DNA of 64,000 nucleotides, taken from NCBI GenBank assembly GCA_029260075.1, contig JAJDDY010000010.1, forward strand, positions 22,968 through 86,967. Reading direction: 5' to 3'. The position numbers and the translations under genes are program-made. This stretch comes from Phycisphaerae bacterium. Lineage in GTDB: Bacteria; Planctomycetota; Phycisphaerae; UBA1845. Shown here piece after piece: positions 1 to 64,000 of this stretch. Numbering within the stretch: the stretch's first letter is position 1; every line of letters begins with the position of its first letter. The notes beneath the pieces were generated by a model. It did not search any database. It saw nothing but the letters and a program-made list of their open reading frames with translations, and had not been told where the DNA came from.

Positions 1-9
1 AGCCGCAAT

Positions 10-1413
10 GTGACGATAGCCTATCGCCCGTCGGTTGCCTCACCGACACCCGGCCAGCCGACGTACGCCGGCGACGTACCGGTTTCTTGGCTTGAAATCA
101 ACTCGGGGACGGCCGGCATTGATGAGCTGTTCCGATGGGTATCGCTCGGCGCCAACACGGTATCAGTCCCCGCCCGCACCGGCAGCGTGCTCAATGCCAG
201 ACAAGTGACACTCGGCGTGGAGCGCAACGGTCTGGCGCCGGCGTTCCTGGATGCCACCATGGAAGGATCGCAGTACCAAGGACTTCTCGAGATCACCGAC
301 GGGGCAGGGTTCAGACGGATCATTGGCGTTTCGACCGAGGTGCGCGGTGCCGTTGCTGGCGCCGTTGCCGGCACAACCAGCGATCGAGCCGGCCTATACA
401 TTGGCACGGTCACCGTGAATCGGGTGGGCTGGGTGACCGCCGGGGCGCGCGTTTGGACGAACACAGACGCCGAGAACCCGGAGTTCGCCGGTTTGACCCG
501 ATGCTTCGGTGGGGATAACGACGGCGGCACATGCCTTCCCGGACGCAAGTTGTGCATCGGCGACCCGGCTGTTGAACAACAACGACTCGTGTGCGAAGAA
601 AACAACGATTGCCCAGGCGCCACCGTCTGCGCCCCGGATTGTACGGGCACACAAATTGGCGGCGGACCGGCCGTTTGCACCGGTTTTTGCATCGGCGGTA
701 CGAACGACGGCGGTTCCTGTACCAGTTCAAGTCAATGCGCAACGACCACCCCTGGCGACGTCGCCGCGTGTAGCGCCGACATGCTCACCGAACCGTTGCG
801 ACCGACCGACGACGAGTTCGTCTTTCCCGTGCTCATCCACCTTAGCGATACCGGCGAATACAAGCTGCTGACAGAAGTCACGATGCGTGCTACAAAAGAC
901 GGTCGGCGTTTGATTCAAACGCCGGACTGCCCTGCGGCGCAGTGTGACCAATACGAAGGTGCATTCATCGTCGACGGTCAGTCGTTCTCCCGTCGCGTAA
1001 GCACGGCGGCGTTTGCCTTTGAGAATGATCTGCAAATGGTATCCCTCGGCGGGTTCACCGGAACCCTACGCGGCACGATCGTGATCGATCCGAACCATCC
1101 GCTCAATCCGTTCCGTCACGAATTCCACCCGGACCACGATTGCCTTGACGAAGATGGGACTCCGCTTAGTCCAGGCGCGGTGGAGAGCGAGTGTTTTCGC
1201 GTAGCGCGGTTTGTCGAGTTTGTCTTTGACCCGAACCCACCCGACGGGTCGGCCACACTCAACTGGGGCACGTCGGTTGTGGGCGGAACCTACAAAGAAA
1301 CGATCGTCGGGCTTCACCAATCGCCGCTCCGCGTCGAGGGCGACTTCGAGCTGAGCCGGGTGTCCTCCATTGAGAAGCTCAACACACCTGTAGATTCGGT
1401 GGTGCTCCCATGA
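10..1413 (+). CDS. Cys-rich repeat exoprotein-like ORF of unknown function; probably continues upstream of the window
   Basis: The ORF is open to the window edge. It carries two CxGGxNDGxxC modules (CFGGDNDGGTC at nt 502-534, CIGGTNDGGSC at nt 688-720), the same module found in the downstream giant ORF. Its stop overlaps the next start (ATGA at 1410-1413). Confidence 0.6.
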   Translation: MTIAYRPSVASPTPGQPTYAGDVPVSWLEINSGTAGIDELFRWVSLGANTVSVPARTGSVLNARQVTLGVERNGLAPAFLDATMEGSQYQGLLEITDGAGFRRIIGVSTEVRGAVAGAVAGTTSDRAGLYIGTVTVNRVGWVTAGARVWTNTDAENPEFAGLTRCFGGDNDGGTCLPGRKLCIGDPAVEQQRLVCEENNDCPGATVCAPDCTGTQIGGGPAVCTGFCIGGTNDGGSCTSSSQCATTTPGDVAACSADMLTEPLRPTDDEFVFPVLIHLSDTGEYKLLTEVTMRATKDGRRLIQTPDCPAAQCDQYEGAFIVDGQSFSRRVSTAAFAFENDLQMVSLGGFTGTLRGTIVIDPNHPLNPFRHEFHPDHDCLDEDGTPLSPGAVESECFRVARFVEFVFDPNPPDGSATLNWGTSVVGGTYKETIVGLHQSPLRVEGDFELSRVSSIEKLNTPVDSVVLP

Positions 1414-4400
1414 TCCATGTTACTTCCAACAACAGAACGGCAACCTCAATGATGCATGGAACAGTGGTGCGGGCAGAGCGTACGTCGAATCGCGCTCCGA
1501 GCGGTCGAATGATGCGCAACAAGAATCGGCCTATGCCGAGACTCATGATGGCGACGCTTATGGCCATCGCGCTGCCGAACACAGCGAACACAGCGAGTGC
1601 GGCGGTTACGGTCAACGTGCCTACGACCGGAGTCGTGGTCGTCGAGGCCACCGGATCGGATCAGATCGTGCTACTGTGTAAGGGGGACGGTCTATTCATA
1701 AACGGCGTGCCTCGGGGAAATCTGTGCGGCACCATGATACGCCTTGTCGTACTGGGCGGCGATGGTGCCAACACAATCCAGTTGTCCGGTCTCCTTCGGG
1801 CCGACACCCCGCAGCTTTCCGTGATCGAGGTGCGCGGCGGGTTCGGAGACGACGTGATCGTCGGATCCGATATTGCCAACATCGCACAAGAAATCTTGGA
1901 TGGTGGTCGCGACAACGACACGATCCACGGTGGCGACGGCAACGACACAATCCTGGGCGGGGCTGGCGATGACATCCTCAACGGCGGAGCCGGCAATGAT
2001 CAGCTCAATGGTGGCCCCGGCAACGATCTCTATCGATACCTTTCCGACGGCGGCGGCATCGACACGATCATTGAACAACCCGGCGAAGGGAATAACGATC
2101 GGGCCACGTTTACGTCGAACAAGTCCGGCGACTACACCATCACGCCGTCGCTCGTGGAACGTGGCGCCAAAGGCAGTGAAGATCGTCTGGCGTTCGACGT
2201 GCGATTCTGTGCAGGCGGCGAGAACGATGGTGTGTCGTGCGTCGATCAGTCCGACTGCCGCAGCATCGACCGCGTAATACCCAACGACGGCGTATGCGAG
2301 GGATTCGTGGAGCGTGTCACGATTCTGGGCGACTCGCCGATCAAAGGCGACGACAGCGATACGTACAAGGTGTTCCCCTCCCGCAGCACCATCTTCACCA
2401 TTGCCGATCTCGGTCCATCCCCCGGCGACGTCCTCATCTACGACCACCGGCTGAATCAACCAGCCTGCCCCGCAGACACGGGCACGGCGATTGTCACGGA
2501 TGGTGGCGTGCTCTCGGTGTTCCACTCTGGCATCGAGTCAATCATCATCAGAAAGGCCGACTGTCAAGCCGCCACGTGCGACGCAGGCGACAACGTCGGG
2601 CTGGTCTGCTTCGACAACACCGATTGCCCCGGCGGAACTTGTGTCCCTGCCGGTAACACCTTTGAGGACGGTTGCGAGCTTCTCGATGGTGGGGCGTTCG
2701 ACTGCGGCGGCGAGGGCATTCCCGACGTGTGTCAGGAGATCACGGACTGTAACCGTAACGGTCGAAGTGACGTCTGCGACCCGGACAGCGACGCGGACGG
2801 CAAGATCGACGACTGTGACAACTGCCCGAACGTTCCGAACGGCCCCTCACTGGGAACGTGCATGAACGCAGGCGCCCCCGCCCCCACCTGTGCTAATGAC
2901 GCCGAATGTGACTCGGTGCCCGCTGCAGGTGACGGCGATTGCGACAACGACCAATTGGACAGTGACGGCGATGGCAATGGCGACGTCTGTGACGACTGCG
3001 TCTCGTTCTGCAATCCGCGTATCTGCATCGGCGGTGAGAACGACGGGCGAATCTGCGAGCTCGATCTCGAAAGAGACGAATGCCCAGGTGGCGTGTGCCA
3101 ACAGCTTGACGCCAACAACAACCAAATCGGCGACGCCTGCGAAGTACGCATCGGCACCGAGTATCCCATTCCACCGGCGCCGTCCGAAGCGGAGGGTTGC
3201 AATCCCTTGTCGCCCGTCCCCTGCACGTGCATCGACTACTCGACAGTCAGTCGCGCGCGGACGAGTGCAGCCATCTTCGATGCCACCTGCAACGGCGGCA
3301 ACGACGACGGTGGTGTCTGTCTCTTTGACGCCGATTGTACACCGGGGGGCGTATGCGAAGCACCGCTGAGTACGTCCGTCGATCCACCACAGGCGGCGTT
3401 GTACTACGCAGAAACGGTCGGCCCGGACCACATGTTTGTCACGGAAAAGGCGCTGGCTAATACGGAAATTCCTGTCGACATCACTTGGTTGGATTCAGCC
3501 GACGGCCTCGTGGGCATTCCGATTCGATACTTCGTTACCTCGGAGCTCCCGACGCCCGTCAAGGCTGATCCGCCGAACGGTATTCCCAGCGACATCGATG
3601 TGGTCAAGGTGCCGAGAAACCTCATTCTGAATCCCTTGAACACGTACAGTCTGACGATTTCCACGAATCGAACACCACTAATAATCTTCAACAGCCACAT
3701 TCGCGCAGCCCACGGCACAAGGTTCGACGACCTGAATTTCAGCCCATCGCTCAACGGATTCTCCGTCGTCCTGAACCCCACGATCGACACGGAATATGTG
3801 GCGGTCCTTTGGTTGGATGGTGCGTTGGGTGGACCGGTGGACGGCGTCGAGATTCTCGATATTCGAGACTTCGCATTCGCCGACCACGTCGGGGACGTCG
3901 GAACCCAACTCCCGATTCCGACGGGTGCCGACTGCCGAGCGGACCTGTTCGTCAACACAACCACCGAACCGCCGGCATCCGTAACACTCGGCTGGCAGCG
4001 TCTGGAATCTCCGCTCGATGTCTGGTACCAACGCCCCACGCTCGGCCCGGCGGACGACCTGCAAATCGTTTGGCTACGCCGCTCGAATCTCGAAGGGCAC
4101 TGCTGGCCAGTAGAGTGGACGCGGCACGAAGCCAACTGGCCGACCGATCCGCAGCACTTCGTCGTGGACCGCGCCGCCGCGTCTCCACCCATGCTTGTCG
4201 ATTTGCCGCTTGGCGATACGGAGCCGTATTGCAGCGCCGACGCCGTATACCAACAGCCTGCGGATGGTTCCGTCGCTCTGCCGAAACCGAAGATCGAGAA
4301 CAACATGTTCACGATGGAGGATCCGGGGTGGACGGTCGTGCGGTTCGACATCAAAGCCGAAGAGGTGGGATGCGCAGACCTTCCCGGGACCGTCGCACGA

Positions 4401-7400
4401 CCCACGCGTACCAGCGTCATTTTTGAGGTCATTCAGGGGTTTGATCGCACCGACGACACTGTGTTCATCGACGCCGGCGCCGACGTGCTCGACCAGTTTG
4501 CTTGTGATGGCGGTACTGATGACACGTTGCCCTGCACCGTGCCGAGTGATTGTCGCGGTGGGGCTTGCGTCCGCGTGTGGAACATCGGAACGCAGATCGA
4601 CGACCCAAGTCATAGTCTTTCGACGCGATTGTGGCCGTTCGGATACTTGCACATCGGGCAGCCATTCGCCCCGTGCATCTACAACGACGGATTCTTCGGT
4701 TGCCTTGCAGGCACGGCTACCGGGCAGATTTTCCCAGTCAACTCGGGCGATGCGCACGGCACGCTCGAACCCTGGTGGTTCCAGGAAGGACGGTTTGCGC
4801 CCGGAATCTTTTGGCCTCATAAGGTCGGCGTGTACGACCCGGTCTGGCCTGTCACCGACGACCCGACCGATCCGCGCGACGATCCGTTTGACATTGTAAT
4901 CGCCTCACGAATTGGTGCCGGCGACTATCCCGATGGAGCCGAGGTGTACCATCGCGGTGACTATGCCACCCGCGTAAACGATGCCAATGTTCTGGAAGGT
5001 TGGAACCCCAACGATGAGCACGCCCGCGTGCTGTCGGGTCGGGTATACGCCGTGCGTGACGACAACCCGTGGCAATCCGCGTCCGGACATCCTTACGTCA
5101 TCGTGAAATATCGCGACCCCCCCCCGCCGCTGACATTCGGCGCTGCACCTATTCCGTGGAACATGGGCGTGCATCGTGTCGTGGGCGAAGACGCTGTGGA
5201 CACGTTTGACTACACCCACTTTGCCACCGAATCCGGCGACCCGATTACTGTCGTTGCGGGGATGCCGATTGATCCGCTGTTCCCCGTCAACTTCGGCGGT
5301 GTGGCTGCGTGCTTGGACGGCGGAGCACCACCCCAACCCCTCACGAGCATCACCACGGTGTGTCTGGGCGGAACGAATGACGGATCGGTGTGCGCAACGG
5401 CTGCGGAGTGTACCGGTGGAGGAATTTGTACGGACGACGCCCTCTTCGTCGATCGCATCGGCGTAATCTGGGGCATCGAAGGCTTCCCGGACGACGTCGC
5501 CAATCCATTGCAATTCTGCAAAGGCGGACCGAACGACGGCAACCTGTGCGTGGAAGACGCCGACTGCCAGGTCAACCTGAACGACGTGACCAGCGTCTGT
5601 CGCGGAAGCGCCGCAGCCATCCTCCTATACGAAAACTGGGCCGAGGATGTGGGCTGCCAGCCGTGGCGTGCCAACGAGCCGGTCGACGGCGCCGTCGACG
5701 CAACCCAGCCGTTTCCCATCGTGTACCGCCCGGGATGGCCGTCCACCGACTGCAACTTCCTGACCGACCCAACGTGCCCGCGTCCCTTGAAGATCGGTCA
5801 GACAATCGTCGATCAAACAGGCCAGTGCGGCCGCGCGATCTGCCCACACAACAGCGCCGGCGTCAAGCTTTTGGATTCGACGCGACTTGTTCGTGTCCCG
5901 CTTGATGAGCTCCCGCCGGAGGTCGATTTCCGCAACCTCCCGCCGCACCTGTTCGCCGGAACCATTGGCGGATCGCTGCCGTTCCCCGATCGCATCAAGT
6001 TCCTGAACCGCGAGCTCATCTTCCGTGGCGTCATGAGCGATCGCGACCGGGACATCATCAAGTCGTTGAGTCCCGACGGGCTCTACCAAACCGCGATCGA
6101 TGACCTACAGGTTCTGTCCCACGCCGAAGCCGTGGTGGATTGCACCGAGGTGCCGCCGACGGACGTTCCCGAGGAAAAATTCGTATCGGCTGCGATTCCT
6201 ACGGCAAAGGAAGGCTGGGTCTCGCTGGTCTTCGCAAACGACGACGCGTGCGCTCCTGTCGGATCACCGGACGTGCAGATTTGGCGCGTGACCTGCGGAC
6301 CCTACGAAGGGGAAATTCGAGTCCTAACGCCCACGTGTCCGTTCAACGAAAAGCAAGTGCTGCAACACACACCCGACGCCGGTGGGCAACCGGAGGGTTT
6401 GTTCTACCACTGGCAATGGTCGGAAAGTCAAGATGGACCCTGGTTCGACTACGCTCCGCCCTCCGAATTCTTAAGCGGTCAAGGTCTTCGCGAAGTCGTC
6501 ATCGGTGGACCGTCACCGTTTACGCTGGCCGACAGTTGGTGGCGTGTTCGCTATCGAGGCTACGTCAATTGCGCCTGCACCGAAGGACTGGACTGTCTGC
6601 CCGTCTGCAACGACGCGCCGGAATTCTGCAATCCTGACGACCAGATCGTCTGGCCGAATCGCCTCGGCGGCGATGACACGATGATCAGCAAGTGGACGGA
6701 ACCGCAACTGGCCGAGGGATGGATCAAGCGTGTGCTTCGCGGACTCAATCCGTTTGACCAGCGCGTCAGGGACTTCCACACCACCGCCGTCGCCACGTAT
6801 GTAAGCCTCATCCAACAGGCGGGCAACCGATTCGAGGCGCCCATCGCGCTCAACTGCACGCCGTCCAACATCAACAACATTGGCCTCATTGAGGCCTACA
6901 CCACCGTATTGCGCCGCGCGCGTCTGTTCAGTATCGACGTCGGCGTCAGCTACGATCCCGCCAACCTCGCGATCATGCTGGTGACCAATCAAATCGCCGA
7001 GCTGTACATGTTATTGGGTAACGAAGCCTTCGCCGACGCCCTCGACCCAACCATCGGATTCTTCGGCGATACGCCGCCCGCAGATCCCACGGCCGCCTTC
7101 TCGTTCGAGGGACAGGTACCCAATCTCCTAGAGGAAGAGCTGGGCATGCTCCGCGGTCGAAGTGATCCGGGCGACAACATCAAAGATGCAGACCAATTCG
7201 TAATCGCTACGCCCTACAACCGCCTGCTGTGGAACTTCCTTCCCGGCAACGCACCCGGACGTGTGGCGTACGCCAACAACTACCAAACCACGACCGAACC
7301 ACAAGCCTTGGGTTTGTATCCACAGGGTCACGGGGACGCATGGGGGCACTACCTGACGTCCGTGAAGTCTTACTATCAACTGTTACGGCATCCGGTGTTC

Positions 7401-10268
7401 GAGTGGGTTAATTCAACCGAGTTCGTGCTGATCGCCGGTCAGCAACCGCTCGAAGTCACCTATCAATACGAACGCAAGTTCGCCCAAGCCGCAGCGGCAA
7501 AGGCGAAAACCGGCGCCGCCATCACGTCGTTAACCTTCCGCGAGCTGTACACCGCCGACGCGACCAAGCAGGTCGGATATCCTGATCCATCCACGGAGTT
7601 TCCGACGCGAAAATGGGGCGTGGCCGATTGGGCTCGCCGTGCCGGTCGCGGTGCCTACTTCGACTGGGTGCTCGTCAACGCCCTCGTGGACGACGACGAC
7701 GACGACCCGGATCACCAAAACACGATCCAAAAAGTTGATCGTTCGACCATTCAGGAAATTCGAGAGATTTCCGCCGCCTTCGGCGAAATGCAGGACACGC
7801 TCGACAACGCGGACAACGGGTTGAACCCACTGGGTTTGGCCAACAACGTCGTGCCGTTCGGCCTCGATCCGGAAGCGATCGCCGCGGGCAAAACCCACTT
7901 CGACCAGGTCTTCGAGCGTGCGCTCGACTCGGCTTCGTGGGCGGTTCGAGTGTTCAATTACGCCAACGACAACACGCGGCGACTGCGGTCATTACAGAAC
8001 GACGTGCTCGAATTCCAATTCCTCACTGAGGAACGCGAGATGGACTTCACGAATCGTCTGATCGAAGTCTTCGGCCGACCTTATCCAGAAACGGTCGGTC
8101 CCGGAAAAACCTACTCGACGGACGAATGCCCCGACGGCCAATGTCCGGACATCATTTACTTCAACTACATCGACGCTTCGAGAATTGCTGAGTTTGGGTT
8201 CCCGCAGACGATCGATCCAACTTCGACGTCGCACTCGTTGAGTTTCACCTATCGCGATCGAAAGATTGATCCGGTCACCGGCGCTGTCGTGGACACGGCC
8301 TCAACCTCGAACGATTTGTGTAACCCGGCAGCCGGGGGAAGTGCGTGCGGCCGAATCGTCGACTTCAACGTCGATGAAGTTTTCGGTGTCACGAAACCCG
8401 ATGGTTGGGGTCAGCGACCGGAACCGGGTGCGATTCAGCAGTCGAAGACCAAGTTGGTCCAAGCCACTGGAAAGTACGTGCAGGCGTACGAAGCGTGGCG
8501 AGACTACATCGATCGCATCCAGTGCGCCGTCGACACCCTAACCAATGTCTACGCGTTCCAAGCGGAAGAGGTAAGCGTCAAGAGTTCGTTGCGCACCCAA
8601 ACCGAGGCCATTCGCACTACGCTTCTAGGGCTGCGCGTTGGCGAGCGAGTCCTGGGGTACGCTAAGAGCGCTCTAATTTCCAGCGTCGATGTGATAAAAT
8701 CAGCCCTTCCGAAGGTAGTTGGAGCGGGCTTTACCGTTGTGGTAGACCCCACCTTCGTTGCCCGGGGTGCGCTTGAAGGCGGAAAAAAGATCGGCGTCAA
8801 GGTGATCGAGGCGCTGGAAGAGGCCGCTTGGTTCGGACAGCAAGGGCTCGAGGAAGGACTGTTCTGGGCGGGCGAAGACGCACAGCGTGAACTCGGCGGA
8901 TGGGAGCGCGTTCGCGAAACGGAAGCCCTGGTTCGCGACGTCGAAACCCTTCTCGGCGAAGAGCCGACCCAACGCATCAAGGTCTTCATCGCCGGCGAGG
9001 GCGTCAAGCAAGCCATGGGCGAATACCAAGCTGCCCTAGGCCGAGGCATCCGACTGTTGCAGGAGCGCGATGCGTTCCGCCAGAAGACCGCCGTTCAAGT
9101 TTCCCAGCAGCGCTATCAAGACGCTGCGTTCCGCGTCTTCCGCAATGAGTCGCTTCAGAAGTATCGCGCCCAGTTCGACCTGTCCGCCCGGTACGCCTAC
9201 CTCGCCGCGGCCGCATACGACTACGAGACCGGGCTGCTCGGCTCGCAAACCCAAAGCGGCCAGCGTTTCTTGACCGACATCGTCAAAGAACGCATCCTCG
9301 GTCCGTTCGCGTGTACGGCCGGTGGCGTTTGTTCGGCTGTTCCGGGTAACGGACTAAGCGGCAAGCTGGCGCAGATGGAGCAAAGCTTTGATGCGGTACG
9401 CGTTGATCTCGGTTTCAACGCCGGCGCGGAATTCGACCGCACCTTCAGCTTACGCTGGGAGATGTTCCGCATTCCCAACACGCCCGAGTTCGACGAGACC
9501 TGGCGGCAGAAGCTTGTTCAGTTCCAGCACCCCAACATCAACACGCTTTCGGAATACCTAGAGTTTGCCCAACCGCTGCAAGGGGCGCCCGATCCGAACC
9601 CGGCGTTGGTCATACCGTTCCAAACCAAGTTGATTTCCGGCCGGAACTTCTTCGGTCGACCGTCGACGGGTGATGTGACCATGCCGTCCGATTGGTTCGC
9701 CCTGCGGATCAACGAATACGGCATTCGGTTCGAGGACTACCCCGGCGCTCCGCTGAACATCATCACCAACGTCTACGTTATCCCGGTCGGGCTCGACGTG
9801 ACGCGCGTTCCGCTTTGCAGCGAAGCTCCGATACGCGAATGGGATTTGCTCGATCAACTGATCCCGAACCCATTCCCACTGTCGAACGACTTCGAGTCGC
9901 CGACGTGGCAACCGTGGGACTCGCTATCCGGCGGTGCGAGCGGCTTCGTACAGCGCCGACTCATTCCGTCGGTCCCGGCGTGCGACTTCCTCACCGGCAC
10001 CTGCGAGCGCAGCCCCAAGCTCGCCGGCCGTTCGGTGTGGAATACGCAATGGCTGCTGATCATTCCCGAGTCCGAGCTCGCTGGCTCGAACGAAGTGGAC
10101 GGAGTGGACGTGTTCATTAACGGCGCCGGCGGAAGGCCGGGCACCAGCGACATCAAACTATTGATCAAGTCGAATGGCTACTCCGGGTGTACCCTGCCGT
10201 CACTGACGACGGACGAGAACGACGATTTCGCGCAGCCCATCAGTGTCCTGGATTCGACAAATGATTGA
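1410..10268 (+). CDS. Giant (2952 aa) secreted multidomain protein: RTX-type Ca-binding repeats, thrombospondin type-3-like repeats, recurrent CxGGxNDGxxC Cys modules and a long uncharacterised C-terminal half
   Basis: Uninterrupted 8.9-kb ORF. Signal-like segment MPRLMMATLMAIALPNTANTASA. RTX-type repeats GGDGNDTILGGAGDDILNGGAGNDQLNGGPGND at nt ~1925-2025. TSP3-like repeats DPDSDADGKIDDCDNCPNVPN and DSDGDGNGDVCDDC at nt ~2776-3000. Cys modules include CAGGENDGVSC (nt 2208-2240), CIGGENDGRIC, CNGGNDDGGVC, CDGGTDDTLPC, CLGGTNDGSVC and CKGGPNDGNLC. The exact start is uncertain (in-frame ATGs between 1410 and ~1545). Confidence 0.85.
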   Translation: MIHVTSNNRTATSMMHGTVVRAERTSNRAPSGRMMRNKNRPMPRLMMATLMAIALPNTANTASAAVTVNVPTTGVVVVEATGSDQIVLLCKGDGLFINGVPRGNLCGTMIRLVVLGGDGANTIQLSGLLRADTPQLSVIEVRGGFGDDVIVGSDIANIAQEILDGGRDNDTIHGGDGNDTILGGAGDDILNGGAGNDQLNGGPGNDLYRYLSDGGGIDTIIEQPGEGNNDRATFTSNKSGDYTITPSLVERGAKGSEDRLAFDVRFCAGGENDGVSCVDQSDCRSIDRVIPNDGVCEGFVERVTILGDSPIKGDDSDTYKVFPSRSTIFTIADLGPSPGDVLIYDHRLNQPACPADTGTAIVTDGGVLSVFHSGIESIIIRKADCQAATCDAGDNVGLVCFDNTDCPGGTCVPAGNTFEDGCELLDGGAFDCGGEGIPDVCQEITDCNRNGRSDVCDPDSDADGKIDDCDNCPNVPNGPSLGTCMNAGAPAPTCANDAECDSVPAAGDGDCDNDQLDSDGDGNGDVCDDCVSFCNPRICIGGENDGRICELDLERDECPGGVCQQLDANNNQIGDACEVRIGTEYPIPPAPSEAEGCNPLSPVPCTCIDYSTVSRARTSAAIFDATCNGGNDDGGVCLFDADCTPGGVCEAPLSTSVDPPQAALYYAETVGPDHMFVTEKALANTEIPVDITWLDSADGLVGIPIRYFVTSELPTPVKADPPNGIPSDIDVVKVPRNLILNPLNTYSLTISTNRTPLIIFNSHIRAAHGTRFDDLNFSPSLNGFSVVLNPTIDTEYVAVLWLDGALGGPVDGVEILDIRDFAFADHVGDVGTQLPIPTGADCRADLFVNTTTEPPASVTLGWQRLESPLDVWYQRPTLGPADDLQIVWLRRSNLEGHCWPVEWTRHEANWPTDPQHFVVDRAAASPPMLVDLPLGDTEPYCSADAVYQQPADGSVALPKPKIENNMFTMEDPGWTVVRFDIKAEEVGCADLPGTVARPTRTSVIFEVIQGFDRTDDTVFIDAGADVLDQFACDGGTDDTLPCTVPSDCRGGACVRVWNIGTQIDDPSHSLSTRLWPFGYLHIGQPFAPCIYNDGFFGCLAGTATGQIFPVNSGDAHGTLEPWWFQEGRFAPGIFWPHKVGVYDPVWPVTDDPTDPRDDPFDIVIASRIGAGDYPDGAEVYHRGDYATRVNDANVLEGWNPNDEHARVLSGRVYAVRDDNPWQSASGHPYVIVKYRDPPPPLTFGAAPIPWNMGVHRVVGEDAVDTFDYTHFATESGDPITVVAGMPIDPLFPVNFGGVAACLDGGAPPQPLTSITTVCLGGTNDGSVCATAAECTGGGICTDDALFVDRIGVIWGIEGFPDDVANPLQFCKGGPNDGNLCVEDADCQVNLNDVTSVCRGSAAAILLYENWAEDVGCQPWRANEPVDGAVDATQPFPIVYRPGWPSTDCNFLTDPTCPRPLKIGQTIVDQTGQCGRAICPHNSAGVKLLDSTRLVRVPLDELPPEVDFRNLPPHLFAGTIGGSLPFPDRIKFLNRELIFRGVMSDRDRDIIKSLSPDGLYQTAIDDLQVLSHAEAVVDCTEVPPTDVPEEKFVSAAIPTAKEGWVSLVFANDDACAPVGSPDVQIWRVTCGPYEGEIRVLTPTCPFNEKQVLQHTPDAGGQPEGLFYHWQWSESQDGPWFDYAPPSEFLSGQGLREVVIGGPSPFTLADSWWRVRYRGYVNCACTEGLDCLPVCNDAPEFCNPDDQIVWPNRLGGDDTMISKWTEPQLAEGWIKRVLRGLNPFDQRVRDFHTTAVATYVSLIQQAGNRFEAPIALNCTPSNINNIGLIEAYTTVLRRARLFSIDVGVSYDPANLAIMLVTNQIAELYMLLGNEAFADALDPTIGFFGDTPPADPTAAFSFEGQVPNLLEEELGMLRGRSDPGDNIKDADQFVIATPYNRLLWNFLPGNAPGRVAYANNYQTTTEPQALGLYPQGHGDAWGHYLTSVKSYYQLLRHPVFEWVNSTEFVLIAGQQPLEVTYQYERKFAQAAAAKAKTGAAITSLTFRELYTADATKQVGYPDPSTEFPTRKWGVADWARRAGRGAYFDWVLVNALVDDDDDDPDHQNTIQKVDRSTIQEIREISAAFGEMQDTLDNADNGLNPLGLANNVVPFGLDPEAIAAGKTHFDQVFERALDSASWAVRVFNYANDNTRRLRSLQNDVLEFQFLTEEREMDFTNRLIEVFGRPYPETVGPGKTYSTDECPDGQCPDIIYFNYIDASRIAEFGFPQTIDPTSTSHSLSFTYRDRKIDPVTGAVVDTASTSNDLCNPAAGGSACGRIVDFNVDEVFGVTKPDGWGQRPEPGAIQQSKTKLVQATGKYVQAYEAWRDYIDRIQCAVDTLTNVYAFQAEEVSVKSSLRTQTEAIRTTLLGLRVGERVLGYAKSALISSVDVIKSALPKVVGAGFTVVVDPTFVARGALEGGKKIGVKVIEALEEAAWFGQQGLEEGLFWAGEDAQRELGGWERVRETEALVRDVETLLGEEPTQRIKVFIAGEGVKQAMGEYQAALGRGIRLLQERDAFRQKTAVQVSQQRYQDAAFRVFRNESLQKYRAQFDLSARYAYLAAAAYDYETGLLGSQTQSGQRFLTDIVKERILGPFACTAGGVCSAVPGNGLSGKLAQMEQSFDAVRVDLGFNAGAEFDRTFSLRWEMFRIPNTPEFDETWRQKLVQFQHPNINTLSEYLEFAQPLQGAPDPNPALVIPFQTKLISGRNFFGRPSTGDVTMPSDWFALRINEYGIRFEDYPGAPLNIITNVYVIPVGLDVTRVPLCSEAPIREWDLLDQLIPNPFPLSNDFESPTWQPWDSLSGGASGFVQRRLIPSVPACDFLTGTCERSPKLAGRSVWNTQWLLIIPESELAGSNEVDGVDVFINGAGGRPGTSDIKLLIKSNGYSGCTLPSLTTDENDDFAQPISVLDSTND

Positions 10269-19015: not shown

Positions 19016-20149
19016 ATGATTTCTTCCCTGGTATACGCGGTATTGTGCGTGTCTGTACTACCTGGTCTCGGTGATAACGCCACCGAGTTAAAGGCGCGTG
19101 CTTGGTTTCAACCCGCGTCGATCCGTTTGCCCGACGAACGTACCTACGTTCTTCTCTTCTTCACGTCACTTCAGCCACGCGAGGTGGCGCCGCTGATCGC
19201 CAAGCTCAACAAGTTGCACCGGCGAAAAGACGTCGTTGTTGTCGGGCTTAGCCCCGAGTCCGAGGCCCGCGTCAAGAAGTTCATTGACCAAGAGAAAATC
19301 CGATTCACCGTCGGCGCCGGTTCTCCGACCTATAGAGATTTCAAAATCAAACGGTTTCCGCAGGTCCTAGTTGTCGAGCCATCGCGCGGTGAAAAACGTG
19401 GCGAGCGTGTCTTCCTTGATATGGAGTCGTTGGATCGTCGCTTTCGGACGGCGCCCGAGGAGCAAACGATGGAGTCCGGCGGGTTTGAATCCGATTCGCC
19501 CGTAGAACTTCTCAGACGACATGCTCTTGGGGACGAGAACGATCGCGAGCGTGCACGCGCGGTGGGGTTGCTGCGAAAAAGACTGGATGCCACCGAGTTC
19601 ATGCAACTGTGCGATGAGATTCTCGAAAGAGAATACGCTCCGTCGCTTCGAGGGGCCGTCGCCTACCAAAAACACCTTGCAGACCCGAGCATTGAGCAGA
19701 AGGAGGAGCTGTTCGCACCAAGTGTACTCGGTCGCAAAGACCTACGTGCGAACCCCGAGGATCCCAAGTGGGATCCGGTGTATCGATACTACGAGGGCGT
19801 TGCGGATCGTTCGGCCGACGACCTCTTCGATGATTACCTCGCCCGTCTCACTGATGACGCCGTCGACGTCCAAATCCGAAACTCGATTCCACGTTACCTC
19901 GAGCGCCTCGGCGAAAGCGACGCAGCGGCGAGGCCAATCGCGCGCCGGCATCTCATGGAGATGCTCACCAGCGAACCGGATGCCGCGATTCGTCAGCGAA
20001 TCGTGGGAGCCCTCGGCATTCTCTGCAGCCCGGGGGACTTTGAAGCTGCAGACTTTCTAGAGAAACGCCTTCAGACCGAGACGAACGTACGCTTGGTACG
20101 GCCGATGATGGAGTACCACATTCGCCGCTTGCGTACTGGCGAGGAGTAG
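19016..20149 (+). CDS. Secreted thioredoxin-fold (TlpA/redoxin-like) protein lacking the CXXC motif, with a HEAT-like helical C-terminal region
   Basis: ATG at 19016 after GAGGAG. Signal MISSLVYAVLCVSVLPGLG. YVLLFFTSLQPREV sits where redoxins carry WCxxC. Also VVVVGLSPESEARVKKFIDQEKIRFTVG and RFPQVLVVEP. C-terminal helical repeats (AIRQRIVGALGIL...). Confidence 0.65.
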   Translation: MISSLVYAVLCVSVLPGLGDNATELKARAWFQPASIRLPDERTYVLLFFTSLQPREVAPLIAKLNKLHRRKDVVVVGLSPESEARVKKFIDQEKIRFTVGAGSPTYRDFKIKRFPQVLVVEPSRGEKRGERVFLDMESLDRRFRTAPEEQTMESGGFESDSPVELLRRHALGDENDRERARAVGLLRKRLDATEFMQLCDEILEREYAPSLRGAVAYQKHLADPSIEQKEELFAPSVLGRKDLRANPEDPKWDPVYRYYEGVADRSADDLFDDYLARLTDDAVDVQIRNSIPRYLERLGESDAAARPIARRHLMEMLTSEPDAAIRQRIVGALGILCSPGDFEAADFLEKRLQTETNVRLVRPMMEYHIRRLRTGEE

Positions 20150-20171
20150 CAAGAGGCGGGGGATTGTCGTC

Positions 20172-21977
20172 TCAGGGGGATTCCTGGGATTTGTGTAGCG
20201 CCCGCAGAAGATCGCGCTGTTCCACCAGGCCAACGATGCGCTTGCCGCCGGCTTCCTCAACGACTGGAAAGACCGCGACGTCCTGCTGGCTGAATAGGCC
20301 CATCAGGTCCTTGAGCGTCATGTCTATCGTGACGGTCGTGGAGTCGGCATCGGCGAGGTCGACCGCGGTGACGAGATTGGTCAGGGTGGGGTCGTAGATC
20401 ACGTCGTGAACGTCGCTGAAATGGATCACACCGGCGAAGGTGCCGTCGTCGGTCACGACGGGAAAGTGGCTATGGGTGGACCGCTCTATTGCGTGGAGCA
20501 CGTCGGTGAACGTGGCTGACGCCGGGATGGTTTGTACGTTGGTGCGCATGATGTGGTCGACGCGCATTTCCTCGGGCACACCGGTGTCAGGATCGGCATG
20601 CATCCCGAACAGGCGACCGAGGTTGCGCAGGGCCGAGCGTATGCCCGAGCCGTTCTCGCCGGGCGATTCCGGTCGGCGCAGTAGCGTAACCGCCTTGACC
20701 TCTCCAGCCTGTACGACGCAACGCTTGACGCAGAGCGGTCCGACGACCTCGAACAGAACGACGCTGCCCAGGACGATCGTGGAAAACATGGACGCGGACT
20801 CGGAAACCCAGAATCGATCGACGAAGGACGCCAGACCAATCACGACGGCCGCTTGACACATCAACGCCGGCCCGAGACGCCCCTCAGCACGCAGCGGCGC
20901 CTTGGCCCAACGTATGCCAAGCTTGCATCCGCCCCATTTACCGAAGGCACGCGCGAGCACATACGCCGCACCAAGCCAACCCATATGGGCCAAGTCTTCG
21001 AGATGCAGATCGTACCCGGCCATCACGAAGAAACCGGCGAACACGGGCGCAGCCACCGTACGCAGCATCGTCGTGAGCTTCTGCGCGTCCACAGTAATGT
21101 TGGCGAACACGGCGCCAACGACCAGCGCGGTGAGCAGCCGGTTGTACGACACACCGCGATGCTGCCACAACCACTCCTCCCCGGCACCAAGAATGATGAA
21201 CATCGCGAAGAAAAACAGAAGCGCCTCGCCCAGTGGCAACTTGGTATACGTAATGCTGATCATCGTCGCCACGACAACGCCGATGGCTACACTTCCTATC
21301 GTAGACGCGACCAAGGCTAGGACGAGATGATCCGCGATCAAGCCCCGTGTTTCGATGGTGCCGGTCGACGCGAGCAGCAGGAACACGACCTGAAACAGAA
21401 CAATACAGACGATGTTGTTGATCGCCGTGACGCCAAGAATCGTTCGCGTAACTGGACCCTTGGATTCGTATTCCTGCAAGACAAACAACGTCGCCGCCGG
21501 CGCTGTGGCCACAGCCGCCGTGGCCAACAGCAAGGCAAGTACGAGACCTTGGCCCGTATCGCCGGAGGTGCCCATCAATTTCGTCACGACGAGAACGGCC
21601 AGAAGCACGCCGCCCAGAACGAGCGTGATTTCCGATAGACTGATCTTCAACGCCGTGCGCCCGATGGCACGAAGACTGGATCGCTCAAACACACCGCCGA
21701 TTGTGAAGAGAATCAGACCTAGGGCGAGGTCTTTGATGGCCGCAAGGGGTTTCGCGACGTTCTCCAGCACGTCCGCGATGGCACGGTCGTCGTTCGCCCC
21801 TACGAGTTCGCCAAGAAGGGCACGCAACGCCACGCCACCGGCCAGAAATCCGACCACGCGAGGAATTCGCAAGAATCGAGCGGAATAGCCGCCAACGATG
21901 GCAGCTACGAGCATCATTCCGAACAGCAGCCCCGGTCCCGGAACGACGCCGACGAGACATAGTGGCGAATCAGTCAA
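20172..21977 (-). CDS. Cation:proton antiporter (CPA2/Kef-type) with a C-terminal CBS domain pair
   Basis: About 12 hydrophobic segments. LRIPRVVGFLAGGVALR near the N-terminus. C-terminal MRTNVQTIPASATFTDVLHAIERSTHSHFPVVTDDGTFAGVIHFSDV and a second CBS-like unit. The start is uncertain (TTG 21977 or ATG 21917). Confidence 0.85.
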   Translation of the reverse strand: MTDSPLCLVGVVPGPGLLFGMMLVAAIVGGYSARFLRIPRVVGFLAGGVALRALLGELVGANDDRAIADVLENVAKPLAAIKDLALGLILFTIGGVFERSSLRAIGRTALKISLSEITLVLGGVLLAVLVVTKLMGTSGDTGQGLVLALLLATAAVATAPAATLFVLQEYESKGPVTRTILGVTAINNIVCIVLFQVVFLLLASTGTIETRGLIADHLVLALVASTIGSVAIGVVVATMISITYTKLPLGEALLFFFAMFIILGAGEEWLWQHRGVSYNRLLTALVVGAVFANITVDAQKLTTMLRTVAAPVFAGFFVMAGYDLHLEDLAHMGWLGAAYVLARAFGKWGGCKLGIRWAKAPLRAEGRLGPALMCQAAVVIGLASFVDRFWVSESASMFSTIVLGSVVLFEVVGPLCVKRCVVQAGEVKAVTLLRRPESPGENGSGIRSALRNLGRLFGMHADPDTGVPEEMRVDHIMRTNVQTIPASATFTDVLHAIERSTHSHFPVVTDDGTFAGVIHFSDVHDVIYDPTLTNLVTAVDLADADSTTVTIDMTLKDLMGLFSQQDVAVFPVVEEAGGKRIVGLVEQRDLLRALHKSQESP

Positions 21978-22345
21978 CGCGACACCTTGTAGAGCACCGG
22001 CTAGCGCGTACCGCAGCCAGCTGCAAACTTTCTTCGTTCACACGAAACGCCATCGCGCGAAATCCCCGACGCATCGTTGGCTACTCTGCCGACGGGCATT
22101 GCACGGGGAACCGTGAAAAAGTGCAAGAGCGCCACCGGTATTGCCAGATGTCCAGAAGCCGGCGAGGGCTCCTACGCGTAGACGCGCACGGAACGGGCTC
22201 GCGATCAATCCGTGTGCTGGGCCGTCCCTATGGCCCGCACGGTCAGCATCGCCCTTGGCACCCTGTTGAGCGAGGCTCGTATTCAATCACGTCGCCGCGA
22301 ACTCGCCCGCGACGACGGAACTTGTCCTCGTCAAGAAGCGGAAAT

Positions 22346-22380
22346 CGCTAATGGATCACCGGCTGGAAGCCGGCGCCACA
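22346..22380 (+). repeat. Hairpin repeat family A, copy 2
   Basis: Sequence cgctaatggatcaccggctggaagccggcgccaca, preceded by gtcaagaagcggaaat as in copy 7. Confidence 0.85.
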
Positions 22381-22502
22381 GTTTCTTAACGGCTGGCAAG
22401 TGTAACGTCAGTCTGGATTCGGCGAGTCGAGGTCCAGTCCGCCACCTCACGGCCGCGGCTCGGTTTGGCGCAGACGTAGAAAGAGGCCTCTCGGGCACGT
22501 TT

Positions 22503-23960
22503 CTAAAGCCGTCGTGGCTGACTGTTCGGAAGCGGCGCGAGGGCGAGATGCTCGTCGCGTCCGGCGATGGACGCGGGTAGCAGTTCGCAACAAGCTTCGT
22601 GGACCATGTCGACCGTTATGCTGGTCATGCATTGAACGTGACCGAGTGGGCAGGTGCGTTGTTGACAGGGACCGCAGTCGATGTCGACGCGGACGATTCG
22701 CTCATGCGTGTAGCTCGTTGCGGTCCACTGCGGGTGCGTTGGACCGAAGATGGTGACGACCGGCACGTTGAATGCTTTAGCGAAGTGTCGCGGGCCGGCG
22801 TCGTTGCACACGAGTAATTCGCACCGACGCACGAGCGATTTGAGCTGTCCCAACGTCAGCAGTGGATCGATGCACAGGCGTACATCGCGCTTGACGTTGT
22901 CACCGATCGCGCGGACGATGGACTCCTCGCCCGGACCACACGTGACGATGACGATGGCGCCGTGTTGCTCGACCAATCGATCGCTCAACGCCGCGAAACG
23001 CTCCGGCGCCCAGCACTTGGCTGCCCCATACTTGGCACCCGGACTCATGACGACAAGCGGCCTGCGATCCGGCGGACTCGCTCCACCCGGCCAGTCGTCC
23101 GTCAACCCGTCTTCCGTCGCCCGACTATCGCTAGGCGCGTCGGCAATCCGCTCGACTTTCGCTGCGTCGAAACGCTTGCCCACGGATGCGTCTTCTTCCG
23201 CCGTAGTAAACAGTTCCATTCGATCGCCCGGTCGAGGGCATCCGATGGCCACGGCGAGGTCGGCGTAGTAATCCACCATGGGCAACGGAGCGAACGGACC
23301 CCGTGAGCCGGGTATCGAACTACCCACGCGAACCGGCCGGTGTGGTGCGAACAACCCGCCGCTTGTTGGCGTGGGTACCGGGGACGGAGGGACGGAGGAA
23401 GTAAGGGGCTCAGAGAGCGAGGGACTCAGGGACTTAGGGACGGAGGAAGTCAGGGGCTCAGGGACGGAGGGACCAAGGGACGAAGGAGTTGATGGCGTGT
23501 CAAACCGATCCTTGACACCGTTCGATTGATCACCACGGGTTCGTCGGTGGCGACACGGGACGCGATCGGTCATTAGCCAACCGCGACCGTCACGGGCATA
23601 GCCGATACGCCGCTTCACTCCGGCGAGGCGAACAAGCAGCGCCGATCGGAACGAGTTCGGTAGCAGCACGGCCCAATCGAATCGGCGGCGACGCAAGTCC
23701 CAAACGAGATCGCGATAGGTCTTGTGCAGCATGGATCGCTCGCGCTTGACCGGCCATTCGATGCACTCGTCCATCCAATCTCCGCCGCGAATCAAATCAC
23801 GCAGGTTCGGCTCGGCGACAAAGGTGATGTGCGCGCTCGCAAACCGCGTGCGAATGGCCCGCAGCGTGGGCGTCGCCATAACGAAGTCCCCCACCCACGT
23901 CGGAAGAACCACGAGAATCGACCGAGGGTCGGGCTCGGAATTGTCATTAAGACGAATCAC
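22503..23960 (-). CDS. Glycosyltransferase family 9 (LPS heptosyltransferase-like) carrying an in-frame P/S/L/V-rich insertion
   Basis: Motifs ILVVLPTWVGDFVMATPTLRAIRTRF, LLPNSFRSALLVRLAGVKRRIGY, GAKYGAAKCWAPERFAALSDRL and NDAGPRHFAKAFNVPVVTIFGPTHP. Insertion sequence PSTPSSLGPSVPEPLTSSVPKSLSPSLSEPLTSSVPPSPVPTP. Confidence 0.8.
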   Translation of the reverse strand: MIRLNDNSEPDPRSILVVLPTWVGDFVMATPTLRAIRTRFASAHITFVAEPNLRDLIRGGDWMDECIEWPVKRERSMLHKTYRDLVWDLRRRRFDWAVLLPNSFRSALLVRLAGVKRRIGYARDGRGWLMTDRVPCRHRRTRGDQSNGVKDRFDTPSTPSSLGPSVPEPLTSSVPKSLSPSLSEPLTSSVPPSPVPTPTSGGLFAPHRPVRVGSSIPGSRGPFAPLPMVDYYADLAVAIGCPRPGDRMELFTTAEEDASVGKRFDAAKVERIADAPSDSRATEDGLTDDWPGGASPPDRRPLVVMSPGAKYGAAKCWAPERFAALSDRLVEQHGAIVIVTCGPGEESIVRAIGDNVKRDVRLCIDPLLTLGQLKSLVRRCELLVCNDAGPRHFAKAFNVPVVTIFGPTHPQWTATSYTHERIVRVDIDCGPCQQRTCPLGHVQCMTSITVDMVHEACCELLPASIAGRDEHLALAPLPNSQPRRL

Positions 23961-24074
23961 AGAGGCATTCTAGCGGGGTGGGGAGTGATGTCGAACGGAA
24001 GGGGAAGGGACTGAGGGACGAAGGAGGAGATGATCAGCGGACCGAGGAGGCGCTTTGCGGCAGGGCGGCTGGAC

Positions 24075-24089
24075 CGTGAATCCCTTCTC
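24075..24089 (-). repeat. Family C core motif, isolated copy
   Basis: cgtgaatcccttctc is the reverse complement of gagaagggattcacg. Confidence 0.5.
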
Positions 24090-24167
24090 GGTCCTTCTTC
24101 GTGCGAGGAATAACGGTTACGGGAAATCCCCACCTTCAGGCCCGGCCATCCGACGGCACCACGAGGC

Positions 24168-24704
24168 CTACCAAAGGCCTAGAATTCTCCAAACCTCGAA
24201 CGCCAGATTCGGAAGCCTGATGCTCGAACCCAGGGTTAGCTCGGTGAGCGAAAAGGCCAGAAAAGCAACGACCTGCGCGGCGACGGCGAGTGGGAGGCAG
24301 TGACGCATCCCAAGATAGTGTCGATAGCCCTGACGGGTACACCAAACGGAGTACGCAAGGATGAACACGGCCACAAATCCAACATGCCGGTTATTCGGCA
24401 AACGAAGACCAACAAACCGTCCGACGGAGAGGATTTCAGCCCATTCGTATAAGACAACGAGGGCCGGCGCGATCACTATAACGGGCGAAACGGAGTAGAC
24501 CCAAACGCGGATGACATGCCCCGTCCTCACTTTGTAGCGCTTCATGGATTGTCGAAAGAGTAACAACGCGGCCAAAGTTAGTAGGAACCAGCGCCCGAGG
24601 GATATTGCGATTACTAGCCGTTCCGTCGACAAACCATTCTTGACGGAGTCGAACGATTCCTGGAAAGAATAGCCCGCGAACTCGAGTAGCTCCGCTCGTG
24701 TCAA
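24168..24704 (-). CDS. Polytopic membrane protein ORF (possibly the C-terminal part of the upstream ORF)
   Basis: 178 aa with several hydrophobic segments. Only a TTG start is available. It is in the same frame as ORF 24723-25253, separated from it by one TAG and 6 codons. Confidence 0.5.
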   Translation of the reverse strand: MTRAELLEFAGYSFQESFDSVKNGLSTERLVIAISLGRWFLLTLAALLLFRQSMKRYKVRTGHVIRVWVYSVSPVIVIAPALVVLYEWAEILSVGRFVGLRLPNNRHVGFVAVFILAYSVWCTRQGYRHYLGMRHCLPLAVAAQVVAFLAFSLTELTLGSSIRLPNLAFEVWRILGLW

Positions 24705-24722
24705 CCCGCCGCCGATTGCGAA

Positions 24723-25253
24723 CTACAGTATTACTATGCACTGATTCATCACCTCCGCTGCGATTAGCATGAGCAGAAATCCGCACAAAGCCAGAACCGG
24801 AACCATCAGCAGTGGGCCTACGCGCGGTGGGTCGTGGATGTCCATGGATCGCCAGAACTTTCCGGGACGCAGGGCGTGGAACCATGTACTTATGAGAGAA
24901 CGGAATGGGCGATCGCGCCAGCGATATTCGAAGAAGGGAAGACGCCGCTCGTGGTAGGTCGTCAGCACCGCGTCCCACGTGAATCCTTCGCCGCATTCGG
25001 GGCAACGCGTGTCCTGCAATCCGTAGAGGTGGTAGTCGCAACTCGGGCAGGTGAGTTGTTCGATCGGTACCGCTTTGGACCAGTCGAATGCAAGACCGCA
25101 GGCAGGACACGTCGACTCCGTCAGGCCACGAAGGTCGTGACCGCAACGACCGCAGCCGACGTCGAACGGTACGTGCGCCCAGTTCGGGGCCGGTGAGGCG
25201 GCGGGTGAATCGACCTTGGTTGCAGACGCCGTCGTTGTGGTTGGCTTGGTCAC
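24723..25253 (-). CDS. Double zinc-ribbon protein with one TM segment (possibly the N-terminal part of a split gene)
   Basis: Zinc ribbons CGRCGHDLRGLTESTCPACG and CPSCDYHLYGLQDTRCPECG. Terminal hydrophobic segment LLMVPVLALCGFLLMLIAAEV. Confidence 0.6.
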   Translation of the reverse strand: MTKPTTTTASATKVDSPAASPAPNWAHVPFDVGCGRCGHDLRGLTESTCPACGLAFDWSKAVPIEQLTCPSCDYHLYGLQDTRCPECGEGFTWDAVLTTYHERRLPFFEYRWRDRPFRSLISTWFHALRPGKFWRSMDIHDPPRVGPLLMVPVLALCGFLLMLIAAEVMNQCIVIL

Positions 25254-25452
25254 TCCCTCATTGTCGCGCTTTTGCCGTGCTATTCAACCGGCGCGTTCCC
25301 AGCACCCTGTCGGAGCTGTGGGCGCAAGCCCACAGACATGATACGAACGAGCACAGCGCTTCTTCGATACCAGACCCGTCACAGGGCTCGCGCCCTGTGC
25401 TCTGATAAATGACCGCCGATTCTGTCGTCCCCCCCCTGTCGGAATCCTGTTG

Positions 25453-25516
25453 GACCGACTTTCTAGTCGGTCGAACGGCCCCACTACACACAAGTCGACC
25501 GACTGGAAAGTCGGTC
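25453..25516 (+). repeat. Twin perfect 8-bp-stem hairpins (GACCGACT-N4-AGTCGGTC)
   Basis: gaccgactttctagtcggtc at 25453-25472 and gaccgactggaaagtcggtc at 25497-25516. Confidence 0.8.
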
Positions 25517-25585
25517 CGACAATGGCTTCCCGTTGCTCAAGAATCTCCTAGCGCGTACCTGAGAGCGTGCATAAGAAGCCGATTT

Positions 25586-25655
25586 CCGAGCCGCGACCGT
25601 AAGGAAGCGATCCGGCTTCGTGTGCCAAAACCGCTCCCTTACGGTCGCGGCTCGG
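25586..25655. repeat. Palindromic repeat family B, copy 1
   Basis: Left arm ccgagccgcgaccgtaaggaagcg, right arm cgctcccttacggtcgcggctcgg, with about 22 nt between them. Confidence 0.85.
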
Positions 25656-25999
25656 TTTGTCAAAACCCATTCTGTACACTCTCTAGACCCCAACGCTTGG
25701 AGCGAACGCAAATTGCCGGGAATCCGCGCGGGAACGAATCCGAACCCACGAGACCGATACTCTCAGCCTGCGGCGCACGCCATGCAGTCGTTCTCCAGAA
25801 TTCCGAGAAGTTATCCACAATCACCTGTGAAATACGGTGCATAAACCCTGTGATACGGGCGGTTTTCACGTCTTCCGGTGGCATCGGAAGTGGGTTTCCG
25901 TGCATGAGGCTTGATTCGCGGCGTGGCTACTCATTCGTCCTGACGTCGGCTAGGATGTTTCAAATCCGAGCAACGCGGTTCGATTCACAGGGAGCAACC

Positions 26000-27097
26000 A
26001 TGACCAACCACACTGGCCCGATCATTCGTTCCTACGACCCGAAGCAGACGTTGGCCCGCGCATCGACGATTCCTGCGGCGTGGTATGTCGATCAGGGTGT
26101 GTTCGATCGCGAGAAGACCGCGGTGTTCGGTCGGAGTTGGCTTGCCGTCGGTCGGTGCGATCAAGTGTGCAAGACCGGTGATTACTTCACATCGAACGTC
26201 GCCGGCGAGCCGATCGTTGTCATTCGCGGTTCCGACGGGACACTGCGGGCGTTCTTCAACGTCTGCCGACACCATGCGGCTGAGGTGGCGACGGAATCAT
26301 CCGGATGCGCGTCTACGCTTCGATGCCCGTATCACGGCTGGACGTATGATCTTGATGGATCGCTCAAGGCGACGCCCGACTTCGCCGGTGTTGAGGGGTT
26401 TGAGAAGAACGACCACGGGCTCGTACCCATTCGCGTGGACACGTGGTCTAACTTCGTGTGGGTGTGCTTCGACGCGGACGCACCGGGTCTGCCTGAGTTC
26501 CTCGGTGCGATTGTCGAGCGCGTCGCACCGCTCGAGTTGAGCACGCTTCGATTTCACGTGCGCACCGAGTACGAGATCGAATGCAACTGGAAGGTGTTCG
26601 TCGACAACTACCTCGACGGCGGTTACCACGTGCCGCACATCCACAAGGGTCTCGGTAGCGTGCTGAGTTACCAAAACTACACGATTGAAAACTGCGAGCG
26701 ATTCTGCGTACAGTCCACGCCGGTGCAATCCGGCGGCGGCGATGTCGAAACCGCCGCCGTGCGCGGTGGAGACATGGCGTACTACTACTGGTTGTATCCG
26801 AACTTCATGCTTAACTGGTATGAAGGTTACCTCGACACAAACTTGGCGTGGCCGATCGGCGTCAATCGCACGAAGGTCGTCTTCGATTTCTACTTCGCCG
26901 AAAACAACGACGCCACACAAGCCCACCTCCGCCAAAGCGTAGCCGTGGCCGAACGTGTGCAGCAGGAAGACATCGACATTTGCGAGTCGGTGCAGCGCGG
27001 GCTCGGGTCTCGTGCGTATAACACCGGCCGCTTGGCGGTTCGGCGCGAAGGCGGTGAACACCTGTTCCACCGGTTGCTGTATGCTGATTTGATCTGA
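26000..27097 (+). CDS. Rieske [2Fe-2S] non-heme-iron oxygenase, alpha-subunit type
   Basis: ATG at 26000 after GGGAG. Rieske motifs CRHHAAEV and CPYHGWTY. Mononuclear iron motif NYLDGGYHVPHIH. The 5' 590 nt of the ORF-track ORF is rejected because it spans repeats. Confidence 0.85.
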   Translation: MTNHTGPIIRSYDPKQTLARASTIPAAWYVDQGVFDREKTAVFGRSWLAVGRCDQVCKTGDYFTSNVAGEPIVVIRGSDGTLRAFFNVCRHHAAEVATESSGCASTLRCPYHGWTYDLDGSLKATPDFAGVEGFEKNDHGLVPIRVDTWSNFVWVCFDADAPGLPEFLGAIVERVAPLELSTLRFHVRTEYEIECNWKVFVDNYLDGGYHVPHIHKGLGSVLSYQNYTIENCERFCVQSTPVQSGGGDVETAAVRGGDMAYYYWLYPNFMLNWYEGYLDTNLAWPIGVNRTKVVFDFYFAENNDATQAHLRQSVAVAERVQQEDIDICESVQRGLGSRAYNTGRLAVRREGGEHLFHRLLYADLI

Positions 27098-27229
27098 TGC
27101 CGTTGCGGAAACAACGAGACGGAATCGAACAGACGCCGGATTCGACTCCCCCACCTCTGAGGGGTGGGCCACCCGGCCCGTTGCTGTATGCCGATTTGAT
27201 CTGATGCCGTTGCGGAAACACCGAGACGG
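27073..27229 (+). repeat. Direct duplication of the last 25 nt of the oxygenase gene plus 25 nt downstream (2 x 50 nt, 48/50 identical, 57-nt spacer)
   Basis: gttgctgtatgcYgatttgatctgatgccgttgcggaaacaMcgagacgg at 27073-27122 and at 27180-27229. Confidence 0.85.
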
Positions 27230-27231
27230 TA

Positions 27232-27266
27232 GCGAATGGAACACCGGCTGGAAGCCGGTGCCACAC
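27232..27266 (+). repeat. Hairpin repeat family A, copy 3
   Basis: Sequence gcgaatggaacaccggctggaagccggtgccacac. Confidence 0.85.
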
Positions 27267-27275
27267 TGCGGACTG

Positions 27276-30206
27276 TTAGTTCGTCTGCATGGCGTCGATG
27301 ATGTTGTTTCGGGCGGCGTAACGCGCGGGGATGATGGCGGCGAGGACGCACACCGACACCGTCAGCAGGACAGCGAGTGCGATCGTGGTAACTGGCACGA
27401 TGAAGTCCAGCGAAACGCTCAGCATGCCGGAGACAATACGATTGACGCTGTCGGCTTCGTGAAATCCGAGTGCCAAACCCATGACGCTTCCCAACAGGCC
27501 GATGGTCATGGCTTCGGCCAACACGAGACGGACGATTTGCGACTTCAAGGCCCCCACGGCGCGGAGCACGGCGATCTGTCGTGTACGAAGGTGCACACTG
27601 ACGGTCATCAAATTGGCGATGCCGATGGCGGCTACGACGAGGATGATCGAGGGCAACCACGTGATCATGATGATCGCCCGCTTGAGGCTGGTGACCATCT
27701 GATTCTTCAGCCGACTGAGCGAACCCACGATGGCGTCGGGACGTCTCATGGTGTCAGCCACCTTGTACAATAGAAGTCGCTCGCGAAGCGTGTCCCATTT
27801 CTCCTCGCGCGTGGACCCGCTAGTAAAGGACGAACCGGTGATGTATTTGATCGAGCGCGCGAAGCGATTGAAGTGTTGGCGCAACTCGGGCGGCGGCAAG
27901 CCCGACGCACCGGAGTCAAGCCAGTCCCTCAACACCGGCGTCGCGGTTGCGAACGTGGCGGTTTCGTTGGGTAGATACGGAGCCCAGGCGAGCATGGCGG
28001 TCGCGATCGCTTGGTGGTCGGAGTAGTTCGGCAATGCGTCGACGTTGAAGTCGGGGGCGATTTCGGAAGACACCATGTCTGGGTCGAACATGACCATGGA
28101 GACGATGTCCGCGTCGAACTTGCTCTTGAGGTCTTCCCGCGTTCCGAGCACGGCGCTGGCGGCAGCAAACTCCATATAGCTTTCTGCCTGAAACGCCGTG
28201 ACGGCTAGGTCGAGCGCCGGCGATTGCACCACGCCCGCTACCTCGAACTCGGCCTTGATGCCGCGCACGGTGAGAGAAAGCATGTCGCCCACATGTAGGT
28301 TCTTCTGACGCGACGCCGGGAGTGGGATCAGTAGGTATCCCCCCTGTTTGAGCTTGCGGATCGCCTCGTCGCGCACCCCTTCGATGAAGACGATCTTGAT
28401 CATGCTGAGCATTTCGTCCGGATCACCAACGACGAGCACCGATCGAGTAAGGTTCTTGACTACAGCGGCAAACACCGAGTCTCGGAGTCCACCCAGTCCA
28501 CTACGCGGTACGTGGATTTCGCAGGGGATGTCGGCCACGATGGTTGTCTCGCCAACGCCGGGTAGTTGACGCACGCGCTCGGCTACGTCACCAGAAACGT
28601 GACGCGGCGACCAAACGAATGCACCGGGCAGGCGCGATGGGAACTTCCAGATGGCCAGGACGCCGTTGGCGCGAACGGCAGTATAAACGATGAGTGAAAG
28701 GCCGACCATGAGCACCCAACACGCACCCGTGGTGCGCCAGGGTGCTCGGATAAACGGTTCCTCGACGAGCTGCCCACTGAGACCCAGGAGCAAGCCGACA
28801 CCGCGTGCGATCGGTCGGCCGAGGATGACCACAACCGCCGGCGCCAATAACACATATCCGAAATAGAGCGATCCGGTCCCGACGGCCGCGAAGCCTCCAT
28901 CCAACCAGCGCGAACCGTCGGTCACGCCGGCCATCAATTGGTGCACGACGAGCAGGATCAATCCGATCACACCGGCCAGGTAGACGTATCGCAGGCGGAC
29001 CGGTCCGGCGTGCGTGCGTACGGCGTCCAGTGGCGAAACTCGACCGACCTGAACGATTAACATCGCCGTGCTCAGCATCGTGGTGACGAGGCCGCTGGCG
29101 ACGCCGAGCCCGATACCGTCTCCGCTTAGCTGAACGCGAATGATCAGGTCACTTGCGACGAGCGGCGCTAAAAAGGTAAGACCGATCCCCCCCGCCACGC
29201 CCAACATCGTTCCGACCACACCCAACGGCACCAACTCGGCCACGACCAGCCAAGCGAGCTGCGTTCGCGTCAAGCCGACGCAGCGCATCATGCCAAGTTG
29301 TGGACGGCGCTGGATCAAGCTGACCTGCTGCGTTGTCAAGATCACGAAGAAGGCGGTCGCCATGGCGACGCACGCTACGAGCATTAGGGTCACCCGGGTG
29401 ATGCGTTCGGCTTCGTCGAGCACCATCTGTCGACCGGCGGCGGTCTCGACACGATACGTCATCGTGATCCCGCGATCTGCGACGCATTGTTCGATGGCGG
29501 CTTTGACCTCTTTCATGGCGGCGGCCGAGTGATCGGCCAGCATAACATCGATCACCGACGCGACGTACGGCTCGGCTTTGAGGGTCTGGAGATCAACCAG
29601 GGGCAGGTAGACGTTGGGTCTCTGGAATTCTGCGGCGCGGCCGCTGTCGAACAGACCAACGACCTTGAATGCGGCCTTTGATCCGCCGCCGTATGGCGTG
29701 ATCATCAGGGAGTCGCCCAGTCGAAGTCGCCAGCGTAGGGCGATGTCACGTTCGATGACCGCTACGCCGGTGGCTTCGTCGTCGAACATTCGCCCTTCAA
29801 GGTTCGCAAGTTTTCGAAAGTAGCGTTCGCGACTCGGCTCGATACCGATCGCGTCAACCCACGACCAGTCGGATTCAATGACACCTTCCGCCTCGGCGGC
29901 GGAAATCAAATGGCAACGGCGATGCAACCGCGTGGTGACGTGTACGACGTTGTCCATTTCGGCGATGGGTAACGCGATCGTAGCGTCCAAGGATCCCCAG
30001 TGGGCGCCGACGGGAAAGACGCTGACGTGTGCGGTTCCCATCCATTCGCCCATCACCTCTTCCTGAATCGCATCGCGTGCTGACTCGTAGAAATTCGTAA
30101 TGGTGACGATAGCGCCCACTCCGAGCGCGACGGACAAGATGGCTGCTAGCGCCCGACCGGGGCTAGCTAACCAATTCCCGATAGCGAGTCGCCAAAGATT
30201 GAACAT
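27276..30206 (-). CDS. ABC transporter permease with duplicated FtsX-type domains (MacB/YbbP-like)
   Basis: Start at MFNLWRLAIGNWLASPGRALAAILSVALGVGAIV (ATG 30206). There are two blocks of four TM segments, each following a large extracytoplasmic domain. It overlaps the ATPase gene by 44 nt. Confidence 0.85.
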   Translation of the reverse strand: MFNLWRLAIGNWLASPGRALAAILSVALGVGAIVTITNFYESARDAIQEEVMGEWMGTAHVSVFPVGAHWGSLDATIALPIAEMDNVVHVTTRLHRRCHLISAAEAEGVIESDWSWVDAIGIEPSRERYFRKLANLEGRMFDDEATGVAVIERDIALRWRLRLGDSLMITPYGGGSKAAFKVVGLFDSGRAAEFQRPNVYLPLVDLQTLKAEPYVASVIDVMLADHSAAAMKEVKAAIEQCVADRGITMTYRVETAAGRQMVLDEAERITRVTLMLVACVAMATAFFVILTTQQVSLIQRRPQLGMMRCVGLTRTQLAWLVVAELVPLGVVGTMLGVAGGIGLTFLAPLVASDLIIRVQLSGDGIGLGVASGLVTTMLSTAMLIVQVGRVSPLDAVRTHAGPVRLRYVYLAGVIGLILLVVHQLMAGVTDGSRWLDGGFAAVGTGSLYFGYVLLAPAVVVILGRPIARGVGLLLGLSGQLVEEPFIRAPWRTTGACWVLMVGLSLIVYTAVRANGVLAIWKFPSRLPGAFVWSPRHVSGDVAERVRQLPGVGETTIVADIPCEIHVPRSGLGGLRDSVFAAVVKNLTRSVLVVGDPDEMLSMIKIVFIEGVRDEAIRKLKQGGYLLIPLPASRQKNLHVGDMLSLTVRGIKAEFEVAGVVQSPALDLAVTAFQAESYMEFAAASAVLGTREDLKSKFDADIVSMVMFDPDMVSSEIAPDFNVDALPNYSDHQAIATAMLAWAPYLPNETATFATATPVLRDWLDSGASGLPPPELRQHFNRFARSIKYITGSSFTSGSTREEKWDTLRERLLLYKVADTMRRPDAIVGSLSRLKNQMVTSLKRAIIMITWLPSIILVVAAIGIANLMTVSVHLRTRQIAVLRAVGALKSQIVRLVLAEAMTIGLLGSVMGLALGFHEADSVNRIVSGMLSVSLDFIVPVTTIALAVLLTVSVCVLAAIIPARYAARNNIIDAMQTN

Positions 30207-30954
30207 GTTCCTCTCCAGAGGACTCCATTTCGCCCACGATGAGCCCGTCCTTGAGTACGACGATACGGTCGGCGAACGACGCGCCGTCGACTTCGTGCGT
30301 AACAGCCACGACCGTACAACCGGACTCGTGCACCAGGGACGAGAGCAATTCCCAGATGGACTTGGCGTGCGACGTGTCGAGATTTCCGGTTGGTTCGTCG
30401 GCCAGCAAGAGTACCGGATCATTCATCAGCGCACGGGCGATAGCCACGCGTTGTTGCTCACCGCCGGACATCGCCTGAGGTCGATGGTTGACGCGGTGCG
30501 CCAAGTCTACGCGATCGAGAAGCGCACGTGCCCGCTCGGTCGATTCCGCCCTGTTGGACGAATCGAGCGTGGCTGGTAGGGCCACGTTCTCAAGCGCAGT
30601 CAGCGTCGGAAGCAAGTTGTATCCTTGGAAGACGATGCCGATCCGCCGACGACGAAACAACGTTCGACGACGATCACCCATGGATGAAAGGTCATCGCCC
30701 TCGACGAACACTTGTCCGGATGATGGCTGATCCAATCCGCCGAGAAGATGCAATAGCGTGGTTTTGCCCGACCCACTGGCGCCCATGATGGCGACGAACT
30801 TGCCGCGCTGCACGGTAAGCGACACGCCGCGAAGGGCGTGTACCGATTCGCCTGATGCCTGATAGACCTTACCGACGTTTCTCGCATCAACAACGCAGTT
30901 GGCGCCGTCGTCCGGCGCTTCGTTCGCGCGTGCGTTCGGATGATCATCCGCCAT
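30163..30954 (-). CDS. ABC transporter ATP-binding protein (MacB/LolD-type)
   Basis: Walker A GASGSGKTTLL, signature LSGGEQQRVAIARAL, Walker B LLLADEPTGNLD. Confidence 0.92.
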   Translation of the reverse strand: MADDHPNARANEAPDDGANCVVDARNVGKVYQASGESVHALRGVSLTVQRGKFVAIMGASGSGKTTLLHLLGGLDQPSSGQVFVEGDDLSSMGDRRRTLFRRRRIGIVFQGYNLLPTLTALENVALPATLDSSNRAESTERARALLDRVDLAHRVNHRPQAMSGGEQQRVAIARALMNDPVLLLADEPTGNLDTSHAKSIWELLSSLVHESGCTVVAVTHEVDGASFADRIVVLKDGLIVGEMESSGEEHVQSLATRYRELVS

Positions 30955-31014
30955 TGGTACTGCGCCTTAACAACCGCGTCAGTGTGAAGCGCTCTTCGCT
31001 CCACGTGCCAGTGT

Positions 31015-31062
31015 GCCGAAAAGGGATTCACGGCACAGCGTGAAGAGATTCGCGGCACAGCG
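31015..31062 (+). repeat. Family C, two units
   Basis: Sequence gccgaaaagggattcacggcacagcg tgaag agattcgcggcacagcg. Confidence 0.75.
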
Positions 31063-31071
31063 TGGGCGAAG

Positions 31072-31110
31072 ACCGCTTCCTTACGGGCGCGGCTCGGTTC
31101 ATCGCAAGCC
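31072..31110. repeat. Family B, half element (right arm only), directly abutting family C
   Basis: Sequence accgcttccttacgggcgcggctcggttcatcgcaagcc. Confidence 0.75.
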
Positions 31111-31228
31111 TTCTATGGACTTCGGCGCCGCGAGCGTCTACATTCTCGCCGCGTCGTGGGCAAGCTGCAAGACAGCCCCGAGCACGACGCACAACCGATG
31201 TCACGTATGCGATTGGTAGAGGCTCCTA

Positions 31229-32245
31229 GTGCTCCCCACGATTCAATGCTTACTGGATGGGATCATCGACTACGCGGGCCTGTTTCCTCCGGCCCGACTT
31301 GATCTCAAGACAGCTATCGAACGTTTCGCCGCGTATCGGTCTGGACCGCATGCGTGGATGCTCGCGCGGTTCGTCTGTCCGACCGCGCGGATGGCGGAAC
31401 TGCAGACCGTGGCTGGCGACTTGTTCACATCCACCGAACATGGACCGTGGCGGTTCTCCGCCCTCGGGCGATCCGGAAAAACGGCGAACGCCTTTGTGAC
31501 CGGGCTGGAAGATGACCTGGCTGCCATTCGAGAATTCGAAGCAATCGATGATGGCCGCGTCGTAGTGGATCTGATCGAAACGCGATTGCCTAACGCCGTG
31601 GTCGAAAGTGATGATGCTACTGCGGCCGCCGACCTTATCGAAAGAACGTCGCACGTGATGGAAGTACACAAGGGTATCGTCGGAAAGAACCTGCGGATCT
31701 TCTTGGAAATACCCTTTGGCAAGGACTGGCGAAACACCGTCGCACACACGCTTTCTGCCATGGCTGAGCACAATCGCACGCACGCTGAGGCGAGGCGCCA
31801 TGATGAGATGCCCGACGCAGCGACAATCGGCGCCAAGATTCGCACGGGCGGGATCGAAGCGTCGATGATCCCGCCGATTGAGCAGGTGGCTATGTTCATC
31901 GATCGATGTCGGGTGGACAACGTGCCCTTCAAAGCGACGGCTGGGCTACACCATCCGCTTCGACATCACTCAGCCGAAGTTGACGCAAAGATGCACGGCT
32001 TTCTCAATGTATTCGTCGCAGCGGGGCTGGCGAGGTTGCATGTCCTAGACCAAACGGAGCTGGCTGAGATTCTTGGCGAGGAATCGCGGGATGGGTTTCG
32101 ATTTGACGAGACCGGTATTTCGTGGGGCGAGCACACGATGTCCACGGAACAAATCCATCCCGTCCGTTCGCACTTCGCCTGTTCGTTCGGAAGCTGTAGT
32201 CTAGAGGAACCGGTCGACGATCTTAGGCAATTGGATCTCCTCTAG
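31229..32245 (+). CDS. Conserved-looking hypothetical protein, function unknown
   Basis: 338-aa ORF with a GTG start and coding-like composition. Motifs KIRTGGIEASMIP and VPFKATAGLHHPLRHH. I cannot assign a family. Confidence 0.6.
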   Translation: MLPTIQCLLDGIIDYAGLFPPARLDLKTAIERFAAYRSGPHAWMLARFVCPTARMAELQTVAGDLFTSTEHGPWRFSALGRSGKTANAFVTGLEDDLAAIREFEAIDDGRVVVDLIETRLPNAVVESDDATAAADLIERTSHVMEVHKGIVGKNLRIFLEIPFGKDWRNTVAHTLSAMAEHNRTHAEARRHDEMPDAATIGAKIRTGGIEASMIPPIEQVAMFIDRCRVDNVPFKATAGLHHPLRHHSAEVDAKMHGFLNVFVAAGLARLHVLDQTELAEILGEESRDGFRFDETGISWGEHTMSTEQIHPVRSHFACSFGSCSLEEPVDDLRQLDLL

Positions 32246-32381
32246 CCTGCTACTGGAACGGAACCGCGCCCCTTGCTACGCTTTGACCACCAAACGATGA
32301 CGAACGAGTAATTGATGGCGTGCCGTGAATTTTTTCTCGGTTCGTGACGAACGACGAATTGACTCGCGGAGATAGACAGCG

Positions 32382-33662
32382 ATGTGCCCAACCAACAACC
32401 CCAAACTCACGTCCTGGGTTGACGTGTCGCCGGAGTGCGAATTTCCGATCCAAAACCTCCCCTACGGCGTGTTTCAACTCGGCGACGCGCCGCCGGCGGT
32501 TGGCGTAGCCATCGGCGAGTTCGTCTTGGACCTCGCTGCACTTCACGCTTCCGGGAAATTCTCCGGCACATCCATCGCAGCCGACAACATCTTCGCGGCG
32601 GCCAGTCTTAACGGGTTTATGGGCAAAGGTCGTCAAGCATGGACGGACGTGCGCGATCGCATATCGGAGTTGCTACGCAAGAACAACGCGACGATTCGTG
32701 ACGACAAGGAGCTTCGGCAACAAGTATTGATCCCATCATCCGACGTCCGCATGCTCATGCCGGTAGCCATCGGCGATTTCACGGACTTCTATTCGTCCAA
32801 GCACCACGCCACCAATGTCGGCACGATGTTTCGCGACGCCAGCAACCCCCTTCTGCCGAACTGGCTACACCTACCGGTTGGTTACCACGGGCGGTCGGGC
32901 ACGGTGTTCGTTTCGGGCGTGGACATCCATCGTCCCAACGGCCAGCTCAAACCCGACGACAACGCCCCACCGATCTTTGGCCCATCACGACTACTCGACT
33001 TCGAGCTGGAAATTGGGTTCATCGTGGGTGCGCCCAACGAAGCGGGCCATCGCATAGAAATCAATCAAGCTGCGCAGCACATCTTCGGCATGGTGCTGGT
33101 GAACGACTGGAGCGCACGCGATATTCAAAAATGGGAATACGTCCCGCTTGGCCCCTTTCTCGGCAAGTCGTTCGCGACATCGATCAGCCCTTGGGTCGTG
33201 ACGCTCGATGCGCTCGAACCGTTTCGCGTGCCAAGTCCTGTACAGGAACCCGACGTTCTGCCTTACCTGAAGACCGCAGCGCCGTGGGGTTTGGACATTC
33301 GGCTGGAAGCGTTTGTGCAGAGCGCGAAAATGTCAGAGCCGATGAAGCTCACGTCGACGAATTTCAAGCACATGTACTGGACGATCGTGCAGCAACTCGC
33401 CCACCACACGGTCAACGGCACGGCCATGCGCGTTGGAGACCTTTGCGGATCCGGCACGGTTTCCGGCCCAACGGAGGACGCTCGCGGCTGCATGCTCGAG
33501 ATATGCTGGAAGGGCACGAAGCCGATCACGCTCCCCGACGGCGACCAACGGCGGTTCTTTGCCGACGGCGACACCGTGACATTGCGTGGGGCGAGTCATG
33601 GCGAGGGCTATCGAATCGGCTTCGGTGAGGTCAGCGCAACGATATTACCGGCGGTGAGCTGA
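32382..33662 (+). CDS. fahA: Fumarylacetoacetase (fumarylacetoacetate hydrolase)
   Basis: N-terminal domain signature SWVDVSPECEFPIQNLPYGVF. Also DFYSSKHHATNVG, GYHGRSGTVFVSG, DFELEIGFIVG and VNDWSARDIQKWEYVPLGPFLGKSF. Confidence 0.92.
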   Translation: MCPTNNPKLTSWVDVSPECEFPIQNLPYGVFQLGDAPPAVGVAIGEFVLDLAALHASGKFSGTSIAADNIFAAASLNGFMGKGRQAWTDVRDRISELLRKNNATIRDDKELRQQVLIPSSDVRMLMPVAIGDFTDFYSSKHHATNVGTMFRDASNPLLPNWLHLPVGYHGRSGTVFVSGVDIHRPNGQLKPDDNAPPIFGPSRLLDFELEIGFIVGAPNEAGHRIEINQAAQHIFGMVLVNDWSARDIQKWEYVPLGPFLGKSFATSISPWVVTLDALEPFRVPSPVQEPDVLPYLKTAAPWGLDIRLEAFVQSAKMSEPMKLTSTNFKHMYWTIVQQLAHHTVNGTAMRVGDLCGSGTVSGPTEDARGCMLEICWKGTKPITLPDGDQRRFFADGDTVTLRGASHGEGYRIGFGEVSATILPAVS

Positions 33663-33883
33663 GCACCGCCCAGACTCGAGCGTCAATGGTCGGGCGTGTC
33701 GGCGACATCGTACTCCTGCCATCGAGCCTGCGACATTCGAAGCGTCAAGTCCTACTTCCTTCCACACTTCCGATAACCACACCAGACGGATCAACACTTT
33801 CGACCGGCGAACTTCGATAAGAGTAGCGAGGATTGTCTACGATCGAACGCCCTCACGGCCTTTGACCGTCGACTTGTAGTCGT

Positions 33884-35011
33884 TTGATGTTTGTAATTGG
33901 TGTGACGGCGCGGGTAGCAGTACCCGCAGGGCTGGCGGCACTTGTTCGCCGGATCAACGATATGGGTTTTTGGCACTGGATCGTCGACAAGTGTTTCTCT
34001 GCGCCCGAAGGGTCGGATGCGGATCCATCGCGTGGTGGACATGCCACGTCTGTCGATGTGATGGACTCGCCAGACAACAACGCTGAAACCGACGCAGACA
34101 CTGCGCTTTGGTGGTGTCCGGATGGGGCTTCGGTGACGGAACCGGTGGTGCTGGTTCGCCCGGACCTGACGATGGAAGCCCGTGCCCTAGAGAACCTGCT
34201 CATCTCACACTTTGATGGTCATGACCTGACCATGCCACCGCTGCTTCCGGTCGCCCAAAAACTCCTAGCCGACCTTAACGACCCGACGTTCGGTCTGTCC
34301 GACGCGGCCAAGGAGGTCGCCGACGATCAGGTTCTTGCAGCCGCTGTACTTCGGATGGCCAACTCTCCTCTGTTTCGCGGTCTATCGAAGACAACCACGC
34401 TGCAGCCGGCGGTTACGCGAATCGGCGCGCGACCACTTCGGACGCTGGTGATGCACGAGTCATTGCGGACGGCGATGTTTGCGCAGGACGGATACGCCAA
34501 GGAATTCGCCCGCCCGCTTTGGGTGCGGTCGTTGGCGAGTGCGTGCATCATGCGCGAGTTCGCTCCGTTCGTCGGTGTCGATCGAGATCAGGCGTTTCTG
34601 ATTGGGCTCATGCACGACATCGGCTGCGTGATCGCGCTACGCATCGTTCAGGACAAGCATGTGGCTTCGCGATATCCGATCGATGGGGATACGTTCGACT
34701 ACCTCTGTGACGAGACGCATCAAGAATTCGGCGAACTCGTAGCTGATGCATGGAACCTCCCTGCCGACGCGAAGTCGATCATCTCCGACCACCATACGCA
34801 CCCCGCCGCCGACGACCCGTTACGAAACGAACGATTGCTCGTACTTCTTACTGACATGACTCTGGCACTTCTCCACTACCGCAAGTTCATTCCGTATGAC
34901 CTCGTTCACACCAACGTGGCCGTCGAACTGGGTATTGACACCAATGACGATTTCCTCGTCTGCATGGCCAGGCTACCTGCCTTGATAGAAGAGACGCTAG
35001 ACGCGCTGTAG
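33884..35011 (+). CDS. HDOD domain signalling protein
   Basis: PLLPVAQKLLADLNDPTFGLSDAAKEVADDQVLAAAVLRMANSPLFRG and GLMHDIGCVIAL. The start is uncertain (alternative ATG at 33962). Confidence 0.8.
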   Translation: MMFVIGVTARVAVPAGLAALVRRINDMGFWHWIVDKCFSAPEGSDADPSRGGHATSVDVMDSPDNNAETDADTALWWCPDGASVTEPVVLVRPDLTMEARALENLLISHFDGHDLTMPPLLPVAQKLLADLNDPTFGLSDAAKEVADDQVLAAAVLRMANSPLFRGLSKTTTLQPAVTRIGARPLRTLVMHESLRTAMFAQDGYAKEFARPLWVRSLASACIMREFAPFVGVDRDQAFLIGLMHDIGCVIALRIVQDKHVASRYPIDGDTFDYLCDETHQEFGELVADAWNLPADAKSIISDHHTHPAADDPLRNERLLVLLTDMTLALLHYRKFIPYDLVHTNVAVELGIDTNDDFLVCMARLPALIEETLDAL

Positions 35012-35222
35012 CTACTCGCGTTCGTGTCGAAAAAGAAACGGTCATGCGTCCTTCACGCGCATGGGCCACAAAGCACGCCCGCCGGTCCGACCTCACCCCG
35101 TTCAGCCTGTTGAAGAAAGCTGGTAATTGAGCGCGTCGCCGCGATCACGCCTCCGACGATGGGCGGCGTCCCCGACAAGAGGGGGAAGTCGCGAAACACG
35201 CGTGCGAGAAGACGTATTTGAG

Positions 35223-35305
35223 GGTTTGCGATGAACCGAGCCGCGCCCGTGAGGAAGCGGTTTTCGCCAGCTAGCCAGGATCGCTTCCCCACGGGCGCGT
35301 CTCGG
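35223..35305. repeat. Family B, copy 3
   Basis: Left arm ggtttgcgatgaaccgagccgcgcccgtgaggaagcgg, right arm atcgcttccccacgggcgcgtctcgg. Confidence 0.8.
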
Positions 35306-35326
35306 AACGAGGCTTCTCACATGCCT

Positions 35327-35361
35327 TCTAATGGATCACCGGCTGGAAGCCGGTGCCACAC
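35327..35361 (+). repeat. Hairpin repeat family A, copy 4
   Basis: Sequence tctaatggatcaccggctggaagccggtgccacac. Confidence 0.85.
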
Positions 35362-35400
35362 TTCGTCCACGGTCTGCTTACGCTGATTTCCACGTCGACG

Positions 35401-38397
35401 CTACCACGGGGCGGGATGTGACGCCCCGAGACCGGGACCGAGCAAGACTGCGTTCAGAAGCAAACGCCCCGTTCCCTCCAAGTAGCCCCGAAAGAACGGA
35501 TCGGACGCGAACAGGATGATCTGCCCGTTGCCCAAACGCTCCACGGTGGCGTAGGCGCTGTTGGCCATGCGCTGTCGCGCCTCGGGCCAAAGTAGACCGG
35601 CCATTCGCAGTTGCCCGATCGGTGCCAGACGAACGGGTACCTGGACAGGATGCTTAGCCATGAGCACGTTGGCGCCGGTGAACATGACGGGCATTTGATG
35701 TTCCTCGGTCAAGCTGGCGGCCACACCAAAACTCAGCCAATGCTCGGAATTCAAGTCGGCGCGGACCATGACGCCGTTGGGGCTGAACATCCGCCGCCAC
35801 GCGTCTTGGCGGCCAAGTTTGTCGTCGTCGCCCGACGCACCAAAATGTTTGTCATCATTCGATTCGGGCTCACTGTGCTCAATGTCACCCGATCCCCAGA
35901 TGCGTTTGCTGTCCAGTTGTACCGTTCGCGCGTCATGCTCACGTTGCAAGGCCTCGTCGTAGATTTCGAGCTCACCGAGCACGTCGCGCCGGAGTCGTAC
36001 GGACGAAAGTTCACGATTCTCGTTGGCGAAGAAGGCCGCTGACGCGCCGATCGCAACCAGCGTGCCACCACCTTCAACCCACTTTCCCAGTTTCTCAAGC
36101 ACGCCGTCGTTGATGATCGCCGAGAGCGCTCCGCCGCCCCTTGCTTCAGGAATCACAAGCACGTTGTAGCTGCGCAGATCGACGTAGCCGATGCCCTGCA
36201 GATTGATCGGCGATACGCGCAAACCAACCCGCGCGTCCAACAGGTGCCAGATCGCACCGAAGGACGACGTGGACACCGGCCACTGCGTAGCGATGGCGAC
36301 GCGCGGCTGCTGCAACAACGCATACCGCTGACCGCCCAAGTCCGGACCATCTTGACACAGCGCGGTGTCGACTGGACGAATGGCAAGATGCAAGTCGGCG
36401 GACAACTGACGAAGCGTAGAATGAAGGCTCGATGATTGATGGTTCGCAGTCTCGCTAGCCCGCGACCTTCCGCCTTCGGTTCTTGACACTGGTTGGTTTT
36501 CGTTGTTTCGAAGAAGCAAACTGCCCGCGTCGTAGTCAATCCCACCAACCGTGAACGGTTCTCGCGCCACGCGAACTTTGATGTTCGCGTCGAGCAGGCG
36601 CGCGATAAGACGATAGATGTCGCCACTCGCGCCATCGACGACATAACCATATCGCTTCCGCGCCGTGACGTTTTTCTCGTCACGCCCAAGTTCCGGTCGG
36701 GGTTCCCTGTCGCGGTCGCCGACTACTGGCGCCCGGTACGGCACGTCATCAGGGAGGTCACGTGCCCAATACGCGTCGACGCCATAGGCCATGCACAGGT
36801 TCCACGCCGACGTGTCGTACATGCGCGTACCGCGGTGGTTTTCGAGGTCTTTTCGCTCATCCTGAAGGAACTCGTCGGACATGTGGGGATCGAATTCCAA
36901 CAGGGCCTCGAGCAGCCGTCGACGCGGCTGAGCGGCACGAAGAATCAACGTGCCTTCCGGCATCGATCGGCTCCCTTCTCGCGTGCCATATTGCGACGAG
37001 ACGTTGCTCGCCAGGAACGGCGCCTTCGCATATCCGAATTCCAAGCCGTGGCGCAGCAGCACATCGGCGAAACGATGCAGGAGGGCGTCGTCTTTCGGCG
37101 GGATCACGAGCAACGCTTCCGATCCCGAACGATCGGCCGACACGGCCCAACGCCGATCTTTTAGGTAGTCGGCCTGGATCGCTCGCCGGTTGGCGCGGAG
37201 CGACTCCAAGTTCGCAAGACTGCTCGTAAGATGATGAAAGACGGAGTCGTGATACGTCAACATGTTGCCGGCCCGTTGCTTGACGGCTGCACCGTCGACG
37301 CCGGCCTGTTCGTAGAGCAAACCGACGGCCCCCTGTAGTGCGGTCCACGAATTGGTGTAGCCGGGGTACCACTCTTCGTACCACTCCTGCGTGTAGTAAC
37401 TCCAACCGTGTGTATCGAACGCCTTGGCTTGGTCTGCGGAAAAGCGGTGGCGCCACGACATCGTCGTCGGAGATTCATGGTTGTTGATCGGTTCGCGCGG
37501 CGGGTCGAACAGGTAGGTTTCGAGCGGCCCCATTTCGTGCGCATCGACAACGAGTTGAGGGTTCCACTCGATGATCCTGGCCGCACGGCCCCGAGTCTCC
37601 GGGTGAACTTGCATCAGCCAATCACGGTTCAAGTCAAACAGGTAGTGATTGCCCCGCCCGGCTGACCAGAGTCCCGAATGTTGCATGGACTGATGGTCGG
37701 TATTGGGAATCTTGCCCACGAGCGTCTGAAGCTGCGCGAGGTAGCGCTCGCGTCCGTCCGGGTTCATAAGCGGATCGATGTGGATGACGAGTTCGTCACG
37801 CAGGCTACGGGTCTGCTCGTCGACTCCGGCTACAAGTTGGAATGCGAGTTGTATTGCTGCATCGGTACTGGACAGTTCGTCACCGTGTATCGAATACGCC
37901 AACCAGGCGATGCCCGGTTGCGTGTCGAGGATGCGCTGCGCTTCTGCATCGTCGGCGAGCGTTCGCGGGTCGGCCAGCTTGGCGTTGTTGGCCTTGATTT
38001 CGTCCAAGCGATTATGGTTGGCCTTGCTCGTGATCGTCAGGAAATATAGCGGGCGTCCCTCGTGCGACGTGGCGTAGGGTGTCATGGTGATTAGCGGAGA
38101 GGACTCGGCGAGCGCACGCAGGTATCGCATAGCGGGTTCATATCGAACCGCCCCGTCGCCCATCGCATGCCCGACGACGGAGATCGGCGTCGGAATGTTC
38201 GGGTCGAGGTTCGCAGGATCAACGAAGCGTGTCGAACCGTTCTGAGCGGTCAATCCATTCTCAGCCCCCGCGGCATGGGCCACTCGTCCGGCCAGCGGCG
38301 CGCTTACGCATCCGGCAAGAAAGACGACGGCGATGACGGTTGCACGGGACAGCATCGTGAGTGGTTTTTGAAATGACGAATATCGAATAAAGGCCAA
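35401..38397 (-). CDS. Secreted M14-family zinc carboxypeptidase-like protein (998 aa) with a C-terminal GATase1/DJ-1-like region
   Basis: Signal/TM segment VIAVVFLAGCVSAPLAG. Zn-binding motif AYSIHGDELSSTDAA (HxxE), plus NPDGRERY. C-terminal YNVLVIPEARGGG...GGTLVAIGASAAFFA. Confidence 0.85.
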   Translation of the reverse strand: MAFIRYSSFQKPLTMLSRATVIAVVFLAGCVSAPLAGRVAHAAGAENGLTAQNGSTRFVDPANLDPNIPTPISVVGHAMGDGAVRYEPAMRYLRALAESSPLITMTPYATSHEGRPLYFLTITSKANHNRLDEIKANNAKLADPRTLADDAEAQRILDTQPGIAWLAYSIHGDELSSTDAAIQLAFQLVAGVDEQTRSLRDELVIHIDPLMNPDGRERYLAQLQTLVGKIPNTDHQSMQHSGLWSAGRGNHYLFDLNRDWLMQVHPETRGRAARIIEWNPQLVVDAHEMGPLETYLFDPPREPINNHESPTTMSWRHRFSADQAKAFDTHGWSYYTQEWYEEWYPGYTNSWTALQGAVGLLYEQAGVDGAAVKQRAGNMLTYHDSVFHHLTSSLANLESLRANRRAIQADYLKDRRWAVSADRSGSEALLVIPPKDDALLHRFADVLLRHGLEFGYAKAPFLASNVSSQYGTREGSRSMPEGTLILRAAQPRRRLLEALLEFDPHMSDEFLQDERKDLENHRGTRMYDTSAWNLCMAYGVDAYWARDLPDDVPYRAPVVGDRDREPRPELGRDEKNVTARKRYGYVVDGASGDIYRLIARLLDANIKVRVAREPFTVGGIDYDAGSLLLRNNENQPVSRTEGGRSRASETANHQSSSLHSTLRQLSADLHLAIRPVDTALCQDGPDLGGQRYALLQQPRVAIATQWPVSTSSFGAIWHLLDARVGLRVSPINLQGIGYVDLRSYNVLVIPEARGGGALSAIINDGVLEKLGKWVEGGGTLVAIGASAAFFANENRELSSVRLRRDVLGELEIYDEALQREHDARTVQLDSKRIWGSGDIEHSEPESNDDKHFGASGDDDKLGRQDAWRRMFSPNGVMVRADLNSEHWLSFGVAASLTEEHQMPVMFTGANVLMAKHPVQVPVRLAPIGQLRMAGLLWPEARQRMANSAYATVERLGNGQIILFASDPFFRGYLEGTGRLLLNAVLLGPGLGASHPAPW

Positions 38398-38500
38398 AGC
38401 AGCCCTCCTTCCAAAGTCAATCTATTCATGCGTCGACAGAGCACACGCGCGACCGGGCGTGCGCATCCGAAAATTCATAGAACGTTGCGAGACGCATCTT

Positions 38501-38594
38501 GCCGAGCCGCGCCCGTCAGGAAGCGGACGTTTGGAGCCTATCGCGACAGCTTGAAAGCGATCCCTCACGGTCGCGGCTCGGTTCATCGCAAACC
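38501..38594. repeat. Family B, copy 4
   Basis: Left arm gccgagccgcgcccgtcaggaagcgg, right arm gcgatccctcacggtcgcggctcggttcatcgcaaacc. Confidence 0.85.
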
Positions 38595-38690
38595 GCCTAA
38601 TACGTCTTCCCACACACGTTCTTAGAAGCTCATGACTCCGCCGACCCTATCAAGCCATTGAACAAGTGCTGTCCCTGCGCCCAAGTTTCG

Positions 38691-38719
38691 CCTACACCGG
38701 CTGGAAACCAGTGCTACAC
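38691..38719 (+). repeat. Hairpin repeat family A, copy 5 (degenerate)
   Basis: Sequence cctacaccggctggaaaccagtgctacac. Confidence 0.55.
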
Positions 38720-38906
38720 CAGAGGGTCAGCCATGGCCGACACGTTGCAGCAGATGGTCAGCATTGCTCAAGGGGCTGATACGGCGTTAGTACAGCAGTT
38801 CGATACGGCTTCGTCAAGTTCATGCGCAGACGAACCTACGCGGGAGGTGTGCTTTTCAAGGTGCGATCGAAACGCTAGGGTTGATCCTCCAAGTACGTGC
38901 CGAGAA

Positions 38907-38991
38907 GGGATTCACGGCACAGCGGGATTCACGGCACAGCGAGATTCACGGCACAGCGGGATTCACGGCACAGCGAGATTCACGGCACAGC
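38907..38991 (+). repeat. Family C tandem array: 5 contiguous 17-bp units alternating GGG/GAG prefixes (34-bp higher-order period)
   Basis: (ggg|gag)attcacggcacagc repeated five times, preceded by gtgccgagaa. Confidence 0.9.
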
Positions 38992-39001
38992 ATCTACGAA
39001 C

Positions 39002-39076
39002 GCTGGAGCGTGAATCCTTTCTCGCTCCCCGGTTGGTGCCGAGAAGGGATTCACGGCACAGCGTTCGTACGAACGC
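39002..39076. repeat. Family C inverted unit, forward unit and a 16-nt perfect palindrome
   Basis: gctggagcgtgaatcctttctcgctcc (inverted, 39002-39028). gtgccgagaagggattcacggcacagcg (39037-39063). GCGTTCGTACGAACGC (39061-39076). Confidence 0.85.
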
Positions 39077-39091
39077 TAAAGAGTAACCGAA

Positions 39092-40168
39092 TTGGAACAT
39101 GGCAGCCCGGAAAGCCTGGAATCGAAAGTTGTAGAGACTCTTGACGACAATCCTTTGACATCCGCCGCCCTCGAAGATGCGGCCGAGGCACGACGCCGCT
39201 ACGTGGTCGGCGTCGGACTGCTGCTTGCATCGGGCGCACTTTGGAGCCTCAGCGGCGCCCTGATCAAGCTCACGCATCAAGACGGTGCCGGACCGCATGG
39301 CGTCACGATCGCGTTCTATCGCTCACTCCTTGCGGGACTATTTGTTCTGCCCATGGCGTGGGGAAAGTTTCAGACACTGCTGCGTAACCGCCATCACCGA
39401 AACTCATCAAGCGCGCGAGAAGATATTCACGGAGGAGCGACGCCAGCGACTGCCGGCGTCTTGAGCCGTCGCGCGGTGCGGCCTGAAGCTATCGCCTGCG
39501 TCATTTTCTTCACGATAATGACGGCCTGCTTCGTCGTGGCCAACACCATGACGCGGTCGTCGAACGTGATCATATTGCAATATACGTCCACGTCTTGGAT
39601 CTTCCTGCTGTCGCCATTGCTGTTGCGCGAATCACCGAGACGCGGAGACGTGTGGATCCTGGTGATCGCGATGACCGGCGTCGCGGTGATCTTCGGGGGC
39701 AACATGTCCACCGACCTTGCCGGATTGACCGTCGCGCTGAGCTCCGGGTTGTTCTTCGGTCTACTGACGCTGATGATCCGGCTGATGCGTGACGCCGACC
39801 CGGCAGCCGTCACCGTGGCCTGCATGCTCGGCTCGGCCGTTCTTCTGCTGCCCTTCGTGCTCTTCGTCGATGGGTTCACGATTTCCTTTCGGTCGTTGGT
39901 TTATCTCGCCATCTTGGGCGTGGTTCAATTCGGATTGCCTTATTACCTCTACACGTTGGGGCTTGCTCGCGTGCCGGCTCATCAAGCCGCCCTGCTCACC
40001 ATGACCGAGCCGGTGCTGAATCCGATTTGGTCCTTTGTCGCGGTCGGCGAAACGGTACCATTGACGACGGTGGCTGGCGGCGTCATTATCCTTGCGGCGC
40101 TGGTCGTCTTCGTGCTCGGAGCCCGACGACGTAACAAGCGAATGTATGGCGCAACCGGCGGCAATTGA
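39092..40168 (+). CDS. EamA/DMT-family transporter
   Basis: Ten hydrophobic segments in two halves, e.g. LLLASGALWSLSGALIKL and ILGVVQFGLPYYLYTLGLARVPAHQAALLTMTEPVLNPIW. The start is uncertain (TTG at 39092). Confidence 0.8.
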   Translation: MEHGSPESLESKVVETLDDNPLTSAALEDAAEARRRYVVGVGLLLASGALWSLSGALIKLTHQDGAGPHGVTIAFYRSLLAGLFVLPMAWGKFQTLLRNRHHRNSSSAREDIHGGATPATAGVLSRRAVRPEAIACVIFFTIMTACFVVANTMTRSSNVIILQYTSTSWIFLLSPLLLRESPRRGDVWILVIAMTGVAVIFGGNMSTDLAGLTVALSSGLFFGLLTLMIRLMRDADPAAVTVACMLGSAVLLLPFVLFVDGFTISFRSLVYLAILGVVQFGLPYYLYTLGLARVPAHQAALLTMTEPVLNPIWSFVAVGETVPLTTVAGGVIILAALVVFVLGARRRNKRMYGATGGN

Positions 40169-40245
40169 ATTGACATGATGGGCATGACCTGGCGCTGGCG
40201 CCGACCGGGTCGTGCTTACAGACAACAAACTCGGATCAAAGCGCT

Positions 40246-41472
40246 ATGGCGATACCCTCCCCGTTTCATCCAAGAACATCCGAGGCTTGCGCGAGCATGC
40301 GGTGGAAGGATTGGGCAGGCTACTATGCGGTGGCCTCGTACAACCCGTATCACGAACGAGAATATTTCGCGTTTCGCCACGCCGCCGGGCTGATCGATGT
40401 GACGCCGTTGTTCAAGTATGAAGTGCATGGCAAGGACGCGGCGGCGTTTCTCGCGTTTGTCATGGCCCGCGATGCTCAAAAACTCAAAATCGGACAGGTC
40501 TGCTATGGTTGCTGGTGCGACGAGTCCGGCAAGCTTATTGACGACGGTACGGTTTGGCGCCTTGGCGAATCGAGCTTCCGACTGACCGCCGCCGAGCCAA
40601 GCCTGGCGTGGCTGAGCACGTACGCCCCCGGGTACGATGTGCAGATCGAGGACAGCACCGACCGTATCGCCGTGGTCTCACTGCAAGGCCCCACGTCACT
40701 TGGTATTCTTCAGAAGACCTGCGACGCCGACTTGTGCGACCTCAAGTTTTTTCGACTGAGGGAAACCGCCATCGACGGGTTCAACGCCGTGGTTACACGA
40801 ACCGGATATACCGGCGACCTCGGTTATGAAATCTGGGTCGACAACGAACACGCCGTACCGCTGTGGGATGCGCTCATCGCCAACGGGCGCGAATTCGGAA
40901 TCCAACCGGCCGGGCTGGACGCGCTGGACATGTGCAGGGTCGAAGCTGGATTCATTATGAACGGCGTGGACTATTTCAGCGCCAATCATTGCCTGATCGA
41001 TTCGAGAAAATCCACGCCGTTTGAGACGGGGCTAGGGTGGACCGTTCACGTCGACCGAGCGCCCTTCGTCGGTCGCGATGCACTGCAGGTCGAGAAACGG
41101 TCCGGTCCGAAGCGCGCGTTCGTTGGATTACAAATCGAGTGGGATTCGTTTGAAGCGCTTTATGCGAAGCACGGTCTTCCGCCGGAAGTATGCACGAGCG
41201 CGTGGCGCGACGCGGTGCCGATCTACACCCGCAACGGCACTCAAGTTGGCCAAGCGACAAGCGGTTCGTGGTCGCCGACGCTCAAGAAGAACCTAGCACT
41301 CGCCACAGTCGACGCCGCCCACGGACGTATCGGCGAAGAGCTGCTCATCGAAGTCACTGTTGAGTATGTACGTCACACCGTCCCGGCAACCATAGTCAAG
41401 AAGCCATTCTTCGACCCGCCAAGGAAGAAGAAGGTCGAAGTGCTACAGTCAACACCCCAGCAGTCTGTTTAG
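40246..41472 (+). CDS. Aminomethyltransferase-family (GcvT-like) folate-dependent protein
   Basis: Motifs SPFHPRT, EYFAFRHAAGLIDVTPLFKYEVHGKDAAAFL, TRTGYTGDLGYEIW and GLDALDMCRVEAG. Confidence 0.85.
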   Translation: MAIPSPFHPRTSEACASMRWKDWAGYYAVASYNPYHEREYFAFRHAAGLIDVTPLFKYEVHGKDAAAFLAFVMARDAQKLKIGQVCYGCWCDESGKLIDDGTVWRLGESSFRLTAAEPSLAWLSTYAPGYDVQIEDSTDRIAVVSLQGPTSLGILQKTCDADLCDLKFFRLRETAIDGFNAVVTRTGYTGDLGYEIWVDNEHAVPLWDALIANGREFGIQPAGLDALDMCRVEAGFIMNGVDYFSANHCLIDSRKSTPFETGLGWTVHVDRAPFVGRDALQVEKRSGPKRAFVGLQIEWDSFEALYAKHGLPPEVCTSAWRDAVPIYTRNGTQVGQATSGSWSPTLKKNLALATVDAAHGRIGEELLIEVTVEYVRHTVPATIVKKPFFDPPRKKKVEVLQSTPQQSV

Positions 41473-41545
41473 CGAATCTGATATCATGGCGTGTCGCAGC
41501 CCGTCCGTCCGTGTCTACGGGCTGCACCCGGTCAAACGCGGAAGA

Positions 41546-41582
41546 GCGCTAATGGATCACCGGCTGGAAGCCGGTGCCACAC
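41546..41582 (+). repeat. Hairpin repeat family A, copy 6
   Basis: gcgctaatggatcaccggctggaagccggtgccacac, followed by ttttt. Confidence 0.85.
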
Positions 41583-42056
41583 TTTTTCGAACCGGCTGCT
41601 AAGTTCGAAGGGCGTTCGATCGTCGGATTCTCGACTTCTCGACTTCTCAGCTTCGGTGCATTCCTCAATCCGTGTACCCATCCGTGTACCCATAAAACTC
41701 CGCCGCCGATCGAAGACAGACGGCAAATGGAATTAGCCAACCACACCGGTCTCGGCGACCGATATCCAGCACGTCTAGCGTAGAGAATCGTCACGCGACC
41801 GAAGCGTGACGGCTTGTAACCAATTGCACGACAGACACTTAGGTATGCCGCCTGTTGATTCGAATGGACGGCCGTCCTATAATCGCCAGGGTTTCCGGTG
41901 CGTACTCCGTGCGACCGGAGTTGGTGGGTGCGTGACTGAACAAGCGACGGTGTGTGGCCGTCGCGCGTGGGAATAGCGGCTGGCTGACGGTTGGAATCAG
42001 CGGGCACGATGCGGGCACAATTTGATGCCAGCCTCTTCATTTGGAGGAAAGGTACG

Positions 42057-44117
42057 ATGACGCGACCGGAAGATCTTTTCTCTGTTGTCGACGGGCACAT
42101 GAACCCTGACCGTTTTCGAGAGCAGCATTGGACGGGTTCGTTCTCTGAGTATCTCGAACTCGTGATCAAGAAGCCGCAGGTGGCGCGGGATGCGTTTCAG
42201 CGCATTTACGACATGATCCTGCACTTCGGTTGCGAGCGCTACACGTGGATGCGACAGGACTTGATGCGCTACCCCTTCTTCGCTGATCCGTTCGACGACG
42301 GCGCCGACGCCATCTTCGGTTTAGATAGCGCCTTGATGAACCTCGTGGACTTTTTTAAGTCAGCCGCGCACCACTACGGTACCGAGCGGCGAATCCTTCT
42401 TCTGCACGGGCCGGTCGGATCGTCCAAGAGCACGATCGCCCGCTTGTTGAAGAAGGGTATGGAATACTATTCCCGCCTCGATGAAGGGGCCTTGTACACG
42501 TTCACGTGGAATGTCCCGGACGAAGACGGCAACATGATCTCGCATCCGTGCCCGATGCACGAGGAACCGCTCAAGTTGATCCCCCCTGCAGCACGCGCCG
42601 AAGTTCTCGCTCAGATCAACGAAGGGTCGGACGCCTCCATGCACGTCCACGTCGACGGGGCGCTCGATCCATTCTGCCGAAAGATGTTCGAAGACATGCT
42701 GATCAGGTATGACGGCGACTGGCGAAAAGTCCTTGATCACATCACCGTGCGCCGATTGGTCCTAAGCGAAAAGGACCGCATCGGTATCGGCACGTTCCAG
42801 CCGAAGGACGAAAAGAACCAGGATTCAACCGAGCTGACCGGTGACATCAACTATCGAAAGATTGCGGAGTTCGGCAGCGACAGCGATCCGCGAGCGTTCA
42901 ACTTCGACGGGGAACTCAACGTGGCCAACCGCGGCATTGTGGAGTTTATCGAAGTCCTCAAACTCGATGTCGCCTTCCTTTACGATCTTCTGGGCGCGTC
43001 ACAGGAACATGTGATCAAGCCGAAGAAGTTCGCACAAACGCATATCGACGAAGTCATCATCGGGCACACCAACGAACCGGAGTACCGCAAGCTGCAATCG
43101 AACGACATGATGGAGGCGTTCCGGGATCGCACGATCAAAATCGACGTGCCCTACAACACCAGGCTTGATGACGAAGTTGCGATCTACCAAAAGGACTACA
43201 ACAAAGAACGCATTCGCGGGATTCACATCGCGCCGCACACCATCGAGACGGCGGCCATGTGGGCAGTGCTGTCCCGGCTTGAGGAGCCCAAGAAACCCGG
43301 TTTGACGCTAATGCAGAAACTCAAACTGTACAACGGCAAGGGTATACCAAACTACACGGAAGACTCGGTTCGCGAGCTTCGGGCGGAGACGCCGCGCGAG
43401 GGCCTACAGGGCATCAGCCCACGATATATCCAAGACAAGCTGTCCAACGCCTTGGTATCCGACCAGGCCATCCAGCAGAAATGCATCAACCCGTTCATGG
43501 TGATGAACGAACTCGAAGAGGGCTTGGCGCACCACAGCCTGATTACCGACGAGGAACTCAAGACACGATATCGCGAGCTGCTCGGCGTGGTGCGTGAGGA
43601 GTATGAGGACATATTGAAGTCCGAGGTCCAGCGGGCCATCAGCGCCGACGAGGACGCCATCGCCCGACTCTGCTCGAACTACATCGAAAGTGTTCGTGCC
43701 TATACTCAGCATGAACGTGTGCGTAACCGCTACACCGGCAAGGACGAAGAGCCGGATGAGCGACTCATGCGTTCGATCGAAGAAAAGATCGACATTCCCG
43801 AAAGCCGAAAGGACGACTTCCGCCAGGAGATTATGAACTATATCGGGGCTCTGTCTCTGGACGGCAAGAAGTTTGAGTTCGCGACCAACGCCCGATTGCA
43901 CAAGGCGCTCGAACTCAAGCTGTTCGAAGATCAGCGCGACACCATCAAGCTCAAGAACGTCGTATCCGGTGTGGTGGACGATGAGACGCAGGCGAAGATC
44001 GACGTCGTGAAACAGCGTCTGATCAAGTACTTCGGCTACAACGAAACCAGCGCCACGGACGTCCTGAACTACGTGGCCAGCATCTTCGCACGCGGTGACA
44101 CGAAGCAAGACGAATAA
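42057..44117 (+). CDS. prkA: PrkA-family serine protein kinase (YeaG-like AAA+ protein)
   Basis: ATG at 42057 after GGAGGAAAGG. Walker [14 protein letters not shown], plus [26 protein letters not shown] and [10 protein letters not shown]. Confidence 0.92.
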
Positions 44118-44193
44118 GAGGAAGTCCGAGGTTCAACAGACCGTCGTACCAGAGCCCTCGATCATCGACCTTCGATCTTGAGTTAGGTTTTTC

Positions 44194-45288
44194 ATGATCC
44201 TGCAAATCAATAACGACCATCAGCGGTTCCGCAAGATCGTCAAGGGACGGATCCGCAAGGATCTGCGTAAGTTCCTGACGCGGAGCGAACTGATCGGGCG
44301 AGAAGGCAAGAAGTACATCAGCATCCCCGTTCGCGGGATCGACATGCCGCATTTTCGGTATGGCGACAACAACGACGCCGGCGTCGGGACGGGGGACGGC
44401 AAACCCGGAGACGCGGTGCAGGGAAGCGGAGCCGGTGCGGGCGGCACGGAAGAGGGTAAGCACATACTTGAGGTTGACATCAGCCTCGAAGAGTTGGCGG
44501 AAATCCTTGGCGAAGAACTCCAGTTACCCCGGATCAAGCCAAGGGGTAAGCACCGAATTTCCGCCGAGCGCGATCGGTATAGCGGTATCCGACAAGCCGG
44601 TCCGGAGTCACTCCGCCACTTCAAGCGCACATTCAAACGGGCCCTACGCCGGCAGATCATGTCGGGGTTCTACAACCCGGACAGGCCGACAATCATCTTC
44701 GAACGCCGCGACAAGGTGTACCGAAGTTGGAAGACGATCCTCAAACCACAATCCAACGCCGTCCTGATCTACATGATGGACATATCCGGATCGATGGGTG
44801 ACGAGCAGAAGGAACTCGTACGCCTCGAAGCGTTTTGGATTGACGCGTGGTTGCGCAGGAATTATCAAGGCATCGAGAGTCGGTACATCGTTCACGACGT
44901 GCGCGCCGGCGAGGTCGATCGGGAAACGTTTTTCCGTATTCGCGAGGACGGCGGGACACGTATCAGCAGCGCCTACAAGCTGGCGAGGGCGCTGATTGAG
45001 CACAACTATTCACCGGAAGAATGGAACATCTACCTGTTCCATTTTTCCGACGGCGACAACAGCAGCGAATCGGACAGTCGAGAATGCTGCTCGCTGTTGA
45101 CCGAGAACCTACTGCCCAACCTCAACCTGTTCGGATACTGCCAGGTCGCCAGCGCGTACGGCAGCGGCAACTTCATCAACGTATTGCACGAGCAACTCGG
45201 TGACCAAGAAACGATCATCACCAGCCGCGTGAACACGAAAGACGACATCTACGATAGCATCAAGACGTTCTTTTCGGCGGGGAAGTAG
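44194..45288 (+). CDS. YeaH/YhbH-family protein (DUF444, vWA-like)
   Basis: Motifs LIYMMDISGSMGDEQKELVR, GGTRISSAYKLARALIEHNYSPEEWNIYLFHFSDGDN and DDIYDSIKTFF. Confidence 0.9.
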   Translation: MILQINNDHQRFRKIVKGRIRKDLRKFLTRSELIGREGKKYISIPVRGIDMPHFRYGDNNDAGVGTGDGKPGDAVQGSGAGAGGTEEGKHILEVDISLEELAEILGEELQLPRIKPRGKHRISAERDRYSGIRQAGPESLRHFKRTFKRALRRQIMSGFYNPDRPTIIFERRDKVYRSWKTILKPQSNAVLIYMMDISGSMGDEQKELVRLEAFWIDAWLRRNYQGIESRYIVHDVRAGEVDRETFFRIREDGGTRISSAYKLARALIEHNYSPEEWNIYLFHFSDGDNSSESDSRECCSLLTENLLPNLNLFGYCQVASAYGSGNFINVLHEQLGDQETIITSRVNTKDDIYDSIKTFFSAGK

Positions 45289-45296
45289 AGGCCGTT

Positions 45297-46850
45297 ATGA
45301 ATATCAAATTGCCGAAGGAAATCGCCGAACAGGCGGAGATCATCGCGGAGTATGCGCGGCAGGAAGGTCTCGACTTCTACCCCACGATTTTTGAAATGCT
45401 CTCGTCGGAGCAGATGTCGCAAGTGGCTGCATATTGCGGGTTCCCCAAGCGGTATCCACACTGGCGGTTCGGGATGGAGTACGAACGCCTTCGCAAGCAG
45501 CATCGCTATGGTCTAGGCCGCATCTACGAGATGGTGATCAATAACGACCCGTGCTACGCCTATCTTCTGGCCGACAACATGTTCGTTGACCACAAGACGG
45601 TGATGGCCCATGTCTACGCCCACTGCGATTTCTTCAAGCACAACGTCTGGTTCTCGAAGACCAATCGCAGCATGATCGACGAGATGGCCAACCACGCGAC
45701 TCGGGTTCGCCGATACATCGAACGACACGGTATCGAACGCGTCGAGCAGTTCATCGAGACGTTGCTGTCGCTGGAGAACTTGATTGACGCACACTCTGTG
45801 TTCGTTCGGCGTAACCCTCAGCTCGAACCGAAGAGCCAACCGGCCGTGAACCACACGCGGGAGGCCGCACGATACCCCGCCAAGGGTTATATGGATCGCT
45901 ACATCAACCCGCCCGACGTGATGACGGCGGAGCGAACGCGCCTACGGGAAGAGGCGGCGCAAGACAGCGGTCGTTTCCCGGCTGAACCCGTTCGCGACGT
46001 GCTGCTTTTCCTGCTTGAGAACGCCCCCATAGAAGATTGGGAGGCTGACATCCTCTCCATGATCCGTGAAGAGATGTACTATTTCGCGCCGCAAGGGCAA
46101 ACGAAAATCATGAATGAGGGCTGGGCGAGCTATTGGCACTCGACGCTCATGACGCGGTACATCCTTAACGACGACGAACTCATCGACTATTGCGAGCACC
46201 ACTCCGGAACGCTGGCCACCTCGCCGGGGCGACTGAACCCCTACAAGCTGGGTATCGAATTACTCCGAGATATCGAACTGCGTTGGAACACCGGGCGATA
46301 CGGTCCGGAATTCGACGCCTGCGACGACATGGCCGTGCGTCGCGTCTGGGGCAAGGAAAAAATACCGAAGGAACGCGTAATTGGTCGCGGAAGCCCAGGG
46401 CGTGAAAAAATCTTTCAGGTACGTGCTGTCTACAATGACGTGACGTTTCTTGATGAGTTCCTAACGCCGGAATTCGTCGAGGCGCAGAACCTCTATCACT
46501 ATCGCTATGATCCGAACACGCAACGAATGGTCGTGGTCAATCGGGACTTCGACAAGATCAAGAGCCAGCTATTGTTTGCACTGGCCAACCACGGTCAGCC
46601 ATACATTTTCGTGACCGATGGAAATTTCCGAAACCGCGGTGAACTCTATCTAACGCACCGCCACGCCGGCGCGGACATCGACATCAAGTACGCCCTGGAA
46701 ACACTCAAGAACATCCACCACATTTGGAAACGCCCGGTACACCTGAACGCCAGAATCGACGACGAACCGATCCTGTTTTCGTACGACGGCGAGCAGTCCA
46801 CTCAACAACACATAGACGAGCGCGTCGACGCCCCCGCCCACGATTTCTGA
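45297..46850 (+). CDS. SpoVR/YcgB-family protein
   Basis: Motifs GLDFYPTIFEMLSSEQMSQVAAYCGFPKRYPHWRFGMEYE, YEMVINNDPCYAYLL, NEGWASYWH and GELYLTHRHAGADID. Confidence 0.9.
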   Translation: MNIKLPKEIAEQAEIIAEYARQEGLDFYPTIFEMLSSEQMSQVAAYCGFPKRYPHWRFGMEYERLRKQHRYGLGRIYEMVINNDPCYAYLLADNMFVDHKTVMAHVYAHCDFFKHNVWFSKTNRSMIDEMANHATRVRRYIERHGIERVEQFIETLLSLENLIDAHSVFVRRNPQLEPKSQPAVNHTREAARYPAKGYMDRYINPPDVMTAERTRLREEAAQDSGRFPAEPVRDVLLFLLENAPIEDWEADILSMIREEMYYFAPQGQTKIMNEGWASYWHSTLMTRYILNDDELIDYCEHHSGTLATSPGRLNPYKLGIELLRDIELRWNTGRYGPEFDACDDMAVRRVWGKEKIPKERVIGRGSPGREKIFQVRAVYNDVTFLDEFLTPEFVEAQNLYHYRYDPNTQRMVVVNRDFDKIKSQLLFALANHGQPYIFVTDGNFRNRGELYLTHRHAGADIDIKYALETLKNIHHIWKRPVHLNARIDDEPILFSYDGEQSTQQHIDERVDAPAHDF

Positions 46851-47031
46851 TCCTCAAGCACCCGCGACCCACGTCGGCTCACTATCGGCGTGATTGCCCA
46901 AATTGAATCTCTGCCGTACGACTCCCCACCGCACGGGCATGCCAGGGCCGGTTCAACCATTCGCCTGACCAAAAGCGATGCGTCGAACCGATATCTAGCT
47001 TCGTGCGCCGTATGTACGCCCCACAGGCCGT

Positions 47032-49563
47032 GTGAAACGTCGTGGAGATGGATCAAGCGTGTCCCACAGCGTCGAATGTCCAGATCGGTCGAAGCTCCAC
47101 GCCTACGCTGCGGACGGGCTGGCGCAAGACGCCGTGCCGGAGCTCGAAGCGCACCTGGCCGACTGCCCCGCCTGTATGACGCGCCTGAAGGAACTGGGTC
47201 GCGGAGCGATCAAGCCGGAAATCCCAGATTGCCAAGTGGTTCGGGAACTCGGACGGGGTCGATTCGGAGTGGTTTACAAGGCCTGGCGTCTGGGTCACAG
47301 GCCGCGCATCGTCGCATTGAAAGTGCTCACGCGACCGGGCGATATGGAGAAGAGCCGCTTCGATCGCGAAATCACGGTGCTCAAGAAGCTGGACTCGCCG
47401 GGTATCGTCAAGTGCATTGACTCGGGCGAAGCCGACGACGAAATGTACTTCGTCATGGACCTTGTTGATGGCAAGCACCTCGACGAATACTTTGTGTCCA
47501 CGGAACATGACCTGGCGCACAAACTCGAAGTCTTCGAGCGCATTTGCGTTGCCGTGGCTGACGCCCATGACTTGGGCGTGACGCATCGAGACCTCAAGCC
47601 ACGCAACATACTCGTCGACGCCGACGGCCAACCGCACATACTTGACTTCGGGATTTGCTCCGTCAACGCGATCGATTGGAGTAGCGACGTACGCGGTACG
47701 ATCACACATCCCGGTGACATCATCGGGACACTCCGGTACATGTCGCCGGAACAAGCATGGGGTGGTGCGGTCGGACGGATCGATGAACGCAGCGACATCT
47801 GGGCACTGGGCATCATTCTACACGAACTGGTAACCGACGGCGGATACCCCTACTCACTCAAGTCGACGCCGGACAAGCCCGTTCACGAAGCCGTCTTGGA
47901 TCGCATCCGCAAGGAACTGCCACAGTTGCCGAACCTCTCGTCCCTCCCCCGAGGACGCGACCTCGACGTGCTGTTGCAGCGATGCCTTACCTGGGAGACG
48001 GAGGACCGACTATCGTCCGCGCGTACGCTCGCAAACGACATCCGGCGCTACCTCGACGGACAGCCGATCACCACGAAATCGCTCTGGATACCGTACCAAC
48101 TGAAACGCTTGGCCGTCGGCGCTGCCACACGATCGCGCTGGCCATTTGCTGCCGTCTTTGTCGCTATGACCACAGCCACGCTCTGGTTGACTACGATGAT
48201 GTTCAGCGTGGGATGGCGGGTCGATCGCGTCGAGCATCAACCACTGGCGCAACTAGACGCCGGGCACGGTCACTCGACCAATCCGCGTGACGGGATCGTC
48301 ATTGTGGGCATTTCGGACGAGACCGTCAATGTGGTTCGAGAGCTGGCGCCGACGATCGGGCAGAGCGGCGTCACCAGCGCCATGCCAACCTGGCGCGGCG
48401 TTCACGCCCAACTCTTGCGTCGACTCGCACGGGTCCGCCCCGCAGGTGTTGCCTGGGATTTCTACTTCCGTTCTGAACAACCAGCGGACGCGGAATTGGC
48501 CGACGCCATCGAACACCTCGAACGTATCGGCGTTCCGGTCATCCTCGCCTCTGACACTTATGACCACGAAGCGCGACCGGAGCTGAGCCGGGGACTGTCT
48601 GATCGTCTCGGGTTCCGACTGCGACACGGCGCCATCGTCGCCCGCAACATGGTGCAGCGTCCGGGCGCGTTTGTGCTGGCGTATAAACCAAACGACAACC
48701 TGATCATACCAGCCCTTACGCTCACGACCGTAGCGGCTCTTCGTCACCCCGAGGGTTACCTGGACATCGAGTGGACAGGGAGGAACGCACATCTGGATGT
48801 GCTCTGCGAGATTCGGCCTGGAGCCTACTTGCGCGAACGCGATCGAATTGACTTAACCAAAGTTGTTGCTCAGAAACGTGACGATCTCTCCGTCCGCGCC
48901 GGCGACATGGTCGCGCTCAGTACAATGCGGCTTGAATCGCCGACGGAATGGTCGCGGCGGACCGTCGCCTATGAGCGCCTGTTGACGGCTGCGGACGAGG
49001 AACTTGAGACACAGATCGCGGGGAAACTCGTGATCGTGGGCGATCTACGCACGCCGCGTTTCGGGTTCCAGGGAGATCGCCACAGCGTCAAGTACGGCGC
49101 GACCGTCGAACCGTCCGTACCGGGATGCTATCTCGTGGGCGATGCCATCGCCGGTCTGCTCAACCGCAGCTACGTGCGTCTGGCGTCTCCGCTGGGTACG
49201 CCCAAGTACTTGTTGATGGTTGCGATGGCTGTGGTCGGGTTCCTCGTTCCGATTCGCCTTGCGACACTATCGCTTTGGGAACGGCGAGGCATGCGTCGCA
49301 CGCTACTTGTGGTGGTCGCGGTACTTTCTGGGATATGTTACGCCACCATCGTCTTGGCCGATGGGTTCGCTGCGATCCATGTGGGGATGGCGGGGTTCTG
49401 CTTGTTGACCGTGATGATCGGGTCGCTGCTCGTCGAGTTCACCCGCAACCGCCATCGCATTGCCGAGCGTAAGAGGCAATCGATGAACGGGCTAACGTTT
49501 GCGACCGAGGGAACCGTTACCCTACCGCTGAAGCGGAGGAAACGGCTCCAAGCAGCACGGTAA
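47032..49563 (+). CDS. Membrane sensor Ser/Thr protein kinase: N-terminal zf-HC2-like motif, Hanks kinase domain, CHASE2-like extracytoplasmic domain and C-terminal TM bundle
   Basis: zf-HC2-like LEAHLADCPAC. Kinase motifs GRGRFGVVYKA, VALKVL, HRDLKPRNILV, DFG and SPE. A TM segment, then VIVGISDETV...WRGVHAQLLRRLARVRPAGVAWDFYF (CHASE2-like), then three C-terminal TM segments. The start is uncertain (GTG at 47032 or 47059). Confidence 0.85.
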   Translation: MKRRGDGSSVSHSVECPDRSKLHAYAADGLAQDAVPELEAHLADCPACMTRLKELGRGAIKPEIPDCQVVRELGRGRFGVVYKAWRLGHRPRIVALKVLTRPGDMEKSRFDREITVLKKLDSPGIVKCIDSGEADDEMYFVMDLVDGKHLDEYFVSTEHDLAHKLEVFERICVAVADAHDLGVTHRDLKPRNILVDADGQPHILDFGICSVNAIDWSSDVRGTITHPGDIIGTLRYMSPEQAWGGAVGRIDERSDIWALGIILHELVTDGGYPYSLKSTPDKPVHEAVLDRIRKELPQLPNLSSLPRGRDLDVLLQRCLTWETEDRLSSARTLANDIRRYLDGQPITTKSLWIPYQLKRLAVGAATRSRWPFAAVFVAMTTATLWLTTMMFSVGWRVDRVEHQPLAQLDAGHGHSTNPRDGIVIVGISDETVNVVRELAPTIGQSGVTSAMPTWRGVHAQLLRRLARVRPAGVAWDFYFRSEQPADAELADAIEHLERIGVPVILASDTYDHEARPELSRGLSDRLGFRLRHGAIVARNMVQRPGAFVLAYKPNDNLIIPALTLTTVAALRHPEGYLDIEWTGRNAHLDVLCEIRPGAYLRERDRIDLTKVVAQKRDDLSVRAGDMVALSTMRLESPTEWSRRTVAYERLLTAADEELETQIAGKLVIVGDLRTPRFGFQGDRHSVKYGATVEPSVPGCYLVGDAIAGLLNRSYVRLASPLGTPKYLLMVAMAVVGFLVPIRLATLSLWERRGMRRTLLVVVAVLSGICYATIVLADGFAAIHVGMAGFCLLTVMIGSLLVEFTRNRHRIAERKRQSMNGLTFATEGTVTLPLKRRKRLQAAR

Positions 49564-50425
49564 CAACGACGGCGAACAACACCGCCCCCCTACCGACCCA
49601 CCGAACGGCTTGGTCCTCTCGAAAGGACAATGGATAGATTGGCATGGCCAACACTCCTGAATCGCTTCCCAAGATCGTGAGACCACGCGATGTCGTCACA
49701 CGACAGGATGGTGAAAAAGGTCTAGCGTCTTGTCAGCGTCTCGTTGAGGGGCTGCATCTGAACTGACTGGTCCACTTCTTCAGAGGTGGGGTGTTTCGAA
49801 TCCAACATCGATTCGCGTCTCCCACGGCTAAAGCGATGGGCCACATTGCCCTTCAATCGATCGCCGAAAAGAGCACTAACCTTCCGAGCCGAGCCTAATG
49901 AGCGGCACGAACCCGTCAAACAGATCGATGAACCAGTAGATGATCGTAGCCATCACACCGTCCTCCGTAAGCGGTCGCCGGAACGAGTCTATTTAGTCGG
50001 CGTATATGCTGTAGGCGACGATCGGCGCAGGAGTTGGTCGCGACACCGTCGCGTAGTGGCCCGAATTCCGGGTTAATACGTCTATCGTACAGGTGGGGCC
50101 AGCGGATAAGCACAAAATCAAAATTCTTGTACGCTTTTCGACAGCCGCTCACACATGACCAAGGTATTCTCGGACCCAGCAAGAGATCGGAACGCTAATT
50201 GAGGACGGCAGGCCCAGGCGGCGGCGTGGAGTAGTGCCGCATATTTGGCGTTCTTAGATCACGGTGGAAACCCTGGCATCGCTCCTGTGTCGCGCGCAAG
50301 TAGTCAGCAAACTGAAGGCGATGTGGTACACCACTCAACAGCCTGGTAAACACCGGTAGTATTCGAGCGCGCCGCTTCGAACCCACCCGAGACAACGGAC
50401 TGCGTTCCCGTCAAGAGGCGGAAAT

Positions 50426-50461
50426 CGCTAATCGATCACCGGCTGGAATCCGGTGCCACAC
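50426..50461 (+). repeat. Hairpin repeat family A, copy 7
   Basis: cgctaatcgatcaccggctggaatccggtgccacac, preceded by gtcaagaggcggaaat. Confidence 0.85.
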
Positions 50462-51096
50462 TTCTTCGACGGGCTGTTAGGGACCCAGCCTTACCGTCGG
50501 AACAACACTGTGTCTTCGTCTCGGTAACGCTGCTGAACTCGGTCATGTGCCGTGCTCGATACCACGTTGTTCACACGATCATGTGTGCGCTCGCTCATCC
50601 CCGCAACACGACCACGCCCGAGAGGATGCGCACTGACATCTCAAACTGCCGTCCTTTCACTCCTCGTATAGATACGAAACGCGCGCACCCGATTGACACA
50701 TTCCGTAACGCCGGTTTGCCACAGACGTGTAACATCGAACCGTACCACTGCCGAACGGTCCGGGATCAGGAGATCAGACACGTTAACAAACCCACAGTTT
50801 GAGACGGTTACCGTGTCTTGAATCGCGCGGCCGTTACAACCGCCCGATGTCAACCGACTCGACGTTCGCCAACGACCAGCGCCACCCTACCCGATCCGTA
50901 TGTGTTCTTTTGTCGCCTCGGGAATACGTTGTGGTGCTTCCCTTGGAAAGCAGCTAGACTTTGCTAAGGTCGCGGTCACAGTTGTCATTCAGGGACAGAG
51001 TCATGAACGAGCGGTTTCGCGCTACAGACTAGGATGCGAGAACAGTGCAGTTGCGTCGTTCGATCCGAGACCGCAATGCACCGACGCAGTGACACG

Positions 51097-51546
51097 ATGC
51101 TGGGAAACTACGTTGCTTACAAGCGAGCCACATTTTCGACCCGCCTGCATCGGGACCGTTTGTACACGGCCGGTCATCTCTGGCTTCTTGAGCACGAGAG
51201 GAATGTTTGGCGCATCGGGTTCACAAGGTTCGCGACGCGCGTGCTCGGCGATGCGGTGGAGTTTGACTTCGAGCTCAGAGTGGACGCACCAACGAAGGTC
51301 GGCGAAGTGATTGGCTGGGTGGAAGGATTCAAGGCCGTGACGGATTTGTTCAGCCCGCTCGATGGTCGTTTCAAAGGCGGCAACCCGTTGCTTGACGAGG
51401 ACATCAGTTTGATCCAAACCAACCCGTACGGCGATGGTTGGCTTTATTCGCTTGAAGGGTCGAGAACTTCTGACTGTGTGGACGTCGACGGCTACTCGGC
51501 TGTGCTCGATGCCACGATCGACCGCATGCTGGGGAAAAGTGCATGA
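51097..51546 (+). CDS. GcvH-like (glycine-cleavage H / lipoyl-carrier-like) protein
   Basis: Motifs LYTAGHLWLLEHERNVWRIGFTRFATRVLGDAV, VIGWVEGFKAVTDLFSPLDG (Lys at the lipoyl-Lys position) and NPYGDGWLYSLEG. An alternative start lies at 51076. Confidence 0.75.
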   Translation: MLGNYVAYKRATFSTRLHRDRLYTAGHLWLLEHERNVWRIGFTRFATRVLGDAVEFDFELRVDAPTKVGEVIGWVEGFKAVTDLFSPLDGRFKGGNPLLDEDISLIQTNPYGDGWLYSLEGSRTSDCVDVDGYSAVLDATIDRMLGKSA

Positions 51547-52697
51547 CCGGCGCGTCCAAACAACAATCCCGATACATCATGATCGGCGGTTTTCTCGGCG
51601 CCGGCAAGACCACCGCCGTCGCCCAACTCGCTCGTCATCTCGTCGACGGCGGCAACCGGGTCGGTTTGATCTGCAACGACCAGAGCAACGGTCTTGTAGA
51701 CACGACGTTGCTGCGATCCTACGGGTTCGACGTCGCGGAGATTGCCGGCGGTTGTTTCTGCTGTCGGTTTGATTCTCTGGTCCAAGCCGCAGACAACCTC
51801 AGCGCCGCGAGCGCCCCCGACGTGTTCGTTGCAGAACCGGTGGGCAGTTGCACGGACTTGGTCGCTACGGTCAGTTACCCTCTACGACGCATCTACGGCG
51901 ATCGCTTCACCATCGCCCCGTTGAGTGTGCTTGTTGATCCGATACGCGCCGCGCGAATTCTGGGGCTGGCGAAGGGGCGTTCGTTCTCGTCCAAGGTCGC
52001 CTACGTCTACCGCAAGCAACTCGAAGAAGCCGACATCATCGTAGTCAACAAGTGCGACTCGATCGACCACGCGCTGCGAACATCACTTGTCGACGCCCTC
52101 TGCGCTGAATTCCCGAGGAGCAACGTGCTGTGCTGCTCGGCGCGCGATGGGACCGGCTTGGACGATTGGTTCTCTCGATTGGACTCCGCGTCTCCGGACG
52201 ACTTGCCGACCATGTCCATCGACTACGATCACTATGCCGAAGGTGAGGCGTTGCTCGGGTGGCTGAACTGCACTGTGGCCCTCGCGGGGCGCGAATTGAT
52301 TGACGCCAACGAGCTTCTTGTCGAGCTGACGGTGCGCATTCGAGACCGGCTTGCAACCGAGCGTTGCGAGATCGCCCATTTCAAGGCCACGCTCGACGCT
52401 CAGGATCGATCGGGCAACTTGTCGGTCATCAGCCTCGTACACGGCGATGGTGAGCCGGACCTTCGCGAATCGTTGGCTGATCGCATTCGGTCAGGACGCC
52501 TAATCGTCAACCTTCGAGCGGAAGGCGACCCCGAAACGCTTCGGCGCGTGACGGAAGTCGCGCTGAACGAATGTGCATCGAGGACGCCCGGCATGTCGCT
52601 CGCCATCGAACACATGGAGCACTTCCGCCCGTCGAAACCGACGCCGACGCATCGCGTATCCGTAGCCGCTCAAGGCGCCAAGGGATCACCCGCATGA
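51543..52697 (+). CDS. G3E-family P-loop GTPase (CobW/HypB/UreG-like metallochaperone type)
   Basis: ATGA overlap with the upstream gene. Motifs IMIGGFLGAGKTT, GGCFCC (GCxCC-type metal motif) and IIVVNKCD (NKxD). Confidence 0.8.
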   Translation: MTGASKQQSRYIMIGGFLGAGKTTAVAQLARHLVDGGNRVGLICNDQSNGLVDTTLLRSYGFDVAEIAGGCFCCRFDSLVQAADNLSAASAPDVFVAEPVGSCTDLVATVSYPLRRIYGDRFTIAPLSVLVDPIRAARILGLAKGRSFSSKVAYVYRKQLEEADIIVVNKCDSIDHALRTSLVDALCAEFPRSNVLCCSARDGTGLDDWFSRLDSASPDDLPTMSIDYDHYAEGEALLGWLNCTVALAGRELIDANELLVELTVRIRDRLATERCEIAHFKATLDAQDRSGNLSVISLVHGDGEPDLRESLADRIRSGRLIVNLRAEGDPETLRRVTEVALNECASRTPGMSLAIEHMEHFRPSKPTPTHRVSVAAQGAKGSPA

Positions 52698-53116
52698 TTT
52701 CGACCGACGGTCCCATCAAGAATCACGGAGATACTGCCGTCACACCGGACGCTCGTACGAGCGATACCGGACCACGCATTTTGTTCTGCAATTGCACGTA
52801 CGCGAAGGTCATTCCCAAAGAGGTCAAACGGTCTGTGCTTAAGCAGCTGAGCGATTCGGGCGTGGCGTTCGACGCGGTTGCTGATCTATGCGAAATGTCT
52901 GCACGAAAAGATCCGACGCTGGCGAACATCGCTGGTTCGGGTGATGTGAAGATCGCCGCGTGCTATCCTCGTGCGGTCAAGTGGTTGTTCCATGCCGCGG
53001 GCGTGACACTCCCGGAAGACGGTGTAGAGATACACAACATGCGAGTGCAGGGTGCTGACGAAATCGTCCCGCTACTGCTTAACGGTCGCGCTGTCGGGGG
53101 AGCCCCATCGTCATGA
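52694..53116 (+). CDS. Small hypothetical protein (140 aa) with conserved-looking Cys residues
   Basis: ATGA overlaps at both ends (52694 and 53113). Motifs ILFCNCTYAKVIP, DLCEMSARKD and KIAACYPRAVKWL. No family recognised. Confidence 0.6.
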   Translation: MISTDGPIKNHGDTAVTPDARTSDTGPRILFCNCTYAKVIPKEVKRSVLKQLSDSGVAFDAVADLCEMSARKDPTLANIAGSGDVKIAACYPRAVKWLFHAAGVTLPEDGVEIHNMRVQGADEIVPLLLNGRAVGGAPSS

Positions 53117-54009
53117 GCCAACTGCAAGGTCACAGACTGCGCGTCGTGCTCTATGAAGGACCCGGTACGTCGCCGCTTTCCAGCGAATCGCGGTTTGAAG
53201 CCATGGCGTCGCTGCTCGATCGCGGTTTCCAACTGACCCGCCCGGCCGTGGGCGGAACTGTCGCGCCTACGGACGATGCAGCCGTCCTTGTACTCGGGCA
53301 GTTCGACGGGCAAACACCGCCCGCCGATCAAAGCGACAACGGGCGCTCGATGTGTTTTCGCGACATCACCGGAGTCGACGCCGCCAACGTCGTTGGTCAG
53401 GCCGAACAGGTGGCCAAGGACGCCGGCGCCGCCCGCGAGCGCGAATGGAAACCGTGGTTTCCGGTGATTGATTTCGATCGTTGCACGAACTGTATGCAGT
53501 GTCTGAGCTTTTGCCTGTTCGACGTGTATGGCGTGGACAGCAACGACGTCATCGAAGTCCGCAACAACGACCACTGCAAGACCGATTGCCCGGCCTGTTC
53601 GCGCGTCTGTCCGGAGGTGGCCATCCTTTTCCCCAAGTACAGCAAAGGGCCGATCAACGGCGACGTGGTTCGACAGGGTGACGTCCAGCGCGAGGCCATG
53701 AAGGTCGATATTTCTTCGCTACTTGGTGGTGACATATACAAGTCACTACGCGAACGGCAATCGGGTGCACGTAAGCGATTTTCGTCAGAGCGAGACGAAT
53801 CGCGCGGACTCGTGGAACGCAGAAAATGCCTCAAGAAGCTCCAGACGACGCTCGACATTCCGGACGAAGTGTTGATGAGCCTGCCATCCGCAGGTGATAT
53901 TGAAGAACGGGCGGAGCGCGCCCGGGCCAAGACGACCAAACGGCTCGCTCGATCGCAGACGGTGAAGGATCAGCGTCCCGCACCGACCGAGGATGACTGG
54001 GGTATCTGA
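53113..54009 (+). CDS. 4Fe-4S dicluster (ferredoxin-type) domain protein with unknown flanking regions
   Basis: Cluster motifs CTNCMQCLSFC and CKTDCPACSRVCP. Charged C-terminal tail. Confidence 0.75.
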   Translation: MSQLQGHRLRVVLYEGPGTSPLSSESRFEAMASLLDRGFQLTRPAVGGTVAPTDDAAVLVLGQFDGQTPPADQSDNGRSMCFRDITGVDAANVVGQAEQVAKDAGAAREREWKPWFPVIDFDRCTNCMQCLSFCLFDVYGVDSNDVIEVRNNDHCKTDCPACSRVCPEVAILFPKYSKGPINGDVVRQGDVQREAMKVDISSLLGGDIYKSLRERQSGARKRFSSERDESRGLVERRKCLKKLQTTLDIPDEVLMSLPSAGDIEERAERARAKTTKRLARSQTVKDQRPAPTEDDWGI

Positions 54010-54050
54010 TGTTGTTGTTGGCGATGGACTCGACACAATGGCTATGCGAA

Positions 54051-54141
54051 GGAGCGAGAAGGGATTCACGCTCCAGCCGCGGGTATCGGGATTCACGCTC
54101 CAGCCGTGTGTGGCTAAGAGCGCGAGATTCACGCTTCGAAC
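54051..54141 (+). repeat. Family C, variant units (gattcacgctccagcc)
   Basis: ggagcgagaagggattcacgctccagcc, then gggattcacgctccagcc, then gagattcacgcttcgaac. Confidence 0.8.
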
Positions 54142-54193
54142 TGCGACACTTGGTACTCGCTTGTCGGTATGGAGTGCGAGGTAGAGGACTACG

Positions 54194-55390
54194 ATGATTA
54201 TTGCTACCGCCAATCGAATGAGACGCTCGGTCGACGCGAGGTTGTTGTGGAAGTTTGCGTACAACTTCGGCTATAAGGGCATGCGTTCGGTTCAGCGGTT
54301 CAAAAAGCGACTCAAGAAAGGGCAGACGTTTCCGCCCTTCCTCTACCTTTCAATCACCAACGCCTGCAACCTGCGTTGTCAAGGATGCTGGATCGACGTC
54401 ACCGCACCGAAGGACTACATCGACCTGGCCGACCTGAACCGCCTGATCAACAACGCAAAGAAACACGGCAACAGCTTTTTCGGCATTCTCGGCGGTGAAC
54501 CCTTCATGCACCCCGACCTGATTCCACTGCTTGAAGGGCATCCGGATTGTTACTTCCAGATTTTCACCAACGGCCACTTCATCACCGACAAGGTCGCGTC
54601 GGAGTTGCGGCGTATCGGAAACGCGACCGTGTTGATCAGCGTCGAGGGTACGGAGATGGTCAGCGACGAGCGTCGCGGCAAATCCGGCGTGCTCAACAAG
54701 ACGCTCGGCGGAATCGAAACGTGCATTCGCCATCGCCTGATCACCGGCGTAGCCACTAGCGTGTGTCAAACGAATATCGATGACCTCGTGAACGAGTCGT
54801 GGGTGGACGAACTGGTCCGCCGAGGCGTTCACTATGTCTGGTACCACACCTACCGCCCGGTCGGTCCGGAAGCCGCGCCGCACTTGGCCCTTCGCCCGGA
54901 GCAGGTATTGAGCGTGCGACGCTTCGCCATGGACATGCGCAACCGCAAGGCAATCGGCGTCGTTGACGCCTACTGGGATGACAAAGGTCAAGCGCTCTGT
55001 CCGGCTGCGACAGGCATTAGTCACCACATAGGTCCGTGGGGCGACATTGAACCCTGCCCCATCATTCAGTTCGCGACGGAAACCATCCGCGACAACGACG
55101 GCGACGCGTTCAAGACCATGACCGAGTCGAAGTTATTGAAGGATTTCCGAACGACCGCAGCGAAGGCGACGCGCGGGTGTATCGTTTTGGAACGCCCGGA
55201 CCTGCTCAAAGACTTACTCGAACGCAACGGGGCCAAAGATACCACGGCCAGAAAACAGGCGTACGTCGAGTTGACCGTGATGAAATCGTTGAACAGCCAA
55301 CACAACCCCGGCCACGAAATCCCGGAGGAAAAATGGCTGTACCGCTTTGCGAAGAAGCACTGGTTCTTTGGATTCGGAGCTTACTCGTAG
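54194..55390 (+). CDS. Radical SAM enzyme (MoaA/NifB/PqqE-type core with a Cys-containing C-terminal extension)
   Basis: SITNACNLRCQGCW (CxxxCxxC), GILGGEPFMHPD and IFTNGHFI. C-terminal Cys residues in ALCPAATGISHHIGPWGDIEPCP. GAGGAC lies upstream of the ATG. Confidence 0.85.
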   Translation: MIIATANRMRRSVDARLLWKFAYNFGYKGMRSVQRFKKRLKKGQTFPPFLYLSITNACNLRCQGCWIDVTAPKDYIDLADLNRLINNAKKHGNSFFGILGGEPFMHPDLIPLLEGHPDCYFQIFTNGHFITDKVASELRRIGNATVLISVEGTEMVSDERRGKSGVLNKTLGGIETCIRHRLITGVATSVCQTNIDDLVNESWVDELVRRGVHYVWYHTYRPVGPEAAPHLALRPEQVLSVRRFAMDMRNRKAIGVVDAYWDDKGQALCPAATGISHHIGPWGDIEPCPIIQFATETIRDNDGDAFKTMTESKLLKDFRTTAAKATRGCIVLERPDLLKDLLERNGAKDTTARKQAYVELTVMKSLNSQHNPGHEIPEEKWLYRFAKKHWFFGFGAYS

Positions 55391-55578
55391 TACGATGATT
55401 AACATCGCGGGCCGACTTGTGAACACGGGTCGCCAATACTTCGGAGGCTGTCCTCGATAGACCAAGGCTCGACTCGACAGGTTGAGGTGGCTAACCGCAC
55501 CACCGCACGAGGACGGATTGTTGCCACCGCGCCGACGGCAAGCTAACGAAGGCGCCTCGATCAAAGGGTTGTAACCGG

Positions 55579-57489
55579 ATGAACTCAAAAAACGGATCGG
55601 TTCAAGTCGCCCGCGTCAGCGCGACAGGTGCGAACCACATTAGCCCGACAGACAACGCGGGTTCGAACGGCAACGGTTCTTTGCCCGCGCGCCGGGAGAC
55701 GATGGGGACGGAGGGGCGCAGGAACGCAGATGGCTCACTGCCCGCGCCGGTTAAGACGATCTCCCTGATTACGCTCCCACCGCGCGTTCCCAAACAACCC
55801 GACCGCCCCACCCAATCCAACATCCCCAACGATCGGGCCGTCCGCGATAAACTTAAGAGCGTTGCGGCCGAGCTAATCGAGCGTGACGGCGTGATTCCAC
55901 CGCTGACCATGGACGAAGTTCGCGAGCTGATCGTCAAAGTCCGGCGCGAAACGAACGTCGACGACATCTTCGACGATTACATCGCCGTTCTTGTGAGCAA
56001 CGCGGCATGGCGCGAGACGCTGGCTACGATCCCCTACAATCGACGGTTGCTCCTGTTGCCCAAGTGCCTTCGCGTCGAAGAACTCTGCCCCGCTCCGTTT
56101 GACGAGTTCGGACTGTTGTGCAAGGAGTGCGGTCTGTGCTCGCTGCACGATCTGACGGTCGAAGCGGAACGGCTGGGCTATGCAATCCTTGTCGCCGAGG
56201 GTTCGGCTATTGTTCGCAAGATGATCGAGACCGGAAGTATCGAAGCCATCGTCGGCGTCAGTTGCCTCAACGTGCTTGAGAAATGTTTCCCTCATCTCGA
56301 AGCGACGGCTGTACCGGGTGTCGCCATCCCTCTACTTCAGGACGACTGCGTCAACACAGCCGTCGACCTCGATTGGGTGTGGGACGTTATTCACCTGACT
56401 TCCGACGACAAGACGTACCGCCTTGATCTCGACGAACTTAAACGCCGGGTTCAGGGCTGGTTCGAGGGAGGCTCGCTTTCCAAAATCATGGGTGTTTGCG
56501 ACGGTCAGACCGAAACTATCGCACGAGATTGGTTGGCCCGCGCCGGCAAACGTTGGCGTCCGTACCTCACAGCATGTGTCTTCATGGCCCTTCGCGGTGA
56601 GTCGCAACACGATGTGCTTTCCGCACCTGACGACCTGAAAAAACTCGCCGTCGCGGTCGAATGTTTTCATAAGGCCTCGCTGATTCACGACGACATCGAA
56701 GACGGGGACGACGATCGCTATGGCGAGAAAACCGTTCACGCCGAACACGGCATGCCCGTGGCGCTTAACGTCGGCGACTTTCTATTGGGCGAAGGCTATC
56801 GATTGATCGGTGAGCTGGACTGCGACCCGAGTATCAAAGTGGCCATGTTGCAACAGGCTGCGCACGGCCACCTTACCCTCGCTCGTGGGCAAGGTGCGGA
56901 GCTCTGCTGGGCACGCGCCCCCAAGCCGATGTCTTCCCTCCAAGTGCTCGACATTTTCCGCCAGAAGACGGCGCCGGCGTTTGAAGTCGCGCTGCGCCTC
57001 GGCGCCTATTTCGGCGGCGCCGACGCCGAAACGCACGATGTGCTCACCGAGTATAGCGAAGCCCTTGGGATCGCATATCAAATTCGTGACGACCTTGAAG
57101 ACTTTACCAGTGAATCCGATTCGAACGACCTGCGCGACCTGCGGCCTTCACTGCTGCTCGCGATCGCCCACAAGCGAGCCGAGCAAGGCGCTGAAGCCGA
57201 GCTGATCGAATCGCTCTGGCGCCGCGAGCGCGAATACGATGACGTCGTGATGGAAGTCCAGCGCATTTTGTCCGATCGCGGCGTGTCACAGAAGGCGGTC
57301 GATCTTCTCGAAGCCTACACGGAGCAGGCGACACGTACCCTGCGTTTCGTGAACAACGCCACACTCAAGGGTTTGTTACGGCGCGTCGTCGGAAAAATTT
57401 TCGGCGACAACCTCATCGAAGGATATTGCAGTGAGTTTGAGGCTCGAAATGCTGCAGGTCGCGAGGCTGGCGCCGAACCTGTTGCATGA
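55579..57489 (+). CDS. Fusion protein: DUF116-like Cys-rich domain plus trans-polyprenyl diphosphate synthase domain
   Basis: DUF116-like region RRLLLLPKCLRVEELCPAPFDEFGLLCKECGLCSLHDL...AIVGVSCLNVLEKCF. Synthase region KRWRPYL, first Asp-rich motif LIHDDIEDGDDDRYG, second Asp-rich motif AYQIRDDLEDF. Confidence 0.8.
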   Translation: MNSKNGSVQVARVSATGANHISPTDNAGSNGNGSLPARRETMGTEGRRNADGSLPAPVKTISLITLPPRVPKQPDRPTQSNIPNDRAVRDKLKSVAAELIERDGVIPPLTMDEVRELIVKVRRETNVDDIFDDYIAVLVSNAAWRETLATIPYNRRLLLLPKCLRVEELCPAPFDEFGLLCKECGLCSLHDLTVEAERLGYAILVAEGSAIVRKMIETGSIEAIVGVSCLNVLEKCFPHLEATAVPGVAIPLLQDDCVNTAVDLDWVWDVIHLTSDDKTYRLDLDELKRRVQGWFEGGSLSKIMGVCDGQTETIARDWLARAGKRWRPYLTACVFMALRGESQHDVLSAPDDLKKLAVAVECFHKASLIHDDIEDGDDDRYGEKTVHAEHGMPVALNVGDFLLGEGYRLIGELDCDPSIKVAMLQQAAHGHLTLARGQGAELCWARAPKPMSSLQVLDIFRQKTAPAFEVALRLGAYFGGADAETHDVLTEYSEALGIAYQIRDDLEDFTSESDSNDLRDLRPSLLLAIAHKRAEQGAEAELIESLWRREREYDDVVMEVQRILSDRGVSQKAVDLLEAYTEQATRTLRFVNNATLKGLLRRVVGKIFGDNLIEGYCSEFEARNAAGREAGAEPVA

Positions 57490-58312
57490 ATCCGCCGATC
57501 GGGTCGCCGACTTCCTCCGCGACCAACTCAACCCGGACGGCGGGGGTAAGGATCGGGCCGGTACGAGCGATTTGTACTACACGGTGTTCGTGCTCGAAGC
57601 GCTGACGGCGCTGCGCGTCGAACTGCCAATCGAGTCCGTTCGCGCCTACCTCACAAACTTCGGCGGTGGCGATGAGCTTGATCTGATCCACCTGTCCTGT
57701 CTTGTGCGATGCTGGGCCAACCTTCCGGATGATGGCGTTAGTTCAAAGAACGCTATGAAGATACTCGACCGACTAAGTGCATACCGTAGCGAGGACGGTG
57801 GCTATGCAGCCGAGCCCGGCGAGCAATCCGGCACGGTGTACCACTGTTTCCTCGCGCTGGGTATGTATCAAGACTTGGATACGGCGATGCCCGATCCGGA
57901 CGGACTCATCCGTTGCATCGACACACTAAAGACAGGCGACGGCGCCTACGCCAACGATAAGGAGCTTGCCCTCGGGACGACACCGACAACCGCCGCGGCG
58001 GCGACACTCCTGCGTCACTCGAACAAGCCGGTTCCGAAAGAACTGGGCGAGTGGATGTTGGCGTGCTGTCATTCTGAAGGCGGTTTCCTCGCGTTCCCCA
58101 ACGCCCCCCTGCCGGACTTGCTCTCGACGGCTACGGCGCTGCACGCATTGTCTGGAATGCACGTAGACCTTGACGGCGTTAAGGAGCAATGTCTCGATTT
58201 TCTCGATACGCTGTGGACCGGCAAGTCGTTTTGTGGTCACTGGGCGGACGACTTCGAGGACAGTGAGTACACCTACTATGCCCTGCTCGCACTTGGGCAC
58301 CTGAGCTTATGA
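57431..58312 (+). CDS. Prenyltransferase / squalene-oxidase-repeat (alpha/alpha toroid) protein, single-domain size
   Basis: Repeats of the xDGG(F/Y) type: NPDGGGKDRAGTSDLYYTVFVLEAL, SEDGGYAAEPGEQSGTVYHCFLALGM, TGDGAYAN..TTPTTAAAATLL and HSEGGFLAFPNAPLPDLLSTATALHAL. The start is uncertain (GTG 57431, ATG 57449 or TTG 57482). It overlaps the upstream gene's end at 57489. Confidence 0.75.
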   Translation: MSLRLEMLQVARLAPNLLHESADRVADFLRDQLNPDGGGKDRAGTSDLYYTVFVLEALTALRVELPIESVRAYLTNFGGGDELDLIHLSCLVRCWANLPDDGVSSKNAMKILDRLSAYRSEDGGYAAEPGEQSGTVYHCFLALGMYQDLDTAMPDPDGLIRCIDTLKTGDGAYANDKELALGTTPTTAAAATLLRHSNKPVPKELGEWMLACCHSEGGFLAFPNAPLPDLLSTATALHALSGMHVDLDGVKEQCLDFLDTLWTGKSFCGHWADDFEDSEYTYYALLALGHLSL

Positions 58313-58315
58313 ACA

Positions 58316-60334
58316 ATGTCCTTTGATCGCACCGCCATAGAGCAAACGCTTGACGCCGCGCGAACGAAGCTGTTGTCGGCCCGCGTTCCAGCCGGTCATT
58401 GGGAGGGCCAACTCTCCAGTAGCGCGCTGTCGACAGCTACGGCTATTACGGCGATGGAGCTTTTCCGGCAGGCTGGCGGTGACCGACGAACGGCTTCGAG
58501 CCCGCCGCTTACGCAATTGATCAGCGCCGCGTTCGACTGGCTTGTGGATCACCAAAACGACGACGGCGGTTGGGGTGACACGGTCGACAGCCCGAGCAAT
58601 ATCAGCACGACCACGCTGTGCTGGGCCGCACTTGGGCTGATCGAACAAAGCAGCGACCGATACGCCGACACGGAACGTCGCGCGACACAGTACCTTGAAC
58701 AACTGATGGGTGAGTTGACGCCCTCGCACATCTCGCGATCAATCACGAGCGCGTACGGTAAAGATCGAACCTTCGCCGCGCCCATCTTGACGATGTGCGC
58801 GCTGACCGGTCGACTCGGGCGCGGTCGCGACGCCTGGCGATCCATCCCCGCGCTGCCCTTCGAATTGGGCGCGCTCCCGCATACCTGGTTTCGCCGGCTC
58901 GGTTTGTCAGTGGTGAGTTATGCGCTGCCGGCGCTGATCGCCATCGGACAGGTCCGTCATGTTCACCGGCCCACACGCAACCCGATTACGCGGTTGTTTC
59001 GCAACCTTGCCCGAAAGAAAACCCTGGCGATACTTCGCAACATCCAACCAAGTTCCGGCGGCTATCTCGAAGCCGCACCCCTCACAAGCTTCGTCGTCAT
59101 GAGCCTCACCGCGATGGGTCTCGCTCGACATCCGGTCGTGGAATCGGGCATCGGATTTCTCGTCGACACCGTCCGATCAGATGGAAGCTGGCCGATCGAC
59201 ACGAACCTAGCCACCTGGTGTACGACCCTCGCAGTCGGCGCCATCACGTCCGGGTCTACGTCAAGTGAACACCTCGATACGGACAGCGCGAACGCCATCC
59301 GCGAGTGGCTTCTCGACCAGCAATACAAGGTCGAACATCCCTACACACACGCAGCTCCGGGTGGCTGGGCATGGACCGATCTTCCTGGCGGCGTTCCCGA
59401 TGCCGATGACACGCCCGGGGCACTTCTCGCACTTTGGAACTTGCGCGGCTCCGATGCGTCTGATGATTCGACCGACGATCGAACGCTAAGGTCTGCGACG
59501 TTGGGGGTTCGCTGGCTGCTGGACGTGCAGAATCTAGACGGCGGCATCCCCACGTTCTGCCGCGGCTGGGGCAAGCTTCCATTCGATCAGAGCAGCCCTG
59601 ATCTGACAGCCCACAGCATTCGCGCGTGGGCTACTTGGCGCCGCGTCCTCCCGCGCGATATCCAATCCCGCATCGATGTGGCCACTGAAAAGGCCGTTCG
59701 CTTTCTCCTGAAAACGCAACAGATCGACGGGTCATGGCGGCCGCTATGGTTTGGCAATCAAGCCAAACCCAACACGCACAATCCCCTCTATGGCACGACG
59801 CGCGTTCTTCGCGCCGCGCGGGTCACACCCATCAAGAACGAGACTATGACGGCGTGGTCCGCTGCCAGAGTCGAGGCACTGTCTTGGGTGCTCTCGGCTC
59901 AACGCTCGGACGGTGGTTGGGGTGGTGCGGCCGATCTTCCGGCTTCGATCGAGGAAACCGCCCTGGCGGTTGAGGCGCTTGCGGATGTTCTTCACCACGA
60001 TCGCATCGGCGTCCTGCCGCCCGGACCACAAGCGGAGACAATGGGGCATGAAAAACCGGCGGGCGGGATCGAAGTGGATCAACATACAAGAGCCGCCACC
60101 GTCGCATCCGTGCAGCGTGGTTGCGACTGGCTCGTGAAGCACACCCATGGCGGTACGCAATTCAAACCTGCGCCCATCGGACTATACTTCGCCAAGTTAT
60201 GGTACTCGGAACGTCTCTACCCGATCATCTTCACCGTGTCAGCGCTGCAACGGGTTTGCGATTTGCCAGTCGACATGCTTGACGCTTCACCCGGAAGCGC
60301 ATCGACGGTAAGCGGGCGCGGCTGTACGGTGTAG
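58316..60334 (+). CDS. Class II terpene cyclase of the squalene-hopene cyclase family (SHC-like)
   Basis: 672 aa. DxDD-type motif GGVPDADDTPGALLAL. Multiple QW-like repeats (WLVDHQNDDGGWG, FLVDTVRSDGSWP, WLLDVQNLDGGIP, FLLKTQQIDGSWRPLWFGN, WVLSAQRSDGGWGG). C-terminal LYFAKLWYSERLYPIIFTVSAL. Confidence 0.85.
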   Translation: MSFDRTAIEQTLDAARTKLLSARVPAGHWEGQLSSSALSTATAITAMELFRQAGGDRRTASSPPLTQLISAAFDWLVDHQNDDGGWGDTVDSPSNISTTTLCWAALGLIEQSSDRYADTERRATQYLEQLMGELTPSHISRSITSAYGKDRTFAAPILTMCALTGRLGRGRDAWRSIPALPFELGALPHTWFRRLGLSVVSYALPALIAIGQVRHVHRPTRNPITRLFRNLARKKTLAILRNIQPSSGGYLEAAPLTSFVVMSLTAMGLARHPVVESGIGFLVDTVRSDGSWPIDTNLATWCTTLAVGAITSGSTSSEHLDTDSANAIREWLLDQQYKVEHPYTHAAPGGWAWTDLPGGVPDADDTPGALLALWNLRGSDASDDSTDDRTLRSATLGVRWLLDVQNLDGGIPTFCRGWGKLPFDQSSPDLTAHSIRAWATWRRVLPRDIQSRIDVATEKAVRFLLKTQQIDGSWRPLWFGNQAKPNTHNPLYGTTRVLRAARVTPIKNETMTAWSAARVEALSWVLSAQRSDGGWGGAADLPASIEETALAVEALADVLHHDRIGVLPPGPQAETMGHEKPAGGIEVDQHTRAATVASVQRGCDWLVKHTHGGTQFKPAPIGLYFAKLWYSERLYPIIFTVSALQRVCDLPVDMLDASPGSASTVSGRGCTV

Positions 60335-60337
60335 CCC

Positions 60338-61546
60338 ATGAAACGAGCGGTCTACTTCGATTACAACGCCACCACGCCGATGGACCCTCGCGTCTACGCG
60401 GCCATGGAGCCCTACTTTCTCGAACACTTCGGCAACGCGGCAAGTCGCCACCACAACCATGGTCGCGACGCCGCCAAGGCGGTGGAACGCGCCCGCGAGC
60501 AAGTGGCCAAGCTCATCGGTGCTGACCCACGAGAAATCGTTTGGACCAGCGGCGCGACCGAAGCCGACAACCTCGCACTAAGAGGCGTAGCTACGTCTCC
60601 CATTCACAGCGCGAAGGGTCGACACATCGTCACCGTTCGCACAGAACACAAAGCCGTCCTAGACACATGCGATCATCTTGAGCGACAGGGATTTGACATC
60701 ACCTACATCTCGGTCGACCGGCGGGGCTGCCTCGATCTCGATGAACTCGCCGACGCGATCACCGAGCGAACTGTCCTCGTGACGATCATGCACGCCAACA
60801 ACGAAACCGGCGTGCTCCACCCAATCCGCTCGATCGGAACACTCTGCAGAGAACGAGGCGTGCTCTTCCACACCGACGCCACGCAGTCCTTTGGCAAGGA
60901 ACCGATCGACGTGCAAGCTGACGCCATCGACTTGCTCAGCCTCTCCGCACATAAGACGTATGGTCCCAAGGGCGTCGGTGCGCTGTACGTGCGAAGACGG
61001 CGACCGCGCGTGCGCTGTGAACCGATCATCCACGGCGGCGGACACGAGCGCGGCGTGCGATCCGGCACGCTCAACGTCCCCGGCATCGTCGCACTCGGCG
61101 AAGTTGCCACGATTTGCGCTACGGACATGAGCATGGAACAAGATCGCATACGTAGACTGCGCGACGACTTGCAAGACCGACTTGCAATCGCCATTCCGGA
61201 CATGGTCGTCAACGGACACCCGAAGCAACGACTGACCAACACGCTCAATATGAGTCTTGCGGGTGTCGATAGTGACGCACTGATGCGGAGCATGCCCGAT
61301 GTGGCAGTGTCCGCAAGTTCTGCGTGTACCAGCGCCACACTGCAACCCAGCTACGTTCTTGGGGCCATGGGCGCTACCGATTCCGAAATCCGAGGCAGCG
61401 TAAGGTTTTCCATCGGGAGATTCACGACAGAGGAAGACATCGCGTATGTAGCCGGGCGTGTTATCGAAAGCGTAGCCGCACAAGTGGCCAATCGCGATGA
61501 ACCAACAGTGTCACCGGAAACCAGACGCGGCGAAGCTTGTGGCTGA
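60338..61546 (+). CDS. Cysteine desulfurase (IscS/NifS-type, PLP-dependent)
   Basis: YFDYNATTPMDPRV, SLSAHKTYGPKGVGALYV (PLP Lys), GGGHERGVRSGTLNVPGIV and SASSACTS (active-site Cys). Confidence 0.92.
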   Translation: MKRAVYFDYNATTPMDPRVYAAMEPYFLEHFGNAASRHHNHGRDAAKAVERAREQVAKLIGADPREIVWTSGATEADNLALRGVATSPIHSAKGRHIVTVRTEHKAVLDTCDHLERQGFDITYISVDRRGCLDLDELADAITERTVLVTIMHANNETGVLHPIRSIGTLCRERGVLFHTDATQSFGKEPIDVQADAIDLLSLSAHKTYGPKGVGALYVRRRRPRVRCEPIIHGGGHERGVRSGTLNVPGIVALGEVATICATDMSMEQDRIRRLRDDLQDRLAIAIPDMVVNGHPKQRLTNTLNMSLAGVDSDALMRSMPDVAVSASSACTSATLQPSYVLGAMGATDSEIRGSVRFSIGRFTTEEDIAYVAGRVIESVAAQVANRDEPTVSPETRRGEACG

Positions 61547-61753
61547 CTCGATTGGATCCCATGCCCACGTATGGCTCAGACCGAACGAGCCCGGATTTCG
61601 CAGCATCCGATCCGCTCTGCGTTTGACGTCCCCGGCCGAATGGATATGCTCAGCGCCGTCCGACCGTTCGCACTTTGACGAAGACGAACCCTCGCGTCTC
61701 GTCGTCGTACGATAGTCAACACCCAACGATCGACCGTATCTGGAAGATCGCGA

Positions 61754-61826
61754 GGGGCCGTAGCTCACTTGGGAGAGCGCCTGGTTTGCAACCAGGAGGT
61801 AGGCGGTTCGATCCCGCTCGGCTCCA
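61754..61826 (+). tRNA. tRNA-Ala (anticodon UGC)
   Basis: Hand-folded cloverleaf: acceptor GGGGCCG/CGGCTCC with a G3:U70 pair, D arm GCTC-ACTTGGGA-GAGC, anticodon arm CCTGG-TTTGCAA-CCAGG, T arm GGCGG-TTCGATC-CCGCT, discriminator A. CCA is not encoded. Confidence 0.93.
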
Positions 61827-62031
61827 TTCGTAACACATTGCTAGACAAAGACTTAGGCTACACCCGAAACCTAACAAAGAATCACGCACTAGCCACTTGA
61901 CGCTCTTGGGTGCCACTTGGCTGTTGCTTGCGTAGCCCGCCAATCGCGGCATCGATGAGAAGAACGAAGGCTGGAAGCTCGCGGCACAAACCACATCGCG
62001 GCGTCAGAACGTGATCCAGAAGTCTCTTTCA

Positions 62032-62105
62032 GAGCCGCGCCCGTAAGGAAGCGGTCCGGTCTCATGGGCGACAACCGCTCCCTTACGGTCGCGGCTCGGT
62101 TTGAC
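62032..62105. repeat. Family B, copy 5
   Basis: Left arm gagccgcgcccgtaaggaagcgg, right arm ccgctcccttacggtcgcggctcggtttgac. Confidence 0.85.
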
Positions 62106-62127
62106 CCAACCCATCCCGAACACGCTC

Positions 62128-63972
62128 TTAGTCTGTGTCGAGCGGCGGCGGCGCGCCGGGTCGGCGCTCGAAGACTATGATACTCCCATACTCTCCGTAT
62201 CGTCGATAATGCTCATCGCGTTCAAACCGCGTCGCCTCTTGCGGCAGACCCGACGTGTCCCAACGGTCGGATCGATCGATGATGACGAAATGGGCCAATC
62301 GCTCCGCCCGGCCAGTGTAGAGTCTGTGATAGTCCGTGAAGTGGGCAGCCATTCGCTCTGTGGCCAGAATCGTTCGACCCTTTGGAACATCGTCCCGAAG
62401 TTGACGTACTACATCCATGCGCGGATCGGGCGTCGCAAGAAAAGCACTTGCGTGATAGGCTTCGTAGGACTTGGCCAGCGGACTGTATCCGTAAAGGTAG
62501 TGTCCCATCGTAGCACAGATGAGTACGGAAAACGCCATGCCCCGATTGGTCGCGTCAGGGTGGACGCCGCGACTTCCAATGATCCAAGCGGCAACGCAAG
62601 AGAGTCGATCTTTACGCGCGTCCCCGGAACGCATGGCCGTCATCGCGCCGACAAAGAAAATCGTCAGCACGGACGCATGGTGCCAAAACTTGATACTCAG
62701 GTAATCGGCGTTGGCCATGAGCAGCACGAGCGCGAGCGTGGGAAACGCCGCGAGCGTCAATCGCCATCCAACCAGAGGTAACAAGCCCATCGGCGTGATG
62801 AGCATGAGGAGCAAGTAGAACACTTCCGGGCGCGCGAGGCGACCGAAGAACAATCCGGGCGACGAGAACATCGACGCAATCAGTGCCACCAACGAGTCAC
62901 CCAACTCGCCGAAGAGGTCGAATCGCTCGTATCGATGACTGGCTGCGAAGTACGGTATGAACGAGTGTACACAGAGCAAGTAGTACGCCACCGCCACGAC
63001 GGCCATGGCGATCCCAAGCTTTCTCCGCGGCGTCGCCATCGCGACGTACAGACCCCAGCCCACAACCGCCGCCGCAGCCGTCTCTCGACAGAGCAGGAGT
63101 ATGCCAACCATGACGACGCAGGTGCGCCAACGCCCCATCAAACCGGCGACCATCACAAGCGCCAGAACGATCATCGTTACGTTGTTCCATTGGAATCCGT
63201 ATGTATTGCCATAGATCATCCGACTCACTTGCGGAAGCATCAACCACGCGATCGCCCACATCCACGCCACGCCGACCGAACGACTGCGGTGTCGCGCGAA
63301 AAAATAGACCGGCAATGCGACGAAGTGAACCGCGAGCGCTCCACAAACCATTAGATAAACCGGCGTGGGCCATAGGGCGTATCCGGGAACGAGCAAGTAC
63401 ATCAGCGGAACGAAGTGCCAACCCAAACGCGTGTTGTCGAAGCTATCGCAGCGCAGCCCGCGACCGACCAGCGCGTTCTTGAGTTCCTCCGTGTAGTGTC
63501 CGATGTCGGCGTGGCCGAGCATGAAATGTTCAAACAGATTGTTTTGTATCTGCGTGTGTACCGAAACGAGCACCGCAATCAGTGCAAAGATCGACCCGAG
63601 GGCGAAATAGTGAGATCCGCGTGAGGGCAACGGCGGCGACGTGGAGAGCGTGACGCTGGCGGCTAGCGTTTCGTCACACGACGTATGGCCCGAGCAACAC
63701 CGCGCAGCCGCTCGGAGCGCCGCCCAGCCCACACCCACAATGAGCAGGAATGTTAGCGCAAACGGTGGCGTTTCTCCGAAACGCGCCGCAAAAAACGGTA
63801 CCCGCCCCAACACGGAATAGCCGGCCAGCGGCGCCGCGAGCCAAAGCGGCCAGTACGTCCTCGCGATCAACGTCCACCGGGCCGAGGGATTCGTCGCATC
63901 GCGCCAAACTCCGGGCGCGAGAAGCGACAGAAATATGACGCCCGCAAACGCGCGGGAGAACCACCATGCCAC
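62128..63972 (-). CDS. Large polytopic membrane protein (614 aa), possibly DUF2079/GT-C-like
   Basis: More than 10 hydrophobic segments over the first ~450 aa, then a soluble C-terminal domain. Contains FMLGHADIGHYTEELKNALVGRG...WHFVPLMYLLVPGYALWP. The family assignment comes from memory of the layout only. Confidence 0.7.
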   Translation of the reverse strand: MAWWFSRAFAGVIFLSLLAPGVWRDATNPSARWTLIARTYWPLWLAAPLAGYSVLGRVPFFAARFGETPPFALTFLLIVGVGWAALRAAARCCSGHTSCDETLAASVTLSTSPPLPSRGSHYFALGSIFALIAVLVSVHTQIQNNLFEHFMLGHADIGHYTEELKNALVGRGLRCDSFDNTRLGWHFVPLMYLLVPGYALWPTPVYLMVCGALAVHFVALPVYFFARHRSRSVGVAWMWAIAWLMLPQVSRMIYGNTYGFQWNNVTMIVLALVMVAGLMGRWRTCVVMVGILLLCRETAAAAVVGWGLYVAMATPRRKLGIAMAVVAVAYYLLCVHSFIPYFAASHRYERFDLFGELGDSLVALIASMFSSPGLFFGRLARPEVFYLLLMLITPMGLLPLVGWRLTLAAFPTLALVLLMANADYLSIKFWHHASVLTIFFVGAMTAMRSGDARKDRLSCVAAWIIGSRGVHPDATNRGMAFSVLICATMGHYLYGYSPLAKSYEAYHASAFLATPDPRMDVVRQLRDDVPKGRTILATERMAAHFTDYHRLYTGRAERLAHFVIIDRSDRWDTSGLPQEATRFERDEHYRRYGEYGSIIVFERRPGAPPPLDTD

Positions 63973-64000
63973 CGACTCGGCACCGCGAATAACCTGATAG

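Follow-up and report, generated by a model that had tools for sequence, protein, structure and literature searches.

What role does a cysteine-rich domain of the DUF116 family play when it is covalently joined to a polyprenyl diphosphate synthase? The question is raised by a single gene of a Phycisphaerae bacterium, which lies on contig JAJDDY010000010.1 in the stretch of 64,000 nucleotides that was analyzed here (the window). DUF116 is an old orphan family of archaea and bacteria, without a structure or a known function. The gene sits inside a tightly conserved operon, and this makes the fusion the best available handle for assigning a role to DUF116.

Domain Organization of the Fusion Protein

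The open reading frame at 55579–57489 encodes a genuine two-domain enzyme (Table 1). An HMM search agrees with the original prediction that the N-terminal region is DUF116. The Pfam match (PF01976) covers residues 123–270 and model positions 8–154 of 155, with a score of 120 bits against a cut-off of 25 (E = 7e-35). The C-terminal part, which had been described as a complete trans-prenyltransferase, matches polyprenyl_synt (PF00348) at residues 314–560 with 146 bits against a cut-off of 27 (E = 1.4e-42), and its DDIED (residues 371–375) and DDLED (residues 504–508) motifs are both intact. The cysteine pattern quoted for the N-terminal half is present in the strings LLLLPKC163L, C170, C181KEC184GLC187, and VGVSC229LNVLEKC236F, but the gap between C170 and the string LLC is eight residues and not nine.

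The AlphaFold model of the whole chain has a pLDDT of 83 and a pTM of 0.81. It places a disordered stretch at the N terminus, followed by an amphipathic helix. Residues 1–63 vary in length and composition among close homologues (alignment A1), and the earlier description of the first ~110 residues as disordered is true of this segment. It does not extend to residues 66–84, which form the conserved motif LPPRVPxQxxRPxQSNIP, or to residues 86–150, which are predicted to fold into three helices with pLDDT above 95 (among them helices 86–103 and 111–125) and are part of the conserved N-terminal half. Leu-66, Pro-67, Arg-76, Gln-79, Pro-83, and Arg-89 are invariant in A1. The fusion contains no transmembrane segment, the highest 19-residue Kyte-Doolittle mean being 1.38. 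The overlap between the 3' end of the fusion gene and the next gene is also present in loci L001 and L002; the gene caller places the start of that next gene at 57449, which gives an overlap of 41 nucleotides.

Table 1. Features of the fusion gene and of the operon around it, in window coordinates
Feature	Position	Strand	Basis and remarks
GcvH-like protein, lipoyl-type Lys K100 in EGFKA	51034..51546	+	Pfam GCV_H; colinear in 27/38 complete loci
CobW/COG0523-like GTPase, motif GGCFCC	51543..52697	+	Pfam cobW; motif conserved; 26/38 loci
Small Cys protein u181, CxC...C...C, conserved core ~110 aa	52694..53116	+	Start from gene call; 32/38 loci
2x[4Fe-4S] ferredoxin-domain protein, C124-C134 and C155-C166	53113..54009	+	Pfam Fer4 families; 32/38 loci
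Radical SAM enzyme, CNLRCQGC at aa 58-65, C-terminal auxiliary Cys	54194..55390	+	Pfam Radical_SAM; 29/38 loci
Fusion gene, DUF116 + trans-polyprenyl diphosphate synthase	55579..57489	+	636 aa, single uninterrupted ORF, ATG start
Variable S/G/N/A-rich N terminus, aa 1-63	55579..55767	+	Predicted disordered, pLDDT <50; composition
Conserved N-terminal extension, aa 64-122	55768..55944	+	Motif LPPRVPxQxxRPxQSNIP, then helices
DUF116 domain, aa 123-270	55945..56388	+	Pfam; predicted parallel alpha/beta core, seven invariant Cys
Cys-rich loop C163-x6-C170-P-x9-C181-xx-C184-xx-C187	56065..56139	+	Putative [4Fe-4S] ligands; all five Cys invariant
Helical linker between domains, aa 271-313	56389..56517	+	Predicted helices 284-293 and 297-304, pLDDT 85-95
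trans-Isoprenyl diphosphate synthase domain, aa 314-610	56518..57408	+	Pfam, PDB sequence matches, Foldseek
Chain-length region and first Asp-rich motif, K-A366-S367-L-I-H-D371DIED375	56671..56703	+	Sequence, conservation
Second Asp-rich motif D504DLED508	57088..57102	+	Sequence; D504, D505, D508 conserved (A1, A2)
Overlap of fusion 3' end with next gene start, different frame	57431..57489	+	ORFs
Tor293, single alpha-alpha toroid, prenyltransferase beta-subunit-like	57431..58312	+	Pfam Prenyltrans, 41 bits vs 26.5; 29/38 loci
Class II terpene-cyclase-like (SHC-like) protein	58316..60334	+	Pfam SQHop_cyclase_N and _C; 24/38 loci
Cyclase DxDD motif D362ADD365	59399..59410	+	GGVPDaDDT conserved in 32 sequences
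IscS/NifS-type cysteine desulfurase	60338..61546	+	Pfam Aminotran_5; NCBIfam IscS 517 bits, just below cut-off; 22/38 loci

Conservation of the Fusion

Both Pfam domains are present in all 120 of the best homologue clusters (64–75% identity, 568–637 residues) as well as in all 10 distant representatives (35–48% identity), and a diverse alignment (A2) extends this conservation to members with 32% identity. Relatives are encoded in at least 584 species genomes from at least seven phyla, the carriers being Planctomycetota, Verrucomicrobiota, Acidobacteriota, Myxococcota, Gemmatimonadota, Chloroflexota, and Armatimonadota. Closed chromosomes (CP070744, CP197413, and OW818658) also hold the fusion as a single ORF.

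The fusion of DUF116 with a polyprenyl synthase is far beyond chance and is no assembly artefact. It is exceedingly improbable that two neighboring genes were merged by a frameshift in sequencing or assembly, because the same single ORF recurs in all these species genomes, closed chromosomes included, and a conserved helical linker connects the two domains. The split gene that the original prediction had allowed for did not appear; hundreds of genomes keep the fusion as one ORF. Short database entries annotated with DUF116 only were considered as a natural split form, but those checked were truncated or frameshifted fusions, and no natural split was found among the short representatives examined. 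Since some of these entries are frameshifted copies of the fusion, errors split this gene rather than join it. In a search for the contexts of standalone DUF116, tblastn of the domain against plasmids gave no matches.

As had been anticipated, no characterized enzyme with this architecture was found in the Protein Data Bank or in the searchable literature. The architecture itself had already been recorded, both in the precomputed annotations of Pfam and at NCBI, where the family of DUF116 plus polyprenyl_synt proteins is named "polyprenyl synthetase family protein". Makarova et al. (2015) also noted the fusion, in Psta_0175 (PMC5898192).

The Cysteines of the DUF116 Domain

Seven cysteines of DUF116, at positions 163, 170, 181, 184, 187, 229, and 257, are invariant in A2, that is, in fusions down to 32% identity. 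They include the motif C181xxC184xxC187 and a Cys-Pro pair. Arg-156, Asp-175, Asp-263, and Trp-144, situated beside the cysteine sites, are also invariant in this alignment. In the AlphaFold model, strands 156–160, 202–205, 223–228, and 247–251 alternate with helices, and the domain is predicted to be a soluble parallel α/β module. Cys-163, Cys-229, and Cys-257 directly follow strands 1, 3, and 4 of the parallel sheet, and the remaining four cysteines are located in a loop above it. This modeled placement would be a geometry typical of cluster sites. We infer that the seven cysteines are most likely the ligands of one or two Fe-S clusters, although they could instead bind zinc. The metal binding proposed in the original prediction is thus plausible from the seven invariant cysteines.

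Makarova et al. (2015) described a ferredoxin-like CxxCxxC motif and at least six conserved cysteines in DUF116, and they predicted that the family functions in electron transfer and has a flavodoxin-like fold (PMC5898192). Standalone DUF116 genes are found next to sulfite reductase-like genes and, in methanogens, an ArsA-like ATPase, and the standalone proteins (arCOG02078) carry two N-terminal transmembrane helices as a membrane anchor (PMC5898192). Searches of the Protein Data Bank for solved relatives of the domain, by phmmer with the full protein and by a profile of 25 DUF116 sequences, returned only an insignificant match to FruR (E = 0.9). Foldseek retrieved nothing but prenyl synthases when model 1 was compared with the Protein Data Bank and nothing but viral trans-prenyltransferases when model 2 was compared with BFVD; no match to the DUF116 part came from either comparison.

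The domain might serve as a structural zinc or Fe-S scaffold with no redox role, either for assembling a complex of the synthase, the radical SAM enzyme, and the cyclases or for placement at the membrane. The predicted packing between the domains is rigid (pTM 0.81), the conserved N-terminal peptide motif could be a docking element, and the standalone proteins are anchored in the membrane by helices that the fused form does not have. Seven invariant cysteines with CxxCxxC and Cys-Pro motifs, together with a dedicated ferredoxin-domain neighbor, fit electron transfer better, and we regard a scaffold role as very unlikely.

The Synthase Domain and Its Product

The synthase domain is modeled by AlphaFold2 with a pLDDT above 90 as the all-α isoprenoid synthase fold. 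Foldseek aligns it with 4jyx, 6kd7, and 5ze6 at a TM score of 0.86, and the scores to solved trans-isoprenyl diphosphate synthases range from 0.80 to 0.88. Its sequence matches in the Protein Data Bank extend from geranylgeranyl diphosphate (GGPP) to decaprenyl diphosphate synthases. Asp-371, Asp-372, and Asp-375 are conserved in A2, and from its sequence the domain is predicted to be a catalytically competent trans-isoprenyl diphosphate synthase.

The residue five positions before the first Asp-rich motif is an alanine in the fusion; it is Phe, Tyr, and Trp in the C20 GGPP synthases 5jfq, 1wy0, and 1wmw. Ala-366 and Ser-367 are at least 90% conserved in A2, and the stretch ASLIHDD is identical in the solanesyl diphosphate (C45) synthases 9k9b and 9k9c. 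By sequence, the Ala-Ser pair before DDIED is of the medium/long-chain type, so that "GGPP synthase", the name that JGI gives to family members and that is widespread as an annotation, is probably wrong about the length of the product. The GGPP synthase equivalog cut-offs of NCBIfam are all missed (NF041003, 96.5 against 500; NF040698, 110.7 against 468; NF045685, 63 against 460). The best NCBIfam scores, all of them below cut-off, are nevertheless to models of short-chain type (IdsA, GGPP_syn, and encapsulin cargo), and the assignment to longer chains therefore rests on two residues.

The Operon around the Fusion

The fusion is the sixth of nine genes, the order being GcvH-like protein, CobW-like GTPase, small Cys protein u181, ferredoxin-domain protein, radical SAM enzyme, fusion, toroid protein, DxDD cyclase, and IscS-type desulfurase. 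Start/stop overlaps of 4 nucleotides between operon genes indicate translational coupling. The ferredoxin-domain protein, u181, the radical SAM enzyme, the toroid protein, the DxDD cyclase, and IscS are colinear with the fusion, and 17 of 38 complete loci contain the full set. Planctomycete strain SH248 (CP197413, locus L048) carries the complete cluster. The most faithful neighbors are the ferredoxin-domain protein and u181 (32 loci each). Five of the 38 loci have no operon partner within 6–10 kb of the fusion, and the link to the pathway is thus not obligatory in cis.

Both cysteine motifs of the ferredoxin-domain protein are conserved in 46 sequences, and in locus L001 this domain shares one ORF with u181. 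No Pfam family matches u181 even at E ≤ 10, and a relation of u181 to DUF116 was rejected (hhalign probability 0.3%). The radical SAM motif C58NLRC62QGC65 (CxxxCxxC) is conserved; the best relatives of this enzyme in NCBIfam and the Protein Data Bank are the SPASM/twitch-type NirJ, BlsE, and SkfB, all far under the cut-offs, and its score against HpnH (TIGR03470) is 40 bits with a cut-off of 225. The GcvH-like protein falls below the NCBIfam gcvH cut-offs, and its Lys-100 is invariant in 39 sequences.

The two genes that follow the fusion are terpene-cyclase-like. The toroid protein Tor293 has a conserved N terminus (SLRLEMLQVARLAP), and a sequence search of the Protein Data Bank found no relatives for it. 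The protein at 58316–60334 has both the DxDD motif and the SQHop_cyclase_N/_C pair (β-γ double toroid) of a class II terpene cyclase. It scores under the squalene-hopene cyclase (SHC) cut-offs (TIGR01507, 84 against 431; TIGR01787, 106 against 323), and its match in the Protein Data Bank is a distant one, to the SHC 1gsz. No squalene synthase gene (HpnC/D/E) was found in the operon or the window, and there are no further isoprenoid genes among the large ORFs of the window. The nine-gene operon probably makes a cyclic lipid.

Rfam found only a downstream tRNA and no riboswitch or regulatory RNA in the operon, and promoter and terminator scans of the operon were at background level. A defense system was considered and rejected, as PADLOC gave only a weak generic radical SAM/viperin match, and a lead to TrsS and CobW-related selenoproteins showed no link. 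Full-text literature searches found no published description of the operon, and within the literature searched this context is new. As an independent case, DUF116, a polyprenyl synthetase, an SHC, and a radical SAM protein (HpnH) are listed as co-located but unfused in a Bipolaricaulota isolate (bioRxiv 10.1101/2025.11.21.689855).

A Proposed Role for DUF116 in a Terpenoid Pathway

The fusion has Fe-S electron carriers and a radical SAM enzyme as conserved neighbors, along with a cysteine desulfurase and terpene-cyclase-like proteins. Such a context points to redox chemistry in a pathway and not to regulation. We propose, with a probability of roughly one half, that the fusion tethers an Fe-S redox module to a prenyl-chain synthase in a terpenoid pathway with reductive or radical chemistry. 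In this model, the surrounding operon would encode a dedicated pathway, with DUF116 as its redox module. Electrons would pass, in the presumed direction, from the 2x[4Fe-4S] ferredoxin-domain protein and u181 to DUF116, which would pass them to a reductive or radical reaction of the polyprenyl chain that the adjoining synthase domain supplies. The elongation of prenyl chains itself requires no electrons. In this reaction of the chain, DUF116 might feed the adjacent radical SAM enzyme, or it might itself reduce the allylic diphosphate. Cyclization of the chain, by the toroid protein together with the DxDD class II cyclase, would be the last step.

In line with the redox- or metal-sensing domain suggested in the original prediction, DUF116 might be a sensor of redox state, oxygen, iron, or metal that toggles the fused synthase. 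Cysteine-rich Fe-S domains serve as sensors elsewhere, and regulation would account for a covalent link to an enzyme whose reaction is non-redox; moreover, two oxygen-sensitive Fe-S enzymes, IspG and IspH, act upstream in the isoprenoid pathway. The genomic context does not support this role. There are no regulators among the conserved neighbors, which comprise electron carriers together with a radical SAM enzyme and a cysteine desulfurase, and standalone DUF116 proteins likewise adjoin redox enzymes (PMC5898192). The conservation of DUF116 is also very high, with a mean column identity of 67% among close homologues (A1), as is typical of enzymes and electron-transfer partners. A sensor is therefore quite unlikely.

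Alternatively, DUF116 may be more than an electron relay and act as a catalytic Fe-S reductase on the prenyl diphosphate, as an analogue of IspH. The allylic diphosphate could then be removed reductively to leave a polyprene hydrocarbon, which an SHC-like cyclase could fold; SHC-type cyclases normally take hydrocarbon substrates. The fusion keeps all seven cysteines even in the five loci that lack a neighboring radical SAM or ferredoxin gene, which suggests that DUF116 serves the synthase directly. The invariant Arg-156, Asp-175, Asp-263, and Trp-144 look more like a substrate site than a simple ferredoxin, and the three cysteines that the model places at the ends of three strands may resemble the three-cysteine, site-differentiated cluster of IspH. 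Against this, no reaction of such a kind is known, and neither IspH nor any other solved enzyme came up as a relative of the domain in the searches of the Protein Data Bank. Standalone DUF116 occurs in varied non-isoprenoid contexts, which favors generic electron transfer (PMC5898192). We consider a catalytic reductase unlikely.

The operon is carried by hundreds of species in phyla of soil, freshwater, and marine habitats whose lipids are poorly known, and if the operon makes a cyclic polyprenoid, this would be a new class of bacterial lipids and a possible source of orphan geochemical biomarkers. Orphan tricyclic terpanes occur in sediments and oils, and tricyclohexaprenol-type precursors have been postulated for them (PMC9247107). 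It is conceivable, although improbable on present evidence, that PVC bacteria, Acidobacteriota, and other phyla share an unrecognized, widespread pathway in which a long regular polyprenyl diphosphate is reduced via DUF116, as a new kind of Fe-S domain, or via the radical SAM enzyme that it feeds, and in which the divergent DxDD cyclase then folds the chain into cyclic regular polyprenoids. If so, DUF116 would have its first function, and tricyclohexaprenol-type lipids made by the operon would be the long-postulated and never located precursors of these biomarkers.

Comparison with Known Systems

Psta_0175 from Pirellula staleyi has the same architecture and belongs to the same family as the window protein, which is 64–75% identical to many members from Planctomycetota, Phycisphaerae, and Acidobacteriota. 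With the standalone DUF116 proteins (COG1852/arCOG02078, for example MMP0162 of Methanococcus maripaludis), the window protein shares the cysteine pattern with CxxCxxC and the predicted flavodoxin-like α/β fold. Where those proteins have two N-terminal transmembrane helices, the fused form has a disordered tail and a soluble extension made of helices, and the genomic contexts differ as well.

The synthase domain is closest in overall sequence similarity to the archaeal-type short-chain GGPP synthases (5jfq, 1wy0, and 1wmw; IdsA and GGPP_syn). In these enzymes, an aromatic residue (Phe, Tyr, or Trp) at position −5 caps the chain at C20, whereas the fusion has an alanine. The medium- and long-chain synthases, which make solanesyl (9k9b and 9k9c), octaprenyl (3wjk and 5ze6), or hexaprenyl diphosphate (4jyx), resemble the fusion in fold (TM score 0.86), in both Asp-rich motifs, and in having Ala-Ser at −5/−4. 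The fusion differs from them by ~310 extra N-terminal residues, and its scores reach none of the product-specific NCBIfam cut-offs. The likeness to IspH and IspG is a functional analogy only, namely [4Fe-4S] chemistry on prenyl diphosphate precursors, and searches of the Protein Data Bank detected no sequence relation of the fusion to either enzyme.

As in the operon, an enzyme of prenyl-chain synthesis is co-located with a DxDD class II cyclase and with a radical SAM enzyme in pathways of the hopanoid and sporulene type. The C35 sporulenes of Bacillus start from a polyprenyl diphosphate synthase. Compared with the hopanoid pathways, the operon has no squalene synthase, and its cyclase and radical SAM enzyme are far below the SHC and HpnH cut-offs. 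In addition, the operon contains an Fe-S, GcvH-like, CobW-like, and IscS module that goes beyond the hopanoid-type pathways.

Conservation and architecture of the DUF116-synthase fusion

The fusion of a DUF116 domain to a polyprenyl synthase is encoded by a single uninterrupted ORF in the window. All sequence strings quoted in the original prediction are found in the protein, and the assignment of its N-terminal half to DUF116 is borne out by the Pfam-A match (see table). The first ~110 residues had been proposed to be disordered. This holds for residues 1–63, which are rich in Ser, Gly, Asn, and Ala, vary in length and sequence among homologues, and have pLDDT <50, but not beyond, where the homologue alignment reveals a conserved motif (residues 66–84) and AlphaFold2 predicts three helices with confidence (residues 86–150).

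Both Pfam domains are present in 120/120 of the best-scoring homologue clusters (64–75% identity, 568–637 aa; precomputed annotation) as well as in 10/10 distant representatives at 35–48% identity. Searched exhaustively with HMMER, the DUF116 half by itself matched 831 representative clusters, 221 of them at E ≤ 1e-30. Among the best 150 clusters, 92 are at least 470 aa long with an N-terminal DUF116, and the short matches inspected are frameshifted or truncated fusion copies. When one genome per species was scanned, a relative was encoded in at least 584 species, with closed chromosomes among the carriers. Carriers among the matches listed belong to the Planctomycetota, Verrucomicrobiota, Acidobacteriota (Vicinamibacterales, Holophagae, and Thermoanaerobaculia), Myxococcota, Gemmatimonadota, Chloroflexota, and Armatimonadota; the closest relatives among them are planctomycete MAGs (74% identity), which makes a planctomycete origin of the window probable. 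An identical copy of the protein occurs in two SRA assemblies. Because the two-domain ORF is kept in near and distant homologues, closed chromosomes included, a frameshift or split gene, which had been named as a possible objection, is excluded. These comparisons indicate that the fusion is real and old.

The architecture is already catalogued and is not itself a discovery: the family is named "polyprenyl synthetase family protein" by NCBI and "geranylgeranyl pyrophosphate synthase" by JGI. Makarova et al. (PMC5898192) had noted the fusion before, in Psta_0175 of Pirellula staleyi, and for DUF116 they predicted that the fold is flavodoxin-like, that six or more cysteines, CxxCxxC among them, bind metal, and that the domain acts in electron transfer. 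A literature search found the family accessions in no other paper, and the DUF116 half matched no solved structure by sequence or profile. On this evidence, the original prediction was right that the architecture is not known from any characterised enzyme; the fusion is a member of a catalogued, uncharacterised family.

Features of the fusion, its operon, and the surrounding window (nucleotide positions refer to the window unless a locus is named; aa, residues of the fusion)
Feature	Position	Strand	Remarks
DUF116 (PF01976)	aa 123–270	+	Pfam-A, 120 bits (cut-off 25), E = 7e-35
polyprenyl_synt (PF00348)	aa 314–560	+	Pfam-A, 146 bits (cut-off 27), E = 1.4e-42
LLLLPKC163L...C170P...C181KEC184GLC187	DUF116 half		Cys-rich stretch, read from sequence
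VGVSC229LNVLEKC236F	fusion		read from sequence
DDIED; DDLED	aa 371–375; 504–508		Asp-rich motifs, read from sequence
Gene 1, GcvH-like protein	51034–51546		lipoyl-type Lys invariant
Gene 2, CobW/COG0523-like GTPase	51543–52697		GGCFCC motif
Gene 3, u181	52694–53116		core ~110 aa, CxC...C...C
Gene 4, Fer4			2x[4Fe-4S] ferredoxin-domain protein
Gene 5, radical SAM enzyme			CxxxCxxC plus C-terminal Cys residues
Gene 6, DUF116-synthase fusion	55579–57489	+	636 aa
Gene 7, Tor293	57431–58312		single alpha-alpha toroid, prenyltransferase type
Gene 8, class II terpene-cyclase-like protein			double toroid, GGVPDaDDT conserved
Gene 9 (often), cysteine desulfurase			IscS type
Fusion/Tor293 overlap	57431–57489; L001 11754–11812; L002 4506–4564		different frames
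Two-gene insert	L013 12017–12409; L014 11575–12360
tRNA gene	61754–61826		Rfam, 62.6 bits
GcvT gene	40246–41472		normal
PrkA kinase, DUF444, SpoVR	41991–46850		yeaG-yeaH-ycgB-type
Ser/Thr kinase	47032–49563		CHASE2 domain
Giant ORF	1410–10268	+	2952 aa

Product length of the synthase half

The synthase half carries the full set of catalytic motifs, conserved in homologue alignments, and its structural alignment with solved hexaprenyl-, octaprenyl-, and GGPP synthases gives a TM of ~0.86. It scores under every product-specific NCBIfam cut-off. In this enzyme class, a bulky residue at position −5 before the first Asp-rich motif caps the chain length. The −5 and −4 residues of the fusion are Ala366 and Ser367 (≥90% conserved), and the sequence ASLIHDD is identical in the C45 solanesyl-PP synthases 9k9b and 9k9c, whereas the C20 GGPP synthases 5jfq, 1wy0, and 1wmw have Phe, Tyr, and Trp at −5. 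A product longer than C20 is therefore likely. Many family members are named "geranylgeranyl pyrophosphate synthase (type II)" by JGI; this label is probably wrong, because the Ala-Ser pair argues for a longer product.

Cysteines and predicted structure of the DUF116 half

A diverse alignment of 33 fusions, with identity down to 32%, contains seven invariant cysteines (163, 170, 181, 184, 187, 229, and 257) together with invariant Pro-161, Asp-175, Asp-263, Trp-144, and Arg-156. AlphaFold2 reached a mean pLDDT of 83 and a pTM of 0.81 on this alignment, compared with 73 and 0.65 on a shallow one. The predicted DUF116 core is a parallel α/β unit (strands 156–160, 202–205, 223–228, and 247–251), where Cys-163, Cys-229, and Cys-257 directly follow strands 1, 3, and 4, and the other four cysteines lie in the loop 161–187, which includes C-P and CxxCxxC. 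In this model, predicted without cofactors, seven ligands so placed would be compatible with one or two Fe-S clusters. Together with the helical linker, the high pTM suggests that the two domains are held in a fixed orientation. Standalone archaeal DUF116 proteins have transmembrane segments (PMC5898192), whereas the DUF116 domain of the fusion has none.

A conserved operon surrounds the fusion

The main new result, more interesting than the fusion, is a conserved Fe-S/radical SAM/class II cyclase operon. Comparison of the window neighbours with 83 related loci by tblastn and blastp revealed a colinear gene cluster around the fusion. Presence was counted in the 38 loci whose flanks were long enough on either side: u181 (a small Cys protein) and Fer4 in 32 each, the radical SAM enzyme and the toroid protein Tor293 in 29 each, the GcvH-like protein in 27, the CobW-like GTPase in 26, the cyclase in 24, and IscS in 22. 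All eight partners are present in 17/38 loci and none in 5/38. Most junctions in the window are 4-nt overlaps or 3-nt gaps, and a tRNA gene immediately after that of the cysteine desulfurase marks the operon end.

Together with Fer4, u181 is the partner that accompanies the fusion most faithfully. Its conserved core (ILYCNCTYA...DLCEMSARKDP...KIAACYPRAVKWLF) matches no family in Pfam or NCBIfam. A shared ORF in the homologous locus L001 (Phycisphaerales genome) ties u181 to the ferredoxin domain, and u181 probably represents a new family of redox proteins.

At its 3′ end, the fusion gene overlaps the 5′ end of the Tor293 gene by 41–59 nt, and this recurs in Planctomycetota and Acidobacteriota loci, L001 and L002 included; in Verrucomicrobiota, by contrast, the two genes are separate. 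The overlap is a dual-coding stretch, with both the synthase tail IEGYCSEFEARNAA and the toroid-protein start SLRLEMLQVARLAP conserved. In two Verrucomicrobiota loci (L013 and L014), a small two-gene insert between the genes includes a Doc/Fic-toxin-like ORF, as judged by eye, and looks like a toxin-antitoxin cassette inside the operon.

The GcvH-like and CobW-like genes open the operon, and a normal GcvT gene lies elsewhere in the window; the C-terminal half of the CobW-like GTPase is conserved and unfamiliar. Upstream of the operon are a PrkA-DUF444-SpoVR triad, a conserved stress module, and after it a CHASE2 kinase. The window also contains a giant ORF.

Proposed role and comparison with known clusters

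The evidence best supports a reading in which DUF116 serves a dedicated terpenoid pathway as its Fe-S redox module, physically tethered to the polyprenyl-chain enzyme. The ferredoxin-domain protein and u181 would supply electrons to DUF116; these would go into a reductive step or a radical one (radical SAM), and the polyprenyl chain would be folded by the DxDD cyclase together with Tor293. The idea that DUF116 is itself catalytic, beyond electron relay, is kept alive by the persistence of the fusion at loci without the partners and by the invariant Arg, Asp, and Trp close to the cysteines. A pure sensor, as the original prediction had it, or a pure scaffold fits the neighbouring genes less well and is a less likely reading. 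The observation of the fusion is confirmed, and its interpretation is supported in part. The operon offers a good experimental entry to DUF116 function.

The operon is not a standard hopanoid cluster, because its cyclase scores well under the SHC cut-offs and its radical SAM enzyme well under that of HpnH, and neither the operon nor the rest of the window contains a squalene synthase gene. A literature search found no paper describing the operon. For a Bipolaricaulota isolate, a preprint lists a standalone DUF116 gene, IspH, SHC, HpnH, and a polyprenyl synthetase in one terpenoid region (bioRxiv 10.1101/2025.11.21.689855). The same families are thus co-located a second time, there without the fusion.
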